NCBI GenBank assembly: GCA_977020255.1 | Contig: CDROCS010000453.1 | Coordinates: forward strand, 1-64,000 | Reading direction: 5' to 3' | DNA from: Obrimoposthia wandeli | Taxonomy: Eukaryota | DNA length: 64,000 nt | In this document: one piece after another, positions 1-64,000 of the stretch | How the letters are laid out: every line of letters begins with the position of its first letter | How positions within the stretch are numbered: position 1 is the stretch's first letter | The notes under the pieces: generated by a model | Databases searched by the model: none | Told to the model about the DNA's origin: nothing | Seen by the model: only the letters and a program-made list of their open reading frames with translations | Made by a program: the position numbers and the translations under genes

Positions 1-3
1 CTA

Positions 4-1234
4 CAGTACAAGTCTGAGTTACCCCCAAAATTGTAAGTTGTTTTGCTTTATTCAACAACAAAAAATTAATAAAAAAACTAAAATTCTAAACATTTACTTT
101 ATTCAATTAAAAAAGTTTTAAAAAAATCTTCATTACCTCGGCCAAAATAATCACCAGAGGAACTCATTAAGAAATTCATTCCCTTTAATTCCCCAAGACA
201 CTTTTTTCCTTAATAGCTAGTTTTAATTGTTAGACCAAAACTCTCAACACCACTTTCCAGATTCACGAAATGGTATTTGTGACACAGTTCGATGTTCGAA
301 CCCAGTAATACTTCCAAGGGTTTTATAACTAGCAAATTCATAAGTATGGATGATACTACCATGTCTTACAGCCTTGGAAATAATGGGAATGATTGTGGTT
401 TTGGTTTTGTTCGGTAACAAACAACAAAAACCTTTGGCTGGGGTCGTAGGTGTATCAACAATATGCAACACCCATGTTTGGCTTCTTGGAGCTCTTCCTC
501 CACAGGCTTTAACTGTATGGTTAACCATCACTTCATCAATCTGGCAATACAGCCTGGCCCATCGAGCATGATTGGACTTTTCATGAAATGTGTATCTATT
601 TGTTTATTAAAAACATTCCTTAATTTTCAGAATTGAATGTCTTGCCATTCCAACATAGTTTCAATTTCAATAAATTTTAGTTTGTTACAAAGGTGTCCTA
701 AAACTACTATAATGTTCTTCAAGGTTTTTGAACATAAAAAAAAACGAATTAGTTTTATACTCCTGGTTGTTGAAATTTCATACATCTAGGGATTAAGAAA
801 CCTCCCAATTGCATCAATGCAATTATCTTTGGCGTGTTTCAATATCATAAGAACTTCACAATACTTACAGGACATATTCACTTTTTATTAAACCTAGTGT
901 CATTGCAAACTGAACGATTTCTCGTTTTGTGACCTTTCTACCTTGGATAAAAATTCATGTAAAACATTTTTTTAAAATAATTTTTAAATCGAATATATAT
1001 AAATCAAATACAAACCAACTCCTGTTTAAACCTCCGGATTTATCCAGCCGTAAAACTAACTAACTAACTAACTAAATATTCATTTTCTTTTTAATATTTA
1101 TATTTTATAAAAAAGTGTATTTTTTCTGTTGTTTAGTTTATTTCTTTATTTGCAAAAATACCATCGAGTTATACCCCAATAAAAGATACAAGTCTGAGTT
1201 ACCCCCAAGTGGGGGAGTAACTCGAACTTGGTCC
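4..1234 (-). mobile_element. Merlin (IS1016/IS1595-like) DNA transposon relic with degenerate DDE transposase
   Basis: Minus-strand translation across frameshifts (~130-570) reads LDGPGC..QIDE..VNHTVK..GRAPRSQTWV...LPNKTKTTIIPIISKAVRHGSIIHT(Y)EFASYKTL...EHRTV and later RGIK...NEFLW. This follows the Merlin pattern (GGxGxxVEIDES, WVFG, NRTxxTLxxII, GSxIHTD). Motif TACAAGTCTGAGTTACCCCCAA occurs at 7-28 and 1187-1208, with a degenerate inverted copy at 1211-1234. Confidence 0.8.
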
Positions 1235-1974
1235 AAAATGTCAGCCAGGTCCTATGCCCTTGGCCTCAATACCTCCAATTTTAACGTGATAACCAAATGG
1301 CAATTACAGTTTTTAAGTATTCTAAAATAAAAAGTAAATACTCGATTAAATTTGTGGTGAAAAATCCTGTTGTTAGTACAATTTACCGAACAAAACTACA
1401 GGAATGTAATCAAATTGTTAATTTAATTTTGTTAGAAAATAGTAACCACTTCATATTGTGATATTCCTAATTTAAATAGTTAACGACTTCAATTGAACAA
1501 AATCACATAGTTTCAAATTTTCTAGTAGCAATAACTCAGTTGTTTTTCTGTTTCGCCTAGGCTTCATGATTATCAGTGCGCAATCATACATACATAGAAA
1601 GATTAATCCCATATTGCCTGATGTTCTGGGTTAGGTCTTCTAACAGTTAATCCGATTTTAATATTTCATAAGTCATTGAAATAAAAAGTAGGAGAGGGAA
1701 AACTAAACTTACTTTAAATGCAAAATTCCATGTTTAGTTCTTCTCCATTGAAATGAATTAAATTTCATTGTTGACAAATTATCCTAAATTTTATAGAATA
1801 AATAATCCGTCTATTCACTGGGAGATAAATAACGGGGTTCATCCTTTCAATGAATAGTATTCTATTCTTTCGAAACCATCCTGACCATAAAATATATAAA
1901 TTATGTATTTTTTTTCTCTAAACTACTGTTAATAAACGGTAGATGAAGAAGTAATTTTTATTCAGGTAACAAAC

Positions 1975-2069
1975 AATAATCAATTTCCGTTAGGTTTTCA
2001 GGCAATAATATGTAGTTGTAATAATCAATTTCCGTTAGGTTTTCAGGCAATAATATGTAGTGTAATAAT
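1975..2069. repeat. Tandem duplication, 45-bp unit x2
   Basis: AATAATCAATTTCCGTTAGGTTTTCAGGCAATAATATGTAGT(T)GT repeated head to tail, with one indel. Confidence 0.95.
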
Positions 2070-2154
2070 TCTTCGTTATCTAAATATTATGGTTTTTAAT
2101 CAAATTAAAATAGTGTGATCCAATTCACAAAATCAGTCCTTTAAATTGAATTTC

Positions 2155-2864
2155 TGTAGACAGATTCAACTATCCTGATCTGTTCAGAGATACAGCGAAG
2201 GGGAAAATCGAATGGCACAGTGCGGTAGACAGTTGAGGAAAAACGATTTCAGCAGTCAGACAGAGAAATCAACATGATTTGATAATAATAACTTTCTGTT
2301 TCTGGCTTTTTATTATTATTTGTAGTTTTGTCGTATATATATTCATTTAGTAGTGTGCAGCTTAAATATCTATCTGCTGCACATACTGGATAGATCTGGG
2401 CAGAGAGGAGAAGAACCGGATATTTCGGCTCTGCACACACTCACATGTGCAACCGGGGAAAATCCACCGCCCGTCGAACTCTGGCCAGGCGGTAAAAGTT
2501 TAATTTAAACACACACCCACCTGTGCACAATGGATAAGTAAGTGAGTGAGTAGGGAGAGTGAGTGAACAAGGGATTGAGTGAGCGATTGAGTGAGAAAAG
2601 GAGAGTGAGGAGTGAGTTGAGTGATGTCTGCTGTGTGAGTGTGTGTGTTGAAATGTGTACTTGCGCACACCAACAACATATGTCGACGATATTCGTCGGC
2701 ACATGAAAGGGGAATCTTTTCCCTGCTTTTTATTATTGTTGCCCTGGCTTCGCGGAATCCACCGCGAAGTTAGAGATAACAAGCCATCTCCCTGATGAGT
2801 ACCGGCAGGGCGAAACGGGCTTTTTCCCGTCGGAGATTGAATAGACAAAATGCCAAAGTGCACA
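2155..2864 (-). repeat. Putative 3' LTR (~710 bp)
   Basis: A GC-richer block bounded by TGT...ACA, lying downstream (on the minus strand) of the element's last ORF and a purine-rich tract (~2925-2975). It contains AATAAA-like signals on the minus strand, a CACT/GAGT microsatellite-like tract and several hairpins. It is unpaired, so LTR status is an inference. Confidence 0.5.
2786..2837 (+). ncRNA. Hammerhead ribozyme, type I topology
   Basis: ATCTCC [stem I] CTGATGA [core, 2792-2798] GTACC-GGCA-GG-GC [stem II] GAAA CGGG-CTTTTT-CCCG [stem III] TC [cleavage after C2831] GGAGAT [stem I']. All conserved core nucleotides are present. Confidence 0.88.
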
Positions 2865-3156
2865 TTTTAAAATCGGAACTTTTCCCTAATTAAGGAAAGT
2901 TCCCAATTAATTTTCAATTAATTAATTCCTTTTTACCTTTTCTTTTTTTAAAAATTTTTTCTTTTTCTTTTTATTTTTTAAACAAATAGCTAATATATTT
3001 TTCCAACAATCCTCCGGGTCATAAAAGTCTCTGTCCTCAGAATCATAATTTTTATCTTAATTATTAGTTAAACTATTTTGTCTTGTTTCTATTGTTACCT
3101 AGTGTTGTTTGTATGTTATAACTGATCAATGTTTTATTAATCACAATCATGTCTGG

Positions 3157-4197
3157 TTAAATATCGTTAAAATTTAGACAAGAATGAAAACAGAAATAAA
3201 ATAATAACAATACTACATAATCCAACAAAATCGGGGAGTTTTGTGTACCGGACTCCGAGTTTCCGGTCTTATGCGAGAACGATGAACTGGGGTTGTTCTC
3301 GCTAGATGGTGGATTCATCACCTCGGTCAAATCAAACTCTCTATTCAACATTTCCTCCTTCATTATGAAAATTTTTCGGGTGTGATTTGCATCTTCCATG
3401 CTAGTGTGGACTCCTTTTTGTGTTTCTATATTTAAGGTATTTCCGCACCATGTTGGCGAGTCCAATATTTGGGTGATTGTGATTTAGTTCTGATTTTATG
3501 CTTTTGGATATTCCTAAATCAACAATGTTGAATAGCATCCATTTCTGTAGGCGTAAAGCTTTTAAATCGTTTGTTAGTCCCACACCTACGATGATGTTAC
3601 CATACACAATGTTTTTTACTTCCTCAATTACTTCATCAGCATCTCTACATCCTTGTAACTTTCTATCTGACAGTCCAGTTATTCTAGTAACGTAATTTCT
3701 TACTCTGTTTCTAGATTACGCACAGTGTATCTATAATTACGTTACCTATGTAATATTATAATAGAAACACTTGCTAAAACTGGCTGTTTATCTACTGATA
3801 TCACCATTTCGCAATCGAGGAATAAAATTGCTGGTTTCTGTGCGTTTTTTTTCAAAAAGACTATTTGTTGAGGTTCTTCTGCTTTTCTTATTTTTTCTAT
3901 AAATAATAGATTTGGTCTCTTCCTATTTTTATGCTATATTGATTTTCTAATTGAGCTGCTTGTAAGGTGTAGGTGTGATTTCCTATCATCAGAAAGTTTA
4001 ATGTCTTATCTGATTTGGTTTTTAAATGCTACTCCTAGTGCCACGTGAATATCTATTTTTTCACAATTAATGTTGGGGAATATTCATACTGAGAGCCATA
4101 TGGGTTGGTCTTTTTCATTGGAAAAAATAAGTGCGCTAGTTCTTTCTTCTGTGGTAATTTTTAACTTATTAGGAAGAAATGTTTGATTTGAAAACAT
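3157..4197 (-). pseudogene. DEDDh 3'-5' exonuclease (REXO4/ISG20/REX family) with a ~120-aa N-terminal extension, frameshifted
   Basis: ExoI ILFLDCEMV (D 3814-3816, E 3808-3810). The middle reads VRNYVTRITGLSDRKLQGCRDADEVIEEVKNIVYGNIIVGVGLTNDLKAL (ExoII D ~3566-3568). ExoIII HTSMEDANHTRKIF lies at ~3370-3408. This parallels the REXO4 pattern ALDCEMV / DYRTxVSGI / GHxLxNDLKVL / HxSxQDA. ATG at 4197. Confidence 0.85.
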
Positions 4198-4556
4198 TTT
4201 CTTCCTCCGTTGTTTCTAAAGTATGCAATGCTAAACTGACGCATCTTTTGATACAGAGAATTTTGCTAATAACCACCTTTCTGGCATATTTTCCGTTTTT
4301 CCTCTTTCTATTTTTGCTGTGCTTTTTGTTTGATCTGACCGAGTGAGCTGGTCTGGAGTCGTATCAGGTGATTGCGATTATCCATTCTGCTTTAATCAAT
4401 TTTAAAGTAGTTGAATAAAATAATATAATTATTTCACAGTCTTAAAGTTATAAAAATATCAGTCTTATCCATGCAGTATGTGGGATTTGTCATGAAAATA
4501 AACTTATTAACAAAAGTTAGACAATTTGTACAAAAAGAAGGATGTATGATTATAGT

Positions 4557-4952
4557 TTAACCAGAATTTTGTTCACCAATGTTCATATCCGAGTCATATC
4601 CATCATCAAGTGTTGTATTAGTTGGGATAGTAGGATTAATGGTCAAATAAAAGTGTATCATGTCGCTATAGGTCATCATTTGTCTTCTTAATGAGGCTAT
4701 AGTTGATCGTTGACTTAAAGTTTGTTGTATTAAATAGTCTATTCTGCCAAAACTATGTGTCAATCTCCCTTCTAGTTCGTCAATTGTTAAATCATTATTC
4801 AATTTTTCTTCCACACTTTGTTTTATTAACTGTTTCAGTGATTCATTTTGAGTTGTGATCTTTATATAGTAGTCGTCATGCTGTCTGGAAACATCTCGAA
4901 TCTTTTTCTCTAATTTTTTGCATTTTTTACAAGCTTTTGCCAATCTGTTCAT
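4557..4952 (-). CDS. 131-aa coiled-coil accessory ORF of the retroelement, unknown function
   Basis: Uninterrupted ATG-to-stop ORF with heptad-like Leu/Ile spacing (LEKKIRDVSRQHDDYYIKITTQNESLKQLIKQSVEEKL...IDELEGRL). It shares the strand and composition of the flanking element ORFs. Confidence 0.6.
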   Translation of the reverse strand: MNRLAKACKKCKKLEKKIRDVSRQHDDYYIKITTQNESLKQLIKQSVEEKLNNDLTIDELEGRLTHSFGRIDYLIQQTLSQRSTIASLRRQMMTYSDMIHFYLTINPTIPTNTTLDDGYDSDMNIGEQNSG

Positions 4953-5304
4953 TTTTATATCTAAAAATAACCATTATTAAATTTCAGGATGCGTTTCCTG
5001 GTGATTTTATTTTAATATTATTTCATTAAATCGTCTTTAAAAATATATATATATCAAATTTTTATTCTATTTCCTAATTAATTTAGATTTACATAATAGT
5101 ACTAACATTTTTTGTTACTTAAACGGTTTTATTTAAAAAAGATTTGATTATTGTGTTATATTTCTTTTTCTATTTTCTATTACAGTATTTATGGATAATT
5201 CTGAAGAATTCTCATCCTTGGGAATAATATAAATAGTAAAAGGGCCTAGGACCCACAAAAGTGTTTTCGTTGTTTTGTTTCTATCATTTTTGTATGTTTC
5301 AAAA

Positions 5305-6420
5305 TTAACATTTTCCATGATATTTAAATGTATAGTGATTTATAAATGTAATCATTTCGATTACTATAACTATTATTATAAGTTCTTTTTTATTTTCATT
5401 CCTTGAATGTTCTTGTTTACTATAGTGCATTTTTAAACTTTCATTAAATGATTTATAGGATATTATTTCTGTTGTTTTTAATTTTAATTTAATTCTTATT
5501 TTTTCCGTAATTTCAACTTGATTTGTAACTCTGTAAATTTTTGATGTAAATGTTGTGGTATGTAGCAATTGTTTTGTGGTTATATCTTTAACATATTTCT
5601 TAATTTTTACTGCTGACCAACGACCACAAAAAATTGTAGGTTGATATAGTTTGGATATCTTATTTCCTAAAATTGTTAATTTTGTTAGATTTTTATAACT
5701 TTCAAACTTTTGACTCCATTGTCAGTACATTATTGGTTTATTAGTGATTACGCATTCTCTATTGTCTATTATTATTTTCTCTGGATATCTAATATTATCT
5801 ATTGTTAAATTTGTTTTATTTTGTGTATTTTCTAATTGTTTTCTGAGTCTTTCCAAAAATTAGCATTGTGTCCTCTATATCTAATTCTAATGAGGGCTTT
5901 ATCTAAGTCATCTATTTTTAGTTGAAATTCCCATTTTATCATTATTTTATGTTTTGATATATATTTTGCTGTTGTTTTTTAATATTGATGCTAGGTATAT
6001 GTGAGTTTCTATAATTCTTTCATAGGTGTTATATTTTTTAATTTCGACTTAATTCTTATTTTATATTGTGTTTCTGTTCTTAAAAATGGTATTGTATATT
6101 TTTGTGATTTTATTCCTGAAATAATTATATTTTATTTTCTATCTGTTTGTGTGATTTGCACATTTCCTGTTTTGTTTGTAAGAAGAGAAATATTTAACTT
6201 TATTGATGTGATTTTAGGTATTATTGTTATTAATCCAAAATTTTTTATGAGATGAGTTGTTGAGTCGTATTTATTTGTTTGTTGCTGTATGATTGATTGA
6301 TTTTCATTTATGTTTGTTGCGTTTGTTTTCAGTAGGTTATATTTTATTATAAAATATATTATCAATAACATCATTATTTTACCAATTTCTTTTATTGATA
6401 TTTTATTGTATTTCTGGTTT
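5305..6420 (-). pseudogene. Second membrane-protein ORF downstream of integrase: signal-like segment, FN3-like ectodomain, C-terminal TM
   Basis: KISIKEIGKIMMLLIIYFIIKYNLLKTNA (basic then hydrophobic). The ectodomain includes SQKYTIPFLRTETQYKIRIKS and IKWEFQLKIDDLDKALIRIRYRGHNANFWK (FN3-like strand patterns) and several N-glycosylation sequons. TM segment ELIIIVIVIEMITFI at ~5335-5385. Several frameshifts and stops. Confidence 0.5.
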
Positions 6421-8660
6421 GATGACTCAAAATAGTTTTATTTTGTTTTTGTGAGTTTTTTATTGTCAACATTTGTAGTACTGTTGTATCTTTAGTTGGT
6501 CTTATGTTATATTTGTGACTTTTTACTGTATTCTCCTCAGGTATTTCTCGACATCTGTTTATATGTGCTCTTATTTCTTTTGATTTTGGTTCATTATCTA
6601 GTTTAGCTGTTATGTTGGTTCCGTTGGTACTAATGACTGTATATGTTCCTTTGTATGACTTTGATAATTTGTGAGACAATCCTACATTAATTTGTGGATT
6701 GTGAATCATCACTTTACTTCCGCTTTTTATATTTGATGGCTTAGTTCTTCTATCCTAATATTCTTTGTAATTTTCTTGTATGTTTTTTACAAATAGTTTA
6801 GCTTTTTCGAATGCTAGTTTTATTCTTTCTCTAATTTCTATTTTATATTCAGGTATTTCTAAATATTGTGTAGTAGGTTGTAGTAATGTTAGGTCAATAG
6901 GCATTTGAGGATCTCTGAGGAACATAAGATAAAAAGGTGTTTCTCCTGTGGATGCATGTACTGATGTTCTATATGCAAAAAGGCATGGAGGTATGTGTAA
7001 ATCCCAATCTGTTTGATTGTTGTTTGTGTATGATGCCATCATATCTTCGAGGGTTCTATTAAATCTTTCTACTAACCCGTCAGTTTGAGAGGTTATATGG
7101 TGTTGTATTGATCTTTTTATGTGAAAAATTTCAGCTATTGACGCTAATACATTATTTATAAATTCAGGACCTTTGTCGGTTAATAATTTTCGGGGTGCAC
7201 CGAAAGTAAAAATAATTTTTTCGACTAAAACCTTCGCGATGGTTTCAGCCTTATGATCATGTGTTGGAAAAGCCTCTGGCCATCTTGTAAAATAATCAGA
7301 AAATACTATTATATATCGATTTCCTCGGGGTGTTTCAGGTAATGGTCCCATTACATCCATGGCAACAGTTTCCATGGGGGCCGATGGATAAGGCATTGGC
7401 TTTAAAGGTACTTTTGTGGTACGTAAAGTATTTTTCCGTTTAAGACATATTTCACATGTTTTACACCAATTTTTCACATCTTCCTTCATGTCAATCCAAT
7501 AGTATTTTAAATTTAATCGTGAATGTGTCTTTTTTGATGATAAATGTCCTCCTAGGGCTCCATTATGATATTGAAGAAGTAATTGACACTGAATTTCTTT
7601 AGGAATAACTAGTGAATATAGATATTTGTCATTTAAATAATATAATATTTCATTACTATACTTGTATCGTGATTCGTGAATTTTTAAATGTTTTCTTAAT
7701 TTTTCATCTGTTGGTACTTCGTTTGTGCTAATGTATTTAGTTATTTGCTGAATTTCATTATCTTTGCTTTGAAGTTTAGTAATTACTTTTTCATCATATT
7801 TAGCTTGAATTATTGTAAAAAGATTTAATTCGATGTCGTTTGCAGTTATTTCGTTTATTTCTTCTCTTATTCGTGATAGACAATCTGCATTAGCGTTAGA
7901 TTTTCCTTTTCTATATTTTATTTCAATATCATATTTTTGTAAAATCAATGCCCATCTCATTAATCTAGATGTTGTATCCTTATGATTTAAAAGCCATTGT
8001 AATGGTCTTTGATCTGTGTAAACATAAACCTTTCGACCTAATAAGTAATGTTTAAAATGTTCCATTGCGAAACAAATAGCTAGGCATTCTCTTTCTATCG
8101 TTGAGTAATTCTTTTCATGTTTTTTAAGACCTCTGCTCGCATATGCTATCACATGATCTTTTTCGTTATTTTCCTGTTGTCCTAAAACTGCTCCTAACGC
8201 ATAACCACTGTCGTCAGTCATAACTAAAAATGAGTTATTAAAATTAGGATATCTAAGTATAGGTTTTTCGATTAATTTTTGTTTTAAATATTCATAAGAT
8301 TCTTGTTGTTCTTTTTCCCATTCAAATTTTTCATCTTTTTTAATAAGTTTATTTAATGGTATTGCTATTTGTGCGAAATTTCTAATAAATCTTCGATAAT
8401 ATCCTGCAAGCCCTAAAAATTCCTGTATATTTTTTACTGTTTTTGGGATTGGAAAATTTTTAATCTTTTCTACATTACTCTCGTCTGGTTGTATTCCTTT
8501 TGCTGATACAGCATGTCCTAAGTAATTTACTTTATCTTTTATCCATTCACATTTCTTTGGTTTTAGTTTTAATCCTGCTACCTGTAATCTTAAGAATACG
8601 TTTTCTAAATCTTTTAAATGTTCTTCAAAATTTTTTGAAAAAATAAGAATGTCGTCGATA
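6392..8660 (-). pseudogene. pol: Pol, 3' part: RT C-terminal half, RNase H, integrase with GPY/F module
   Basis: IDDILIFSKNFEEHL...KLKPKKC...YLGH...FLGLAGYYRRFI (RT). FLVMTDDSGYALGAVL, YSTIERECLAI and YTDQRPL (RH). HHCC zinc finger, VAMDVMGP, LLTDKGPEF and DGLVERFNRTL (IN). After a premature TAG at ~6755, KLSKSYKGTYTV (GPY/F). Confidence 0.95.
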
Positions 8661-8662
8661 TA

Positions 8663-10218
8663 TAATATACGTCAAAATTAATGCACATTTTGTTAAAAAA
8701 AATAAAAATATGATTTTATAATTATAAGTATATTTTAATTTCAAATTTTATCAAGAAATTTTATTATATGTAACTTATTAAAGTTATTAAATAATTATTA
8801 GTAGTTATATAATAATATTTCATTTAATAATTTTAGGTTATTTGTTTCACTATAATCTGAATGACGTCATAAAAAACGCACAATTCAAATTATTAGGTAT
8901 TATTGCATATCTTTATAATTAATCATATTTATTATAGGTCAAATTGAAATTAACCATGTCGAAACAATTGACAAAAGAAGAAACTAATGCTATAATTAAT
9001 TTGGTAAACGAGGGGCGCACGTTTACACATATCGGTTTAATCTTTGGTAGGAGCCATACTACCATTTCAAGATTGGTTCAAAGATTAAATAATCCAAATT
9101 ATATGGATGAAAAGAAGAGAGTCGAAAACAGAAGCTTACAAGGTTTCAAAAGCATGGTAAAGCGAATTACGAATCACGAGCCATTCCTGAGTGCGAATGA
9201 TGTAAGAAGAGCTAATCTGACCGATATCATATCAATTCGATCAATGCAGCGTTACCTCAACAGAATGAAACTTTTTGGGCGCATAGCTAAAAGGATTAAT
9301 CTCCAAACTAAAGCATCGCGAAAGAAACGAATAGACTTTTGTAAAAGTGTCAACAATTGGAATTTAGATACTTGGAAAAATATAAATTTCTGATGAAGGT
9401 ACGATTCGAATTAGAATCTAAAAGAATAATGTATGTTAGGAGACCCATTGGGCTAAGAAATCGTTTAAAATATTGCATAAAATTTCGTTATCAGGAGAAA
9501 AGGCATTATGTTCTGGGGTTGTATTTGTTCTGACGGCAGGAGAATAATTGTACTACTGGATCTGGATTAATAGCATTTCTTAAATTTATTAAATGAACAT
9601 TATTTATATGATTTTGGTAATAATATAATGCTTCAAGATATCAGTCATACATCTCTATACGAGGCAATTCTTTAATAACCACAATATAAGAATAGTTGAA
9701 AATTACCCTCAAGATCTCCAGACATTAATGTGATTGAATGTTTGGAGCATTGTAAAACTCAGTTAGAAAGAGATATCCAAGAAATTTAATTCACTTGAAA
9801 GCAATTGTAAATGAAGAATTCCATAATGTTTCTCTAAATGTAATTGATAAATTATATAAAAGTCTACCATTGAGAATTGCTACAATTTTATCAAATAAAG
9901 GTGAATAAGTATTAATATATATTGATTTTCATTGTTGTATTATGTAAATTTTGTAATATATGTAATTGCATAATTCATTTTTGTTATTTATAAAGTTTTG
10001 TGCGTTTTTTATGACGTCATTCAGATTATAGTGAAACAAATAACCTAAAATTATTAAATGAAATATTATTATATAACTACTAATAATTATTTAATAACTT
10101 TATTAAGTTACATATAATAAAATTTCTTGATAAAATTTGAAAATAAAATATACTTATAATTATAAAATCATATTTTTATTTTTTTTAACAAAATGTGCAT
10201 TAATTTTGGCGTATACTA
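8663..10218 (+). mobile_element. Tc1-family DNA transposon with ~220-bp TIRs and TA target duplication, inserted in the RT
   Basis: Near-perfect inverted repeats at 8663-8882 and 9999-10218, with TA at 8661-8662 and 10219-10220. The frameshifted transposase (8944-~9910) has an HTH region, then F(S)DEG, MFWGCI and SPDINVIE. Removing the element restores GTA ATG GTA TAT ATC GAC GAC (VMVYIDD). Confidence 0.95.
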
Positions 10219-10220
10219 TA

Positions 10221-11490
10221 TACCATTACGTGATCTGCATCCATTAAAATATGGCTCATACATCTCTGAAATGTTGCTGGAGCTCCGGTTAATCCAAATG
10301 GTAAGACATTGAATTCATACAATCCTTCTCCTGTTGAGAAAGCTGTTTTATATTTATCTGACTCCTCAATTTCTATTTGCCAGTATCCACTCTGTAAATC
10401 TAAAGTTGTAAATACTTGTGCATTTTTCAGTTTGTCTAATATTTCATCAATTCTTGGCAGTGGATAAGTATCTTTGTGAGTGACTTCGTTTAGTTTTCTG
10501 TAATCTACGCAAAATCTCAAAGAACCATCTTTCTTTTTTACTAAAACGACAGGTGATGTCCATGCAGAAAAACTTCTTCTAACAATTTCATTTCTAACAT
10601 TCCTTTTATTTGTCTTTGAGCCTCATCTCTGTAGGCATATGGAATTCGGTAGGGTCGTTGTTTTATTGCGGTGTTTGTTGTTAACGGAAGATTATGTTTT
10701 ATCAAATTTGTTCGACCTAAATCGTATTCATTTTTAGCAAATATTACATCATATTTTTCTGTTAAAGTTTTAAGTTTTGATTTTTCATAATCATTTAATT
10801 TAATATCGTTAAAATTTATCGTAGATTTATCTTCTATTTTTTCATTATCTATTAATTCAATATTTTCAATAACACTTATTTTTCCAAGACGTACTCCTTC
10901 CTTGAGATGAATTTCATTAATGTCTGCATTTAGGATTCTGATTGGTATTGTGTTGTTTTTTATTTTACAAATTATATTTGCAAAACGTAGTTCAAGGTTT
11001 CTTGTTGATATTTATAAGGCTCAAATAATACATCTTTTCTGTGATTATGTTAGTTTCTAGTTGTAACATTGTTTCTGTTCTTGGTTGGAGAATGATATCT
11101 CCTTTTATTTCTAACTCGTATTCATCTTTGGCGTTAGATCTGTAAATGTATTTTATTTGATTTTTCAAAATCAAAGTGGAAATTATTTCCTAATCTTCTT
11201 AATGTATCTATTCCTATGATCATTTGGCAAGGACAATTTTTCATTATTCTTGTAGGTAATTTTATGAATTTATATCCTATTTTAAAAAGACAGTCTAATT
11301 TTCTTATTATATCTACGGGTTGACCGTTTGCTGCTGTGACTTGACTATTTTCCTTAAGAAGAAGTAATTTTTTGTTGTGTTTTAAGAAAGATTCGTCTAA
11401 AACTGTTACGCTTGATCCTGTGTCAATTATAAGCTTTAAGTTTATATTCGTTAATTTCTACCTTTACATATGGTCGTTTATCGTTATCTT
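10221..11490 (-). pseudogene. pol: Pol, 5' part: aspartic protease, spacer, RT N-terminal half
   Basis: KRPYVKVEINEYKLKA(fs)IIDTGSSVTVLD (protease, DTG ~11417-11425). Then KQRPYRIPY, SPVVLVKKKDGSLRFCVDYRKLN, YPLPRIDE, LDLQSGYWQI, KTAF and FNVLPFGLTGAPATFQR. Confidence 0.95.
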
Positions 11491-11669
11491 TTGATTTATT
11501 GTATATATTGTTGGTGCAGTTGATTTTTGTATAGTTGTTTTATCTATATATTTTTCTAAATCAGGATATTGTGAAGATTCCGTTTTTTCTGTTTCTTTGG
11601 TACTTGTAATTTTTTGTATATTTGTTTCTCGCATTTCATTTGATAATGTGTTTACTATGTTTTGATGAT

Positions 11670-13544
11670 GATTAAAAATAAGGAATTTTGCCAAAAATGG
11701 GAAACATCCTAAGATTAATTTCCATGTTAATCCTCCAACTTTATAAATATAATATGTTGATAAAATTTGACTTAGAAGAATCTTAAACAAATTAATAGAG
11801 CATATATTCCAACTAATCCAGAAAATGCTTGTCCAAAAATTAAAAATTTACCCCATATTTTTGACATGGTGTTTTTAGTGGCTTTTATAAAATGATTTGG
11901 AGAAAGTAATAAGTCGTAATCGGGACGGCTAATTCCGTCAGGTACTGATCTTTCTATGATTTGTGTTAAAATTCTGGATCTTATTTGTGGAAATAAAATT
12001 TATTTTCTTAACTTATCTATATCTTCCTGTATATAAATTCCTTTTTGTGTTTAATTCGTTATCTGATTGTATATTGATGTCGTTGCTGAGAGTGGTTAAT
12101 TGTAATTTTTGTGGTTCTGCGACAATATCTCTTCTTGGAAGTGAAATCCAAATATCTTTTGAAATTTGATAATGAAGTGCCATTATGTTTGAGCAGTTTA
12201 TTTCTTTTATGCTAAAAGTGTTAAAAAGTATAAATTTAGTGATTGGTTCTACAAATAATGAATTATTTTTGTAAGAAATTGGTAATTCTTTTGTACATTT
12301 TTGATGATTTCTTATGTTAACTATTACTTTTTTACATTGATAAGTGTATAACACTTCTCCCATTACTCTTCCAAAAGTACCGTCAGCTAATGGTAATAAT
12401 GGTGTTATTAATTCTGGGTTAGTTGCAATAATTGCCAATTTCGTTTTTAATATTTCCTGATTTAATTTACAATCATTCATTATAGTTTCTCTATATATTG
12501 CTTCTATTGTCATTAGTCCTTTGTGATAAAAATAATCTAATTTATTGTTAAAATAATCATAATTTTTAATATCAAATTTAGTTGGTGTCGTTTTTGCATT
12601 ATGTATTTTTTCATTACTTAAATATATTCCTTTATATTTAGTTGTATAAAGAGAGTGTCCACATCGGGATTCCTCTTTCTTTTTAATAAATCGCATTCCT
12701 GAACCTTGTTCAATAGACATTAATATAGTTGGAGTTGGTGTTTTACGTATTTTTCTAGTTCTATATATTTTGTGTATGTCCTTTGGAATTTGTTGATCTA
12801 GTTCCGGATCATCTCTAAATCTTTTTCCTTGAATTATTTGAAAAGTTTCTGATTTTAAATGTATTAATTTACATTGATCGATTTTTACTTTGTAGTAAAG
12901 TATTGAAGAACCCGTGTTACAGTGACCTATGTTTGCTTCACAAAATGGCATTGTTACCATTGTGTTTGTAGAAGGGTCGAATGTTGCTTTGAAAGTTCTT
13001 AGTTCGACTTCAAAATTTTTAATAACTACTAAACCACTTTGCTTAACTCCCATTACTACATAAGTTCCTGTTGTACATTCTCCATCAGATTTAATCGTAC
13101 CTACAACTGATATCATTTGTTGAATTATTTTATTTTTCGCCGCTCGGACTTTAATTTCTCTATCTATTCTCCTGTTGCGAAAGCATCTTTACTATTAAAA
13201 GCGTCAACTATTATTGGTGTTTTTCCTAATGCTGGTTTTACTATTGAATTGTGACTATGTTGTCCACAATATGTTATAAATGTCTCTACATGTACTCTAC
13301 ATTCGAAAACTTCTGCATATATGAAATCTGTTTCCTGATATACTTGATATAACTTAGTATTTTGGATTTTTACCTCATTTGGGTCAGCGTCTGCACATTG
13401 CTGTAAATCCATTAAAGAATATTTATTTTGGATTTTATATTTTGAACAATCATATGCTTCTAAAGCATTAATTGGTTTTATCATGTTCATAATTAGACAT
13501 ATTATTAATATTATCTGAATAATTTTCCATAATTTTTTCATCAT
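11670..13544 (-). pseudogene. env: Envelope glycoprotein, chuvirus-G / herpesvirus gB-like class III fusion protein type, located between gag and protease
   Basis: Signal-like MMKKLWKIIQIILIICLIMNMIKPINA, then AYDC...SLMDLQQC, FECRVHVETFITYCGQHSH, VGTIKSDGEC, C..NIGHC, CKL....LKTKLAI..TNP, GEVLYTYQCKKVIV..R...CTKELPISY....FVEPIT and C......YQI...W. The membrane region is WGKFLIFGQAFSGLVGIYALL. The cysteine spacing matches my recollection of chuvirus-type G proteins. Frameshifts at ~13164, ~12013 and ~11790. Confidence 0.8.
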
Positions 13545-15350
13545 TTTATTAAGATTATTTGTATGGTTAAAAATTTTAGTTTTTTGATTTTCTATTGTTT
13601 TACGATTTTTCTTGTGTTTTACTTTCTTTTCTTGTGTTTGAGTAGTTTGGTTTGTTTTTGTGATTGTATATTTATTTTTTTGTAATGTCAAACAACCATC
13701 TCTAAACATGTCTCCAAATTCGGATTGTAAGTTTGTTCTATCTGTTTGTGGTTCACTGTTATGGCATTGTTGGTGTATTTCTCTGTAACGATTATCCATT
13801 TCTTTAAGTCGTAATTTTAACAATGCTAATTCGTCTGTGTTTGGAGTTGTTTCTGTATTTTCTATAGTGTGAATAGGGTTTCTTGGGGTATATTGTTGAT
13901 CTTGAGTACTGAATTGTACTGTTTTTTGAACTTGTGGTTGCTGTTTTATTATTGTGTTTCCAAATTGATTCATCATTGTGTTTAATTTTCCACAGTCATC
14001 GGTGTTGTGATTTTTCATATTACAAATCTTACAAAATTTTGTATCATTATTAAAATATCTATTTTGATTATTGTCATAATTATTTGGTTTATTGAAGTTA
14101 TTATTCCTTGGTAGTGTATTATTACTCTGTCTATTTATTAATTTTCTACAAGTTTCAATTGTGTGATTGTCTTTTTTGCAAAATCTGCAAAATTTTATGT
14201 TACTTAATTTTCGACAATTTTCTATTGTATGGTTTTGGAGTCCACAATTTGTGCATTTTTGAAAAGATCTTTGTGTAAATTGTGAGTATGCAAAATTTCT
14301 GTTTGTCTGGTTTCTATAAAATTTATTTATTGGCGGTCTAAATTGTTGAGGATTTTGAAAATTATATTGAGTATCTTGGTTAAAATTCCTAGATTGGTTG
14401 TAGTTTCGTGGCATTTCTATTTTTTCAAAAGATAATGCTGAAACTTGGGTTTGCTGTATCATATTCAGTCTTGCTTCTACTAGTTGAGCTTTTCCTATAG
14501 CCTGTTGAAAGTTTTCTACTTCTAGTAATGCAGGGTGATCTCTAATTTTGTTATTTAATCCATGTAAAAATTGATGTAAAAGTAATCGTTCTCTTTGTGC
14601 TTCTTCTATTTCGGGAAAAGATTTTAATGCAAGTCGTCGTAATTCGACTGCGAATATATTTGTGGGTTCCCCTACATGTTGCTCTCGTTGTCTAAATTGA
14701 TTTAAGTAGTTCTGGTCGGACTGTGCTCCTAAAACCATATTTTGGAAATGCTGGACTAAGTGTTCCCATGTGTCTTTTTGCAGATTTATTAGTCCTCTAT
14801 AAATGGTTAGGGCAGTGCCTTTTAGGTATGCTGGAAAAACTTTAAGTTTTTCTAGGTCTGTCCATTCGAATGCTTGAGCAAAAGAATCATATCTATTCAA
14901 GAATTCTGGTAAAGATGATTTATCGCCATTAAATGCGTCTAGTGGTATGTTTAATCTATGATTTGCCATTTGAGGTACTTCGTTTATTTGTTCGTTATTT
15001 ATTTCTATGTTAGGTGGTACTGGTTCTGCCACTGTTTCTGATTTTTCTGACGAGTTGTCTGAGTCAGATGTTTGTGGTAAGGATAAACTTTCTGTATCTG
15101 AATTTGATGTTAGGTTTTGGTTTTCAGAGTCGGTTGAAATTAAGCGATCCGTGTGTTGGTGAACTAACGTAGTTTCAGGGAAAAATTCGTTATTTGTTCT
15201 AAAATTTATCTGGGATTTAGGTCTCTGTGGTAGTGTTTCGCTTGTGTTAGTTCTTACCAATCTAGTCTGAATGCGTCTCCAGTGAAGATTAGCACTACGT
15301 TTAGATTTTGAAATCTTTGTGTATTGTTCACTATTATCCTGCGTACTGGG
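13545..15350 (-). CDS. gag: Gag with three CX2CX4HX4C zinc knuckles, in the same ORF as the env signal peptide
   Basis: Capsid-like region (FNGDKSSLPEFLNRY..FAQAFEWTD..KL..FPAYLKGTA...YAVELRRLA-like FAVELRRLA...QFLHGL). Knuckles CTNCGLQNHTIENC, CRFCKKDNHTIETC and CKICNMKNHNTDDC at ~13990-14255. The frame is open from ~15360 to 13164; the true start codon is not recovered. Confidence 0.9.
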
Positions 15351-16419
15351 TCGAAAATTAATTTATGTGTTTATATATTGTTGTCTAGTTTTGTTGAAAA
15401 CGATTAAATAAATTTTATATTTTAAATAAATGAAATTTTTTTTAAAAACAGTCAGGAATTATTTCTGCTCTGTGATCAAAATACAGCTCGGCGTTATGAT
15501 AATCGATTACCGTGATTTGAACTGCACTTTCAACCAAAGTAATAGAAAAATTTAACGATGAAACTCCAAAAAATCTGAGTTAAAACTTGTTGCGAGTGTG
15601 GGAAGATGCTGATACCGCACCAATCAGCCAAAATTTAAAATATGCCTTGCTCAATGCAGTGTTGAATGAGTTCTTGGCGGAACTTGTTACTCCTCAACGG
15701 CAACAGCAATCATCACATCAGTATCCTCTTTTCCAGATGCAACATGATGCTAAAATATTTGTTTCTAATTCGCTAGTGTTTATTGAACTAATATTTGTCT
15801 TGACTTTTTATGTCAGGTAGGAGAAAAGTAAATGGAACATTTCTTATACATTTGACTTCGTCAAAAGATTAATATTAATAATAAAAAAATTGTCAGAAAT
15901 AAAAAGTAGTAACATCAAGAACCACATAATCAAATAGAGAAACTCCAAATTACAGCGTTTTTCGTAACGTTTTTTATAGATTTTTGTGGGCCATTCAAAC
16001 AACATATAATGGGAAAATAAAATAATTGCTATAATTGATCAATTCAGTTCTGAACACAGTCAAAGTTTAAAACAACAGCAACACAAATTATGAACAATTG
16101 AATTCTTAAATTTGGAGCTCCGAAAAAAAACACATTATGAAGGAAAGAAATAATTCTAATCAGATTTAATGAAAGAGCTAGCAAAGATAATTTAAAATTA
16201 TATTATCATTTTCAAGTCTACATCATCATTCAAGTAATGGATTAGTCGAAAAACAAATTCCGAACAATCAAAGTTTTTTTTTTGAAAATATATTCTAAGG
16301 TGAACTGGCAATGACGGGTTATAAAGGCGTCTGGGCATCTCTGGATTAGAACAATAGAATAAGTATCGATACACGCCCTCCGAAACACGAAATATACGTT
16401 TAATAATAAATATCAATAC

Positions 16420-19400
16420 ATCTGTTAAGGTCCCGAAACGGAGATTTTATCAAATTTAAATTGGCTATATTTATAGTACTGCCCAAGGTAATTTTAGGAA
16501 CCTGGAAAATTAAAATTAAATAAAAAATCTAAATTGAAAAGGGAAAATTATCAAAAAAACAAGAATTAAATAACTGCATGTTGAGAAATGGAGGAGTTAA
16601 TTAACCTCAGGTGATCTCTAACTCTATTATTAATATAGTCACCAGAGGCAATAAAAAGAACGAATTGTAGTAGCCGAGTGACTCAACATTTCTAGTAGGA
16701 CGGTGTTTGAAGGCAGTGTGTCGACAGAAATCTGCAACTTCCAGAATTTAAAGAGCCTAATTGGTCTACAAATTTTATAAAAGAAGAAACGCGATTTGAC
16801 TTCAACACAAATTTATATCGACAGAAGAACATTGTCGTTAAGATCGATGACAAAATTATATCGAGAGATAAAAGAAAATACTATTAATCATCAATCGACA
16901 AGTGACAAGAAGCCCTCATTGACACAAATTTTTATAAAACTACATCAACATAATATTATTTAAACTAAACTAAATTTTAATAACCTGTACTGGTAACAAT
17001 TTTCATATAGTTAAAATCACTGACCAGTAACGGTCACTGCCTTGTCTATGTCCAAAGCCCGTCAGTAGGATTAGGAACAAGCACACATATATAGCTGGAG
17101 TTGTGATGCTGTTTGTATAACAAAATTATTGAAGTGACATTTATAAACAGTTTTAGTATTGTACCAAACAACCCAATCGCTTTATTATAACATTTTTATC
17201 GACCTGTCATTAGTGGAATATCTTATCAAAGCGATTTGCGTTATATACTTTGACCATTTAGAAGATAAGTAGATATATGTTGTGAGGCACATAACCACAG
17301 AAAATAACTCAGTAATCAATAGTGAGCAAAACATAACCGTATAATACCCTATGATATAAATTACCCTTCAGACGTATTGAAACAATGCAGGTAGACCTTC
17401 CACACAAGTCCTATAATTCCTAAGAATTCGCGCATCAGAGGGTTCCCTAAGAAGTGAAACAACTTTGGTTCCAACACACCAAGCATTCTAATAATGAAAA
17501 TATTATATATAAAACTTACAGTTATTTAAAAGTGTTAGGATGAAGAAAAAGAAAAAGAATAAATTGGTTATTTATAGTAGATGAATAACCTTCATACTTA
17601 AGGTTACAAAAGAATAAAATAAAAATTATAAATTATCTACAAACAAAATAAAATTAAACTGTAAAACTACGACCTTGATAGGCCATGAAAATGAGTATAT
17701 AAGTGTAAAAACAATGTAAAAAAGGGCGGGGAAACAAAAGTAAGTTGAAGTCGACGAGAAAAAATGACAACATCTTAGCGAATCAAGACAGTAAAGTAAG
17801 TCAATTGTGAAGATATTCACATAGTTAATCCTGATCAACCTGTCAGGAAGTCACATCGAGCGTATCCGGCTGCTCGTACATAGCTGGGAATTCGAACACC
17901 AGTACGAGTAAATATAAAAAGGTGAACGTAATAATTAATTTACTAGTTAGTAGGTGACAACTGAGCGCTTCGTACCAGGACGAATTGGAATCGGAATTTT
18001 ATAGACAAGGAAGTGACAACTGAGCACTTCATACCAGTGTTGATAATAATAAATATAGTAAAAAACTGTGTGAACTCAACTTCTAATGTTGTCCCACGAA
18101 TTAAATCGACTCCCGGTTGAGAGCGACTGAGCTACAGTTTGAGGCTAAGACATCATCTAGTTAGATGTAGATCTGTATTCCGGTTATCGGAAATAGTAGA
18201 AGTAGAACAGATTTGTCAGGCTTAATTTTACCCAATTTCTTGGTCTAGACTTAGTCAGACTATTTTTGAAGTTAAAATCACATTCGATCTAACCGGCTAA
18301 TTAATACAGACCTACATTATATTGTTAGGATTAGGATTTTTAATATTTTTTGAAAATAATTAGTTATTAATAAAGAAATTAAAACCTTGAAAGTAAGGTT
18401 AAAATAAAATAAAATTGAAATATAATTTAAAATTAAATATAATAAAATCATCAAGTATTTTAGGAACTTGAATATGTCAAGTGTTTAATGCGTTGTATAT
18501 AAGGGAAAGTTTAGGGCTCCAACGGGACAAAAGTAATTAAGCCACCTAAGAGAAGAGAAGAAGAGAAATTAAGAAGAAAATCAACAGTCAACAGAATAAG
18601 AGTAATTAAGAAGAAAATCAACAGAATCTCCAGTAGCACTTACTTAGGTCGTGTTCAGGACAATTCCATTAGTGCCACTTAGCGCCACTACACGTTCTCC
18701 AGAACAACAAGAAAACACTGCGAACCAACTGCCGATAGCCAGACTGAAAGGTGAGTGCACATAAACTAAGTGCAAATTAATTGTTTTATTTAGACCTATA
18801 AAAGAAAAGATACTTACCCCAAAAGCACAGAGTTGCTGAGAAAAGGAGAGCTAATTTTAAAAGAAGAATTACTTACACCAAAGACAGATTGCGGAAAAAT
18901 GAAGATTTTATTATAAATTTGTTGAATTCAAAGATTAAATGAAGATTTGTTCATAAAAAAAGATTGTGAAATCAACAAACGCGCCGAGAAAAAGGTGAGA
19001 TAGATAAACGAGTTCTCTCATTGTAGAATCGATAAAAATAAGGCAAATTAAAGAAGTTATAATTTTACTTTTCAGATAGACGTGCCAAGAAAAAAGGTGA
19101 GAACGAGAAAGATTTTGAATTAAACTAAAATATACTGAAAGAGTTTGAATTTTAAAGTGAGAACGAAAATGATTTTGAATTAAACCGATTTTGAATTAAA
19201 CTAAAAGATACTGAAAGATTTTGAATTTTAAAGCGAGAACTAAAAGATAAATTGCGTTTTATATAAAAGATATTTTGCGTTGATTTAAAGATTTTTGCGT
19301 TTCAATTAAAAGATAATTTGCGTTTTGACTAAAAGAAATTGTAATTTGAAATAAAGAGTATAGAACTCGTAAATTTGTTAGACCGATTAAAATCGATACG

Positions 19401-19940
19401 CTAAGACATCGTCCGTTTTTGTGACGTTTGTTGCAGTAGTTAGGACTAATTGTTGTAATTTTTAGGAACCTAGTTGGAGTGAGATTAAAGAATAAAGTTT
19501 TCCTACAATTAAGAAATGTTTAGTTGAAAAAACCCCTACAACCAGGCAAATACCAACTCTCCATACATTATACCACAATTAGGGAAGTTTTCCAGTACTC
19601 CGTGCACACAACTCTTTACACATCTCCACAACACAGATTGAAAACAAAACCTTCAGATAAGAAATTGAGACAGGTAAGAAGATTTAAATAGGCCACGAAC
19701 AACTGCAAGCCCTTTTGCTATAGAACTCACGTTGGGGGCCTCCATACGACGATCTATCTAGTAGTTTAATATAGAAACCCCAACAATATCACAATAGTTT
19801 TTTATGGATATCACAGTTAATTGTACACTTACATTCCACAATACACCTTCAGAAAGATTCAATTATGTAGGCCTAGTATATCAGAAAGACCTATTGATAT
19901 AGGACTCCCGTTGGGGGCCTCCATACGAGGATTCTAGATA
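16420..19940 (+). repeat. Unclassified repeat-like segment, A-rich on the plus strand, with internal sub-repeats
   Basis: Duplicated motifs: GACAACTGAGC(G/A)CTTC(G/A)TACCAG (~17956 and ~18015), ATTAAGAAGAAAATCAACAG x2 (~18568 and ~18606), GATTTTGAATTAAAC repeats, and a 34-bp duplication at ~19720 and ~19899. No recognisable ORF. Confidence 0.35.
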
Positions 19941-20587
19941 GAAATTTATCCGACTTTTATTTTGTAATTATTTTCCTTATGACGACTTTCTTTCTAACGC
20001 TTTTTCTCTTTAACTACTTTTATGTCTTTTATGTTGGACTTTAGTAAGATGAAGTCTATTGTAATTTAAAAAAGGTTAAAACAAATTCAGGATGGACTCA
20101 TTAATCTATTCGCAGACAAAAATTGGAAAATATTTTCAATTACCTCATTTTTTAAAGAATCTACTGACAAAATACACAAAATTCCAAAGTCCAAAATATC
20201 ACAAAAGACAGTGAATAATAACTAAATGATAAATAACACAAACGAATGTACAAAAATAGCAAATCTCTTCATTTTTTACAAATGAGAAAATGGAAAACAT
20301 CAACACAGTTACATGGAAATTCAATTTCCAACTCTGATGGCCTTAGCCACCCCTCCTTCGGTTAGTCAGGCTCTGATTAGTCAAAGCCTGCTAACCAATC
20401 ATGGTGCCGAAAATGTGTGTCATGAATGGCTGAGCTGCAGCAGATGAAATTTGCAGATTGACCTTGACCGGCAGTGTCTCCATGTCTCTGGAATTGCCTG
20501 ATTCTCGGATCGAGCCGTCGCCCCGGTTGTACTCTTCATCTCCGTCACTCAACCTACGTTAATTCTCTGTGTGACCTTGTCGTCATT

Positions 20588-20939
20588 ATGGAAGCAGAGC
20601 TCAAGTGCCCGCACTGTTCACTTTGGTTTCGGCGCTCATTGCTGTTGCCATGTGGGCACAGTGTCTGTCATCAGTGTGCAATGGAGCTCACCAGTGACTC
20701 GGTTGTCCCAAGCAATCCGGTTACTATGACAACCACAGCCACTGTGGCCATGGCAACCGCGACAGCCACATCCAGTGAGCCGGACTCTGACCACCTCAGC
20801 GAGACCAGTGAAGCAGATTCCGGTGTCGTTGTCAGCAGCCATGGAGGCGCTCCCAACAATAGCTCCCTAGCAACGACTACTGCAGCCCCAACAACTACCC
20901 CACAGTCAGCGTCAGTCGGCTCAGCAGCTTCCACTACAG
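20588..20939 (+). CDS. TRIM9: TRIM9/TRIM67-like E3 ligase, coding exon 1 (RING N-terminal half)
   Basis: MEAELKCPHCSLWFRRSLLLPCGHSVCHQCA...SEADSG, matching TRIM9 LKCPVC..LPCSHNLC..CA..SEADSG. Donor CAG|GTGCGT is phase 1, consistent with exon 2. TRIM9 versus TRIM67 is not resolvable here. Confidence 0.88.
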
Positions 20940-22149
20940 GTGCGTCACCCCAGCAAAAAGGAGAGAACAAAACGTATAGATTCAATCTGTTACTTTAACC
21001 ATTTTTAATTAAAAAAAACTGAATACATGCCAAGTATTCGCGAAATAATGATCTTTTCCATTTTTCTATTTGGTAAATTAACATCGAATTATTAATTCAT
21101 AAATGTGATGATAATACTTAAGCAAAATTAAGTAATAATTGTATGACAATGTGTTTTAATAAATTGAAAAAGTTAACTGGTTTCATATGTTTTGTAAAAT
21201 GCTTTTGGAATTGCTTAACTGGGTTTCTATTGTGCTTCGAATAAAATATCTACGATTTATTGGTTCTACGTTATACTAAATCAATGATACACTTACTTTG
21301 TTTTGTACGTAGAAATACTTTCAATCATTACGGGGTGATTTTAAACTTATTTTAGTATTTAATTATATTTTTAAATTTAAAACTGTATCAAAAGTAAAAT
21401 TTAATTTAAGAATTTATACAGTATTGGTAAATTTAATAAAGACAAACCCTATTGATATATTCGACATCATATCTAACAACATTGTAAAATAGTTTGACTA
21501 ACCCAGGATTAGCCGAAATCTTATCTATCTTGCAAATATCTATTATGCGGGAAAACTTGGTTGAAAATGTAAAAATTTAACAGATCAGCAGCTCATGTCC
21601 AGAGTAATTTATTATTAGAATCCGGATGTTAAAGTCCAGAAATTCCCTACCAATGACTCATAAGAAGTAAGCAGCAAAAGGTAGCACACTAATATGAAGT
21701 ACATTTATTTAATTAATTTAATGCAAATTTATAAATACAGTGTATTTTTTCATAATATTTTTTTTATTCAAAGCGGATCTATTAGTCTGAGACTTATATT
21801 CATTCAGCGTCGATTTAGACATTTAAGGAGAAACACAAGTTCCTTAATATGGCACTGGGTATATCGAGAAAAATGCATTGCTGTATTTATTTACTTTGAG
21901 AAGTAATGAATACAACCAATTTCTACTTATACATTACCCATCTTTACTAATTACTACTGTCATCAGCATTTACAATATATAATTAATATTTAGTTTTTTT
22001 TCAGAAATCGGTAAAATAGCGTATTCGTCATCAAAATTGTTTCCTGAATTTATTTAATGTCAGATATAACTTATTTTTACACAAAACGTTACTTAAAGTA
22101 TAGTTGGACTATTTAAACACTTTAAAATGTTTATGCATTATGTTTGTAG

Positions 22150-22403
22150 ATAACCTAGAACATGACCTTGTCAAATTAGGCCACTGTCTCGGTCCGCCCG
22201 TATCCACGGTGATGTGTGTCAACAATCGACCGAGTCAGTACTCGCTGCGCTGTCCCTCGTGTCAGCGTCTCATCCTGCTCGACTCAACCGGTACCGAATG
22301 TCTGGTACGCAATCGCGCTCTCGACCGAGTCGTCATGAGATATCAAGAGAAGATGGCCGGCCCAGATGCCCCAGCAACCGCTGACCCCCTTGTTCTGTGT
22401 CAG
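22150..22403 (+). CDS. TRIM9: TRIM9-like exon 2 (RING C-terminal half to start of B-box1)
   Basis: Acceptor TTGTAG|AT (phase 1). LRCPSCQRLILLDSTGTECLVRNRALDRVVMRY matches TRIM9 ITCPQCHRSLILDDRG...KNRVLEGVIDRY. Donor CAG|GTAGGT is phase 0. Confidence 0.9.
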
Positions 22404-23230
22404 GTAGGTACAACCTGCTCCCTTATCTTTCTGATTCGACACAGATTTCCCTACAGACACAGTTTGTGATGGGTATTGAGTGTCATTTCTAGCCCGTTTG
22501 TTCTGCTATCCCATGTTTTATATTTCGTCAACTTAATCCAATTGTCATAAGACATAATTTATGCATAGACATGGTTTTTAACATCATCACAATTAATAAT
22601 AAAAATATATTTTTTATATAATATACAAATTTTGTAAGGTTTGTTTCATACTTTATAAAATCTTTCTTGTGATTGTTCGTGTCGTCTCAGGTTTTGGAGG
22701 TAATTGTGGGAAAGAGAAAGCTGGCAATGGCAATGCCGATATGAGTGTGCGAGAGCACGGGTGGGCAGTGGGGACATCTGCAACACAAGGGCAATCCCGT
22801 CTTCTAATCAGGTAACACTTGACTGAAGCAGGGAACTTGAAACAAACACTGAAATTGATTTATTGGACAACTCCACGTTCGTATAGATAACCGCGCGATG
22901 ACGGTGACGGCGCAGAAGTGGCCATTGAGAGAGAGAATCTTTGTTTGATGTTGCGTGTGAGTGCTATCGAGTGGTATTGATTGTGAAGCTTCGACAAGAT
23001 TGAAATGGTATGATGATTGTAATTAGGGTAATGTTGATGAGAATGTGGACGGTGATGATGATAATAAAGGGTAACTTTGATTAATAAAATTAAAAATATA
23101 ATTAAATTATTAAAAGTCTTAAAATAAGAAGGTTAAAATGTGATAAAAAACTTATGTAAAACGTCACCATCAAAAATGTAAATAATTTAAAATTTGATAA
23201 GCTAGCCTATTAGAAACCGTTGTCGTGTAG

Positions 23231-23599
23231 GTGTGCGAGAGCTCCTCTCCGTCACCAGCAGAACGCCTATGTGAGCAGTGTGAGTTGCTCTTCTGTGCGG
23301 CGTGTCTTGTGCGCGGCGGCCATCAATCCCAGTCCCAGGAGCAGCATGTGCTGCACTCCCCCAGGACTGGGAGACGGCTCCTTGACAACCGCCGCCGCCA
23401 AGCCAAGGCCATGTGTCCGTGTCACCATGCGAATAACGTCCCTGACAGCGAGGAAGGCAGCAGTAGCAGCAGCAACAACACTCTGGAACTGAGTCTCTTC
23501 TGTGGTAACTGTCGCATGATCATATGTGCTCGGTGTGTCCAGCAGTTCCACTTGCAGCACGAGATACACTCTATCGACTCCGTCTGCCGACTGCAAAAG
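23231..23599 (+). CDS. TRIM9: TRIM9-like exon 3 (B-box1 and B-box2)
   Basis: VCE...AERLCEQCELLFCAACL...H...H (B-box1) and CPCH...LSLFCGNCRMIICARC...HLQHEI (B-box2). AG and GT boundaries, 369 nt, phase 0/0. Confidence 0.92.
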
Positions 23600-24443
23600 G
23601 TGGGCATTCACACCAGTCACACTGGAACAGATATCAGGCTAATACTGGAGAAATAAAAACACGAAAAACTGAACTTTAAATGAATTTAATCTCTTGAGGA
23701 CTGCAATTTTTGCAACACACAAGAACTAAATTCTGAAACCTGACATGGATCTATAGTTAAATAATTTTTTAGAAGAGCAACCAAAGACTTTCTTGTTAGG
23801 TTTAAATTAGGTTTAAAAAGTAATAAATTTAATTATGTATAATAAAATTATATTATCTAGCTTAATGATGTTTTTGTATCTTTTTCATCTTATTTTTAAA
23901 AACATATTTTATATAGTGAAATTATTTATATGTATTTCATTTGGAAAAACTTTTGATCATAGAGCTATAAAAATAAACTAAAAAATAAAATATTTGCAAA
24001 TGATGCATATTTGAATGATTCATCCATTCTAATATTTTTTGCAGATTATAACTTCTTAATTTGACTAATTAAATCTTGTCTGAAGAAATTAATCTTTATA
24101 AATATTATAAATCATTATATATATGTGAATTTTTTTGATTTAAACCATATTATTAAAAAAATTCAATAAACACTAATTTCTCTGATTATTAATAACGTAT
24201 AAATAATGAATCATTACAAATGCAAATTACTTCCTTAAATACGGAGTACTTATTAACCATGTTTCCGAACATTAAATATCATGATGTTACAAAAAACTAT
24301 TGTTTTTCACGGTAACTTTTAATCAATCATAGAAAAATCTTATAAAAAAATTCATCTATCAATTTTTCCCTATAGAGTTTAGCTAAACCTTTTTGACATT
24401 TAATAAAAGTGTATTTTTTAAAATATTAATTTACATATTTTGT

Positions 24444-24910
24444 ATTAGTTTCTTGCATAATTAATGTTGGTTTTCAATGTCAGAATTCCAATACATCTTT
24501 ATGCTAGTTTTCATAATTTTTATATTAAAATTTGTCTCAGAATTTGATATGGATCCGAACCAAAAATGGACTATTTTTAATATGAATATAAATTAGGTCA
24601 ACACGGCAGCAGAACCATTCGGAAATATAAATATAACGTTTGGTAAATGTTCTGCTAATGAAAGAATTGCTCAAAGATGGTTTGAAACGTTTAAGTCTGA
24701 TATGACGAACTTAGAAGACCAAGTAGGTTGTACAGCTCCTATTATCATAGTTAAAGACGACATGAAGCAAACTGAAAAATAAAATCTTTATAGTACGTGT
24801 TAGAAACTCAAAAGTATGTTTCGGGTACACTATTCCAGGCATTTGTCTGCAATGAATATGATGAAAAGGTTAGAAAAATGAGTACATCATGAATTAACAG
24901 AAATTAAAAC
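24444..24910 (+). mobile_element. mariner transposon 5' relic
   Basis: Degenerate TIR TATTAGTTTCTTGCATAATTAATGTTGGTTTT. From ATG 24549: YEYKLG.TAAE...NIN.TFG..SANERIAQRWFETFKS...NLED, and later KRLEK(W)VHHELTE, a WVPHEL-type motif. Confidence 0.75.
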
Positions 24911-26029
24911 AATGATGATACAACTTAATATTAAAAAAAAATCAAAATGCTTTTAAATAAATTACAAAAAAGTTTAATAATTTGTTTTACTCTACCATCC
25001 AATACTGGTCTTCCGAAAAGTCAATAATAATCATAAATATCAAGTCACCATACGACATTTTCACAAACTTTCAGGAAATCAGAAAGAAGAACCAAGAACA
25101 TTACAAGGAATTCGTCGAGAAGCTAGAAAGAAAAACAAACTACAGACTTAGTTAACGAAATCTGTGTAGGAGCTCTAATATGCTGGACGAAGCTAATAAT
25201 AAAGTACTACTACGCTTAGGATATAACAACAAGGAAATTCAACAGCTGTCACTCAACTCCGAAAGAATCGCAATTGAAGAATCAAACAAAATTGACAAAG
25301 CCCACCTGCTGTCCATGTAATACCTGACGTCATTAGGACGGAGAGGGATAGTTGGAGAGGAATCTGCTGCTTCTTCTGGTTCAGGAGAAAACAGAAATTG
25401 CTGTATCATTTGTGCTTGTTTATATATTTTCAAATTGTAAAATAATCAATATCCAATATCAAAGAACTTCAATGAGAATATTTTTCGAAAGTTGGCGTAT
25501 TCCGAACATGTAAGTCAAACATGGTTGAGAATGCTCCTAACGGTGTTTTTAAGATTGGGAGGTCAAACATATGATACAGTCCAATCAATAATTGTGTTAG
25601 TTCCAGGAGAAAATTAGTTGCTCTGACTGGGAATTGAGTCAATGGTGGGTCTCACTTCTTGCAAATCAAACATTCTAATTTTTCCTGGTATTCAACTAAG
25701 AATTTCTGAATGGTGATTATTAATTTATAATTTGTAAAAAAATCTGAAAATTGTTCAAATTTATCTTAACAATTTGATAACAATGTTGTGACTCAATTCT
25801 AATTTTTAGTCAATCAAAGATCAGACTGTTGAGAAATAAGCATCCGATCGTGTACATTGAAATACATTTTAAGTATCATTTTAAACAACATCAGATATGT
25901 AATGTACAAAGAAATATTGACCAAAGGAATGTCAATTTACAATAAACAAGAAAAGTTTCGTAAAGAAAATGTTTCTCTTTTCTTCTTAGCAGAATTTCTG
26001 AATGTAAATTGAAAGAAATGTAGTACTGG

Positions 26030-27150
26030 AAAACCAGTGTGTATCGGGGGTAGTAGAGGCTTACTGAAGAGAGCCATGGATGCCACCATACTGCGTACCT
26101 GACCCCTCAAGGCCATCTATGCAAGGTCACGGGAGCCACAATGAAACTTCTCCCCCGGGTATGAGCAGCAAAGACTGACACCACCTTCTTTGGAAATGTG
26201 GACTATCTGTGACATCATTCCCGACCGCAGCAAAAGCTGTAGAAGCAGCATCTTTCCCCAGGGATCATATTTATGACTTCATCTAACTATCAGGGCTTTC
26301 TGAAACTTCTGCTCCCCGTGTATTTGCTTCTTGCCTGGATTCTTCTGGCTTCTGACCACTGCGATTTGTAGACGACTTGCATCCCTCGTCTGCAAATGCA
26401 GCGTTTCGTGAATTCAATTCTATGTCTCTAATCATAGTGAACAATTAATATGGTATACATGTTCACCTCTTTGGTGATGACACTCAACTTTTTATCGATC
26501 TAGAAAACATGGCTTCCAAACCTTATCTACATCCTGCATCTGCAAGTACTATTTCAAAGAAATCTGACACATCCATATTTTAAAATAAATAAATAGATAT
26601 GGGTCTGTTCGATAAGTTTTTACACGTATTTCTCAAAATGAAAATATACAAAAAATATTTCTTTCAGAAAATCATCATAATCACATCAACGACTAAAATA
26701 ATCTTCCTGATAATGTGTGTACTTTTTCTAACGTCTCGAAAGTTTAGAATCCAAGATTTTAGCCTTATAAGTCCGATTTTATTTAAGGAAAGATGTAGAA
26801 ATCGCTCGATGACAAATCGGTATGAGTTACGATGTAAAACTTTAGCTCTTCCTACATTTTCTGAGCGTTGTCGAGAAGGTAAAATATTTTATTCATTGAA
26901 TTGCTTCTACTGAATGATTTACAACATTTTGCATTATTGAAGTTTTCAATTTATCCAGTTATTGGCAAAACAAATAAGAGATTATGGATTGAATTCGAGG
27001 TAGGACATCTACTAGTAAAATATATTTTACAACCCAGAAATAGTCAGAAGATGTTTTTGGGTTGGCATGGCTCTTAATGGAGCAATATCTGGGGTATAGC
27101 AATATCTGCCCTATCCTCCCTATGATTTATGCTGACCAATATTCCCCTCA
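26030..27150 (+). mobile_element. CR1/L2-clade LINE relic (RT and C-terminal region)
   Basis: FPQGSYL (~26254), HLFGDDTQLF (~26470) and YELRCKTLALPTFSERCREG (~26820), resembling the CR1/L2 YxxRLxxLxLxxLxxRRxRGD motif. Heavily degraded. Confidence 0.6.
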
Positions 27151-27199
27151 TTCTCCCAATAGATACAGATATCATCACATGTAACAAACTTTACCGGGA

Positions 27200-28210
27200 A
27201 CTTGTTGTTGTACATCTGTAAGAGTTATAGGAAAATTTCATCGTTCAATACCGCTTTCATGTTGATGAGAGTTATCGTCTGGCCGTGTTGCAGGACATAT
27301 CTGTCTTGTCCATGATTTTCATTATCAAGTATTGTTTGAATTCTGTCTTCGATATCTATACTTGGAAAACCAGATTGATTCGTGTCACTCACATCAAATT
27401 CACCGTTCTCGAATCCGTTAAAATCATGCCTATATGTACTCAAGCTGACTGCGCACCTTCCTAACGTGTTATTCACTTCTTTCTCGGTTTCAAATGATAG
27501 GAGAGATATTTTCTAACAAAAGTAAATATTGGTGTCTCTCTTTTGTAAACATTCGAACATACGGGATTTTCTAATTCCATTAAAATTAGTTATGGTTGCT
27601 GGATTGTGCGTAAAGACTTATCGAACAGAACTGTATACAGACCTGTATACAACATAAACCATAAAACAGTATTAATATTGAGTTTCATTTTCAATGCGAT
27701 GTTGGTGATTGACGATTCTAAGATAGAAATTGAATATTAGATGGGATTGAGTTTAGCAATCTGAACCTCGGATTATCAAGTTGATTAATTTTTCAAATTA
27801 ATTTCCTTGCTTGAAGATAAGTTGAATGTGGAATATCTGAAGTTAAGAGAACATGTATAAGCAGTTATTTTATTTTTATATCTAATGGTGAATTATATCG
27901 TATTAAAGGGTAAATAAATGTTATACAGGTTATAACAGATTACAAAGAATCACTTTCATAATGATTTCCTTTCCACCAGCCATTGTAAAAGCGACTAAAA
28001 AAGTTTCTGTAAAGAGACTGCATGTCAGGCTAATAAATGTGGTCATATATGGAGGAGTGAAAAGACTGCTATAAGCACCCCACCGCCCTGAGACAGTTTT
28101 ATCTGTTTGTTTACACTCTGGCACGCACCTAACTGTGCGTGGGAAACCTCGGGCCGACCTGGCTCCTTCCTTATAGATAATCAATGGCGATGGTACAGAA
28201 TCCTCCATCA
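27200..28210 (-). mobile_element. Non-LTR retrotransposon relic (possible APE endonuclease region)
   Basis: Minus-strand coding-like sequence with GAYSSLFTPP (similar to the G.YRPP motif) and downstream K..(P)..FE...KRD-like linker. Weak motifs only. Confidence 0.35.
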
Positions 28211-30242
28211 CAGAAGTCCATAATTGCCCTTAATTATCGTTTCAGTGCGCTAAAATTTCGAAAAACGTTATATTTATAACCTCGGTCTGTGGTATTGCGT
28301 GAGCAGTATCTGAAATGACTGCCATACTTTTTATTTGATATAAATTTAGAAAATCAGGGACATTAAGCACGAAACGACGTAATGTTTTCAGAAAAACGGT
28401 TGGTTATAGTCTTATAGCTTATAAATACTTTATCACTGAAATGTAACTGACGATTTGTACCAGATTGTCCGTGATTTTCACCGAATCATTATATACCCAT
28501 TTTGTTGAGGGCATTGTCAGAAGATAAAATATAAAAGAAATGAGAATATGATTTCGATGATCGATTTAGTATGTCCTCTAGAATACATTCATTATTATAG
28601 AATAATTAATAACATATTTTGATTTTTTTGTGTTCCAAAATTAATAAATTAGAAATTTTATCAATAAATTGTCAATGTAAAGTATTTTGACAGAAATAAA
28701 ATTTAAATATGGTGTCATAACTTACGAAATCCCAAATGTTCTTTTTATGGAAAGACATTAAAATGATTTAAATGATTAGATATTAAATTTCTATTAAATT
28801 GTATTTCAATTGAACTTCTATAAGATGATTTATACAATCAGCACTCAAATTTTGTGTAGTAACGATGATTTTTTTAAAATAAAGTTTTAATTGAATATGT
28901 AAATGCTAGTTCAAAATATAATGGTTTGGAAAATTAAACTGACGTCACAAAACTCGAGTCCTGTAAAAATGATAATCTAAAATTTGTATGTTGTATTTAA
29001 CAAATTTAGATGTCGAAGCTGCAGTGTATTATTTAGTATTAACATGAATAAGTACAGGCGCGACAAGGGCTGCGGCCATAGGGCCTTACATCAGGTTTAT
29101 AACACAGCTTTGTAACCCTACATTGTATTTAAATTACTAAAACATATATTTTTCAATTTCCACATCATATATTTATACGGGACTCCAGTTTTGGATACAC
29201 AGACTATAATGATAATTTATATTAGTCGAATCCATATTTTAAAGTTTGCTTTTTTGTCAAATAGCTGATTTGGTACAAATTGTAAAATTGAAACTTATAA
29301 ATTTAAATTTACAAATAAGATTTATTATTACAAAGATTGATAACAATAATAATGTCTTTAGTTACGTTAACTAACAATTTTCATATTAGTAAAAATGTCG
29401 CTGTATTATTTGTAATTTCATACCAATGGGTACTTGTGAATCCATTTGCAAAATCTCGTTTTCTTTAACTACTAAAATTGTTCGGTTTGATGCTCTGATT
29501 GAAGAATCATATTAACCAGATTCAAAAAGGGCTGTTATAAAATATGGGTCATACAACTAAACTTTAGTTACTAAAGCATTTATTTTGGAGAAGACAAAGG
29601 AAATGAGAAACAAACGACATTTACGCGTATTAAATTAAATTATCATATTTATAAATCTTTTATGAATAATTTTTTATTGTTTTGAAATACATAAATATAA
29701 TCATTTCATTTGTAAGAAGCGTAACATACAGGAAATTAAAAAAAACAAACAGAAAAAGACTATTATTTATGCTCTTTGCTCTCAAAGGTTCCTATTTTAT
29801 TAACATTATAAAAAAATACGAAATCAAAGGAATTTTGATAAATTATTTTAACAGTAAGATTAAGTACACATAATAAGTTAACTTTATGTTGATACATAAT
29901 TATTTCTATACTTGGTCGTAAAAGGGTTTGAAAGTTAACCTGGAAATGAAACTATAATGAATTAGTTAAATAGTCATTAATTAAACTGACTTATCTGACA
30001 AATTTAATACTAGAACTCAGATAAATTAGAGCTACCTTTCACTCATATAGCCACCAATTGACGATTGTCATGAAAATAAATATTATCTTCTCATTTAGTT
30101 TACACGCAATAATTAAACGTTAATTCAGTTAATGATATAAATAATATTAAGTTAATATCAAAAAAATCCCCTATCTTAAAATTTAAAATACAATATTCCC
30201 AATCAGAAATTCTTAGTTGAGTCATCGGGAAAAATTACGAAC

Positions 30243-30545
30243 CGCAATAGTTTAGTGACAGAAGGCGCGACTAGTAGCGATACCCGTGGTTCAATTCCTG
30301 ACCGTGACAATTAACTTTTGTCTCCATGATTCAGACTCTAAATTAGCTTATAACTCGAGGACAAGCTTATTTCATGGGGTAATGTTATGTTAAGATAGAT
30401 AAGCTAAGTAAGCATTATAAATACATTAGGGAGAGAATTATTTGCCATTAATGAGTTATTAACAACGGGTCTCACTACCTGTAATTCTCGCATTAAATCG
30501 CTGACCTATCGCGGTTCATAAACCCTCCCGATAATCCAAATAATA
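30243..30545 (+). mobile_element. tRNA-derived SINE-like element
   Basis: A-box-like TAGTTTAGTGA at ~30247 and B-box GGTTCAATTCC at ~30289 at tRNA-like spacing, followed by a body and an AT-rich tail. No intact cloverleaf. Confidence 0.45.
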
Positions 30546-33500
30546 AATACTGAATGGCGATTATGCACATATAATTGTCAGTAACTGATTTTTATCAAAT
30601 ATGTATCTTAACAATACATTTATTAAAGGTAAATCATTTGTGTATTAAGAAATTGTATATCACGAATGTTTGGTCAAAAATCTGTTTATCATAAAGATTT
30701 TTCCTACAATTTTTACATTTATTTGAATTTTGCTGAACTTTCCTTGACACTATTTTCTTTTAGTAGAATGATGAAGTTCAATAATTGCCAAGTTATTATT
30801 GTTAGGAATCGTCTGATTAGAGTTTCACTCTTCATTTTCTTCATAAGTTGTATAAAGTTACGCTGAATAATTCTGAAATTACTTACTTTTTTTGTAAACA
30901 ACTTAAGTGGAATTAATATAATTGAACATTCCCATTGAATGAGCTTGAACAGTTTCAAGATATTGTAATTAAAACTGTATTGTTAACATATATTTTAAAG
31001 ACATTATCCATAAATTGCCGAAGCATTTACAGGCCACGAGGTGCTATCTCGAAGTATTTGCTGAGTTGCTGGTACTTTGAGGCATGGTGCCCTATCATTT
31101 AAGAGGATAACTGGATTCCCATCTGCAAAATGGATATATTTAAGTAGGAAAGGAACCACAGACCATCTTCAAAATGTTATTCCGATTTCAGGAGTTACAA
31201 CAAACATAAAATGGTACAAATCTATTGATGGACAGTTGATTAGAAGATTGATGAGCGTTGTCTTCTCTGGCAGTTGTTATTGGTTTCGCATTTCATCTGA
31301 CACTAATCTTTTGAACACCAATAGTCAGCCTGCAAATACGCGTCTCGTGCCCATTTAACGTAGTATCATGCTTGTTCATCTTGCACTCGTAAAGATTTAT
31401 AGTCGCGTTAGTCTTTACGAACGTATACTTATTTCTAACCTTATCTAGTAATAGACCCTGCATAACTTTTTTTTTATCGCTTCTTTGGATTTATCTACTC
31501 GAATGCTTTCAATTGAAATCAATAAAATCTATTTATGCATTTTTCAGTTAGCTATTATTATGCTATATCTGTGATTCAGAGGCTATATTCGTAGAGCAAT
31601 AACAAATTATTAATATGTTTCAATTATGTCAACGTACTTATACTTATAATTATACTCATACTTAAATGGATACTTTGAGTCGAAATTTGCAGTTTAATGC
31701 TCCATTTTGAAGTTATTTACAACAACAAAAAACAATAAAAAATTAGATAATTAGATAATGCAAGAAAAACTTTTATAAATTCACTAAACATATATGATAA
31801 AATTGTTACATTATAGAACAAATTTAAATTAAAAATTGCTCCACCGTCATTTTATTATTTCAGAGGTTTAATGAATTCTGTTTACATTTTATATTAGATT
31901 TGGAAAGAATATTTCAAATATTTTAATATTTAAATTAATTGGATAGAAAAATTGTTTGAAATTCATCATTTTTATACTGATAAGAATAAATTAAAAATAT
32001 AACCTGTTTTTTTTTAATATGTATCAAGTTACAAACTTTATTAATCTGAAATCGGCCTTAATCTTTTTTTGGCCACCCAAACACAAAAAATGCTATTTGT
32101 AAAAAATGACTAAAATAGCTGATCATTTTTTGAACAATTACTAAATAAGAAATATAAATGTAATAATTAAAAATAACAGTAAAAAAAAGTAAGATAATTT
32201 TAGAATATCTTAATTATTTAAAAATTTATTATAAGAAATTTTAGCATTATGAACTATGCAAAAACTTAACAAGTTTTAAAACATATAATTTCTTTTTAAT
32301 TTAAAAATATTTTTATTTACCTTGATTAGTAGGTTTTCAAGAATGGTCTGTTCCAAGCTGATGTTCGCAAACAATTTATTCCAAAATATCTCTAGTCAAA
32401 AATGTGGCTTTTAAAACACAAAAATGTATCACGACACGCAGCTTTACAGAAACTTCTTTAAAGTTCTGTCGACTCTTCTCGATGTTTTGAGATTGTATAA
32501 ATATATTACATATTCCTCTTTATATTTAAGTTTCAAATAAATAAATTTTTTTAAAACATTTATATATACTTTATAATTTTTATAAAATTTTATTTTAAAT
32601 ATTTGTAAGAGTCTATTTACAAATTATCATTAGTCGAAAATCTCACAGAAAAATAAATCAGAAACGCATAGGCCAATAAATTAACCTAAGTTAACAGAAA
32701 TTATCAGCTTTTCTAATATAAACAAAATGTGGATGATACCATCCTTCAGCCTTAAAACAGTGTTTATTTTTAAATTGTGTTAGATGAAAACTTAAAAAAG
32801 CCATAAAATCGGATAAACAATGAAAGATTTTATCATATTTTGTTAAGGCAGACATTTTTTGATTTATTTTTTGATTTGATTAATAATTTATTTTTCTGTT
32901 TGATATTGCTACTTTTATTTTCTGGAAAAAAACATACTTTACTACGTTTGTTAAGTGAATTTCAAGTAAATAATATCAATAAACAATTGTTTTTTAATTA
33001 TTTTAAAACTGTCACCTTCAAAATTGAGCGAAAATATTGTTTTACTCTACAAAAGCGAAACATGAAAAATGACACTGAATAACAGCAGCTAGACAAGATA
33101 ATTATTAAGTTGTTGAAACTCTTCTCGAAGAAAAACAAGACAACTCAAAATATTGAAAATTTATTATGAAAATATTGTAAGGTTTTTCTTCAGATGTCAG
33201 AAATTGTGCTTCAATTTTAGAGTGATCATTAAATAATTGAGACACAGACTTTGCTATTAAAAATTATTATTGTAGGAAAAGTGTTCGATGTGCAAAATAC
33301 AAATCTAAATAAAGAAATTAGTTTTACATTTTCTGATCTTTTATTAAAATTATTAATTAAAAAATTAAATTTCTAAATTTAATGTTTTTATTTTAATTTA
33401 TACGAACCATTCTGGAAAAAAAATATTAAACAAAAAAGCAACTCTACTTAATTTCGATAAATCAAAAAGACACATCAATATTTTGTTACACTTACCAGGA

Positions 33501-33725
33501 CTCGTATATAAATAAATAATATAGTCAAATTTTAATATTTAATTAAATTAATATATGTAGGTTTTAAAATATATAATTTTTCCACATAACCTCCTTGGTT
33601 TTCCACACATTTCATTCGACTAAGCAATAACCAAATAATCAAAGCATGTTTTAAAGAATTCGTTTGGCTTGTTTAGTAAGTAAATTTTACAAACTTTGTT
33701 ACATCTTCAAAGTAGATAACGCAAA

Positions 33726-34464
33726 CGGTTGTAGGAAAAATGGCAATGGAAATAATGGCAATGGAAAAAATGGCAAAGGAAATAATGGCAATGGAAAAAA
33801 TGGCAAAGATAAAATATTATTTTTGTTTTTGTTATTATAAATATTTTAACTAAAAAGAAGTATAAAAATGATGCCTTGAAGTCACAACAAATGTATACAG
33901 TAGTTCATAAGACTTACAGCAAAAATTACTAATTGCGCTTTTCAAAGAGTGGCTTCTGTAACATATTTAGATATTAGGCAGCGAATTGATTATTTGTTAA
34001 GTACATGTATGTGTCAATATTTAAAAAACATGAAGCCATGAAGTCATAATCACAGTAAATTTAGATAACAAATGCACCAACAATAACTAATAGCACTTCT
34101 GAAAGAGTGGCTTCTCTCAAATCTCAAATGTAGGTAATCTCAAATTGTAACCAAGTGGTTGATGAGTGAACTATTTGCCTAAATGCTATCTACATGTTGA
34201 TAGGATGTTCTCGAAGACTGCATAGTAATATTAATGTTCATGTGTGAATAATATTAAACATGTGCATTTGGTTATATATAATGTGTAAATAAAATGGCAT
34301 AACTGTACAATATTTTAATGTAAATAAATGTGAGAACAACAAATGTATCTTTTTTTGGTTTTACTTATTAATTTATTTTATTTTTTATAAAATAAAATAA
34401 GTTTGCCATTTCTTCCATATTTTGCATATTGCCATTTTTCCATTGCCATTTTTTCCGCAAACAG
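33726..34464. mobile_element. Non-autonomous foldback-type element with tandemly sub-repeated TIRs
   Basis: Left end has GGAAA(A/T)AATGGCAA(T/A) x5 (33734-33808). Right end has inverted copies TTGCCATTT(T/C)T(T)CC x3 (34402-34456). The interior is AT-rich and non-coding. Confidence 0.75.
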
Positions 34465-34819
34465 ACAAAAATCGATGGGTGCGAGATCTTGATTGTACGG
34501 AGCATATCAATGTATGTAATTTACTCGGTTTTATTGTTGCGGTTGTGACTTTTGCCTTAGAGAATGGATAAGGTAATGTGAGGTATTATTTTCAATTTTT
34601 AATAGTCACAGTCGCAAAATCTCCAGCTAATTATATCCCAGCTCTAGTCTAAACACGCTCAACATCATGTACATTCTCTAAAATTTTAATTTAAAATCCC
34701 TATCCATACATATCGATGTGAGTAATCTGTAATAAGTATTATAATTATATTTCATAGATAATCAAAATTCATATTTTCTTATTTTTCCTATTGTTTGAAT
34801 GCATTTTAAATTGAAATAA

Positions 34820-35800
34820 AATATGAACGAGAAGTCATGGTTAGGATGTGATATAATAGGATTATGTTTCTTAAATGGAGAGTCATCAACAGCAATTGTT
34901 CGAGCTTATCACAAAGAAAGTGGTTTGAAGAGTCACAGGAAGAATTCAAAGTAAAAATGATAATGCATATATCTGGGAGAATAAGTAGTTAAATGAAAAG
35001 ATGGAAGCGGTCAACTGGCTTTATTTGGTGATGATTCATGGGGTTTTGGAGACATCTCGAGATTTATGGAAGCCGATGTTAACAGTTAGACCAGTTTTTG
35101 CAAAGTTGCTTCTTCTGTAGGGTGTTCAAAGACAACAGTGTACAAATCTTTACGGGCATCTTACCTGGTAACCTTATAAACCTAGGAAAGTTCAACAGCT
35201 GCTAGCTAGGGATTACGAAAAGAGTCAAAATTTTGTTCACTGTGCTCTAGATGAAGGTCGATTTGAAAATGTTTTTTGACCCGACTAAATTCATCTGTCT
35301 ATTAATTACGAGATAACGTTTGGTCTGATTCATCTACAACAGTGTTAGTTGAATTTACTCTTTACCCTAAAAACGTGTTAGCATGGCATGCATTAAAATG
35401 CAACTTCGTGGCTGACTAATTAGTTTTTGAGAATACAATCTATGGTCATAATAATATGGTCATGCCTCAAACTCACACGGAGTTAATTCTGCGCAGAAAA
35501 AAATCACAAATTTTGAGCAAGATTAAGTTTCACCCCGCATTAAAACATTGGTCAAAACATTCTTTTCACAGAGATTACACACGTTGACTATAACTGCCCC
35601 ACCCCAAATTCTCGTTCTCAAGCCCATGTATTTCTCTTTTGTGGGTTTATCTACAATACAAAGTTTATGAAAACAAGAAATTGTACAGCCTCGAGCAGCT
35701 AATTAACAAAATTTAATCAAGTATTGCTGAATCGCCATAATATATGTTGAAAAGAGTGTTGATAATGTTCATTTTCGTTTGTAGGATGTTCTTGAAAATC
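34820..35800 (+). mobile_element. Tc1/mariner superfamily relic (DD37D/DD41D-like transposase)
   Basis: PYKPRKVQQLLARDYEKSQNF, plus a frameshifted WPxxSPDLxPxDFFLWGYLxxKVYEN-type motif at ~35590-35675. Confidence 0.7.
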
Positions 35801-36045
35801 ACTGTCATCATATGAACATAAATCTTAGTTAAAATCAGCAAAAAAATAGAACTTACTTAAAAGAACTTTTAAGGGAAATTTAAAATATTTAATTTAACTT
35901 ATTTGAATAATAAATAGCATTGTTTGATTTATTTATTCAAAGTTGCAGAAATATTTATGTAATTATAAATTAGATGTTTTGATTGGTTTGTAGTAAATTT
36001 AGTGAATATGATTGGTTGACATTTTCACTTCTTGACCAATCACAG

Positions 36046-36141
36046 ACTGAGCTCTCGCATCTTCTCCAATCCCTCTCCGAAAAGGCTAAGGCTGGAATGA
36101 ACTCCATGCAAAGCCTCAAATCAATGTCGGAGAAAATCAAT
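36046..36141 (+). CDS. TRIM9: TRIM9-like exon 4 (start of coiled coil)
   Basis: CACAG|ACT...AAT|GTAAGT, 96 nt, phase 0/0. TELSHLLQSLSEKAKAGMNSMQSLKSMSEKIN resembles the post-B-box segment of TRIM9 (SQLSQALNGLSDRAKEA...LRNMVQQI). It is missed by the ORF track. Confidence 0.88.
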
Positions 36142-38595
36142 GTAAGTCCTATCATATAAATCAATAAAATTATGTTTGTTTTAATAAAAAAAAGTGCAGC
36201 AGAAATTTCTTATCTTAATATCAAATATTTGTGGAGATTGGTAAATGTACTAAATAGTTTAAGAATCATCCGTATGTTATGTTAGCAAGTTTCGAATGAT
36301 TACAGGACAGATAAAAATCTTCAATTCCAGCACAGAAACATCGTGAAGCAGACACAAAGAAGAATTTCTAATATTATAAAAATAGTTTTGAACAAAAGAG
36401 CTTATGTAAATCTCTTTAGTGGAAGTTTAATAGTTTTCTGAATGTGTTTTGATTGTTGGATTACGACTTTGGGATTGAAGATTATAACAAACAGTCTGTA
36501 ATTTGTGTTTAACATTAACAAAAATCCGGAATAAATTATTTAGAGAACCCCATTGTAAAGTGACCGAATCTATGAATCGTGTACCGACGCATATTGCAAC
36601 ATTCAGCTTAAATTTGTAGCCCGTGTGATTTTCTCATCCAAAATTTCACATCTAATATCAATTGTATATAAATTTATTTTGATCAATCTTTAACTTTGAA
36701 GTCAATAATATATATTTGTTTTTATTTAAAAACCACCCCAAGATAAAGGATTCGAAAAATATTTGGCATCAGAAAAAATAGTATTTGAAATCAAATTAAA
36801 CAATTATTTTATTAAAATAGACTTGACAAAAAGTTATGGGTTCACTGATGTAAAATCATCTACAAATGATGATCAAAATTTTCAATTTTTTTAAAGTTCT
36901 AAATTTAAAATTTATTTATTTTTTAGGAAAAGCAAAATATTTTAGCAGAAACATCGCAGTTGCACATAAAGTGATAGTCTTAGATTTTTCGAAGAATAGT
37001 TGGGAGAAAATATAAATATATTTTAATATGTACTCGAAGTGTATAGAGGAATGGAAAATATCTATGTTTAATGAAATGTAATAATATAAAAACAAAATGA
37101 AAAAATTCCGATTGGATTTTCAATATGAATAGTTTAGTTTCAGAAAACAGAAAATATGTGATGTGGTGAGGATTTAAGTTTGGTTAAGAGTACTACACTT
37201 AATCCAACTGAATGGTGCTATTGTCAAATTCACGACATGGAACCTAGGATATAAGAATTAAACTTATAATAATACATAGTAAAACCTAATAATGAAATCA
37301 TTATTACTAAATCAATTATTACAAATTTTAGAAAAATATTTATTCGGATGAAAATTTATGTAAATAAAATTTAATATTGCACATAAATAAGTTTAAAACT
37401 TATTTTAATTGTAGAAAGGTTTATTAATAAACTTTTACAAATTGATTTAGAATTTTTGTAAAGTTGCTTTTGTTACTTATACGTTTGATAACGACAAATT
37501 ATCGTCTTAGATGTTAGGATTTTTGTACTATAAGTGAGAAGCTAATTTTCATCAAGCATAATAAATAGCTAAACGGTGTAAATGGAATTATTTTAATTAC
37601 TTAAGTCATTTACGTTTTGAAATAATAACATCAAATACACGATTTAACACTTAGGTGTCTATATGTGGTTGATTCCTCACAAATCCATATTAACTCGAAT
37701 TTATGTGATGCAGGAATATTCTATACATTCACTGAGAGTCGTCTGTTGATTTCTCAGAATCATATAATTTGACTTTTACTTCAAAATTAATAAATTCTTC
37801 AAATAACTTGTTTTATTGTGTTTTTTGAATAATTAGAAAATATTTGAATTCAAGTTTGACTATTTTGTTGTCTAAATTAGGATTACTTTTAAACATACCA
37901 GTATTGGCTTTTTATATCTGGTCAGAAAAGAAGTAAAACCAACTTATATATTTGAAATTTATATGGAATTACTATTTATAACAAAATATTATAATTATTT
38001 CCTAGATTTTTTTTTCTTTATTCCCATAAGGAGTAAATCTAAAAATAACTTTTATTGGAGATAAATACACGACATGGATTGAACAGAATTACACTAGAAT
38101 TATTTAAAATTAAGATTTATTTAAAAAAAGAAACTGTTCATGCATCCATGTGGCAAAATTGATGTAGAAAAACCTTAATTAATAAGATGTTGTTCCATTC
38201 GATATTTCATTCCAAACTGAAAATAATGAATGCATTCTTTTGTTAAATTAACACTGCAAACGCTTTGTAAAATGCGATAATTTAAATTACATGAATTAAA
38301 ACATGTAATAAAACATAAAATATTTTTATTTTTGAAGAGTAAATCTAAATTGTTAAGAAAAGAGCTTTTTATGTGGATCCTTTTATAATTTGACATATTA
38401 AGGTGCAATTTAGTTTTTTCTTCTAATATCGATAAAACTTAATGGTGTCAATAAAACATTCATGTTTTTAATAAAATTTATTGTTTCCCACATTTCTATG
38501 ATTTCTAAGACTATTTACTACATTTCTATGGAGACTAAATGAGGTGAAAATTTAAAAATAGGCTTTGAGAGGCCAATAAAAATATATTTCAATTA

Positions 38596-39390
38596 NNNNN
38601 NNNNNNNNNNNNNNNNNNNNNNNNNNNNNNNNNNNNNNNNNNNNNNNNNNNNNNNNNNNNNNNNNNNNNNNNNNNNNNNNNNNNNNNNNNNNNNNNNNNN
38701 NNNNNNNNNNNNNNNNNNNNNNNNNNNNNNNNNNNNNNNNNNNNNNNNNNNNNNNNNNNNNNNNNNNNNNNNNNNNNNNNNNNNNNNNNNNNNNNNNNNN
38801 NNNNNNNNNNNNNNNNNNNNNNNNNNNNNNNNNNNNNNNNNNNNNNNNNNNNNNNNNNNNNNNNNNNNNNNNNNNNNNNNNNNNNNNNNNNNNNNNNNNN
38901 NNNNNNNNNNNNNNNNNNNNNNNNNNNNNNNNNNNNNNNNNNNNNNNNNNNNNNNNNNNNNNNNNNNNNNNNNNNNNNNNNNNNNNNNNNNNNNNNNNNN
39001 NNNNNNNNNNNNNNNNNNNNNNNNNNNNNNNNNNNNNNNNNNNNNNNNNNNNNNNNNNNNNNNNNNNNNNNNNNNNNNNNNNNNNNNNNNNNNNNNNNNN
39101 NNNNNNNNNNNNNNNNNNNNNNNNNNNNNNNNNNNNNNNNNNNNNNNNNNNNNNNNNNNNNNNNNNNNNNNNNNNNNNNNNNNNNNNNNNNNNNNNNNNN
39201 NNNNNNNNNNNNNNNNNNNNNNNNNNNNNNNNNNNNNNNNNNNNNNNNNNNNNNNNNNNNNNNNNNNNNNNNNNNNNNNNNNNNNNNNNNNNNNNNNNNN
39301 NNNNNNNNNNNNNNNNNNNNNNNNNNNNNNNNNNNNNNNNNNNNNNNNNNNNNNNNNNNNNNNNNNNNNNNNNNNNNNNNNNNNNNNNNN
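38596..39390. other. Assembly gap (795 N)
   Basis: Run of N. Confidence 1.
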
Positions 39391-42300
39391 TTGCCTATAA
39401 ATAATATAATAGTGAATTTAAAAAAATGGTCAATGCAAGTATTGAAAAGAATTTGTTTTCTTATATTAGTCTGCATTTTGTTGGATGAGTGAGACTGAAT
39501 AAAAAAGTTCAATTTTTAAACACTAGAGATAATTCTCGCAACCCACTGACTTCAAATATCGTTCCAATACTAGTCTTATCTTGGTTGCCTCTTTTAATGG
39601 CGATGGTGATGATATTCCTTTCGAGGATTGGAGAAGTGCATTATTGGTTATATTAAAACCTATATTATTTATAAGAATATGAATTTTTTAATTCCAGGCA
39701 CAAATTTATATAGTTTAATACGTTTGTATTCCATGTCTTTAAAAATTAATGCTACTAATTTTCTAGTGTTAAAACTGAAATACATTTAAGAAACATTTAT
39801 TTTTTATTGATTCAGCTAAAGAGTGCCAATATTGATTAGTCACTTATTTAATCAATTATTAAGTTATCAAGTTAAAATTCCTCTATATAAATTGCTATTA
39901 TTTTTCTTTCTCGTCAATTATTTAATGGTAATATGTTATTTTCTATGTAAACTTTTATTGTTTTAGAATATAATTTATTTAAAGAAAAAAACTACTTTTG
40001 GTGATAACTATAAATTACAATTATTCATAAATCTATCGTCAATATTTAAATTAGAATTTTATTGATAAAGTAATATTTTCTTTAAACAGTATATTAATAT
40101 AAGAAATTAGCAAAATGTATTTCAAATTAAATTGTTTTAATTATTTTTTTTAGTTAATTTAGAAAAAAGTTTAGATTAAAAATGAATTATGTTATTAGTT
40201 TATTTATAATTTTATTTTCAAAAAAGTTTGCAATTTAAATTCATATGTTTTATTTATTTTACTCTTTTGTGTAAGTAAGTAGTAAATTGAAATTTCATCA
40301 CATTTTAATTTTACATAATATATCTAATTTCAAATGTATTTTGCCTCTAAAAGATTTAACAATTGATGTTATTGTTATCAACCTCTTTAAAAGCAACCCA
40401 ATTGAAACAAAACTTTACATAAATATTTGAAATAAATGTACTATTAATACAAATAATATAAAATTTTATTTTATATTGTTTATTTGAACCAGTAATATAT
40501 TATATTTGTTGATTAAATTTAAACTGCACGTAAAGAGTTTACATATCGAAAAGTTTACATATCATTATTATTGTAGTTTAGAAGATTAAATTCCATTAAC
40601 TATAATTAAAAACTAAAGAATTGAGGAAGGAAGCAAATGCTTGATGAGAGGAAAGAAAAGAGCTGTCAAAAGATAAAATAAACCAGACAGACTATTAACA
40701 CTATCAACATAACCAAAAATTAGTAAAAGCACTATTTGTCATGTATAACCACTATATCGTTTATTAAAAGTTGTATCACAAAAATGAATGGTTTTGACTA
40801 ATAAATAAATGCTTTTGTAAATTTATCTTTTTTTTAATCTACAATACAATTGTTAAATATTTTTTTCGGGACATCAATGTAAAACTTATTAAAAATGTAA
40901 CAATAAATATTATTTATGTAATTTAAGATAGCACAAATAATAAAACTTTATGTATATTTATCATTTTTATTAAAAATTAGTGTATCATGTTGAAAATATT
41001 TATAACACACATTGATATTTGTTTTTGTGTTTTTTTTAAATTTGTACAGCAATTATGTATTCTTATTTCATGAATAATAATATTTTTTTTGAAATAAATA
41101 TTAATTTTTAAAATTATGTTTCCTTTATAAGTGTAAGTACTGACAAATGTGTCTTAAGTTGTTTTAATATATAAAAATTACGATAACTCAAATCTTTGGA
41201 TTATCATTAAATCTATGAATTATTGTTTATTTTATTGATATGTTTTTGTTCTTACCTTTATTTCTTACCATTGTAACAGTCAATTACAAATAATCACATA
41301 ATTTGTTAATTTTTATTAAAAATATCCCCAAATTAAATAGATCGTTAAAAGTAAATAAAATATAACCCACACAGGAAATGTAATAGAATTAGGGATACTA
41401 TGACGAGTTTTTCAACACCATGACTCATAAATGTTTATTTAGGATTATAGTTTTGTGTTAAATTAATCTATATAACAATTAGAATGGTTTTGATAATTTA
41501 AGTTTTAGAGTTTTCAATAGTTTAGCTGTTATTTTTAATGATTCACAAATGTTAGGAATTTGGAAATTACATTTTCAGATAATGAAAAAGATAAAGTACA
41601 TTGAGTACTTTTTTAACACTGATAATTAATTAATATTTTGAGGGATATATAGATTTAAATTTTTTTAAAAAGTTACTACAGAAAGTAGAACAGCAGGAAA
41701 ATGGAATCAATTGTATGGAAAACGATAAATAATCTACGAAGCACAGTATCTCTATGGTGGGATAAAAGGCGAAGTGGTAGTTGGCCTTATGCACTGCTGT
41801 AGTCTATGAGAAAATATGTGACCCAATTCGAGAAACAAATACCCCCACAAACAGAGATGCCACGACCCATCCGATAAGTTGATAACATCGCCTTTCTTGC
41901 ATAATTTTGTTTATTTTATTTTCATTACTGTAATCTTACTTTATCTTGACTGCCTCCAGACTTTCCATTCTGCCTATAACCATTCTGTCTTGATGACTAC
42001 TGTTGCTACTGAATTAGTACACACATATTGCAGATTAACTTGGGTAGCCGTGCGTAGCTAGTGACTCAGCTACACTCAGTCGTCATTAGCTAATTCCGCG
42101 ACAACAATCCCTCACAACAAGGTCCTCCATTCTGAACGTCAACAGCTGACTTTAGACTCAAGGAGTTGTTGCGCTAAACGTTTCTTATTAATTACTTATC
42201 ATTAACTAGTTTTCCATATAATATTTCCTTTGCTGTTTCTTACCAGTCACCAGTAACAAAATACGAAAGATTCTTTTAATTGCAGAAATAATCAATTAAT

Positions 42301-43689
42301 TCACTTCAGTTTTTGTTGTTACATAATTTTTCCTTTAATTCAGTTTGTGATTGTCTATGTACATTGTTTCTGTTAACAAGACATTATTCCCTAGGTGGCA
42401 TGTTTTCTGTGAACAAACTTTCGAGGTTTATCAAAGACTGATTCCTCGGTAAGCTCATGTTAACCCGAATTTCTCAACGATTAGGAAACATGTATAAATA
42501 AAATGTACTATATTTCGAATTGAGTCCAAGTCAACAGTTACAATTTAGTCCATTTAAAAACAATAAAAATACTTGTAAAACTGAAAGTATCTATATTAGT
42601 GTCAACATAACAATGCTTTTTTTGAAAGTTACCTGTTTATAACAGTTTTAAAATATTTTAAGCGTACGTTGAACTATTTTTAACTTTACTTACCTTATAC
42701 ATTTTGTAAAACCGATTATCTTAACTTATAATAAAATTAAAATTAACAAAAACACATTAAAATCTTATTATTCAACATAAATGAATACCATTAATAAAAA
42801 CCAATTTCATACATATATGAACACACACTAAAATGCACGATTAGAATATTTTGTGTGTTATTTTAATATATAGGGTAAGGAACTAAAACAAATACATTAA
42901 CGGAAAATGAATATCAACATGGAAAATTATGTTTTAGCCGCATCTATGGGTACGATCAGGTAAATTAAATAATACTTATTCATTTTATATAGTAGAATAC
43001 AACAAAAATGAGTCTTTAACTACGATGGAGACCATTTTACTTCGAGAAAGAAATCGGAAAGTGTAAGTTTAAGGCTCTTTTTGCACAATTTAATGTTTTA
43101 GGATATCTAGGGGCAAAACAGAGACTAATAGAGACACAAGAAAGGGTATGAGTGTATGAATCAGAACGGAATAAACTACGCAATACCAATATAAACATGA
43201 CATGGATTGTGGTAGGTGAGCTTAATCAAGAAGACTATTCAAACTAGAAATGCAAAAAAAACAGGAAATGTTTAATAGAAAATGACGTTTAGAATTAAAT
43301 TTAATAAACAATTAAAAATACTCACTGTCTTTGGATTTTCTTTTGTCATTCATATGAGTATAATTATCCAAACAGTCTATATTTCGCTATTTTACGGGAT
43401 TTACATAAATTATTCCTTTATTTGGCTGTATTTGTATAACTTCGGTGATAATTAGTGTAACATCTATAGTAAACTATATGATTGGATGTAGTGCAATTAA
43501 TAAGTAAAATAATGATAATATATCAACTGTTAACTTTAAAAAATTTGTTATGTCACATATGGGTATTTTACTTTAGAGGCAAACATTTTGTTTTTGTAGT
43601 GAATAAAATGTGACTGTTGACTTTGTCTGATAGGAAACATGTCAAATTTGGTATATAAGAATTTTTACTTTAAAATGTTCTCAATCAAC

Positions 43690-44200
43690 CTCTATCAGCC
43701 TCAAAGCCAATTAATTTGGCAGTCCCGTAATGTTTAAAAACAGTATTTAGACAGAGGGATGGATCAGAGAATAAATTTTTATTTGAAAACTATTAGTCGA
43801 AAGGTACACGATAATTTGGCTGAAATGAACCATTTCAAATGCTTTTAAAATTGTAAAATCTCTGAAATTTGAAGTAAACTTGTTGCGAGAAAACTCCTCA
43901 ACGGCCTTGTCGAGCGTCATCGCCTGGGCCTTCTACACAGTGCTGTTATAGTAGAGGGGTGAACTTGAGACTATTGGTAAACGTTTTTTCCATGAACAGA
44001 CCATCAGATAATACGGTTATAAAGGTGACTCTTGACAATATAAAGGATATCATTCACTAAATCAAAATTAAAGTTAAGGCTTACACAATGCATCACATTT
44101 TCCCAAAACAATTTATGTTGCACTATACACGTTTTTTTTCTTCCATCGCGCTTATGGCCTTCAGCTGCATTAAAATCACATATTGAATGAGCGTTCAAGC
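43690..44200 (-). mobile_element. PIF1-like helicase C-terminal relic (probably Helitron-derived)
   Basis: LPIV....TV*KAQAMTLDKAV at ~43900-43985 matches the PIF1 motif FPLxLAxAxTIHKSQGxTLDKAV. Confidence 0.6.
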
Positions 44201-46049
44201 TTTTTCTACATTGTATTTTTTCATTTTAAAACAATTTTAAAAATTATTAGTAAGATATAATAATCAAAAAATATTTATTTGAGTTTTATTTAGGCAATAA
44301 AAAATGGGTTTAAAATAAATTTCAAATATTTAAATTCAAAAATTATTTTAAAAAATAAAGAAATAAGTTGTCCAGTTTTATTATCATATAAACTTCAAGT
44401 TAGAGTGTTCTAAAGGTTAGACTAAAAAAAGCAACCATCACTAAGAGGAAATTTAATATTCAGAAAAATGTGTGCAAAAAATTTTCATTCTCTTTTCATA
44501 TTAGTATTTTATAGGTATTTTAAAAAGTTTATATTAATAAAAGTGCAGATAGGTTTGCAGTACAGAGGTACAAACAAAATGTATGCAATGTGGGCGATCA
44601 GACAACAAAATGCTTACGTAAGTTGACCAATAGAGCTTTTAAGGTATCTTTTAAAATTCTTAGGAATGAGGAAAAATAAATAAAATTATTAAATGGTTAT
44701 TTACGCTAGATGAATCACATCCTCAATTAAAATCATAAAATACAAATAAATGTTTTGACCTAAAAAACTTCATAAATTGAGACCTTGAAATGCCTTGAAG
44801 TGTAGAAGTATTTAAGAAAAGTAATAATGTAAAAAAGGAAGCAGATTAAAGTGCAGTCGAAAATCGACGAAATAATCAAGACCAAAATACGAAGTATTCC
44901 AATCAAGACCGAAATCCAATAATTTAGCCGATTGAGTATCCATTCCAAGACATACAGCAATTTGTCAGCCGCCGAATAGAGGAAATAAATTTTCACAATA
45001 GCTTCCCGTATTTATCTTGGACAGCGATTTGCCTGCTGCAGAAGAACGGCAAGGGATTACCACGATAATTATAATCGTTGTCAGCTTATCGGGATGACAG
45101 CCTTCCGTTAGGTTAGACAGCGATCATCCTGCAACGACGGACATCCGGACCGACCGATAAGATTATCGAATTGGTGCATAATCGGGAGTGAAAGTCGATA
45201 ATTGTAAGTCACTGAAAATCGCGAACAATTCACACAGTCAGTGATATTGGATGTTAGTGGAAACAGGCTTTAAGGGAACAGTACAAGAGTTTCTTGGCAT
45301 TGATTCTCATGACAACTGACACGACTGGATATGACTTAAAAATTCCTCACTGAAGTTTATGGTTTTTTTATTTGAGTTTTTATGACAAGAGCGACAACAT
45401 TTCGCTTTAAATAACGCGTTTCATTCATTTTTAGTGCCTTGTAAATTTCTGATCGAGGGGCTGCAATTGTATGGCTTATTTTTGTTGTCATACTCGTGTA
45501 ACCATGGCTTTCAATCTTGTGAGGCTTCGTAAGGTTACACATTTTATATCCATCGCTGCTATTTATCATTTTCAACACTGTTGACTTCATATGGCTTCGC
45601 AGTAAAGACGTTCCCTTGCTCAGAGTTCTTTTTAAAGAAATTAACATCAACATTTCGCCCTTATTCTTCATTGAGTGGCGACTTTTTTGTTTATTAAGAA
45701 ATACGGTGATAAAATGTTGTGTGATATATGTCACATGTAAAGTCACATGTAAACAAAAACTTCTGAAAATTTTTGATTTATCGTCTATTAAATTAGTTGC
45801 TATTCAGATACTAATCAATTAACTTAGTTATATGTAACTATTATAATTAATACTGGTTTATATGTGATAAACTTTATAAAATTGTCGTAAAAAGAAATGT
45901 ATTTGATAATGGTAGAGTTTTATCGTTATAGGATTTAAAATATAACTAATCTGGAATAAGCAAATAACTGGAGTTGATAATTGATTGCTGATTATGCACT
46001 TATTTGCAGTTCAAATTCAAACAAACCAATTGGAGACAATGTTGTGTGT

Positions 46050-47062
46050 CATGGTTTTGCATTTTAAAGGGCTTCGTATGTGATAGACAAAGAAGTGGAG
46101 ATAAAACTAGAGAATTATTAGGACCATACCGTGAAGGTAGATGAAGAGTTAACCCTACTATTGTAAATGACTACAGAAAAGAGGAGTTTAAAAACTAGAT
46201 GGAAAGATTTGTGGCCAAAATCATCAACCTACAGAAATATAAATTGAAAGTCAAAGAGTGTCTATGAGTTTAAGTAGAATGGAATAAATATACGAGATAA
46301 CTAAATTAAGAAAGTTAAAACTATCATTATTTAACAGACAGTTATACGAATACTCAATATGGAGAGTGAAATTCGACGTATTAGTTGTACATGTAGCGTG
46401 TGTCAATACGAGCAAACTTCTATATTTGTATTTAAGAAGTGAGCCTCGAAAGAGGTGTATGGCGTGGCAATGAATATACGGGAAAGGAGATATAGTTTAG
46501 AGGAAAGACAGTACCAAAATATGTTAAATACATTGGGAGAGCGTAAAGATTTAGAGAGGTTTACTGAGTTAGCAAAAAGGATCTTAATAACGTGAAAATA
46601 ACCTAAAAAGGAGACGACTTAGGAAGCAGTTATTTATACTAGACGTTTTTACAAACGTTACAACGAACATTAATTTTAGAGCTTATGGAACAGATGCGAA
46701 GTGATAAACTGGTAGATTCTATTGAAATATCGCCGAAATGGGTCCAGCAAAGCACATAGGAATTTGACGCCTATGAAATAGTACGACGTACGGATATGAA
46801 GATGGATGAACTAATCAAGATAAGCCAAGCGAATGTGGTGGACAAAAAAGAAGTTTATATGAGTGAAAATAAAATCGGAAGAAAGTATTGTCAAAATTGT
46901 ACAGGAAAAGAATACACCGATCATTGTAAGCCGTTTAGGAAATTATCCGTGGAATACCGATGGAAAATGGCAAAGGAAAAAAGCCAATGTAATCAATGCT
47001 TTAAGAAAAGTCATTCGAAAAAGAGAATAATCGTGGGTGTTTATGTTTATTTATGTAGATAG
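46050..47062 (+). mobile_element. BEL/Pao retrotransposon gag relic
   Basis: CQNCTGKEYTDHCKPFRKLSVEYRWKMAKEKSQCNQCFKKSH follows the BEL-type spaced knuckle pattern (C..C...H...C..F..L.V..R......C..C....H). Upstream sequence is degraded and coding-like. Confidence 0.65.
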
Positions 47063-47169
47063 ATGAAGTCAAAGGCCTTATTGCCATGAAAGATAAAGGC
47101 AATATAGGCAGACATACTAATCTGATGAACCAAACGCATTTGCAATTTTAACATAAACTGATGGTGATT

Positions 47170-47722
47170 TAAAAAAATTAATTTAACTCAGGAAATATGA
47201 ATCCGGATATGTATATAGAAGTTCTTGAGAATTATGTAGCTCGCATTTCATTTCATTTAAATATTTAGATCCAGCTTCAGATTGGCTCTATATGGATGAT
47301 AATGCAACTCCACAATGTCCCAAACCATTATAAGTGGATGATTAGATCGAACAATTTATCGACCAGCAATGTCACAGCATTTAAATTCGATATAGATTGT
47401 ATGATCTATCTTAAATAAACGGATAAGAATGAACAAATAAACGCACAAGATTTTATTCAACTTAGTGGAATTTATCAAAAAATATTGGATAAAATCCATC
47501 ACTATTATAGAGCAAATAATTGGAAGCATGAATAAAAGAGTAATAAAGCTCATATAAAAAAGATTCGGTAATTAGTCATTTATATAATTTTGGTTGTTTT
47601 TTATTACATAAAACATACATTAATATTTTAAAAACAATAGTACGTTTTTCATAATAAACAATTTACTTTTGAATTGAAATAGTCATTTTAGAAGAACACC
47701 TTGTTTTGTCAGTAGTATACTG
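47170..47722 (+). mobile_element. Tc1 transposase 3' relic with right terminus
   Basis: GNMNPDMYIEVLENY, YMDDNATP and PAMSQHLNSI (SPDLNPIE-like). Ends in ...TACTG|TA. Confidence 0.7.
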
Positions 47723-48997
47723 TATGAGGTAAGACCTAAAACAACGTACTTGTGTTGCATTGTATTTATTAGGTTTCCAATATGTGAACATGTCCTTATA
47801 AATGCGTTTTAATCGACAGAAAGATAGCATCGTCAAAAAGTTTCGGAGTGGAAACTGGATCCATATAAAAATTTAGTAGAATGCGTTTATGCTATTGTTT
47901 AGTAATACCACTAGCTGAATGCCGTGGAAAATATTTGATAAAAATTTACTACCGTGCTTTGGAAGAGATAAGGGAGCATACAACTACAACTTTGGTGATT
48001 CCCAATAATGCGCTGGTCTGTGTTCATCAATATTTACATTGTATCGTCCCATATAAATATCCCTGACTTGGCTCAGATCAACTATTTGACGAAGCAGCAA
48101 AATTTCCCCGAAAAACAAGAGATGCATTGCCAGAATAGTACCATAAAACTCGCCTTAATTGCAGCAGCTGAGAAGAGTGCATACACACACGAACTAGACA
48201 TCAGAGAGGAGGAAGATAGTGTGTCTGGCTTAATCCATTGTTCACCACAATGCATCCCCTCGCGCGGTCGTCACTGGAGATTCAACAATACACATCACAG
48301 CATATTATCCCTGATTGACAGCTGGGCTCTGCGCTCTCATTCAGGAGAATTTCATGGTGCTTGACTTCCACGACCAGTCAGTTCTCTTGTATCAGCCAAT
48401 CCCCATTGGATTTTTCAATTCTGACTTGAAATCCAAAATTCAGTATAGAATCAGCTTTCTCGATTATCTCCGAACTTTTGAAGATTGAACCCCATAAAAT
48501 TTAGCTGATCAATAAACGATTTTCTCACTGCAAATATACATTTTCTTAATGATATTGTTTGTCTTTGCAATTCAAAATTAAAAAATAACATATTTTAGCA
48601 AAAATTCGATTTTCAACAATAAAATTTAAATTATAATATTTTTTACAACTTTCTAGGAATGGTATCAAAGTAAAAATCACACTTCTTCATATTTACAAAA
48701 TATTTATACAACAATTTGGCAGCTCCCCAAAAACATTAGCAGATATATAAATAAATCAAATTGTTAAATGTATACATAATAGTAGTTTGAATACTACGTT
48801 GCTAATGGCTTCATAAATTTATGTATTTAAAACTATTTTAAAATAAACATAAATCTATTTAATGAAGTTACTTTGATATTAAGTAAATTTGAAAAGATAA
48901 ATAAATCCCAAAAAATATAAAGGATAAAAATATCATGAAATATGTGTTAAATAATTAAAATGATCGATTATTTCAATTTTATAAAGGTGATTACATT

Positions 48998-49418
48998 CAG
49001 GCCCGGTTCTAGAACTTTTATGTGTGTAGGCGAGATGTATATTTGCCGCCCAAAAAAATTCAATTATTTTAAAATTGAAGAAAAATAGAAAAACAATATA
49101 ACCTAAACTTAATTATGTATATATATTTATTTAATTAGAAACATTATATAAAAACAAAAATAAACATAAATAAATTCAATTTATACCAAAATAAAACATA
49201 ACGCAAACAAATCATAATTAAAAGTGAATTTTCCTTGCTTTTAATTCTGCAAAATCTTTGACTAATTCTTCCATGGATTTACATGGATTTTGAAATTTAT
49301 TTCGTTTCGTTTTGAAAAAGTATCAAAAATAAAATTAAGAAAATGCCGCCCTAAAAAATTTCGGAAAAGTGCCGCCGTCGGCTATCGCCGACGTCGCCTA
49401 CGCCTAGAACCGGGCCTG
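48998..49418. mobile_element. hAT-family MITE
   Basis: Perfect 15-bp TIR CAGGCCCGGTTCTAG / CTAGAACCGGGCCTG and perfect 8-bp TSD ATTACATT (48990-48997 and 49419-49426). Confidence 0.95.
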
Positions 49419-52400
49419 ATTACATTGGCTACAATTTTAGTTTAAATAAGCAAATGAATAAGTATAAAAATGTATAAATATCTTTAAAATATTAATATAG
49501 AGAACAAATATTTTCTTTACCAAATTGTTTTAGGACATAAAAATGAATTTTAAAATATGGGAAAAATCTGTTATAAAAATAATTATATTTGCTTAAAATG
49601 CCGGATGAACATCGCTGATTATTTACTTACCGATATTAAAAACCAATTTGTGTTCGGTTTCTAAAGCTATTCATCGGGTAGCTTTAAATTGCATAAGAAC
49701 TGTTTCAGCAATTGAAGACAAAATTTACATTGATATAGAAAAAGGAGTTAAATGAAAGTTTCTAGAACATATACACAATAAATAATCCTCATATTTCTTT
49801 CATTTTGGTTTTCAACCGAACATTAACCTTAACGTTTGATGCTAAACTATATTTTGATTTTGTATTACTATTAAAACTTTTTGAAAAATTTCAGTGATTT
49901 TAAATTTCAATAAAATTTTGTAAAAATAGCTTTAAATTAATAAATAAACTATAAAATTAAAATTAAGTATTCCTGCAAATAATTTCATTCTAAAGTTAAA
50001 TAATTAAAATTAATTACGAAAAACAACATTCAAAGGGTTTTATGAATTGGTATTATTGGTATAGCTTTTATACCATATGTTTTGACTAAATTGGCTTTTT
50101 GTATAAATTTATACATTATTTAATATTTTTAATCATTTATTGCAAATGCATTAGTAGTTTAAATTGAAGGAGATTCTTTATTTTAAAAAAAGCTGAGGAG
50201 GTATGAAAAGATGGGTACAATTCACGACAGGGACACAATTTGATATAGTTTAAAATTCAAATTATTGTCAAATGATTTACGTTACGGATCAAAACTGTAG
50301 AGATATTTAGATATCATGTACTATTCAAATTAAATGTTCATTTCAAACTAGGGTCGACGATTTCAAAATAGGTGAAATCAAAAAAAGATAACCCGTTGGG
50401 AAATTAAAAGTTGTGAAAGACGGGTATAACGGGAGATGTACAACAGATGTACATAATTCCTTGTGTAATGAGCTACAAAATATTTGGCCGGAATTAGAGA
50501 GGCGTTTTCAGCACATTGAACGAATCTTAGTTTTTATGTTATTTCCTGTTGTTGAAATTGTCATTGAAGAAATCTCCTTAAATTCATCTTCTAAGTTCAA
50601 TATGCATAGCTTCAATGTGATATTCTAGTGAAAGCTAGAGCTTCTGAAAGTAATTTCTGGGATTTTTTCCACGAAGAACAGTATCTCACCTTGAGATAAA
50701 TAGTTTTTTGTTTGTGAGCAGTTTTTGGATCAATATATTTGAGAAACAGCTTCTTTTCAGATGAAAAGCATTAATTCAAGATACAGAAGCCAAAAAACCG
50801 ACGAAAAAAAATAAAATACTGTCTTCATATGTGCCTTAAGTAACTTTGAACCTTCTTTTTACAAGTTTTCTCAACTTCACCATATCAAACGCAATGAAAA
50901 ACTAGTTTAAAGTTGTAAATTATAGTTTCATGGCTAATTTAGTGGTAATAGAAAAATTAATTTTAGTGTTATATCGTTTTTGTTGTTATTATGTTTTAAG
51001 TTAAATATGAAGTTTGTACTATGGTAGGTCACCAAGGGTTTGTCTCTAAAGTCGAACACCGAGTCAATAATTCCAGCTACCCCTGCCTTCAGTCATTTTA
51101 ATTAAAACGAAAAAAGATGTCGAAACCATTTCTGAACTGACGTTTATTTGACTACTCAATAAGCTAACGAAGCTCATTTAAATAAATTATTTTAACTAAC
51201 TACTTTCTCTTTAGTTAGGATGTCCTGAATGAAAGAAAAAAAGTTTCAAAATTATTTATTTGATAAAGTCGATGTCATTGTTTTATTGTATATATAATTT
51301 TAAGGAATGTTTCTGTTTTTTCAGGAAAATCAGTTGTTTTTAACCCAACGAACTTCCGCTGGGGATTAGCTGGGACATCCCGGATTTTTTTTGTTGTTGA
51401 AATACATTTCCTTACTATGGTGTGCTCAAACTGAAGATTAACAGGGACGCCTTCTATAAATGACGCAATCCACGGTGACTAATGACAAATCCTGGACGTC
51501 TTGCTGAATCTCTGTCGGATACTTTCCAGTGAGTGTTGCTTAAAGACTCAGAGACTGAATCAAGTTTGCTGCAATTTCAAAGACTCTACAGATAATATAC
51601 TGGATCACTTAAAGTTCTGACAAAATTGAACAGTTTCTTACTGCCCAAATCTGTATTGGATTATTGCAAGTCTAAAGATCAAGACGCAAACATGAAGCAA
51701 AACAAAAGCATGACTCAGAATATTTTAAATTCAATTTAATATGAATATTACTAATTGGGATTACATGTAATTTCTTTTAAAGTTTATTATTTCTTTTTTA
51801 TTTACCTAATTCGTTAAAAACATTTTCGAATGATAGTAGTTCAATCAAAAAAAACAAGGTATAACTTCTCAGACTGAAAATTCATATTCCTTCTAAAAAC
51901 TTCAAAATCACTAAAAATAAACTTTATCAAATAATTTATTTGGTTGAAAATTACCTGTTCATTAAAGTAGTATCAGGAGAGTATGGAGATACTAAGTAGC
52001 TACACTCCGTTGAAATGCAACCAAGTGCAAGAAAACTGAAAATTGATCAAAAACAAAAAGTTACAAATATCTAAGGAATATGAAAATGTTATGAAAATGG
52101 TTTCTGTGATATCATCTTTTTGCATTATACATTACAAGTTACTCAAGGAGTCATAAATATTAGCCAGACGCCTACATTATTATTGTTTTCGATGAAAGTC
52201 TTTGTATCCAGTCTAATAGTCTATTATCTATAATGTAACCAGACATTTATTAGAAAAATCTACTAATGATTTAAACCAATAACAATTATTATTTTTAAAA
52301 TACATTTGCCCTATTTAAAATACCAATCAGGGAGCCAATTTTAACTTTATGAAATTCCCGTATTCGTTTTAAATTGTTCTCAAATAAATATACATATCTC

Positions 52401-55400
52401 TAAAATGTTTTCTCTGAAATAGGATCTTATTAGATTATTGACCCCTTGATGTTTTTTTGCATTACAATTTATTTATTCAAATTTTTCATTTAATTTCATT
52501 TATATTTGACTAATTTTATGATAAAGTGATTGACTTTTAGAAAGTATGAGAAATTTTGACAGACCGTTTCGAAATCGTTTGAAAGTGAATCTGGATTTGA
52601 GTATTTTTCCTGTCTGCATTACTATTATTTGAATCACAGTGGGCCACCCATAAATTGCCATATTATTCCTATTTCAAATTCAATTAAGTTCAGCAGAAAA
52701 ATCTCTATATCTCTCTCTCTCTCGAAATGCTTTTGCTGTCGATCCATCCATGTCTATGCCGAAGCATGCTCTTCATCAGCATCTCATCACGAAGATCACA
52801 GCAGGCTACAAAATGATCTCTGATGTTGCCTGATAACTGTAATCACCATCGAGCCGCTCGGTGCTAGATAATTGATACTCGTCTATCTTCTCCCTGTCGC
52901 TCTGTTCGATACCCTTCTTCCGTTTCATTTAATCGAATGCATCACCAGACGAAATCTCTTTCTATCTCTGTGCATTATTCTCTATAGAGAGAAAGATACA
53001 GAAAGCGAGAGAGATGCGCTAGAACGTCAACTCACCTGAGTAACTTCCCTCATTCCACACAAATACCAATACATACATACACGGGATTCCCACAACACAC
53101 TCAGGAACAACCATACAAAGACAAAGAAACAGAATTTCTCAAGTCTTTCATCTTTTGTTTTATCCACCCTCTCTAGACAGGTAGTAGAAGAAGATGAAGA
53201 CTCCTCTTTGTGGCAGATTAGATTTCTACAGATCCAGCTGATAATTATCATTACTATAGCCAGTACTACTTTCCACTTCCATCCAGCTTGTCTCTCTTCT
53301 ACCTCTCTCTAGCTTGCTCTTTCTATTTTCGTTTTGCTTTGCTCATTGTATGAAAAAACCAAATTGTTGTTTAGCTCAGACGATTTGATTTGGCTATAAA
53401 TAAGCTTCATATTTTCTAAAGCACTCTTTAATAGAGAATTCTCACAGTTTTGCTAAATTCAATTTAACCAATTGAGGGCCTCGAAAGAAAATTATGTTGT
53501 CTCCAAAGTTATTTACTTTTAAATATAACAATACCAATAATATAATTTATATACGTCTAATATCCTATAAGCCTGATTTACTACTCCAAATTGCGTACTG
53601 TTTTCCATTTTTCTTTGTAATATTTGCTGAATTGTAAAAGTTTATTTGAGTATTTCTTAACTAATCTCCTAATATGCATATAGATGAACGCATGTCCATT
53701 ACTCGAAAATATCTGGGCTCTGTGAGAAAATACATGTTTCGATATTAAGTTGAACCATGAACTCAATTCAGGCTTTGATCAGCAGCCAATGCAGCTTCAT
53801 TCAATGTACACTTGTACTAGCACTTTTCTTTAATTTCAATATATTTCTGACGGCTTTGTTTAAAAGTATTTGAAATCAATAAAGGTGACATAAAAAATGC
53901 AGTTAACTTTTGAAAAGAAAAATTTTAGATTTAATAGAATTTTATAAACTATCAAAATAATAAAAATTATTTTAGATAATAGTTTTATGATAATACTTTA
54001 TAATAAACATTATTCTGAAATTAAATAAAACCCGAACTCGAACTTTCAATAAGAAGAACTTAACCAATATTTATTAAATTTTCCAGATATGTCCAAAAGA
54101 TTATAAAATACAAATATTCAACAATAAACACAGATTCATTTATTTGTTTGTTGACATTATTACATAATATTTTCAAATTGTTTTTATAGCACCCATAAGA
54201 GTATATTTTATACTTGTTCAACTAATTATTTACAATCAGCAAAAACACCATACTCATAAAATACAATTAAAATTGGTTTTTAACAGTAAGAAATTGTTAA
54301 ATATGCTACAAAGGTTTCCAGTAATTTTTTTTTGGCTGAGGTTTCAAAAAAGATGATTCAATTATACTATATTTTTTAGAATGGGAACATATCTCCGGTT
54401 GACCATTAAATAATATTTTCGGTACAGATATTTTGATTTGCTCTATAATCCAATACAGATTTTGTAGAAACTGGTAAAGTGTGCTGGAACTTAAATTATC
54501 AATCGCTTGAATTTGAACAAACTTGTCAAACGTTTTAAGGCATTTTGAGCAGTAGTACATTTGCATTTTTTAATGAAAAACTAAAGTTAAATTTCTAGAA
54601 TTTCATTTTTACGCCAATTTTAACAACTCCTTTTAGCATAAGCAACTGAAAATAAAATTCGGTGATTAAAAGGAAAAGAAAGCAAATATATTTATTTTAA
54701 AGCCATTTAATCACCTTCTCGACGAACATACTTTACAATACATCAAGCGAATAAAATGGCACAAATTAGATAGCTGCAACAAAATTGTCTTTTGCGGTTT
54801 CTTATTTTACCATTTCAGAATTAATCATCACAGAAGTTTCTGATGCTGATTGAGTCGATTTAATTGATTTCACCACCCACTTTTCACTAAATTGGCAAAT
54901 GAGTGCGCTCGGATTTAATTGGCATTTGCAGATGCTTTAGGTAGATGAAACGTGAATTAAATTTAATTTTACAAAGTTATTCAATGCCAATAAGTCAAAG
55001 ATTATGTGAATATCAATTCATTCAATATTTGTTAACGTTCCACGACTATTTTCATCTTTGGCGGATGGCCTTGACATCATTGACATAAACAAACTGTCTC
55101 AACTCTAAAAATAAATCCAAAATTGTTGTGAAATTAGAGGTCATGTGCATTTTTTATAAGTTACTAAGGTTTTATAATTTATAAGTTAAAGCTTGTTTAT
55201 GTGCATATAATAATCAACCCAATGCTTCAATTTAAGAGCAGAAATAGTATGGCATCATATATTAATACAATACATTAATCCTCAAATTAGAGTACGTTTC
55301 TAAATCATTTCCCTATCAAACCTTTTACCATTCACTTTAAATTTAAATCTACTCTATTTAAAATATATTTAATAATTTTGTTTATGTGACAATTAATCGA

Positions 55401-58400
55401 TAAAGTAACATTCAAAATATTTCCCTAGAACTTAGAAAGACAGTAATAAGGATATTATGCCAAAAATAACTAAACATTCATAATTTGCAGAAACCTTACT
55501 ACATTCTTCAATAAATGCCAAGCGACTTATGTTAACACTGAGAAATACAAAGTTACGTAAATGAGAATTTTTCAGATAATTTTCTTTCCAAGTCTGATTT
55601 TCTTTATTTTAGTTAGTTTCAGTAACATATATTCTATCACAAAAATTAAACAATCTCGTCCATTAAATGCAAATAAAATGGTTGTAGTAAACAGAGAAAA
55701 ATAATTCATTTCAAGGACTTACCATTTCTCCAGTCTTGAAAATATTGAAATCTCTCTTGAGACGAACTTTTGAGTTTTGAATGATTGTCAGAACTAAATC
55801 TCGTGGTTTCTGGGGAATATGACTTTGAATACTTTAATCGTATTCCTCAGTTAATAAAGATATTGTACTTTTAAATCAATGAGAATAAATAGAAATATTC
55901 TGTAGTCAGATTAATTTGCCCTCGATATATACTGGGTGACATTAATTTACTTTTGCTTTGTAGACCATCCAAGGCAGTTGCTTAATTTTTAATTGTGGAA
56001 TATAAAGTGGCCACTGGAGTTAGAAACTTATTTATATTTTTTATACTTAATTTAGTTTTTAAATATATCTGCTAATCTATGCTGTCCTATCAACAGAATT
56101 CAGTGATAATTTATGTTAATGAAAACATTTATCATTTATATGTCATTTTGTTTAATATTTATTAAGCATGTTTTATTACTATAATAAAATATACTAACTA
56201 TAATATAAAAATCGTACTTTAATTTTTGATTTTATAAAGCAAATTAAATAGAACTAATTAAATGTTTTCTGATAAATTAAAATCTCACTAACTTTTGATA
56301 ATATTTTTAAAATGTTGTGTGATATTCTTGTGTAAAATTGTGAAAAAATATCAAAAAGTGGGAAAATTCATTACATAATATTTGCTCAAGAATAAGAGAA
56401 AGAAAGTTCCATTATCTTGACTTAGTAGTGGGAAAATGTTTCAATTAAAACAAAACGTCGTCTTTATCGACAAAATTCATAAAAGATTGTTTTGCTATCA
56501 AGTTTATGATCAAATTTAACCATAAACCAGTATTATTCATATTACTCACTACAGTAATCATGCACAGTCCTAGATCCAATATAATACATTTCACAGAATT
56601 GTGAATTGTTAAATTGTAAGAAAGCAGACTACGGAATTAGTAATGTAGGTTTATAATATGCAGAATACGTTTAGTACCGTTTTTTGCATAAAAACACTAA
56701 TGAACATTTGTCACATATCTCTCTTATAATTAACTACATTTAACGACAGCTGAAATTAGTGAAAGAAAAATAAAAATGCAATAATAACAGTAGAAACACA
56801 ATGCTAGCAGACAAATATTTGAAACAGAAATGGTTAGGCTATATAAAAATACGCAGACGATGAAAATAATTGTTGTGAGTGGTAATTAATCAGTATTTTT
56901 AAGACAATAAACAACATAAAATTCGTAAAATTTAATTTGAATACGAATTTGTTAACAAACAAGGTTATCAGAAGTGTGAATTATTTTACGAACTATACGT
57001 AGAATTATCTATCATAAAAATATTGTTTTTATTCATTTTAAACTTTCATTGAAGAGCAATAGAAAAATAATTTATGTTTTATAAGACCATAAAGGATGAT
57101 TTTTTAATATTTTTCTAACCTGAATTCAAAAATGTAACTCATATTTAGATATGACATCAGCATTTTTATAAACTGTCAGCACAAAATTATAAATAAACAC
57201 AAAAATATACAAAAAGATACACAAAATGCAGAAAGAGACTGTAATATAAATAAATATGTATATGCTGGTGTAGTTCCTATGACAAATTTACATTGATTAT
57301 TGACAGCTTATAATTAAGCGACACCTGTATGTTACTTCAGTCCTACCAATTCATCAAAAATGCATATAAAATCATATACTTTTCACACCCTTCCTTTGGG
57401 AATTTTAAATTGACTGTTTCAATGATGGCTTACACCATGGTGATAAATTAAACCATACAAAAGTCAATCTTACAGTTACAATAGGTATCACTCCTCAAAA
57501 ACATCTCCAACTGTGTTTTTTATTACAAAAATCAAAATGTAATAGCAAAAAATTAAAATATTTTTGAAATTAGTATAAAAATGCTTAAAACATTATAATG
57601 AATTTTTAAAAAAAGAAAATCACGTACAGTCGAGTTATTTATAGATAATTAAAATCTTACTTTAAAATTATACTTAATAAAGCTTTAAGATTATTATTTC
57701 CACAACAAAAAGAACCTTACATCATATCTTATAAAACAACATTAACTATCGATAAAAGCTTTTAAAACATACTTTTAATAAGTCAACCTTCATTATAAGA
57801 ATGTTAACACATATAAAAACGAGGCTGAAAAATTAAATATTTTAGAAATACTACGAAGAGTTTCTATATATTTATAATCAAATTAAAGGAGTTTCTATAT
57901 GAAAGTATGAAACTCCTGTGGAGATTCTGGAGATTTATAAATATATCTTATCTAATAATATAGCAATCTTTGAAACTGTAATATGCATCTGCACCAGTAA
58001 TATTATGGGATACATTTTAGAGGAAGTTTTATGGTTAGAAGGCTTCACTCTCCCGACTTGTAAGGTTAAAATGATAACGAAATCATAATGAAACGTCTAT
58101 TTAGTTACCATATGGACAGCTGCACGCATTTGTATCCCTAATATCAGTCTATTTGGTTTGTAGAATTGCTAGACATCGTAATATAAAGAGAAAACTAAGC
58201 TCGAGTCACGTAATAATAATTTCTAGATTGTTCGATATTTATTCACCTGGAACTTGTTTTATGTAAATAGAACAGTAACATAAATAGTTGTGTTCATTAG
58301 GCTGCATTTTGCATAGTTCTAATTGAATTTGTTCTCCGGAAAAATTCACTTGGGTATCCATAATTGGTCTAAAATCGATCTGTAACTCTTCTATGACTCA

Positions 58401-59059
58401 CCACGACATTCTGACCAACTCAGATGTCTGTGAATCACATCTAGTTCTGCCTCGTGCAGTTTGCCAGATGTCCTCTCTGTTACGGTCCCCAATATCTACT
58501 CAATCACACACTCACACACACTTTCTACGAGCTTAAGAAGAACTCCTGTAAACTACTTGGACGTTTCATTTTACAATTTTCCCTCAGATTTTGATTGACG
58601 TTGAGTCTTATTAATTTTGAGAATCTCCCTTTACAGAATCATCCAGTTCTTCATCTACCACGTATTCTAGCAACTCCCAATAGGATTAACTTAGGTCAAT
58701 CTTAATACCTCTGGCATAAAGATTACAAACCAATTTGTTTTTCATTGCATTAAAATTTTGGTGAGTAATTATACAATAATATTTTATATTTCACTTTCAA
58801 ATAAACTTTACCAAAGGAAATCCCTGTTAAGATTTCTCAAAGATATACTGTGGTTTTACATTTTTACCTGCAATATCAGTGCTGCACAACTCAAAAATGA
58901 CAAGGACCATAAAAAATTAAAGAAAATTGTGAGGGCCGGAAGATTATATACCCAAATGAGAATGTATAATTTTCAAGAAAACAACAAATAAGTAATTTAA
59001 ATTCGTATATTAATAATATTAAATGAAAAATATTTCATCTAATTTTGTTAAGATGCATA

Positions 59060-60620
59060 TCGCATTCGGGTGTCATTTTTGATGAAGAAGTTTTCAAAAT
59101 CTCTTTTAAGAGTCGATATTTGTTTTATTTAAATCAAAATTTATGACGGGGAATGTCTGCTCACATATGTAAGTGTTGCCATAAACGAAGAACATTTTCA
59201 TTGTGAGATCTATGATATTTTTGTACTTTTCACCAAATTTTTTTGTTGTAGAAATCCTTTAAGTTTCTTTCTCAGTGCTTATTTCGGTACACTACTAAAC
59301 AATGCAGTTCAATAATTTCCAACTATAACTCAAGTGGTAGTAGCTCTGAATGAACAGAAAAAGGTTATTAAACTAGTTTTTATTTTATGTCTTCCTCATA
59401 TGTATTTTTCCAAAATTTTCATTCATTAAATCAAGTTGTTTAGTATAGTTTTTTGTGCTTTTGCTATGGAATATGTAAACCACAAGTGGGAAACTGAGAT
59501 ATTTTGCCATTCAACAACTTATGCCTAAAAAGATTCAATTTTGTTTTAAAACTATTTACTGCGACAAACATTTTAAATGGAAGTTGGTTCTTCCCTTGAA
59601 GCTGAATATTTAAATCAATCAGATGTTTTGTAATATAATAAAAGATCATAATTCCACGCTTCTTTTTTCACCCCAAGGAAGTTTTGTGGTTATTTTTCAA
59701 GGAAATTTGATATTTCATCTTTTAAGATGACAAAATGAAGGAGCTCTCGTATAAGACTCAGCCATCTCACTCCGTATGGTAGAGTAAGTTGGTGTACTCT
59801 GCATCTACCTCTTCAAGAAAAGCCCTAAAAGCCCTATGTTTGAGTCCACTTTATCGGATTTAATTTACAATGGAAACTACCACCTTCACTACAAGTTAAA
59901 AATGTAAGACTTTGATACATATAATATAGACGTTGATAATATCGTGATGTATGATTCTTTTTCTCTCGATAAATTTCTCAAGAAGTGTAACTATACCAAT
60001 AAAGTTTCCCCGAACATTGTCCGGCACCATCTGTACAAATTGCTACAAGTTTAGTAAAATCAAACTCACATTTTCCAGTCATTTCTCCTTTCATTGAGGA
60101 TCTCTTTCCATGTAATACATCTTGACATGGAGCACAAATCAGCACAAACCCTTCTAATAAAAACGAGTGTGCTGTTATTCATATACAGAGAAAAAACGGA
60201 ATTCTCAAGTTTTCTGCTTTAATTGATTACTGAGTTTTGAGGAAATGTCAGCTATTCTTCTCTGTATTGTCATTCTTGATAAACTGATAATCTCAAATAA
60301 TATCTTTTTTCAGGACATAATCCAGGAACAGCTGTTAGCTTACACTTCTTTACATACACACATTATGTAAAAGATTTCCCAGCAGCAGTAATTTCCCTTG
60401 AAATTTGTAAGGCTATCTTGGTAGCTGTTTTATTTTCCGTAGTAATGTTCTTGAAAATTTGCTGTTCTCAACTTATAGTTGTGTTTAAACTATCCGCTAT
60501 GATTTTCATACAATTTGACGAGAAATGGTATGTTTGGTTTCAAATTGTCGGCGATGCTTTTATTCCTTTGCTACTGCTATCGTTTCACGACATACAATAC
60601 AAATTATTTTATGTTTGAAT
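59060..60620 (-). mobile_element. hAT transposase relic (Charlie/Buster, GTF2IRD2-like)
   Basis: LVAICTDGAG (~60040), ITKHLIDLNIQLQGKNQ...VNSFKTKLNLF...FP (59464-59649) and GNTYICEQTF (~59170). Confidence 0.8.
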
Positions 60621-61699
60621 ATTGTAAATATATGTTTGTTCGTCAATTTGGAGTTGAAAAAAAAATTTCGTTTTGAAATTTATTCAAATTCAAATTAATA
60701 TTTGTAAAAAAATAATATTCAACTTGAAATATAAATTTTAGGTAATTTCTTATTTTTTTATTTCTGATATATATTTTGGATATGACAGATAACTGCTGAA
60801 ATAATTCATATACTTTAATTTTTGTTATTTTGTTAACAAATGTAATGATAAATATTTACTAAGGAGCTCAAAGGATAAAGGATATAATTAAAAATAGACT
60901 ATTGTAAAATAAAATATACTGAAATTAATATGCATAAATAGCCGACCGATCATTAGACTATTTTTTTCTCTAAAGTTAACATTTATGATAAAAAATCTAT
61001 TGAACTACATTGCTTCCAAAACATGACAAAAATTAAATATTTTTTCTATACGAGATGAAACAACGAAGCAAGTGTTTAACAAACAAAATGCAATTTAACG
61101 ACAACAAACATTTACAAATTGTCTTCAATTGCACTTACAAGAGCTTCAAATTGTATATTCAATCATTTGATGGAGAAGTTCTTTAATGAGCTTGAAATTC
61201 TTAGCTAGAGTTCCTCTATTAATTAAAATGGTTGCTCAAATACAACAGTCCGATTGGAATCACTCCCTCTTGATCTGCACAACACATTCAATGTTCCATT
61301 TACTGTAAATCCTGCTATATCAGATCAGAAATCCAAATGGTTCAAATCCAAAATTGTTAGAATAAACTTCCAATCGATTTTCATGATAATGTCCAACAAA
61401 TCCTGCAGTACATGAATTTTTATTGAGCCTCCACTTACCAGATTATAACACATTGAGACGTGAGTTATGGTGTATTGTATTCTTCATTTAATTTAATTCA
61501 GACAATTTATATTGTGCTGTTAATATCCTCAAATTGTTGTTGAAAAAGCTAAAATGAATTTAAATATATTTCTGTACAATTAAAATTATTTTCTCTATTA
61601 TTTTTCCTTCAAAACCTGAACTCTTACATTAACACATTTGATTTAAATAATATAAAATCATTTCGGTGTAATTCTAATCACAGTATTGCTTATTTAGTA

Positions 61700-62200
61700 T
61701 GATATCTTTGGAAACCGCTTATGTCAGGACGAAGACAAATAAAATATGTACATTTGAAGCATTTCATTTGCAATGTCCCACACCATCAATACATACGTGA
61801 TAGGTGGCTTCTTCTGCATATAACGATATTTTGTTGGTGGTTTATCATCTAAACCTCCATTGGCGGGATGATCACGTCGAAGAGGTACCCTTGGATGGCT
61901 TTGTTTTATCAGTAAGTAATATTGCTGTTGTGAACTTTAGGAGATCCATTTGCTTCCTGTTTGGTGTTTTCAAAGCCTTTTTCATTAATCCAAGTATTGA
62001 CTATGCGAAGGTTGAATCCCACAAACAAAGTATTCCATTTCACAGTTTTGTTATTATGTCTTTAGATAATTCTGGACAAATCAAACAAGTTGATATCACC
62101 ATTGAAATAATTATATTCTTTCACTGTTGCTGGGCAAAACACGATCAGCTTTGTTTTGTTGCATTTTGTTATCTACTTCTAAAAGAAACAATAAAACATT
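61700..62200 (-). mobile_element. piggyBac transposase C-terminal relic
   Basis: PATVKEYNYFNGDINLFD....(Y)...KTVKWNTLF.....IVNTWI matches PxxxxxYNxxMGGVDxxD...KWxxxLF...NAWI. The DGVGH motif precedes the Cys-rich tail. Confidence 0.7.
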
Positions 62201-63699
62201 TACATTATGTATTATAAATTATAATTGCTTTTAAAAAGTAATATTTATAATATATATGCTATTATACATTGTTGGTATTATCGAAAAGAACATTACAAAC
62301 GTATAAGATAACTTTTTAGGTAATCGTAAGTCATGGCACATTAGTTGTAAGTCTTATAAATCTTATAAAAAAATTACAACAAAAATCTACTTACAAATTG
62401 TGATCTTTACATGTGATACCAAAATTATAAATAATTTCTACAATTATTAATAAAACGAAAAATAAAAAAGCATATGTTTGCTCGAATGTGATAATGAATC
62501 ATTGGAATTTTAAGAATTAAAATTGTATGTGTAACAATATATATTAAGTATGAAACATACCTGCTAACAGTTTCCTATATAAAAATAAATGCATTTGAAT
62601 TTTGCATTTCTGAAATATTTATAAAAAGTATCTTCCTCCTCGCCAATGGAAACATAATTTAGTTGTCTTAAGACATTAAAATTGTTTCTCGATAGAAAAC
62701 ATAAGTGCATTTACAATTGTGAACTAAATATAATATTTTTAGTTTAATTTCACTTTTACATTAACATCGAACCTACGTGAAATATAAAAAAGTTTACTTT
62801 TTCATAATATATCATAAAACATACATGAAGAAGAAAAGTTCTGTTCATTATTATTTATTACTTAAATATAAAAGAAAAGGACAAAAGGACAATATTTGAG
62901 TGTTGTATTGACGCGTTGTGCAACAGTTCCTTTTAATCTAGAACTTCTAGCTTCAATATCTTTCCTGTCCAAAGCCACAATATTTCCTGTAGATAATGAT
63001 TTCTGCCTCGTTGTTCTCCCAAACAAATTATTTGTAGAAATAGCTTTCAATTAAAATATTACCTAATATTTGCAATTTTTATTGTTTCCTTTCAGAATAC
63101 ATTAAAAATAAGTTTTACATAAATTGACTACGGAAGTTTTAACAATTGAAATTCTAAATTAAATATAAATTTTAAAAAATGAAAAACTTTTCCAAGTTTG
63201 TAATTTTTTAAATATATTTTCATTTATTTAATGTTTTGATAACATTTTGAAAACATAAAATGAGATTAAATATATTTCATTTAACTAATCAGAATATGTT
63301 TTGTTAATATAATTTTATTTGTTTAACTTTATGAATTAACGAGAGAATAATCCCATTAAGTATATTTAATACTAATTATTTTAATAAAATGAAATTGAAG
63401 ATGAATTATTAATTTTAGTTATATGTATGAACAAAAATAGAATTAAATACATATATACTATATACATAATTGTAGAAAATAAATTTTTCAAAACCAGTTT
63501 TGTATGAATTTTAAAGTATTTAAGGGCATTTAAACAAACTTAATTTGATCTTTTAATTCAAAATTTCTCAGTTTCTACAGGTATTTAGCAGACCTGAATG
63601 ATAAAAATTATATCTTATAAATGCTTAACTATTTCATTTGAATCTGCACTAGTAGGTGGATGTGTCCGGTCTAATCCATCCCCCTCACCCCTCCCTGTA

Positions 63700-63895
63700 T
63701 GGGGGGCTACCACTGTCCCTTAAAACCGTGCATGTGTGTGGAGTGAAATTTCGTGTATGTGTGTGGAGTGAAATTTTGTGCATGTGTGTAGTGAAATTTT
63801 AAAAAAAATGAAAAAGCAACGAATTGGGGTGAGGCTACCACTGTCCTTTAAAACCGTGCATGTGTGTGTAGTGAAATTTCGTGCATGTGTGTCCA
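63700..63895. repeat. Subterminal tandem repeats of a probable DNA transposon end
   Basis: GTGCATGTGTGTG(G)AGTGAAATTT(C/T) units x5 and GGCTACCACTGTCC(C/T)TTAAAACC x2. An hAT-like end CGCGGGCCTG lies at 63951-63960. Confidence 0.6.
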
Positions 63896-64000
63896 TTTCA
63901 CCGATTTTTTATCTCGCAACACTGTATATATGTATTGCTCGTCAGGTTACCGCGGGCCTGAAGGGTACGCCTTGACCCTTAGATGGCCTCTCAGGCACTT

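Follow-up and report, generated by a model that had tools for sequence, protein, structure and literature searches.

Ribozymes described so far in retroelements, namely those of R2, Penelope elements and retrozymes, process the element's own sense RNA. A 64,000-nt stretch of the Obrimoposthia wandeli genome (contig CDROCS010000453.1, positions 1 to 64,000; hereafter the window) raises the question of whether a retrotransposon can also maintain a ribozyme against RNA of the opposite polarity, as an earlier note, made from the sequence alone, had proposed that an env-bearing gypsy element carries an antisense hammerhead in its LTR. Answering it requires that the motif be a genuine hammerhead, that its host be identified and that its orientation be the same across copies; only then can the possible roles of antisense cleavage be weighed.

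The hammerhead motif and its host element

Sequence inspection placed a type I hammerhead at 2786-2837 on the plus strand, with predicted cleavage between 2831 and 2832 (Table 1). The CUGANGA / GAAA / NUH core, the three-way junction and the open stem I were all present, and the motif was the sole match to a hammerhead pattern search of the whole window. The earlier claim of an intact core with three stems and a GUC cleavage site after 2831 was borne out by the sequence, by a match to Rfam Hammerhead_1 (RF00163) and by the covariation described below. The Rfam check itself was mixed, with a match at E 4.7e-4 (1.5-kb scan) but a score of 27.2 bits, under the gathering score of 34 bits; a scan of the whole window at the gathering score reported no hammerhead, and the hammerheads of sister copies were not reported by Rfam at E<=1 in a 60-kb scan. 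No second, sense-strand ribozyme was found by Rfam in the window LTR. Self-cleavage is the predicted, and likely, activity of this motif.

Table 1. Features of the ribozyme, its LTR and its host element in the window.
Feature	Position	Strand	Evidence
Half of 4-bp target-site duplication	1923..1926		both halves in flank-sharing copy on contig C806
3' LTR, family A, 1,082 bp, TG...CA on minus strand	1927..3008	-	sister LTR pairs, end motifs
Upstream hairpin, includes 8-bp stem and GAGAT	2737..2781	+	copy comparison, folding
GCC, predicted tertiary contact with loop II GGC (2804-2806)	2783..2785	+	pairing across 21 variants
Type I hammerhead motif, antisense, presumed U3	2786..2837	+	Rfam RF00163, covariation, copy comparison, folding
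Stem I	2786-2791/2832-2837	+	sequence
Core CUGAUGA	2792-2798	+	sequence
Stem II, loop GGCA at 2804-2807	2799-2811	+	sequence
GAAA	2812-2815	+	sequence
Stem III, 5 bp	2815-2819/2826-2830	+	sequence
GUC	last base 2831	+	sequence
Conserved U after stem I	2838	+
Polypurine tract (PPT), short, directly before 3' LTR	3009..3018	-	same sequence in sister elements
DEDDh 3'-5' exonuclease gene (ISG20/REXO4/SDN1-like), frameshifted here	3225..4392, approximate limits	-	Pfam PF01612/PF00929, PDB
Extra ORF after integrase, hydrophobic N-terminus, broken here	5170..6400, approximate limits	-
pol: RT end, RNase H, integrase	6755..8671	-	Pfam RVT_1, RT_RNaseH, Integrase_H2C2, rve
Tc1-like DNA transposon inside RT, 225-nt inverted repeats	8659..10222	+
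Protease and RT start, several frames	10200..11457	-	Pfam aspartyl protease, RVT_1
Fusion glycoprotein (Monjiviricetes_fusion), between gag and protease	11464..13515	-	PF24664, E 1.9e-35 and 3.4e-16
gag: Arc-like capsid, CCHC knuckles	13965..14975	-	PDB dArc1 E 1.8e-4, nucleocapsid matches

The host of the ribozyme is a coding Ty3/Gypsy element on the minus strand, designated family A, with gag, a fusion glycoprotein, pol and an ISG20-like exonuclease gene. The Ty3/Gypsy domain order PR-RT-RH-IN is present in pol (Pfam), and the exonuclease matched ISG20 (E 2.7e-8), ISG20L2 and SDN1 in the PDB, with its catalytic motifs aligned. No protein family was found for the extra ORF at 5170..6400(-). 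In the window copy, gag and the start of the glycoprotein share one 732-aa frame, and frames of 1,525 and 1,728 aa span later gene junctions in sister copies. The window copy is broken by frameshifts, by the Tc1-like insertion and by the loss of its 5' LTR: similarity to sister elements stops at 15553, and no 5' LTR was found within this window. While the element breaks off from 15554 onward without a 5' LTR, a copy on contig C806 with the same left flank has one, a difference that may reflect rearrangement or assembly. The Tc1-like transposon (8659-10222) also occurs in the C806 copy, there with another insertion.

A search with 2100-2950 returned 2,813 candidates, and among the 40 scored, many formed same-strand pairs 8-14 kb apart. 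LTR pairs, 94-99% identical, were found in all eight family-A sister elements fetched, and 15 of the 16 LTRs of these elements matched a strict hammerhead expression. The sister LTR pairs and the end motifs place the LTR at 1927-3008, instead of the 2155-2864 originally proposed. A 4-bp target-site duplication (TSD) was seen in 8 of 12 elements, both ends having been displayed for 8 of the 12. A tRNA-type primer binding site (PBS), TGGTGAGC(C/T)CG (TGGTGAGCYCG), follows the 5' LTR in 10 of the 12 elements examined, and in sister elements the PPT sequence at 3009..3018 stands ahead of the 3' LTR but not ahead of the 5' LTR. Domain order, termini, PBS, PPT and TSD all identify the family-A element as Ty3/Gypsy; coding elements of the ribozyme clade measure 12-14 kb. 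The sole tRNA match to the PBS lay within a bacterial-looking tRNA cluster and was rejected as a candidate. Contig G000:C1622, on which a Ser-Pro-Arg tRNA cluster of bacterial look was seen (120360-120630), is a possible contaminant.

Within the LTR, the ribozyme sits 172-223 nt inside the start. Because TATA-like boxes of other LTR types were found at positions 540-800, about 330-650 nt further in than the ribozyme, the ribozyme site is presumed to be U3. A promoter scan with a sigma-70 model was uninformative, since a bacterial model was set against a eukaryotic host.

Elsewhere in the window, a fragment of an IS1595/ISXO2-like transposase was found at 244-603(-) (Pfam PF12762, E 5e-6) and a host exon with an N-terminal RING finger at 20468-20998(+), which we take to recall TRIM9/TRIM67. 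The stretch 38543-39515 is open in all six frames and is probably a repeat.

Conservation, copy number and polarity

Covariation across LTR copies was examined in an alignment of 21 LTR variants, which comprised the window copy and variants chosen as intact representatives and whose rows are related. The core was invariant except at position 7, where U, C or A occurred; position 7 is free in true hammerheads. The non-conserved core that would have spoken against a ribozyme was therefore not what these variants show. Bases were paired in 94.9% of 355 cells, and 11 of the 17 pairs, taken over stems I-III and the loop II contact, had changed on both sides in a compensatory manner (5 of 6 in stem I, 1 of 3 in stem II and 3 of 5 in stem III). 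Slid controls paired in 28-47% of cells, and none of 500 shuffles reached the observed pairing, a count which, given related and hand-picked rows, is not a probability. The predicted contact between GCC and the GGC of loop II was paired in 92% of cells across the 21 variants, and in variant J both sides of this contact were altered in a compensatory fashion (GUC/GAC). G-U cells numbered 28 and A-C cells 7, an excess pointing to selection on the hammerhead strand. G+C-containing 10-mers found in at least three LTR types fell within the ribozyme or between the ribozyme and the LTR start, with the exception of one short central motif.

Genome-wide, the hammerhead pattern gave 8,178 matches (3,987 + 4,191, including a few overlapping double counts) versus 15 (7 + 8) for the reversed pattern, and this difference, together with the covariation, excludes a chance origin. 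The matches represent many LTR types with differing stems. Family A alone accounts for at least 1,527 LTR ribozyme sites; in the first 100 of these listed, the core was changed in 8 and doubtful in 2, as counted by eye. Polarity was assessed with the first 30 loci of an unbiased list, from which one duplicate was dropped, and with a loose LTR start motif. The ribozyme was antisense and near the LTR start in all 29 loci, the LTR start motif lying 60-200 nt downstream on the ribozyme strand in 29/29, compared with 7/29 for the sense arrangement and 8/29 for a control window. The gene order and antisense ribozyme of family A recurred in five paired elements, belonging to types B, C and D. An antisense hammerhead in the LTR of an env-bearing gypsy thus holds for eight family-A elements, five sister-family elements and 29 of 29 sampled loci. 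The hammerhead is real, under selection and clade-wide, and its arrangement is apparently undescribed.

The window copy is itself not a typical representative. Its stem II carries a change at 2800-2801 that was absent from 29 other aligned loci, and likewise from the first 100 listed of the at least 1,527 family-A copies. In the window copy the predicted hammerhead fold lies 2.9 kcal/mol above the minimum-energy fold, but for a sister copy the hammerhead is itself the minimum-energy fold; the ribozyme of the window copy, with its weakened stem II, is therefore probably impaired. In four contig runs of one sample covering 2640-3060, most of the depth at 2800 was without the extra base of the window copy, and this stem II variant may be an assembly error.

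Just upstream, the 8-bp hairpin (2748-2755/2762-2769) and the GAGAT (2773-2777) pointed out in the earlier note are both present, but the folding switch assigned to GAGAT did not survive comparison among copies. In sister copies GAGAT forms the 3' side of a hairpin about 18-19 bp long, whose outer arm is damaged in the window copy, and GAGAT is kept in families D, I and K though unable to pair with their stem I. A role of GAGAT as a conserved stem I competitor was therefore rejected; it belongs to a long family hairpin. Similar upstream hairpins occur in LTR types D, I, K, M, P and G, and the hairpin could also form, or act, on the other (sense) strand.

Known relatives and a sister lineage without the ribozyme

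Plant LTR retrozymes resemble the present elements in having a hammerhead in each LTR and a Ty3/Gypsy-type PBS, PPT and 4-bp TSD (PMC4918200). They are described there, however, as non-coding, 1-2 kb in length and carrying a type III ribozyme on the PBS strand, whereas the elements studied here are 12-14 kb, encode gag, env, pol and an exonuclease, and carry a type I ribozyme on the opposite strand. With Penelope-like elements, Terminons and animal non-LTR retrozymes they share the type I topology and thousands of copies per animal genome (PMC4209133, PMC7229834, PMC7761336, bioRxiv 2026.07.22.740005). Unlike that group as characterised in these sources, they lack tandem 170-400 nt units and pseudo-LTRs, and have a full-size ribozyme with stem III and loop II contact, true TG...CA LTRs and an integrase-type pol in place of a telomerase-like RT with GIY-YIG. 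The ribozyme-bearing element is neither a retrozyme nor a Penelope element, and the independent repeat of either type that the earlier note had named as its alternative did not materialise.

The arrangement of the glycoprotein has precedents. An env between gag and pol was described previously for planarian Burro elements (PMC6431247), and Burro/GYPSM1, like family A, combines multiple CCHC knuckles and accessory ORFs with a mononegavirus-like fusion glycoprotein that lies in frame after gag and before protease (PMC6431247). Going by the description of Burro, family A differs in its exonuclease ORF and in being half the size; it measures 12-14 kb, as opposed to more than 30 kb, and has none of the BCL2, BIR or ankyrin domains, and the accessible text makes no mention of a ribozyme in Burro LTRs (PMC6431247). 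In Anakin, a BEL/Pao element with a chuvirus glycoprotein, a glycoprotein of the same Pfam class has been captured by an LTR element of another superfamily and host group, again with no ribozyme mentioned in the accessible text (PMC7642597). PMC6338049 mentions LTR elements with exonuclease accessory domains, and PMC13159263, in the part available, speaks of hammerheads for Penelope elements only. Troyka was rejected as a match, as its termini, so far as described in PMC12440569, do not fit. In the literature searched, no hammerhead was reported in a coding LTR retrotransposon and none in antisense, though supplements or Repbase might list a case.

A second env-bearing lineage, Z/Y, is informative as an outgroup. 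Its pol is about 50% and its glycoprotein 42-44% identical to those of family A, and its LTRs are different. A tree of the RNase H region grouped families A, C and D together (100/100), apart from Z/Y; the references in this tree are mostly unnamed gypsy-like proteins. No exonuclease and no LTR hammerhead were found in the two Z/Y elements examined, nor a hammerhead by Rfam on either strand of one further Z LTR. The most divergent ribozymes, those of type G, are found either in solo LTRs or in LTRs that follow the exonuclease gene. Ribozyme and exonuclease thus co-occur and mark one clade, on the evidence of one outgroup lineage. The ribozyme is retained beside exonuclease alleles just 37-47% identical. 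Two earlier assignments were dropped: a Z lineage without pol, as other Z copies carry pol, and the G-type LTR as a member of Z/Y, 20 more loci having turned out to hold either solo LTRs or 3' LTRs that follow the exonuclease gene.

Several further observations concern these lineages. Z/Y elements (G000:C2184:314900-338300 and C3684) are high-copy, about 21-23 kb and Burro-like, with a different PBS, and their gene order is gag-glycoprotein-RING-protease-pol with a dual-specificity phosphatase domain; they resemble Burro, as described, more closely than family A does (PMC6431247). Short matches to Z/Y LTRs (75-77%) at 18317-18502 and 19641-19786 of the window are probably an older related LTR. 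The ribozyme clade is a mosaic: pol is about 87-92% identical among families, while the elements carry exonuclease alleles (37-93%) and LTR types in shuffled combinations, perhaps as the outcome of an arms race or of the swapping of modules.

Viral, protein and metagenome searches beyond this genome turned up no relative with DNA context, and the ribozyme-bearing LTR clade is known from one genome. Viral contigs yielded no relatives of the glycoprotein, and a near-length protein search yielded none of the exonuclease at E<=1e-3; Atlas matches scored below 0.9 and are leads only. Most of the 19 loci given by a metagenome scan were prokaryote- or phage-like and rich in G+C, and none of those listed had a gypsy match. 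Most of these prokaryote- or phage-like hammerheads have loop I UGAUGCC and the same GGCA loop II, and several share the stem II of families A and D. In the metagenome and viral-contig hammerheads loop I is closed (type III), whereas in the LTR motif it is opened into 5' GCC and 3' UGA. The likeness may reflect convergence or common origin.

Possible roles of antisense cleavage

Because a ribozyme can work only on RNA that has its own polarity, it would follow from the covariation that this clade has been selected for cutting antisense RNA. Antisense LTR transcription and the risk of dsRNA have been described for HTLV, IAP and micropia (PMC7264820), and the two consequences suggested in the earlier note, limitation of dsRNA and definition of an antisense 5' end, are the leading options.

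The first of these, for which we see the chances as about evenly divided, is that antisense or read-through RNA would be cut, and hence uncapped, just before entering the element body, and would thereby be neutralised. Such RNA could be supplied by an LTR promoter that fires divergently or by host read-through, and the hammerhead would cut these backward transcripts 75-180 nt before they exit the LTR, with the upstream hairpin possibly insulating folding and the GCC/loop II contact possibly speeding cleavage. At the 3' LTR the antisense element body would lose its cap, and the ribozyme of the second LTR would remove its tail; transcripts running outward from the 5' LTR into host DNA would be uncapped. 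Uncapped 5'-OH RNA may be poorly exported or processed, with less dsRNA, siRNA and piRNA directed against the element, and the neighbouring RNA exonuclease may work in the same direction. A more elaborate version, which we put forward tentatively and regard as somewhat doubtful, is a two-part counter-defence in which antisense ribozymes at both ends would sever backward host transcripts, including piRNA-cluster precursors, and the ISG20/SDN1-like exonuclease would act on fragments or small RNAs.

Cutting need not destroy the antisense RNA, because in a human reporter Pol II continued past hammerhead cleavage, and the downstream RNA with its 5'-OH end persisted and supported translation from an IRES (PMC2702688). 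This persistence, together with hairpins at the new 5' end, makes production of antisense RNA the main rival: the ribozyme would generate either a non-coding RNA, stable and uncapped, that comes from the 3' LTR, or a unit-length and maybe circularised antisense RNA, and this product would regulate copy number or the timing of expression of the element. In LTR types B, C, E, H, J, P, M3 and G, the new 5' end has a potential pairing partner 17-20 nt past the cut, so that a hairpin can close over it (among 22 variants, 8 have ACCUCC downstream as a partner for the first six post-cut bases, and in variant G the partner is GCCGC). This pairing may stabilise the product; it would also be in competition with stem I and could promote release of the product. 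Structured 5'-OH ends resist Rat1/Xrn2 (PMC2702688), paired hammerheads release circular RNAs in retrozymes (PMC4918200), and non-coding antisense RNAs are known in micropia (PMC7264820). The partner for the 5'-end hairpin is, however, missing from families A, D, K and O, a circle of 12-14 kb would be far larger than retrozyme circles, its PBS would be of a polarity unsuited to tRNA priming, and comparison of LTR types revealed no conserved antisense TATA box. We consider this reading rather improbable, while still a serious one.

That the motif is instead a passenger, whether a captured fragment of a retrozyme or Penelope element or the by-product of a sense signal or ORF, with cleavage unselected, appears very unlikely. 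Type I hammerheads are indeed typical of Penelope elements and animal retrozymes (PMC7229834), and a stop-free sense frame of 170-180 codons overlaps the motif in families A and C. Against this stand the compensatory changes in the stems, the invariance of the unpaired core and the excess of G-U cells on the hammerhead strand, and no tandem or Penelope context was found in the loci examined. Motif lengths cover every class modulo 3, so the reading frame is not maintained and the conservation is not explained by an overlapping sense frame.

Slightly less probable again is that reverse transcription uses the 5' cleavage product, which is complementary to the U3 of genomic RNA, as an alternative primer or other aid. 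The geometry would suit, as the 3' end of the product would anneal near the 3' end of genomic RNA, but the 5' product of a hammerhead ends in a cyclic phosphate, 10 of 12 elements have a tRNA-type PBS, and normal TG...CA ends with 4-bp TSDs are made. Least credible is cap-independent translation of an antisense protein, for although type I hammerheads in the viral 5'-UTR promote translation in chrysoviruses (PMC13725137), the first post-cut AUG ORFs have 3-9 codons, no conserved ORF follows the cut (longest 35-96 aa within 2.5 kb at 14 sites, none common between families), and downstream of 5' and solo LTRs lies arbitrary host DNA.

A hammerhead selected opposite the genes of a coding LTR retrotransposon would indicate that antisense RNA matters for the fitness of the element. 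Antisense LTR hammerheads would also offer a direct test of the idea that insertions read through in antisense provide hosts with small-RNA immunity. Thousands of these motifs are missed at standard Rfam thresholds, and other invertebrate LTR families may therefore hide them. If the two-part counter-defence were true, about 8,000 dispersed LTRs would be strand-specific RNA cutters shaping the host transcriptome.

What the first reader, a model, noticed from the sequence alone, without database searches (positions are those of the whole stretch)
2155..15360. Virus-like gypsy element with a five-part cargo: internal fusogen, second surface protein, coiled-coil ORF, DEDDh exonuclease and LTR hammerhead
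Seen: one strand-consistent minus-strand block running Gag, class III glycoprotein, PR-RT-RH-IN, FN3-like TM protein, coiled-coil ORF, REX-family exonuclease and an LTR-like block with a hammerhead. Established: env-bearing Ty3/gypsy elements normally run gag-pol-env with a single env 3' of integrase. Inference: this is a decayed copy of an infectious, retrovirus-like lineage with separate fusion and attachment proteins plus a putative counter-defence nuclease. I know of no described element with this combination, but cannot search. Membership of the 3' ORFs rests on adjacency and composition, because the 5' LTR is missing.
Basis: partly seen in the sequence, partly recalled or inferred. Interest (0 to 1): 0.95.

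Follow-up and report, generated by a model that had tools for sequence, protein, structure and literature searches.

The report
Decayed envelope-bearing gypsy element with exonuclease cargo
This is a broken copy of a retrovirus-like gypsy element whose herpes-gB-type fusion protein sits between gag and pol (a known layout) and which, like intact relatives in metagenomes, also carries a membrane-protein module and an ISG20-like exonuclease gene, which I did not find described; the hammerhead lies on the opposite strand and probably belongs to something else.

Summary
The minus-strand block is real. It holds Gag (three CCHC knuckles) in one frame with a class III glycoprotein (Pfam PF24664; a 42%-identical relative folds like herpesvirus gB). 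PR-RT-RH-IN follows, then open frames with two hydrophobic stretches, an intact 131-aa coiled-coil-like ORF and a broken DEDDh exonuclease gene. The copy is decayed: at least 11 interruptions, one nested DNA transposon and no paired LTR.

GAG-ENV-POL gypsy elements with gB-type env are already published for nematodes, bryozoans and flatworms, so that part is not new.

The 3' cargo is supported. In four related contigs an ISG20-like exonuclease ORF adjoins the element on the same strand, and it diverges in step with pol. Eight relatives carry a membrane-protein module after integrase. One contig shows the same order: membrane protein, coiled coil, exonuclease. I found no paper describing these two modules.

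Not supported: the FN3 label (no signal), and the LTR hammerhead. A complete type I hammerhead exists, but on the plus strand, below Rfam's cut-off, absent from relatives, in a block of different composition with no second copy.

Verdict: a new variant of a known kind.

The parts
13557..15260 (-). gag: open, with three CCHC zinc knuckles. It runs in the same frame straight into the glycoprotein signal peptide. The lower bound is approximate.
   Evidence: ORF and translation. tblastn with the gag of relative L001 gives E 4e-15.
11467..13556 (-). env: gB-type class III fusion glycoprotein (signal peptide, ectodomain, TM anchor). Broken by 3 frame changes.
   Evidence: PF24664 on three pieces. 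35% identity to the L002 glycoprotein, E 1e-101. Hydrophobic segments. Break count. The fold of relative P0122 matches herpesvirus gB.
6395..11451 (-). pol, PR-RT-RH-IN, with outer domain bounds PR 10607-11451, RT-RNase H 7715-10592 and IN with its C-terminal domain 6395-7690. Broken by about 5 interruptions (frame changes and same-frame stops) plus 1 nested DNA transposon.
   Evidence: Pfam RVT_1, RT_RNaseH, Integrase_H2C2 and rve. tblastn with L002 pol domains gives 36-59% identity. IN C-terminal part. Break counts.
8944..9393 (+). HTH ORF of a Tc1/mariner-like DNA transposon with 225-bp terminal inverted repeats, nested in pol. It is not part of the element.
   Evidence: HTH_38 and HTH_Tnp_Tc3_2. 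Inverted repeat at 98% identity.
5300..6394 (-). Decayed coding region after integrase with two hydrophobic stretches about 340 codons apart. It sits where relatives have a type-I membrane-protein module. It is not FN3 by any test run here.
   Evidence: No sequence homology. No Pfam hit.
4557..4952 (-). Intact 131-aa ORF with coiled-coil-like composition. It sits where contigs L013 and L014 have coiled-coil ORFs.
   Evidence: Open-frame length beats 2000 shuffles. Positional parallel. The similarity itself is not significant (E 0.29).
3160..4215 (-). ISG20/REXO-like DEDDh exonuclease gene. Broken by 3 interruptions, and the C-terminal ~300 profile positions of relatives are not found.
   Evidence: Catalytic motifs are visible. 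Profile of relatives gives E 1e-10 and further collinear pieces. tblastn with the L002 exonuclease ORF gives E 3e-4. Break count.
2926..2979 (-). Purine-rich run. It reads as PPT-like on the minus strand and as a T-run on the plus strand.
   Evidence: Read directly.
2155..2864 (.). Block richer in G+C (0.48 at its core) with TGTGCAC...GTCTACA ends on the minus strand. It is either a candidate 3' LTR or an unrelated repeat. Undecided.
   Evidence: No second copy in the window.
2786..2837 (+). Type I hammerhead motif with a complete core, helix I of 6 bp and helix III of 5 bp. It is on the strand opposite to the element.
   Evidence: Rfam RF00163, 27.2 bits, E 3e-4 in 1 kb. A helix-aware scan finds it as the only one in the window and in 19 loci.

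Best explanation
Window ~3160-15260 (minus strand) is a dead, LTR-unpaired copy of a Ty3/gypsy (Metaviridae, errantivirus-like) endogenous retrovirus of the GAG-ENV-POL type.

Shown here:
- gag and a gB-type class III fusogen lie in one reading frame and are followed by PR-RT-RH-IN.
- Intact relatives encode gag-env-pol as one or two giant ORFs.
- Those relatives add, after integrase, a signal-peptide/ectodomain/TM-anchor module.
- In one sub-lineage they also add a separate ORF with an ISG20-like DEDDh exonuclease domain.

Inferred working of the live lineage:
- The polyprotein is threaded through the ER membrane. Gag stays cytosolic, and the internal signal peptide puts the fusogen ectodomain in the lumen.
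- The TM anchor brings the chain back, so that PR-RT-RH-IN is cytosolic. The post-integrase module repeats this trick for a second surface protein.
- Signal peptidase and the element's protease then separate the parts.
- The fusogen mediates cell-to-cell or particle entry.
- The second membrane protein is most likely an attachment or assembly partner.
- The exonuclease is a 3'-5' nuclease acting on RNA or on RNA/DNA ends. I consider blunting of host nucleic-acid-based defence and trimming of the element's own replication intermediates about equally likely.

The copy in the window can do none of this. At least 11 interruptions, a nested DNA transposon, a shortened exonuclease gene and the lack of a 5' LTR see to that. 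The plus-strand hammerhead in the adjacent block is most likely not part of the element.
For: - Domain calls: 3, 4, 35.
- Class III fold: model of P0122 with pLDDT 81.5. Foldseek matches HSV-1, VZV, PrV and KSHV gB at E about 1e-14, probability 1.00.
- The gene order is a lineage trait. The glycoprotein query finds 720 proteins. Eleven of its 13 best hits are 748-3243 aa, and the nine of them I scanned carry the glycoprotein domain; all but two also have PR or PR-RT-RH-IN downstream, and one has a CCHC knuckle upstream.
- Exonuclease ORF next to the element on the same strand: L002 and L005 (224-232 nt after the pol stop), L018 and L001.
- Pfam RNase_T scores 41.2 against a cut-off of 24. The family profile hits ISG20L2 (7yw5) at 2e-11 and ISG20 (1wlj) at 3e-6.
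- Candidate DEDDh positions (D207, E209, an Exo II Asp, H341, D346) are each kept in 7 or 8 of 8 relatives.
- Co-divergence: RT-IN 82% with exonuclease 60%; RT-IN 59-61% with exonuclease 29-30%; in the window RT-RH 59% with exonuclease 31%.
- Membrane module in 8 relatives.
- The order TM, coiled coil, exonuclease in L013.
- A-rich strand bias runs from about 3200 to 15500, except in the nested insert.
Against: - No LTR pair, PBS or TSD could be shown in the window or in any of 19 loci. Membership of the 3' genes therefore rests on recurrence and co-divergence, not on termini.
- The window's TM region and coiled-coil ORF have no significant sequence similarity to the relatives' modules.
- L013, the only contig with the same three-part order, shows no integrase within 3.5 kb upstream.
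- L003 and L019 lack the exonuclease, so it is not universal.
- Four of the supporting contigs come from one metagenome sample (ERZ25039515).
- The membrane topology and all functions are inferred.
Confidence: 0.8

Rival explanations
1. The 2155-2864 block with the hammerhead is the element's 3' LTR. The ribozyme then lies antisense in U3.
For: - The block follows the last gene and a purine-rich run.
- It starts with TG and ends with CA on the minus strand, with partly inverted ends.
- Its higher G+C is common for LTRs in AT-rich genomes.
Against: - There is no matching 5' copy upstream of gag.
- About 60 nt separate the purine run from the TG.
- The hammerhead is on the opposite strand.
- No hammerhead is present in the 3' regions of relatives.
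- The exonuclease gene looks cut short, which suggests that the original 3' end may be lost.
Confidence: 0.3
2. The hammerhead block is a fragment of an independent hammerhead-bearing repeat on the plus strand, that is an animal retrozyme, a Penelope-related non-autonomous element or a SINE-like element. It merely abuts the truncated gypsy copy.
For: - Most type I hammerheads of animal genomes lie in retrozymes (PMC7229834), which a 2026 preprint ties to Penelope-like elements (10.64898/2026.07.22.740005).
- The motif is on the plus strand, and a T-rich run follows it on that strand.
- The block's composition and AT skew break with those of the element.
Against: - There is only one ribozyme, no tandem unit and no Penelope RT nearby.
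- The block has no other copy in the 64-kb window.
Confidence: 0.45
3. The 3' ORFs (TM region, coiled coil, exonuclease) are host pseudogenes or pieces of other transposons that lie next to the gypsy copy by chance.
For: - There are no termini to bound the element.
- The TM region and the coiled coil lack detectable homologues.
- L013 shows no integrase upstream.
Against: - The exonuclease recurs beside the element in four other loci on the same strand and co-diverges with pol.
- The same strand bias continues through the region.
- The membrane module sits in frame with integrase in seven relatives.
Confidence: 0.08

Closest known systems
GAG-ENV-POL Ty3/gypsy 'errantiviruses' with HSV/gB-type ENV of Nematoda, Bryozoa and Platyhelminthes (Chary and Hayashi, eLife 2026, PMC13524379; Sacco et al. 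2022, J Gen Virol, doi 10.1099/jgv.0.001739, not held and not read)
   Same: Gypsy-type pol, a class III gB-like fusogen placed between gag and pol, and an ectodomain flanked by a signal peptide and a TM anchor.
   Different: The held paper mentions no exonuclease and no accessory or downstream-of-pol genes, and mentions 'transmembrane' only for ENV, not for a second membrane protein after integrase. The host phylum of the window is unknown, and I made no RT tree.
Bdelloid rotifer Vesta/Juno LTR retrotransposons with an enzymatic ORF3 (Rodriguez, Kenefick and Arkhipova 2017, PMC5408684)
   Same: An LTR retroelement that carries a 3'-5' exonuclease ORF downstream of pol. The authors raise the same idea of an auxiliary role.
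   Different: There the nuclease is RNase D-like DEDDy and stands in place of env. Here it is ISG20/RNase T-like DEDDh and comes in addition to a true fusogen and a second membrane module.
Mosquito BEL/Pao 'Anakin' elements and arthropod gypsy elements with a chuvirus-like glycoprotein (Dezordi et al. 2020, PMC7642597; PMC13524379)
   Same: A glycoprotein of the Monjiviricetes type (PF24664) captured by an LTR retroelement.
   Different: They belong to a different superfamily (BEL/Pao), and no exonuclease cargo is reported for them.
ISG20 / ISG20L2 / REXO4 host exonucleases; as functional analogues, the DEDDh nucleases of arenavirus NP and coronavirus nsp14 (the analogues are from my own knowledge, not tested here)
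   Same: A DEDDh catalytic set. The best solved relatives by sequence are ISG20L2 and ISG20.
   Different: The element's ORF is 440-775 aa, with extra N- and C-terminal regions. Its substrate and role are unknown.
Type I hammerheads of animal retrozymes and Penelope-like elements (PMC7229834; 10.64898/2026.07.22.740005)
   Same: A complete type I core and three helices.
   Different: It is a single copy, not tandem, scores below Rfam's gathering score, and has no Penelope RT nearby.

Membership tests
Ty3/gypsy (Metaviridae) LTR retroelement | pol domain order PR-RT-RNase H-IN | tested here: met
   Pfam hits and tblastn with relatives, collinear on the minus strand.
Ty3/gypsy (Metaviridae) LTR retroelement | Gag with CCHC nucleocapsid knuckles | tested here: met
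   Three CX2CX4HX4C motifs in the ORF. Similarity to the gag of L001.
Ty3/gypsy (Metaviridae) LTR retroelement | Paired long terminal repeats | tested here: not met
   No direct repeat flanks the block. This copy is unpaired or truncated. The loci of relatives were also uninformative.
Ty3/gypsy (Metaviridae) LTR retroelement | tRNA primer-binding site, polypurine tract and target-site duplication | tested here: inconclusive
   Only a purine-rich run at 2926-2979. The window has no tRNA gene to compare with. A TSD cannot be tested without both ends.
GAG-ENV-POL gB-type errantivirus-like elements | env ORF between gag and pol | tested here: met
   The same order holds in relatives.
GAG-ENV-POL gB-type errantivirus-like elements | ENV has the class III (gB-like) fold | tested here: met
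   Tested on relative P0122, 42% identical to the window's piece: Foldseek matches herpesvirus gB at E 1e-14. The window's own gene is broken and was not modelled.
GAG-ENV-POL gB-type errantivirus-like elements | RT/IN groups with the published clades; host in Nematoda, Bryozoa or Platyhelminthes | not tested
   No published element sequences were to hand. The host of the window could not be identified.
DEDDh exonuclease (RNase T / ISG20 / REXO) | Exo I DxE, Exo II D and Exo III Hx4D motifs | tested here: met
   All are readable in the remnant. In relatives, candidate positions for each motif are kept in 7 or 8 of 8 sequences.
DEDDh exonuclease (RNase T / ISG20 / REXO) | Family model above its threshold | tested here: inconclusive
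   Relatives pass: PF00929 at 41.2 against 24. The window's pieces give only a sub-threshold PF01612 hit, but E 1e-10 to the relatives' profile.
Hammerhead ribozyme type I | Conserved core, three helices and a GUH cleavage site | tested here: met
   Helix II is weak (2+2 bp with a bulge).
Hammerhead ribozyme type I | Rfam gathering score | tested here: not met
   27.2 bits against 34. Nothing was found in the whole-window runs.
Hammerhead ribozyme type I | Self-cleavage | not testable with these tools
   The thermodynamic fold alone does not favour the ribozyme shape (z -0.39).
Fibronectin type III domain protein | A match to an FN3 model or fold | tested here: not met
   No Pfam hit up to E 1 in the window's frames, nor up to E 1 in P0012, the L019 module and P0278, nor up to E 0.001 in the long polyproteins. 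No PDB sequence hit for P0278. The fold was not modelled.

The most novel reading that the evidence does not exclude
A sub-lineage of gB-type GAG-ENV-POL metaviruses is genetically 'complex'. Besides gag, env and pol it keeps under selection a second type-I surface protein after integrase, small coiled-coil ORFs, and a multidomain ORF. That ORF joins an ISG20-like DEDDh exonuclease to an N-terminal double-stranded beta-helix (AlkB/cupin-like) domain. This would be an accessory nucleic-acid-processing gene set not described for any LTR retroelement, possibly used against host nucleic-acid-based defence.
Probability: 0.35. Interest if true: 0.8.

Novelty: new variant of a known kind. Interest (0 to 1): 0.6.

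Why it matters
Invertebrate retrovirus-like elements are usually drawn as gag-pol(-env). This case shows that one branch of the recently described GAG-ENV-POL group repeatedly carries two more gene modules. One is a relative of an interferon-induced antiviral nuclease of vertebrates.

If these modules are under selection, they would be accessory genes of an invertebrate endogenous retrovirus. They would offer a new case for two questions: how retroelements pick up host-like nucleases, and how a membrane glycoprotein can be expressed from the middle of a polyprotein.

The copy in this window is itself an inert fossil. Its value is as a pointer to the family.

Tried and rejected
- LTR search by direct repeats and blastn in the window and in loci L001-L005, L018 and L019: nothing.
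- Rfam at gathering score and at E<=1 over 17 kb: no hammerhead. It appeared only in a 1-kb search.
- Tandem-unit test of the hammerhead block: no repeat unit.
- Hammerheads in relatives: none.
- FN3 or any other family in the post-integrase frames: none.
- Homology of the window's 4300-6400 region to the C-terminal modules of relatives: pairwise E values of only 0.02-0.05 in a tiny database. A joint profile with all 605 window fragments as control gave no enrichment. Rejected as evidence.
- Coiled-coil ORF against the L013 coiled-coil ORF: E 0.29.
- Family search with the L013 membrane protein: only the protein itself.
- PDB sequence search with the glycoprotein piece: nothing. The question was settled by fold instead.
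- Exonuclease ORF model: pLDDT 47, useful only for its N-terminal domain.
- PBS search: no tRNA genes in the window.
- JGI metagenome scan: the exonuclease ORFs sit on short contigs that mostly start at the ORF, so they say little about linkage.
- Host identity: not obtained. The nearest pol proteins are only 55% identical.
- I did not scan viral contigs with the glycoprotein, because that could fetch viruses of animals.
- I built no consensus.


Full report
**1. What is there**

The window is AT-rich (about 30% G+C) eukaryotic DNA with one assembly gap, which I left alone. On the minus strand, from about 15260 down to about 3160, lies a collinear set of retroelement genes.

- One ORF of 698 codons holds a Gag with three CX2CX4HX4C knuckles. 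In the same frame it continues into a Met-Met start, a signal-peptide-like hydrophobic stretch and the first 115 residues of a glycoprotein.
- The glycoprotein continues in further frames. Pfam PF24664 (Monjiviricetes_fusion) hits three pieces at E 3e-16, 2e-34 and 4e-3.
- PR, RT, RNase H and integrase follow.
- A Tc1/mariner-like DNA transposon on the other strand, with 225-bp terminal inverted repeats 98% alike, is nested in pol.
- Downstream of the integrase C-terminal domain come decayed open frames, an intact 131-codon ORF and an exonuclease remnant.
- A-richness of the coding strand runs from about 3200 to 15500, except in the nested insert. It stops at both sides.

**2. State of the copy**

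These are counts only.

- The glycoprotein gene has 3 frame changes.
- From the glycoprotein to integrase there are 8 interruptions in all (6 frame changes and 2 same-frame), plus one nested transposon.
- The exonuclease gene has 3 interruptions and lacks the C-terminal ~300 positions of the relatives' profile.
- gag and the 131-codon ORF are open.
- No direct repeat pairs the ends.

**3. The fusogen and the gene order**

- A search of 1.84 billion representative proteins with the 367-residue glycoprotein piece found 720 relatives. Eleven of the 13 best are 748 to 3243 residues long.
- In the nine of these that I scanned, the glycoprotein domain is present. In seven it is followed by PR or by PR-RT-RH-IN, and in one it is preceded by a CCHC knuckle.
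- Contigs show gag-env-pol as one ORF (L004), as two ORFs (L018), or as gag plus env-pol (L005, L001).
- The standalone relative P0122 is 42% identical to the window's piece. It was modelled with 57 aligned sequences (pLDDT 81.5). It matches post-fusion herpesvirus gB at Foldseek E about 1e-14, probability 1.00.

The 'class III glycoprotein between gag and pol' is therefore real and is a lineage trait. It is not new. Chary and Hayashi (eLife 2026, PMC13524379) describe Ty3/gypsy elements of Nematoda, Bryozoa and Platyhelminthes with HSV/gB-type ENV arranged GAG-ENV-POL. They credit Sacco et al. 2022 for the nematode case. I could not read the latter paper.

**4. The exonuclease**

- The remnant shows the DxE, D and Hx4D motifs.
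- In L002 and L005 an ORF of 684-691 residues with Pfam RNase_T (41.2 bits against a cut-off of 24) starts 224-232 nt after the pol stop.
- In L018 a 442-residue homologue follows pol (profile E 2.5e-61).
- In L001 a 775-residue homologue lies on the same strand upstream of gag. This is what a copy-LTR-copy junction would give.
- A profile of eight family members hits ISG20L2 (7yw5, 2e-11) and ISG20 (1wlj, 3e-6) among solved structures.
- The same profile hits the window at E 1e-10, with further collinear pieces over profile positions 49-355.
- Candidate positions for the five DEDDh residues are each kept in 7 or 8 of 8 relatives.
- The nuclease diverges in step with pol, only faster. RT-IN at 82% goes with exonuclease at 60%. 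RT-IN at 59-61% goes with 29-30%. In the window, 59% goes with 31%.

This is the behaviour of an element gene, not of a chance neighbour. L003 and L019 lack it, so it marks a sub-lineage. An exonuclease ORF3 in LTR elements has a precedent, but of the DEDDy type and in place of env (rotifer Vesta/Juno, PMC5408684). I found no paper on a DEDDh or ISG20-like nuclease in LTR elements.

**5. The 'second surface protein'**

- Seven relatives (L002, L003, L004, L005, L018, L019, P0012) have two hydrophobic segments 218-313 residues apart, in frame after the integrase C-terminal domain. A short tail follows. The stretch between the segments carries N-glycosylation sequons and cysteines.
- In L013 such a protein, with segments 381 residues apart, is a separate 504-residue ORF.
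- P0012, the nearest integrase relative (56%), reads as signal peptide, ectodomain of about 305 residues, TM anchor and basic tail.
- The window has two hydrophobic stretches about 340 codons apart at the same place.
- It also has two open frames of 138 codons that no shuffle out of 2000 reaches.
- Sequence similarity to the relatives' modules is not demonstrable.
- No FN3 signal exists anywhere.

The module is conserved in place and topology. Its fold is unknown.

**6. The coiled-coil ORF**

- It is intact and gives only weak coiled-coil-type Pfam hits.
- L013 and L014 have one or two coiled-coil ORFs exactly between the membrane protein and the exonuclease ORF.
- The order therefore matches the window. 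The pairwise similarity is not significant (E 0.29).
- L013 shows no integrase in its 3.5 kb upstream.

**7. The hammerhead and the 'LTR'**

- Rfam finds Hammerhead_1 only when 1 kb is searched: 27.2 bits (gathering score 34), E 3e-4, on the PLUS strand at 2786-2837.
- The core, a 6-bp helix I, a 5-bp helix III and a GUC site are all present. Helix II is weak.
- The motif is single, not part of a tandem unit, and absent from 19 related loci.
- The surrounding block (2155-2864) has up to 48% G+C and no A-rich bias. On the minus strand it has TG...CA ends about 60 nt after a purine run. It has no second copy.
- Most animal type I hammerheads belong to retrozymes related to Penelope-like elements (PMC7229834; 10.64898/2026.07.22.740005).

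I rate an independent repeat at 0.45 and an LTR with an antisense ribozyme at 0.3.

**8. How it most likely works**

This section is inference. The in-frame layout fits a polyprotein threaded through the ER membrane: cytosolic Gag, signal peptide, luminal fusogen, TM anchor, cytosolic enzymes, signal-like segment, luminal ectodomain, TM anchor. Gag and the enzymes would stay cytosolic while both ectodomains are luminal. Signal peptidase and the element's protease would free the parts. The nuclease would act on RNA or on RNA/DNA 3' ends. Counter-defence and processing of replication intermediates are both open.

**9. Limits and conduct**

- The host was not identified. I made no RT tree.
- Four key contigs come from one sample.
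I did not scan viral contigs with the glycoprotein, and I left the N run alone.
- Possible slip, declared and not deleted: notebook entry 1 records the bounds of the nested transposon. After noticing this I printed only counts and outer bounds.

Noticed in passing
window 8944-9393 (+), inside pol: A Tc1/mariner-like DNA transposon (HTH_38 and Tc3-type HTH) with 225-bp terminal inverted repeats 98% identical. It is younger than the decay of the gypsy copy.
   Followed up: partly
window 20474-23656 (+): Exon-like ORFs of a host gene with RING and B-box motifs (TRIM-like), at 39% G+C against about 29% around them. This is the only evident host gene near the element.
   Followed up: no
window 1975-2069: A perfect 45-bp tandem duplication just beyond the hammerhead block.
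   Followed up: no
window 16000-20000: The strand bias flips to A-rich on the plus strand right after the element. Short tandem repeats lie at 19094-19340. No ORF or family hit was found.
   Followed up: no
L002 9547-11622 (P0271), residues 30-157: The N-terminal domain of the exonuclease ORF is modelled confidently as a double-stranded beta-helix. Its top fold matches are Ofd2, ALKBH2, AlkB and cupins. H93, D96, H102 and R145 are invariant in 7 of 7 sequences. There is no Pfam support, and the usual HxD...H spacing is not evident.
   Followed up: partly
L001 12777-14612: In this relative an ankyrin-repeat ORF of 611 aa follows env-PR where RT is expected. This may be a rearranged copy or a chimeric assembly.
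   Followed up: no
P0122 residues 9-70: The standalone glycoprotein relative has an N-terminal helical extension with a sub-threshold Bcl-2 family hit (E 1e-3, 20 bits against 31). The model confidence there is low.
   Followed up: no
L018 216-853 and L002 50-669: Tandem repeats sit just upstream of gag or env in two relatives, where a 5' LTR or leader would be. No LTR pair was found in any contig.
   Followed up: partly
L019 11066-12367 (-): A Peptidase_C48 (Ulp/SENP-like) ORF lies on the opposite strand directly after the element's last ORF. I cannot tell whether it is a neighbour or cargo.
   Followed up: no

Follow-up and report, generated by a model that had tools for sequence, protein, structure and literature searches.

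The locus

We analysed a 64,000-nt stretch of Obrimoposthia wandeli DNA (the window), following up an earlier note that had placed a retrotransposon-borne DEDDh exonuclease gene at 3157-4385. The window contains a gag-env-pol element on the minus strand, followed by the accessory gene under study and a 3' block. In the direction of element transcription, the features are the following.

19735-19744 and 19914-19923, minus strand: two tRNA-Thr-like primer-binding-site candidates, 4.4 kb upstream of the gag ORF and possibly linked to this element
13611-14942, minus strand: gag, with three CCHC-like knuckles in its translation, in frame with the env start
11587-13592, minus strand: gB-like / Monjiviricetes-type fusion glycoprotein (env), broken, between gag and pol
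10224-11491, minus strand: protease and first part of the reverse transcriptase (RT), broken
8659-10222, plus strand: Tc1/mariner-like insertion with 225-nt terminal inverted repeats (98%), splitting RT
6470-8656, minus strand: rest of RT, RNase H and integrase, in Ty3/gypsy order
4557-6437, minus strand: A-rich decayed ORFs between integrase and nuclease gene, with weak coiled-coil-type Pfam matches only
3157-4385, minus strand: broken accessory gene, consisting of an N-terminal extension, a double-stranded beta-helix domain, a REX4/ISG20-like DEDDh domain and a tail of about 60 codons
3877-4215, minus strand: its N-terminal jelly-roll (double-stranded beta-helix, AlkB/cupin class) without Fe/2OG motifs, assigned by profile and by models of relatives
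3346-3828, minus strand: its DEDDh 3'-5' exonuclease domain, D-E-D-H-D intact, with three frame breaks
2936-2972, minus strand: purine/A-rich tracts, PPT-like or a decayed A-tail
2786-2837, plus strand: type I hammerhead ribozyme, antisense to the element, in a GC-rich block at about 2400-2850

The order gag, gB-like env, protease-RT-RNase H-integrase is that of a Metaviridae (Ty3/gypsy) element of the GAG-ENV-POL type with a gB envelope. Three pieces of env match PF24664 (E 2e-35, 3e-16 and 5e-4), and the gene carries four breaks. The closest pols are 46-56% identical, nearly all of them unnamed and on contigs of 6-32 kb, and several have env inside the polyprotein. Related gag-env-pol polyproteins (P0044, P0046, P0051, P0061, P0073) include a second protease, ankyrin repeats, C2H2 fingers or Ig domains; the entry P0052 is filed under a Flavobacteriaceae MAG and is probably misbinned.

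The transposase of the Tc1/mariner-like insertion is itself broken. Just upstream of the nuclease gene, an open 138-codon coiled-coil-like ORF (4557-4973, minus strand) is possibly another accessory gene. Elsewhere, an ISXO2/Merlin-like transposase remnant lies at 244-603 on the minus strand (PF12762, E 5e-6), and GC-rich host exons within AT-rich introns occupy 20500-23600 on the plus strand. Judged by eye, we take these exons to be those of a TRIM9-like RING/B-box gene.

A broken gene with a complete catalytic set

Three-frame translation of the minus strand recovers all three Exo motifs where the earlier note had read them: LDCEM at ExoI (D near 3816, E near 3810), NDLKAL at ExoII (D near 3568) and HTSMEDA at ExoIII (H near 3408, D near 3393), with positions counted on the translation ruler. 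The catalytic D, E, D, H and D are thus all present in the window copy. A frameshift-aware profile alignment places breaks near 3755, 3715 and 3435, bearing out the frameshifts proposed across the nuclease. The gene runs without introns from 4385 to 3157 on the strand of pol, again as previously described. The upstream MDNRN frame, suggested earlier as a possible extension, also finds support: its ATG at 4385 stands about 187 codons ahead of ExoI, and the same span is 174-299 codons in 12 intact relatives. This frame contains two stops and includes a segment that by eye resembles the first helix of the family.

The nuclease gene accounts for 11% of the aligned length but for 5 of the 15 breaks, and is more broken than gag-env-pol (p 0.018); therefore, it may have been dispensable in this copy. 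Its frame terminates at 3157-3230 in a hydrophobic segment that recalls a membrane anchor. This may be an effect of decay, since the tails of the relatives are acidic.

The nuclease domain and its relatives

When 1.84 billion representatives were scanned in full with HMMER, 19 proteins reached E <=0.001. Thirteen of them are unnamed intronless proteins (ENA, Logan, JGI or unnamed NCBI records), which we treat as one family, of 15 members after the addition of P0024 and P0025. The other six are cellular REX4/SDN-like proteins, three of which are named (two sedge proteins, one of them SDN3, and a krill REXO4). Pfam labels 17 of the 19 as RNase_T at E 0.01. Single pieces of the window nuclease give weak matches (for the 104-aa piece, RNase_T at E 0.07 and ISG20 at E 0.18). 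The alignment to the relatives' profile extends from 3828 to 3346 over columns 3-162 of 163 at 171 bits, a score that is partly circular, as the relatives were selected with the 3404-3715 piece.

Other searches added little to this set. A word-based homologue search for longer proteins with the 104-aa piece retained none of 135 candidates, and the same kind of search with alignment A1 retained 4 of 6563, all unnamed. In a scan of GTDB genomes with P0002, none of 278 pattern matches was confirmed, and phage records held no match.

The window copy is 31-44% identical to the family. All 14 full-length family domains have the catalytic set, the ExoII position being D in 11 and E in 3; the fifteenth member, P0003, is cut at ExoI and lies outside this count. 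Such conservation of the catalytic set in every one of these domains, at low identity, suggests that the family has been selected for activity. The histidine of the ExoII G-H pair is gone in the window copy and in 10 of the 15 relatives.

Against the PDB, the family profile matches ISG20L2 (1e-28), ISG20 (1.5e-24), SDN1 (1e-18), PAN2 (2e-9) and PolC (3e-8), and a search of the ESM Atlas reaches an 'RNA exonuclease 4 family' cluster at 0.90. The model of the intact relative P0005 has an RNase H-like DnaQ fold, with ISG20 as its best structural match (Z 22.0, rmsd 2.0, 161 aligned) and a TM score of 0.87-0.90, by target, against ISG20L2. These profile and structure matches support the REX4/ISG20-type DEDDh identity assigned earlier, and by both kinds of prediction the nuclease is closest to ISG20/ISG20L2. 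In a tree of 20 rows, four of them cellular and with P0006 and P0019 dropped for short coverage, the window copy and the family fall on one side of a branch that separates them from the four cellular rows (94/97); an AU test does not reject grouping the window copy with these four (p 0.47).

An N-terminal double-stranded beta-helix domain

The earlier note had also described an unrecognised N-terminal domain, and this domain is real. Window positions 4215-3877 align to columns 18-132 of a 133-column profile of the unnamed relatives at 49 bits; none of 200 triplet shuffles exceeds 24.5 bits, and none of the 182 other window tiles exceeds 25.5. Under the stricter penalties of a first profile the score was 29.1, the highest values being 21.8 among 60 shuffles and 25.5 among 90 tiles. 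The relatives were chosen with the nuclease piece alone, and the upstream match is therefore an independent test. The window copy of this domain is interrupted by a stop near 4086 and by breaks near 4028 and 3924. In twelve family members a domain of 130 aa precedes the nuclease. Of nine pairs compared, seven have a tail that can be aligned, and in these seven the N-domain is the better conserved part. The window gene is a decayed member of a two-domain accessory nuclease family, apparently one that has not been described so far.

Two models, of the whole of P0005 and of the P0001 domain alone (pLDDT 91, pTM 0.83), predict a double-stranded beta-helix, and at the level of models we regard this fold as certain. 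In VIA-align comparisons with the P0001 domain, Ofd2 (Z 11.3, rmsd 2.6, 124 aligned), ALKBH6 (Z 11.2, rmsd 3.6, 131 aligned) and the best cupin (Z 11.0, rmsd 2.7, 93 aligned) are tied. The 2OG-oxygenases align over 119-131 of the 131 residues and so cover all of the domain, first helix included; cupin-type chains align over 85-108 and cover the barrel alone. Foldseek places plain cupins first by E-value, above AlkB-type chains, while its highest query TM is to ALKBH7 (0.65). An AlkB-type origin is favoured by the models because the 2OG-oxygenases span the full domain and the cupins only the barrel, although the Foldseek E-values favour cupins. The resemblance to AlkB proteins is a structural one, at 6-14% identity.

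The iron triad and the 2OG arginines define AlkB / 2OG-Fe(II) dioxygenases, as set out in PMC9289625. Both motifs are missing from this domain: HxD/E is seen in 5 of the 12 rows, at varying places, leaving no HxD/E...H triad, and the R-x5-R spacing of the RxxxxxR motif in 3 of 12. With the motifs absent, we reject an active AlkB demethylase. Among H, D, E and R, the only columns conserved in at least 6 of the 12 rows of alignment A2 are a His (11/12), a Glu (9/12) and two Arg (6/12). Read against the same alignment, the window copy retains the His (near 4047) and the Glu (near 3897). From strand register and AlkB numbering, these two residues would point into the old cofactor pocket. The domain has no usable match in Pfam (12 members; best E 0.016, a different family each time), among PDB sequences (best E 0.77) or in the ESM Atlas.

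The 3' block and the ends of the element

The earlier note had the gene followed by a PPT-like tract and an LTR-like block, a description that holds in part. Purine tracts are present at 2972-2955 and 2949-2936, but no TG follows them and the block is without a second copy: neither blastn nor local alignment against shuffles finds another copy of 1900-2960 within the 64-kb window. Paired LTRs with TG..CA ends and a target-site duplication are not seen, as would equally be the case if the 5' LTR had decayed or been lost. An AATAAA stands at the start of the purine tract, which may be a decayed A-rich tail, and a short inverted repeat adjoins the tract at 2880-2910. At 2456-2465 lies what is presumably a Rel/dorsal-like GGG-W-CC motif, one of three in the window.

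The hammerhead in the GC-rich block was first spotted by eye; an Rfam scan of 1-20000 found nothing. In a post hoc search of 251 nt it scores 27.2 bits against RF00163 (gathering threshold 34, E 7.9e-5), aligned over the full model (1-45 of 45) with the CUGANGA / GAAA / UH core and three stems present. Of the stems, stem II is weak, and folding to minimum energy gives a different structure. A hammerhead descriptor finds one site in the window, and matches in 5 of 200 window shuffles. Animal type I hammerheads come mostly from retrozymes and Penelope pseudo-LTRs, according to PMC7229834 and 10.64898/2026.07.22.740005, and for this reason the 3' block may be a separate insertion. If the block does belong to the element, the ribozyme would cut antisense transcripts.

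At the other end, the two primer-binding-site candidates were matched using the tRNA 3' 12-mers of supplement 1 of PMC13524379; no tRNA genes were found. Each candidate lies in one of two diverged 70-nt repeats, 179 nt apart, at 19684-19932. In the interval 15400-20400, no ORF reaches 110 aa until the host exon begins, and tblastx shows no similarity to the element. Within it, 15500-19300 shows a long plus-strand A bias and short tandem repeats without long ORFs, and could be either a leader sequence belonging to the element or what is left of a different one.

Association of the gene with the element

The coding strand of the nuclease gene is 40% A and 34% GC, compared with 43% A and 30% GC for pol, and is unlike the three host exons, with their GC of 57-59%. 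A minus-strand A bias extends from about 15400 to about 2600, interrupted at the Tc1 insertion and in one 200-nt bin at 4401. For the relatives P0001, P0012, P0016 and P0025, together with their clusters, contig sizes go up to 14-17.6 kb, roughly the size of a single element; most of the others are on contigs below 7 kb. P0025, a nuclease, and P0055, a pol 52% identical to that of this element, are each a single ENA record on a contig of 14,326 nt. This is the one exact match among 17 nuclease and 58 pol contig sizes (ten pol clusters expanded, of 120 pol matches), with a chance probability of 0.048, or of 0.007 when the comparison is narrowed post hoc to 15 x 16 ENA records with close pols. 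The equal contig sizes are indirect evidence of linkage between the nuclease and related elements in other genomes. Neither the N-domain nor the nuclease is fused into any of the 120 pol polyproteins.

The earlier claim that the gene is retrotransposon-borne finds support in the element-like composition, the N-domain common to unnamed intronless relatives and the 14,326-nt coincidence with a related pol. Because of these three observations, the gene is most likely element-borne and not a host pseudogene, as far as sequence comparison can tell, and the nuclease family is probably carried by enveloped Gypsy elements.

A possible function in counter-defence

Our preferred reading, to which we give slightly less than an even chance, is that of a decayed Gypsy accessory gene whose product combined an ISG20/REXO4-type exonuclease with a dead double-stranded beta-helix and acted in counter-defence. 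The gene would be a decayed copy of one that a lineage of large Gypsy/Metaviridae elements, of gag-env-pol type and with a gB-type envelope, carries downstream of pol. Its intact protein would be a two-metal 3'-5' exonuclease of ISG20/REXO4 type, with single-stranded RNA bearing a free 3'-OH as the most likely preferred substrate, and the catalytically dead domain would be a substrate-binding or dimerising module. Such a nuclease could remove single-stranded RNAs that lack protection and supply silencing or sensing pathways, namely antisense transcripts, sliced fragments and unmethylated small-RNA precursors, and the RNA of the element would be spared when poly(A)-bound or structured. That the protein is an active nuclease, that it prefers RNA, that its N-domain serves in binding and that it acts in counter-defence are all properties that we infer.

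Mature piRNAs and siRNAs carry a 3' 2'-O-methyl group and are bound in Argonaute/PIWI proteins. ISG20, as described in PMC10902665, degrades single-stranded RNA, is blocked by double-stranded 3' ends, and is withstood by PABP-loaded and stable stem-loop 3' ends; titles in the reference list of that paper add that 2'-O-methylation counteracts it and that it also cuts ssDNA. These traits would fit the clearing of unprotected RNA and small-RNA precursors better than that of dsRNA or mature methylated piRNAs. An arenavirus-NP-like dsRNase, the analogy raised earlier, is down-weighted because ISG20-type enzymes, the closest ones, favour single-stranded RNA, and for this nuclease the analogy is weak. 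Arenavirus NP is not among the fold matches listed, which carries no weight either way. For the rotifer DEDDy ORF3, the account in PMC5408684 gives no clear tie to copy number.

A related proposal, in our view a long shot, is a modification-directed RNase, in which the dead AlkB-derived domain would read marked RNA and deliver the ISG20-like nuclease to it, while the antisense hammerhead, at the 3' border of the element, would cut incoming antisense RNA, the two forming an anti-silencing cassette. YTHDF2 can steer ISG20 to m6A RNA (PMC7046284), and this targeting therefore motivates the proposal. If it were true, the remodelled His/Glu pocket would read methylated or otherwise marked RNA, making the protein a one-protein counterpart of the YTHDF2-ISG20 pair and a new kind of epitranscriptome-guided nuclease.

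Three further explanations compete with a counter-defence role. An element-borne enzyme might help replication by trimming the nucleic acids of the element itself, be it genomic RNA 3' ends, RNase H leftovers, primer tRNA or cDNA overhangs, and would then have no part in anti-silencing. Similar proposals appear for the rotifer DEDDy ORF3 (PMC5408684) and the KolobokD DEDDh (PMC9587614), and REX4-type enzymes process RNA 3' ends, as the title of an ISG20L2 structure entry has it. We nevertheless consider this rather unlikely, as Gypsy elements mostly replicate without such a gene, the separation of both domains from all 120 pol polyproteins means that the enzyme is not delivered as part of Gag-Pol, and the nuclease gene decayed faster than pol in this copy. 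An offensive or host-benefiting nuclease, which would attack the RNA of competing viruses or transposons (superinfection exclusion) or dampen host gene expression, draws on the broad antiviral RNase activity of ISG20 in vertebrates, on the restriction of LINEs by host DEDDh enzymes (PMC10123124) and on the antiviral role argued for transposon accessory domains in PMC6338049. An unselective RNase would, however, hit the RNA of the element too, and we find this explanation quite improbable.

The gene might also be a passenger, either a processed host REXO4-like retrocopy or the cargo of a Penelope/Terminon-like element or retrozyme, next to a Gypsy element by chance, with the 'LTR-like block' being the hammerhead-bearing repeat of a separate insertion. 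The lack of a second LTR in the window, the A-rich tract with its AATAAA nearby, the retrozyme and Penelope association of animal type I hammerheads (PMC7229834; 10.64898/2026.07.22.740005), the DEDDy ORFs that Terminons and LTR elements have in common (PMC5408684) and the AU test are all consistent with it. It conflicts with the GC content of the gene, so far from that of the host exons, and with the near-continuous A bias. The N-domain profile comes from unnamed relatives, whereas the krill REXO4 (P0011) has about 25 residues before ExoI; the ribozyme and the gene lie on opposite strands; and a nuclease relative and a related pol share the 14,326-nt contig size. Taken in either form, a passenger origin is improbable.

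If the counter-defence reading holds, this intact, conserved and purifiable family would open a direct biochemical way into the means by which large enveloped Gypsy elements resist host defence. To our knowledge, few suppressors of small-RNA silencing have come from animal retrotransposons.

Comparison with known systems

The closest cellular enzymes are ISG20, ISG20L2 and REXO4, REX4-like proteins grouped with SDN1 and PAN2, which have the same D-E-D-H-D set and give the best profile and structure matches. The family differs from them by its added N-terminal jelly-roll, its intronless genes and its mobile-element composition.

DnaQ-like domains are well-known LTR accessories (PMC6338049), and the DEDDy ORF3s of rotifer LTR elements and Terminons are already published (PMC5408684, PMC5718144). 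In bdelloid Juno/Vesta and in Terminons, passages of PMC5408684 likewise describe a DEDD ORF, downstream of a Gypsy-like pol, and advance similar hypotheses. That ORF3 is, in the Juno/Vesta elements, an RNase D-like DEDDy (DEED) enzyme and the elements are without env, whereas the window has a REX4-like DEDDh with an extra domain, and env is present; by sequence type, the two are separate captures. KolobokD also encodes a DEDDh accessory nuclease, yet it is a DNA transposon, and the text of PMC9587614 available to us likens its DEDDh to Exuperantia, TREX and ERI1, not ISG20, and leaves a jelly-roll unmentioned. A Cer element of C. elegans may carry a further RNase D-like domain. The gB-type GAG-ENV-POL errantiviruses of nematodes, bryozoans and flatworms (PMC13524379) and Burro (PMC6431247) likewise have env, in frame, between gag and protease; neither the main text of PMC13524379 nor the Burro section of PMC6431247 mentions a nuclease or an AlkB-like ORF.

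Searches of open-licence literature, mostly at the level of listings, gave no report of a REX4-type DEDDh or a jelly-roll-DEDDh fusion in LTR elements, and none came from the accessible text of PMC12440569, PMC10123124, PMC2774666 and PMC9094657. The nearest parallel to the N-terminal half is a paALKBH5-like ORF of an orchid Gypsy element, also a 2OG-oxygenase-fold accessory in a large Gypsy element. As reported in PMC9289625, the orchid protein retains HxD/E..H and RxxxxxR and demethylates m6A, whereas the window domain is without these motifs and is fused to a nuclease. Transposons are thus already known to carry DEDD genes, and it is the pairing of a jelly-roll with a DEDDh nuclease in such elements that is apparently new. 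With an N-terminal half that matches nothing in Pfam, PDB sequences or the Atlas, the architecture itself would be new, and an independent DEDD capture would here join those of the rotifer LTR elements and KolobokD.

Follow-up and report, generated by a model that had tools for sequence, protein, structure and literature searches.

Background

An env gene lying in frame between gag and pol has been described in Burro/GYPSM1, a group of giant planarian gypsy elements (Arkhipova & Yushenova 2019, PMC6431247). In these elements, which exceed 30 kb, a single ORF (ORF1, 4,873-5,140 aa) encodes a Gag with three CCHC knuckles, a mononegavirus-like env ahead of the protease (PR), and then the reverse transcriptase (RT), RNase H (RH) and integrase (IN). 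They also carry accessory ORFs, reach very high copy numbers, and belong to a lineage known to collect domains such as BCL2, BIR, MATH, ankyrin and ubiquitin-like domains (PMC6431247). The Gag-Env-Pol order has further been reported from nematodes, bryozoans and flatworms (Chary & Hayashi, eLife 2026, PMC13524379), and Env precedes Pol in a metavirus among the nematode ERVs (Sacco et al. 2022, as cited in PMC13524379). In rotifer LTR elements env is replaced by a DEDDy exonuclease, ORF3 (Rodriguez et al. 2017, PMC5408684).

Here we describe a Gag-Env-Pol element from Obrimoposthia wandeli, which offers a clean example of this published but little-studied layout. The in-frame env is already in the literature; what is apparently new is a predicted membrane protein encoded downstream of the integrase.

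Findings

A decayed Gag-Env-Pol element in the window

The element lies on the minus strand of the window (the whole 64-kb stretch of DNA analysed), and its Gag, Env, Pol layout is real. Its features, in the order of translation, are:

15356..15553, minus strand: 5' leader remnant; the element is truncated here and similarity to sister copies ends at ~15553
13541..14972, minus strand: Gag from the first ATG (frame open from 15362), with a capsid-like region, three CCHC-type knuckles and a linker
13461..13540, minus strand: signal-peptide-like stretch 1, with a basic n-region, hydrophobic core (Kyte-Doolittle 2.0) and an I-N-A end before Env
11847..13460, minus strand: class III (gB/chuvirus-G-like) Env ectodomain, PF24664; broken near 13180, 12040 and 11995
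11483..11846, minus strand: Env TM anchor, short second hydrophobic patch (hydropathy 2.0 and 1.7) and tail to PR; broken near 11790 and 11490
11134..11482, minus strand: aspartic protease, DTG motif at ~11424 (Pfam gag-asp_proteas, RVP); most copies have it in the Env frame
10217..10622, minus strand: 5' part of RT (PF00078, E 7e-24)
8659..10222, plus strand: Tc1/mariner-type DNA transposon, foreign to the element, inserted in RT just 5' of YIDD
6500..8664, minus strand: 3' part of RT, RH and IN (H2C2, rve and a C-terminal region that closes with a YNLR-like motif at ~6511; Pfam and mapping)
6315..6400, minus strand: signal-peptide-like stretch 2 (hydropathy 1.9-2.1, basic n-region), downstream of integrase and, in intact copies, in its frame
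5386..6314, minus strand: second ectodomain, ~315 aa with 7 N-glycosylation sequons; broken in the window
5151..5385, minus strand: C-terminal TM (hydropathy 2.2-2.9) and short tail, where the polyprotein frame ends
4557..4952, minus strand: accessory ORF, 131 aa, coiled-coil-like (weak coiled-coil Pfam matches only); 8 of the 10 sister copies keep it whole
3200..4385, minus strand (lower coordinate approximate): accessory ORF for a DEDD-type exonuclease, 389 aa in intact copies, broken in the window
1927..3008, minus strand: 3' LTR (TGTT...AACA), matching the LTRs of 9/9 sister copies; a purine-rich stretch lies ahead of it

The stop-to-stop frame 15362-13164 (732 aa; TTG at 15260 and first ATG at 14972) remains free of stops from Gag, with three Cx2Cx4Hx4C knuckles at ~14255, ~14189 and ~14033, through the hydrophobic stretch (13538-13461) into the start of Env, a Pfam match to PF24664 (Monjiviricetes_fusion, E 3e-16). 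This bears out the preliminary description of the locus, which had an ORF at 13164-15260 running uninterrupted from the Gag knuckles through an internal signal into a glycoprotein; the peptides and coordinates it cited are likewise correct, including the ORF 11464-11790 ahead of the protease. Further pieces of Env are recognised, 13188-12013 with E 2e-35 and 11847-11464 with E 5e-4, and the protease (~11482-11134) lies in a different frame from the Env piece before it. Against a natural sister copy the window copy shows 19 frame-changing indels and 4 stops, a greater decay than that description implied. The transposon in RT has terminal inverted repeats of 225 nt (98% identical; 8659-8883 and 9998-10222) and Pfam matches to HTH_38 and HTH_Tnp_Tc3_2, and the frame of the sister copy aligns across it. 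Neither a 5' LTR nor a primer-binding site (PBS), the motif of which was searched for across the window, is present. With its 5' LTR gone, a Tc1 element in RT and many breaks, the window copy is a dead element.

Intact copies reveal a young family with a single reading frame

The family comprises hundreds of near-identical copies of an element of ~14.5 kb with LTRs of 1.2-1.5 kb. LTR pairs, 97.0-99.9% identical, were found in 9/10 sister copies, and a 4-bp target-site duplication (TSD) was called by script in eight of nine, the ninth being one base off in its end call. The PBS is complementary to the 3' end of the host tRNA-Trp(CCA); ARAGORN found no tRNA in any of the first four host loci and six tRNA-Trp genes in the fifth. 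Together, the LTRs and their identity, the TSDs and the tRNA-Trp PBS point to recent mobility. The sister copies show the TG...CA LTRs, tRNA PBS and short TSD of Ty3/gypsy elements, of which the window keeps the 3' LTR only, and the order PR-RT-RH-IN, from Pfam positions in the natural copy, is also that of Ty3/gypsy. Among named proteins, the closest Pol matches are of the K02A2.6-like kind, whose Pfam sets are gypsy-type; the RT tree contained no BEL/Pao rows. Gag gives weak phmmer matches to the Gags of relatives, and in the natural sister copy it has no Pfam Gag or zf-CCHC match. The best explanation is a young, high-copy Ty3/gypsy LTR element that belongs to the Burro-like Gag-Env-Pol lineage. 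Since it is compact and young, its hundreds of near-identical copies allow direct measurement of frame integrity and selection.

One sister copy retains a single frame of 2,889 codons in which Env (PF24664, aa 619-1270, E 5.5e-91) lies between Gag and PR, and a diverged copy, 88% identical to it, has one of 2,911 codons. The frame is kept between the two at a dS of ~1 over Gag-Env-RT, with dN/dS of 0.04 in Env, 0.04 in PR-RT-RH and 0.05-0.20 in Gag; the Env value indicates purifying selection. This stop-free frame of ~2,900 codons, comprising Gag, signal peptide, class III Env, TM, PR-RT-RH-IN and the post-integrase unit, is real and not a chance opening, even though only 2/44 copies fetched are open over its whole length. 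The same Gag-Env-Pol order occurs in 11 other natural single proteins. As regards the junction between gag and env, where a comparison of intact copies had been proposed to tell a single ORF from a stop or separate ORF, a single ORF was found.

The preliminary description had attributed the frame shift at ~11480 in the window either to decay or to programmed frameshifting. A programmed frameshift or stop between Env and Pol, or between Gag and Env, could draw on the change in length of an A-run at codon 1296, which the window shares with 2/29 other copies, one more being changed at 1297. However, the Env-PR junction is open in 32/45 scorable copies (19/28 and 13/17 in two sets), and among copies chosen by their integrase the Gag-Env junction is open in 7/15, against 8/16 for a stretch of equal length inside Env, with no break site common to two of them. 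This last count is the unbiased one: the higher figure in copies ranked by gag (25/29) came from a query that itself spanned the junction, and 14 long-frame copies, having been chosen by frame length, were excluded from the junction counts. These open junctions refute a programmed shift or stop as the genomic layout, and we regard this alternative as highly improbable; the frame change at ~11480 lies in an A-run and reflects either decay or faulty assembly.

One DNA frame might still be expressed from several messages, with splicing or internal initiation yielding Gag-only, Gag-Pol or Env-only products, so that the polyprotein topology would matter less. Methionine codons do stand ahead of each signal stretch in the natural copy, a 1:1 ratio of Gag to Pol would be atypical of retroviruses, and errantiviruses as a rule make Env from subgenomic messages. 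Nevertheless, separate messages require no common frame, yet it persists through every junction at dS ~1 and in the 11 distant relatives, and we deem this alternative improbable.

Env has the fold of a class III fusogen

An alignment-based model of Env from the natural intact copy (pLDDT 87), which replaced a single-sequence model of pLDDT 28, has a long central helix (301-348) and retrieved gB (E 4e-13) and chuviral G (E 4e-38) with Foldseek. Class III fusogens make up the whole of the best 10 matches from VIA (best Z 9.9, rmsd 8.5, 419 aligned), and the Env sequence matched PDB entries weakly at the gB central helix in 33/35 rows. On the strength of this model, Env is a class III fusogen of the gB/chuvirus-G fold, with predicted fusion activity; PF24664, Foldseek and VIA agree here with the earlier proposal of a gB-like fusogen and with the structure search suggested for it. 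The basic cluster RTRKIRK, proposed as a furin site, is not conserved, and we reject it. What stands of the earlier interpretation is an in-frame class III fusogen between Gag and PR, without the programmed shift and the furin site. Later arrival of Env as a TSD-flanked insertion was also rejected: its spacing is the same in all 28 gag-ranked copies readable at both junctions (largest offset 28 nt), and it is under purifying selection.

Signal peptides and TMs were called from hydropathy and sequence pattern. A stretch comparable to stretch 1 precedes Env in 15/18 Env-first proteins, and cleavage probably occurs there. The pattern of a TM followed by a second patch recurs in relatives, and one stand-alone G shows it too; this short patch could alter the topology.

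The element might alternatively be purely intracellular, Env and the second membrane protein serving as ER assembly anchors or as a block to superinfection rather than in entry. A high copy number requires no extracellular step, but the complete class III fold of the modelled ectodomain, with its 14 cysteines and dN/dS of 0.04-0.05, exceeds the needs of an anchor, and we find this reading quite improbable.

A predicted second membrane protein follows the integrase

Past the integrase the ORF continues into a second signal-ectodomain-TM unit, which the preliminary description overlooked. The frame from IN into the ectodomain is open over 1,200 nt in 13/27 scorable copies, with scattered breaks, and the post-integrase open frame of 414 codons has a chance probability of ~3e-18 at the given composition. 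A signal-like stretch follows IN in 15/18 Env-first proteins, 13 of which have a further C-terminal stretch, and the Env-first proteins with the post-integrase stretch form one RT clade (support 100/99); among long-tailed Pol relatives outside it the pattern occurs in 4/29.

The second ectodomain of the O. wandeli family gave a Pfam fn3 match at E 0.2, and its ten best ESM Atlas family matches all fall in the fn3 family or clan, all scoring <0.9; an FN3-like fold is a lead only. No match was found among PDB sequences, nor, in a homology search with the post-integrase region, among 6,395 candidates with lengths from 244 to 779 aa. As for relatives, Pfam recognises Ig domains in two (P0002 and P0190, E 4e-8 and 1.5e-5), and a profile of 10 others hit EphA2, NCAM2 and PTPRF chains in 7/8 rows (E 0.03-0.4), in stretches that we take to be FN3 domains; Pfam FN3 itself found no match in 10 relatives' post-integrase segments. 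These weak hits suggest that the relatives' ectodomains may be FN3- or Ig-like. A profile of 12 relatives' ectodomains matched 2/8 test segments (P0181 and P0201) and failed to match that of the O. wandeli family, which scored below 35/50 shuffles. The relatives and the O. wandeli family thus share a post-integrase layout, whose domains may or may not be of common ancestry. A complex prediction pairing this family's second ectodomain with the Env ectodomain scored 0.00, with an uncertain partner fold, and speaks neither for nor against an interaction.

Within the O. wandeli family the second ectodomain changes much faster than Env (dN/dS 1.7, interval 0.7-5.9). Among segregating variants its pN/pS is 0.79, which fits relaxed and diversifying selection equally well. 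Captured host cargo, variable between lineages, drifting in this family and devoid of any role in entry, would account for these values, for the differing ectodomains (Ig domains in P0002 and P0190, an FN3-like type in others, unmatched in O. wandeli) and for the lineage's habit of collecting domains (PMC6431247). Against this, the signal-ectodomain-TM layout is kept in the clade at RT identities down to ~50%, no stop segregates in the domain among 41 copies, and the long open frame is not expected by chance; we consider cargo unlikely, if a serious contender.

A proposed membrane-inserted polyprotein

We judge it fairly probable that the element makes a single Gag-Env-Pol polyprotein, inserted in the ER, that combines a fusogen with a host-facing accessory protein. 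From the gene order, single frame, Env fold, selection and clade-wide post-integrase hydrophobic pattern, we infer topology, cleavage, budding and a role for the second protein as follows. The genome RNA would be read as one polyprotein of ~2,760 aa, without frameshift or readthrough, as the single frame in the DNA suggests. It would pass through the ER membrane four times: Gag would stay cytosolic, signal 1 would open a lumenal gB-like Env, the Env TM would bring PR-RT-RH-IN back to the cytosol, and signal 2 would open a second lumenal, beta-rich ectodomain anchored by the last TM. Release of both glycoproteins would fall to the signal peptidase of the host, and that of Gag and the enzymes from their membrane tethers to the protease of the element, a plausible flavivirus-like mode of processing. 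Capsid, enzymes and envelope would then arise side by side at a single membrane, where particles would bud. Env would most likely act in membrane fusion. The fast-changing second protein is most likely directed at the host, either mediating attachment or acting as a decoy for immunity.

In herpesviruses, gD or gH/gL are the receptor-binding/triggering partners of gB. By analogy, the clade might represent a two-glycoprotein, retrovirus-like system in which Pol lies between a fusogen and its swappable, fast-evolving receptor-binding/triggering partner, an FN3/Ig-like type I protein, both led by internal signal peptides; we offer this tentatively, as possible though doubtful. An attachment factor would explain how gB-type retroelement envelopes choose cells without herpesvirus helper glycoproteins, and would make this a retroelement with distinct binding and fusion proteins; a decoy would mark host-element conflict at the cell surface. 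Either role changes the C-terminal annotation of Gag-Env-Pol polyproteins.

Comparison with known systems

Like Burro, the O. wandeli element has env in frame between gag and PR, accessory ORFs and a high copy number; unlike Burro, it is not giant, measuring ~14.5 kb with a 2,889-codon frame. Its natural copy has no Pfam match at E up to 1 to BCL2, BIR, MATH, ankyrin or ubiquitin domains. Among relatives, P0167, of the same RT clade, has Burro-type ankyrin and ubiquitin-like domains, and P0008, outside the tree, has a Bcl-2 match ahead of Env. The portion of the Burro account considered here makes no mention of a second signal-ectodomain-TM unit after IN (PMC6431247). No account of such a unit emerged from the literature searched, which for PMC13524379 covered its text.

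With the GAG-ENV-POL errantiviruses that have an HSV/gB-type ENV the element shares a Ty3/gypsy Pol, a gB-type Env, the gene order and many young copies (PMC13524379). By eye, its Env resembles the Platyhelminthes C1a rows (Smed_errantivirus_1-6) in cysteine pattern and motifs, and the 14.8-kb spans of Smed_1 and Smed_2, with 3-kb flanks, imply ~8.8 kb of coding sequence, as here. Searches for arthropod cuticle and hemocyanin markers, run with no positive control, gave no match. That paper describes three ORFs, and in the portion of its text considered neither a single-ORF polyprotein nor fibronectin or immunoglobulin appears (PMC13524379). The non-canonical nematode ERVs differ in host and share Env-before-Pol with the O. 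wandeli element. In those treated by Sacco and colleagues in J Gen Virol in 2022, a continuous gag-env-pro-pol ORF reportedly includes an RNA-virus glycoprotein, and we know of no membrane protein encoded after their integrase.

The DEDD-type ORF (full length in 4/10 sister copies; PF00929 RNase_T, E 6e-7) lies between pol and the 3' LTR, as in rotifer elements, and here it is additional to env (PMC5408684). Finally, Env shares its fold family over the whole ectodomain with herpesvirus gB (9-13% identity) and chuvirus/Monjiviricetes G (~20% to chuviral G) but, in contrast to both, sits inside a retroelement polyprotein.

A single frame in a young element family

The element in the window lies on the minus strand, where we recognized the following parts.

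Features of the window copy
15362-13164, minus strand: stop-free frame from Gag into Env, with three CCHC-type knuckles, a hydrophobic stretch and then a Monjiviricetes-type fusion protein
down to ~11483, minus strand: the rest of Env, in broken pieces
3' of Env, minus strand: PR, RT, RNase H and integrase, in gypsy order
inside RT: a Tc1/mariner element that splits the RT of this copy
3008-1927, minus strand: 3' LTR

The frame at 15362-13164 bears out the preliminary description, which had placed a gB-like fusogen in frame with Gag and ahead of the protease. The copy itself is dead; against a natural sister copy it shows 19 frame-changing indels and four stops, its 5' LTR and primer-binding site (PBS) are absent, and likeness to the sister copies stops at ~15553. 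Elsewhere in the window, exons of a host RING/B-box (TRIM-like) gene lie upstream of the element (20468-23656, plus strand; GC above the surroundings), and a short ORF (244-603, minus strand) resembles by eye a fragment of an IS1595/Merlin-type transposase.

Out of 15,074 candidates, 109 matched a Gag-Env query at 96-100% identity; for an integrase query it was 138 out of 39,923, at 97-100%. Both counts are lower bounds rather than copy numbers. LTR pairs (1.2-1.5 kb, TGTT...AACA) are present in nine of the ten copies read at both ends, with 97.0-99.9% identity over the best match, and 4-bp target duplications were recovered by script in eight of nine copies, the ninth being missed through a one-base error in the called end. 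The LTRs (loci L051-L070; window 3008-1927) have their 5' ~450-750 nt in common at 80-90% identity, while their 3' part varies between copies and holds tandem repeats of varying period, unlike the coding regions, which are 98-99% identical. The PBS is the complement of the 3'-terminal sequence of the host's tRNA-Trp(CCA) genes. A tandem array of this primer tRNA gene occupies G000:C5734:143176-151119 (L119; period ~207 nt, 36 pattern matches), whereas loci L115-L118 have no full tRNA gene but 25-45 nt from the 3' half of tRNA-Trp, CCA included; these loci probably represent long PBS copies that belong to related elements.

Accessory ORFs of the family
ahead of the 3' LTR: 131 aa; 8 of 10 copies have it unbroken
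ahead of the 3' LTR: 389 aa, DEDD-type exonuclease (PF00929, E 6e-7), full length in 4 of 10 copies

Two sister copies have the polyprotein in one open frame: in L031, 2,889 codons are stop-free, with Env (aa 619-1270) followed by PR, RT, RH and IN, and L114 has a frame of 2,911 codons at 88% identity to it. From Gag to RT the two are separated by a dS of ~1 (dN/dS 0.05 in the capsid region, 0.04 in the Env ectodomain and 0.04 in PR-RT-RH), yet they are nearly identical from integrase onward (dS 0.02-0.06 after integrase); hence, L114 (G000:C430) is probably a recombinant of two subfamilies. The Env-PR junction is open in 19 of 28 scorable copies among 29 ranked by Gag score, and in 13 of 17 among 20 chosen by integrase. 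In the latter set the Gag-Env junction is open in 7 of 15, versus 8 of 16 for an equal-length stretch inside Env, and its breaks sit at differing codons. There is neither a programmed shift nor a hidden stop. The frameshift that had been considered at ~11480 is ruled out as a programmed one; it falls in an A-run whose length also changes in 3 of 29 other copies. Since 146 of 308 frame-changing indels are close to runs of five or more, many of them from one copy (L093), assembly error may account for part of the damage.

A class III fusogen fold predicted for Env

The Env ectodomain, folded from a natural sequence with 55 homologues, gave a model of pLDDT 87. Foldseek against PDB placed herpesvirus gB in all top rows (best E 4e-13), and against viral models chuvirus-type G came out on top (E 4e-38, TM-score up to 0.79). 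VIA agreed, its first ten all being class III fusogens, with gB (Z 9.9, rmsd 8.5, 419 aligned) followed by rabies, Bourbon, Chandipura and Thogoto proteins; the suspected likeness to gB and chuvirus G thus stands. An Env profile against PDB sequences recovered gB chains in 33 of 35 rows, as weak matches (best E 0.02). The basic cluster RTRKIRK, earlier raised as a possible furin site, fared poorly: it is non-canonical and lies in a low-confidence loop, none of 21 relatives has R-x-K/R-R at this position, and in L114 not even the minimal motif is present.

A putative second membrane protein after integrase

The frame extends another ~450 aa past the YNLR motif that closes integrase, encoding a unit that the preliminary description overlooked.

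The post-integrase unit
after integrase, same frame: signal-peptide-like basic-hydrophobic stretch, ~315 aa with seven sequons, predicted TM, short tail

This second ectodomain did not match a profile of the relatives' post-integrase ectodomains. Pfam fn3 reached E 0.2, and its fn3 neighbours in the ESM Atlas were all under 0.9, of low recognition value; an FN3-like fold is only a lead for this family. Segregating variants in 41 copies comprise 16 non-synonymous and 5 synonymous changes here (pN/pS 0.79; no stop), versus 4 and 21 in Env (Fisher p 7e-5, such p values being rough as the copies are related), 12 and 25 in Pol and 10 and 16 in Gag. This pattern is compatible with relaxed selection as well as with a host-facing role. 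That the domain is drifting cargo seems rather doubtful to us; that the element deploys two glycoproteins, a gB-like fusogen and a second membrane protein, is a possible, still tentative reading, and a purely intracellular role of its membrane proteins appears improbable.

Judging from the sequence pattern, a topology much like the one that the preliminary description proposed by analogy to flaviviruses is probable here. A single polyprotein would enter the ER twice through internal signals and leave it twice through TMs, while Gag and Pol would remain cytosolic, with signal 1, the tail of Env and signal 2 as their tethers. Both glycoproteins would be released by signal peptidase, and Gag and the enzymes by PR; capsid, enzymes and envelope would in this way be brought to one membrane without a frameshift. 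Alternatively, spliced messages rather than the polyprotein alone could supply the products, which we regard as unlikely.

Distribution among relatives

Homology searches recovered 22 other long proteins that carry the Env family and Pol. When P0001 is counted with them, 18 have a match to this family's Env located before Pol, and in 12 of these 18 the chain also matches Gag. A post-integrase signal-like stretch occurs in 15 of the 18 (two end at integrase and one has a tail without it), with a further hydrophobic stretch near the C-terminal end in 13 of those 15. The remaining five of the 23 show no match to this family's Env, end at most 90 aa past integrase and fall outside the clade, the RT group of Env-first relatives. 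Of 82 Pol relatives without Env on record, 34 are long-tailed and nine have a hydrophobic stretch, five of these inside the clade; outside it the stretch is found in 4 of 29 long-tailed ones. In an RT-RH tree of 42 rows (midpoint root, for drawing only), the 20 rows that bear a label for the stretch all lie within one group of 24 with support 100/99.

The post-integrase regions differ: two relatives carry an Ig domain but lack the final TM, and many others share a repeat with a C-x-x-L-x-P-x-T-x-Y-like motif, whose profile matches EphA2, NCAM2 and PTPRF chains at E 0.03-0.4. Aspartic-protease-like domains number two or three in many relatives (P0004-P0007, P0016, P0166, P0168, P0171-P0173 and P0176), and some of these domains lie past integrase. 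A Bcl-2-like segment directly precedes the Env signal peptide in P0008 (aa 9-70; Pfam Bcl-2 E 0.001) and, by eye, in P0013 (~1290-1330) and P0003 (~840-880), as also described in Burro, the giant planarian gypsy elements with env between gag and PR; in these relatives the Env signal could double as a Bcl-2 membrane anchor. P0013 (1963 aa) has a very long pre-Env region with no Gag match, in which exonuclease-like and Bcl-2-like segments are seen by eye, and is possibly a cut Burro-like polyprotein. P0009, of Gag-Env-Pol type, has its database entry under a metagenome-assembled genome of Flavobacteriaceae, most likely because DNA from an animal was binned with a bacterium. Outside the clade, the gypsy polyproteins P0228, P0233 and P0236 show a pair of post-integrase hydrophobic stretches ~500-590 aa apart and are possibly in-frame Gag-Pol-Env elements.

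Comparison with known systems

The 2018 work of Grohme reportedly noted several TM segments in Burro, and that of Sacco et al. in 2022 is said to describe nematode elements with a continuous gag-env-pro-pol ORF. According to Chary and Hayashi (PMC13524379), GAG-ENV-POL gB-type elements occur in Nematoda, Bryozoa and Platyhelminthes; for the nematode elements they refer to Sacco et al. 2022. By eye, this family's Env resembles their planarian C1a rows. A flatworm-like host is a guess based on this likeness; two arthropod markers, searched for without a positive control, gave no match. Nematode Atlas virus has one Gag-Pol-Env polyprotein (bioRxiv 10.64898/2026.03.22.711591), DEDD accessory ORFs are known in rotifer elements (PMC5408684), and the passages of PMC11410931 consulted do no more than name Burro. 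Because earlier reports describe Gag-Env-Pol elements, the core of the finding is already published. Searches of article text, Grohme 2018 and Sacco et al. 2022 aside, found no description of the post-integrase membrane unit. The Gag-Env-Pol layout is real but ordinary, and the putative membrane protein after integrase is the lead worth pursuing.
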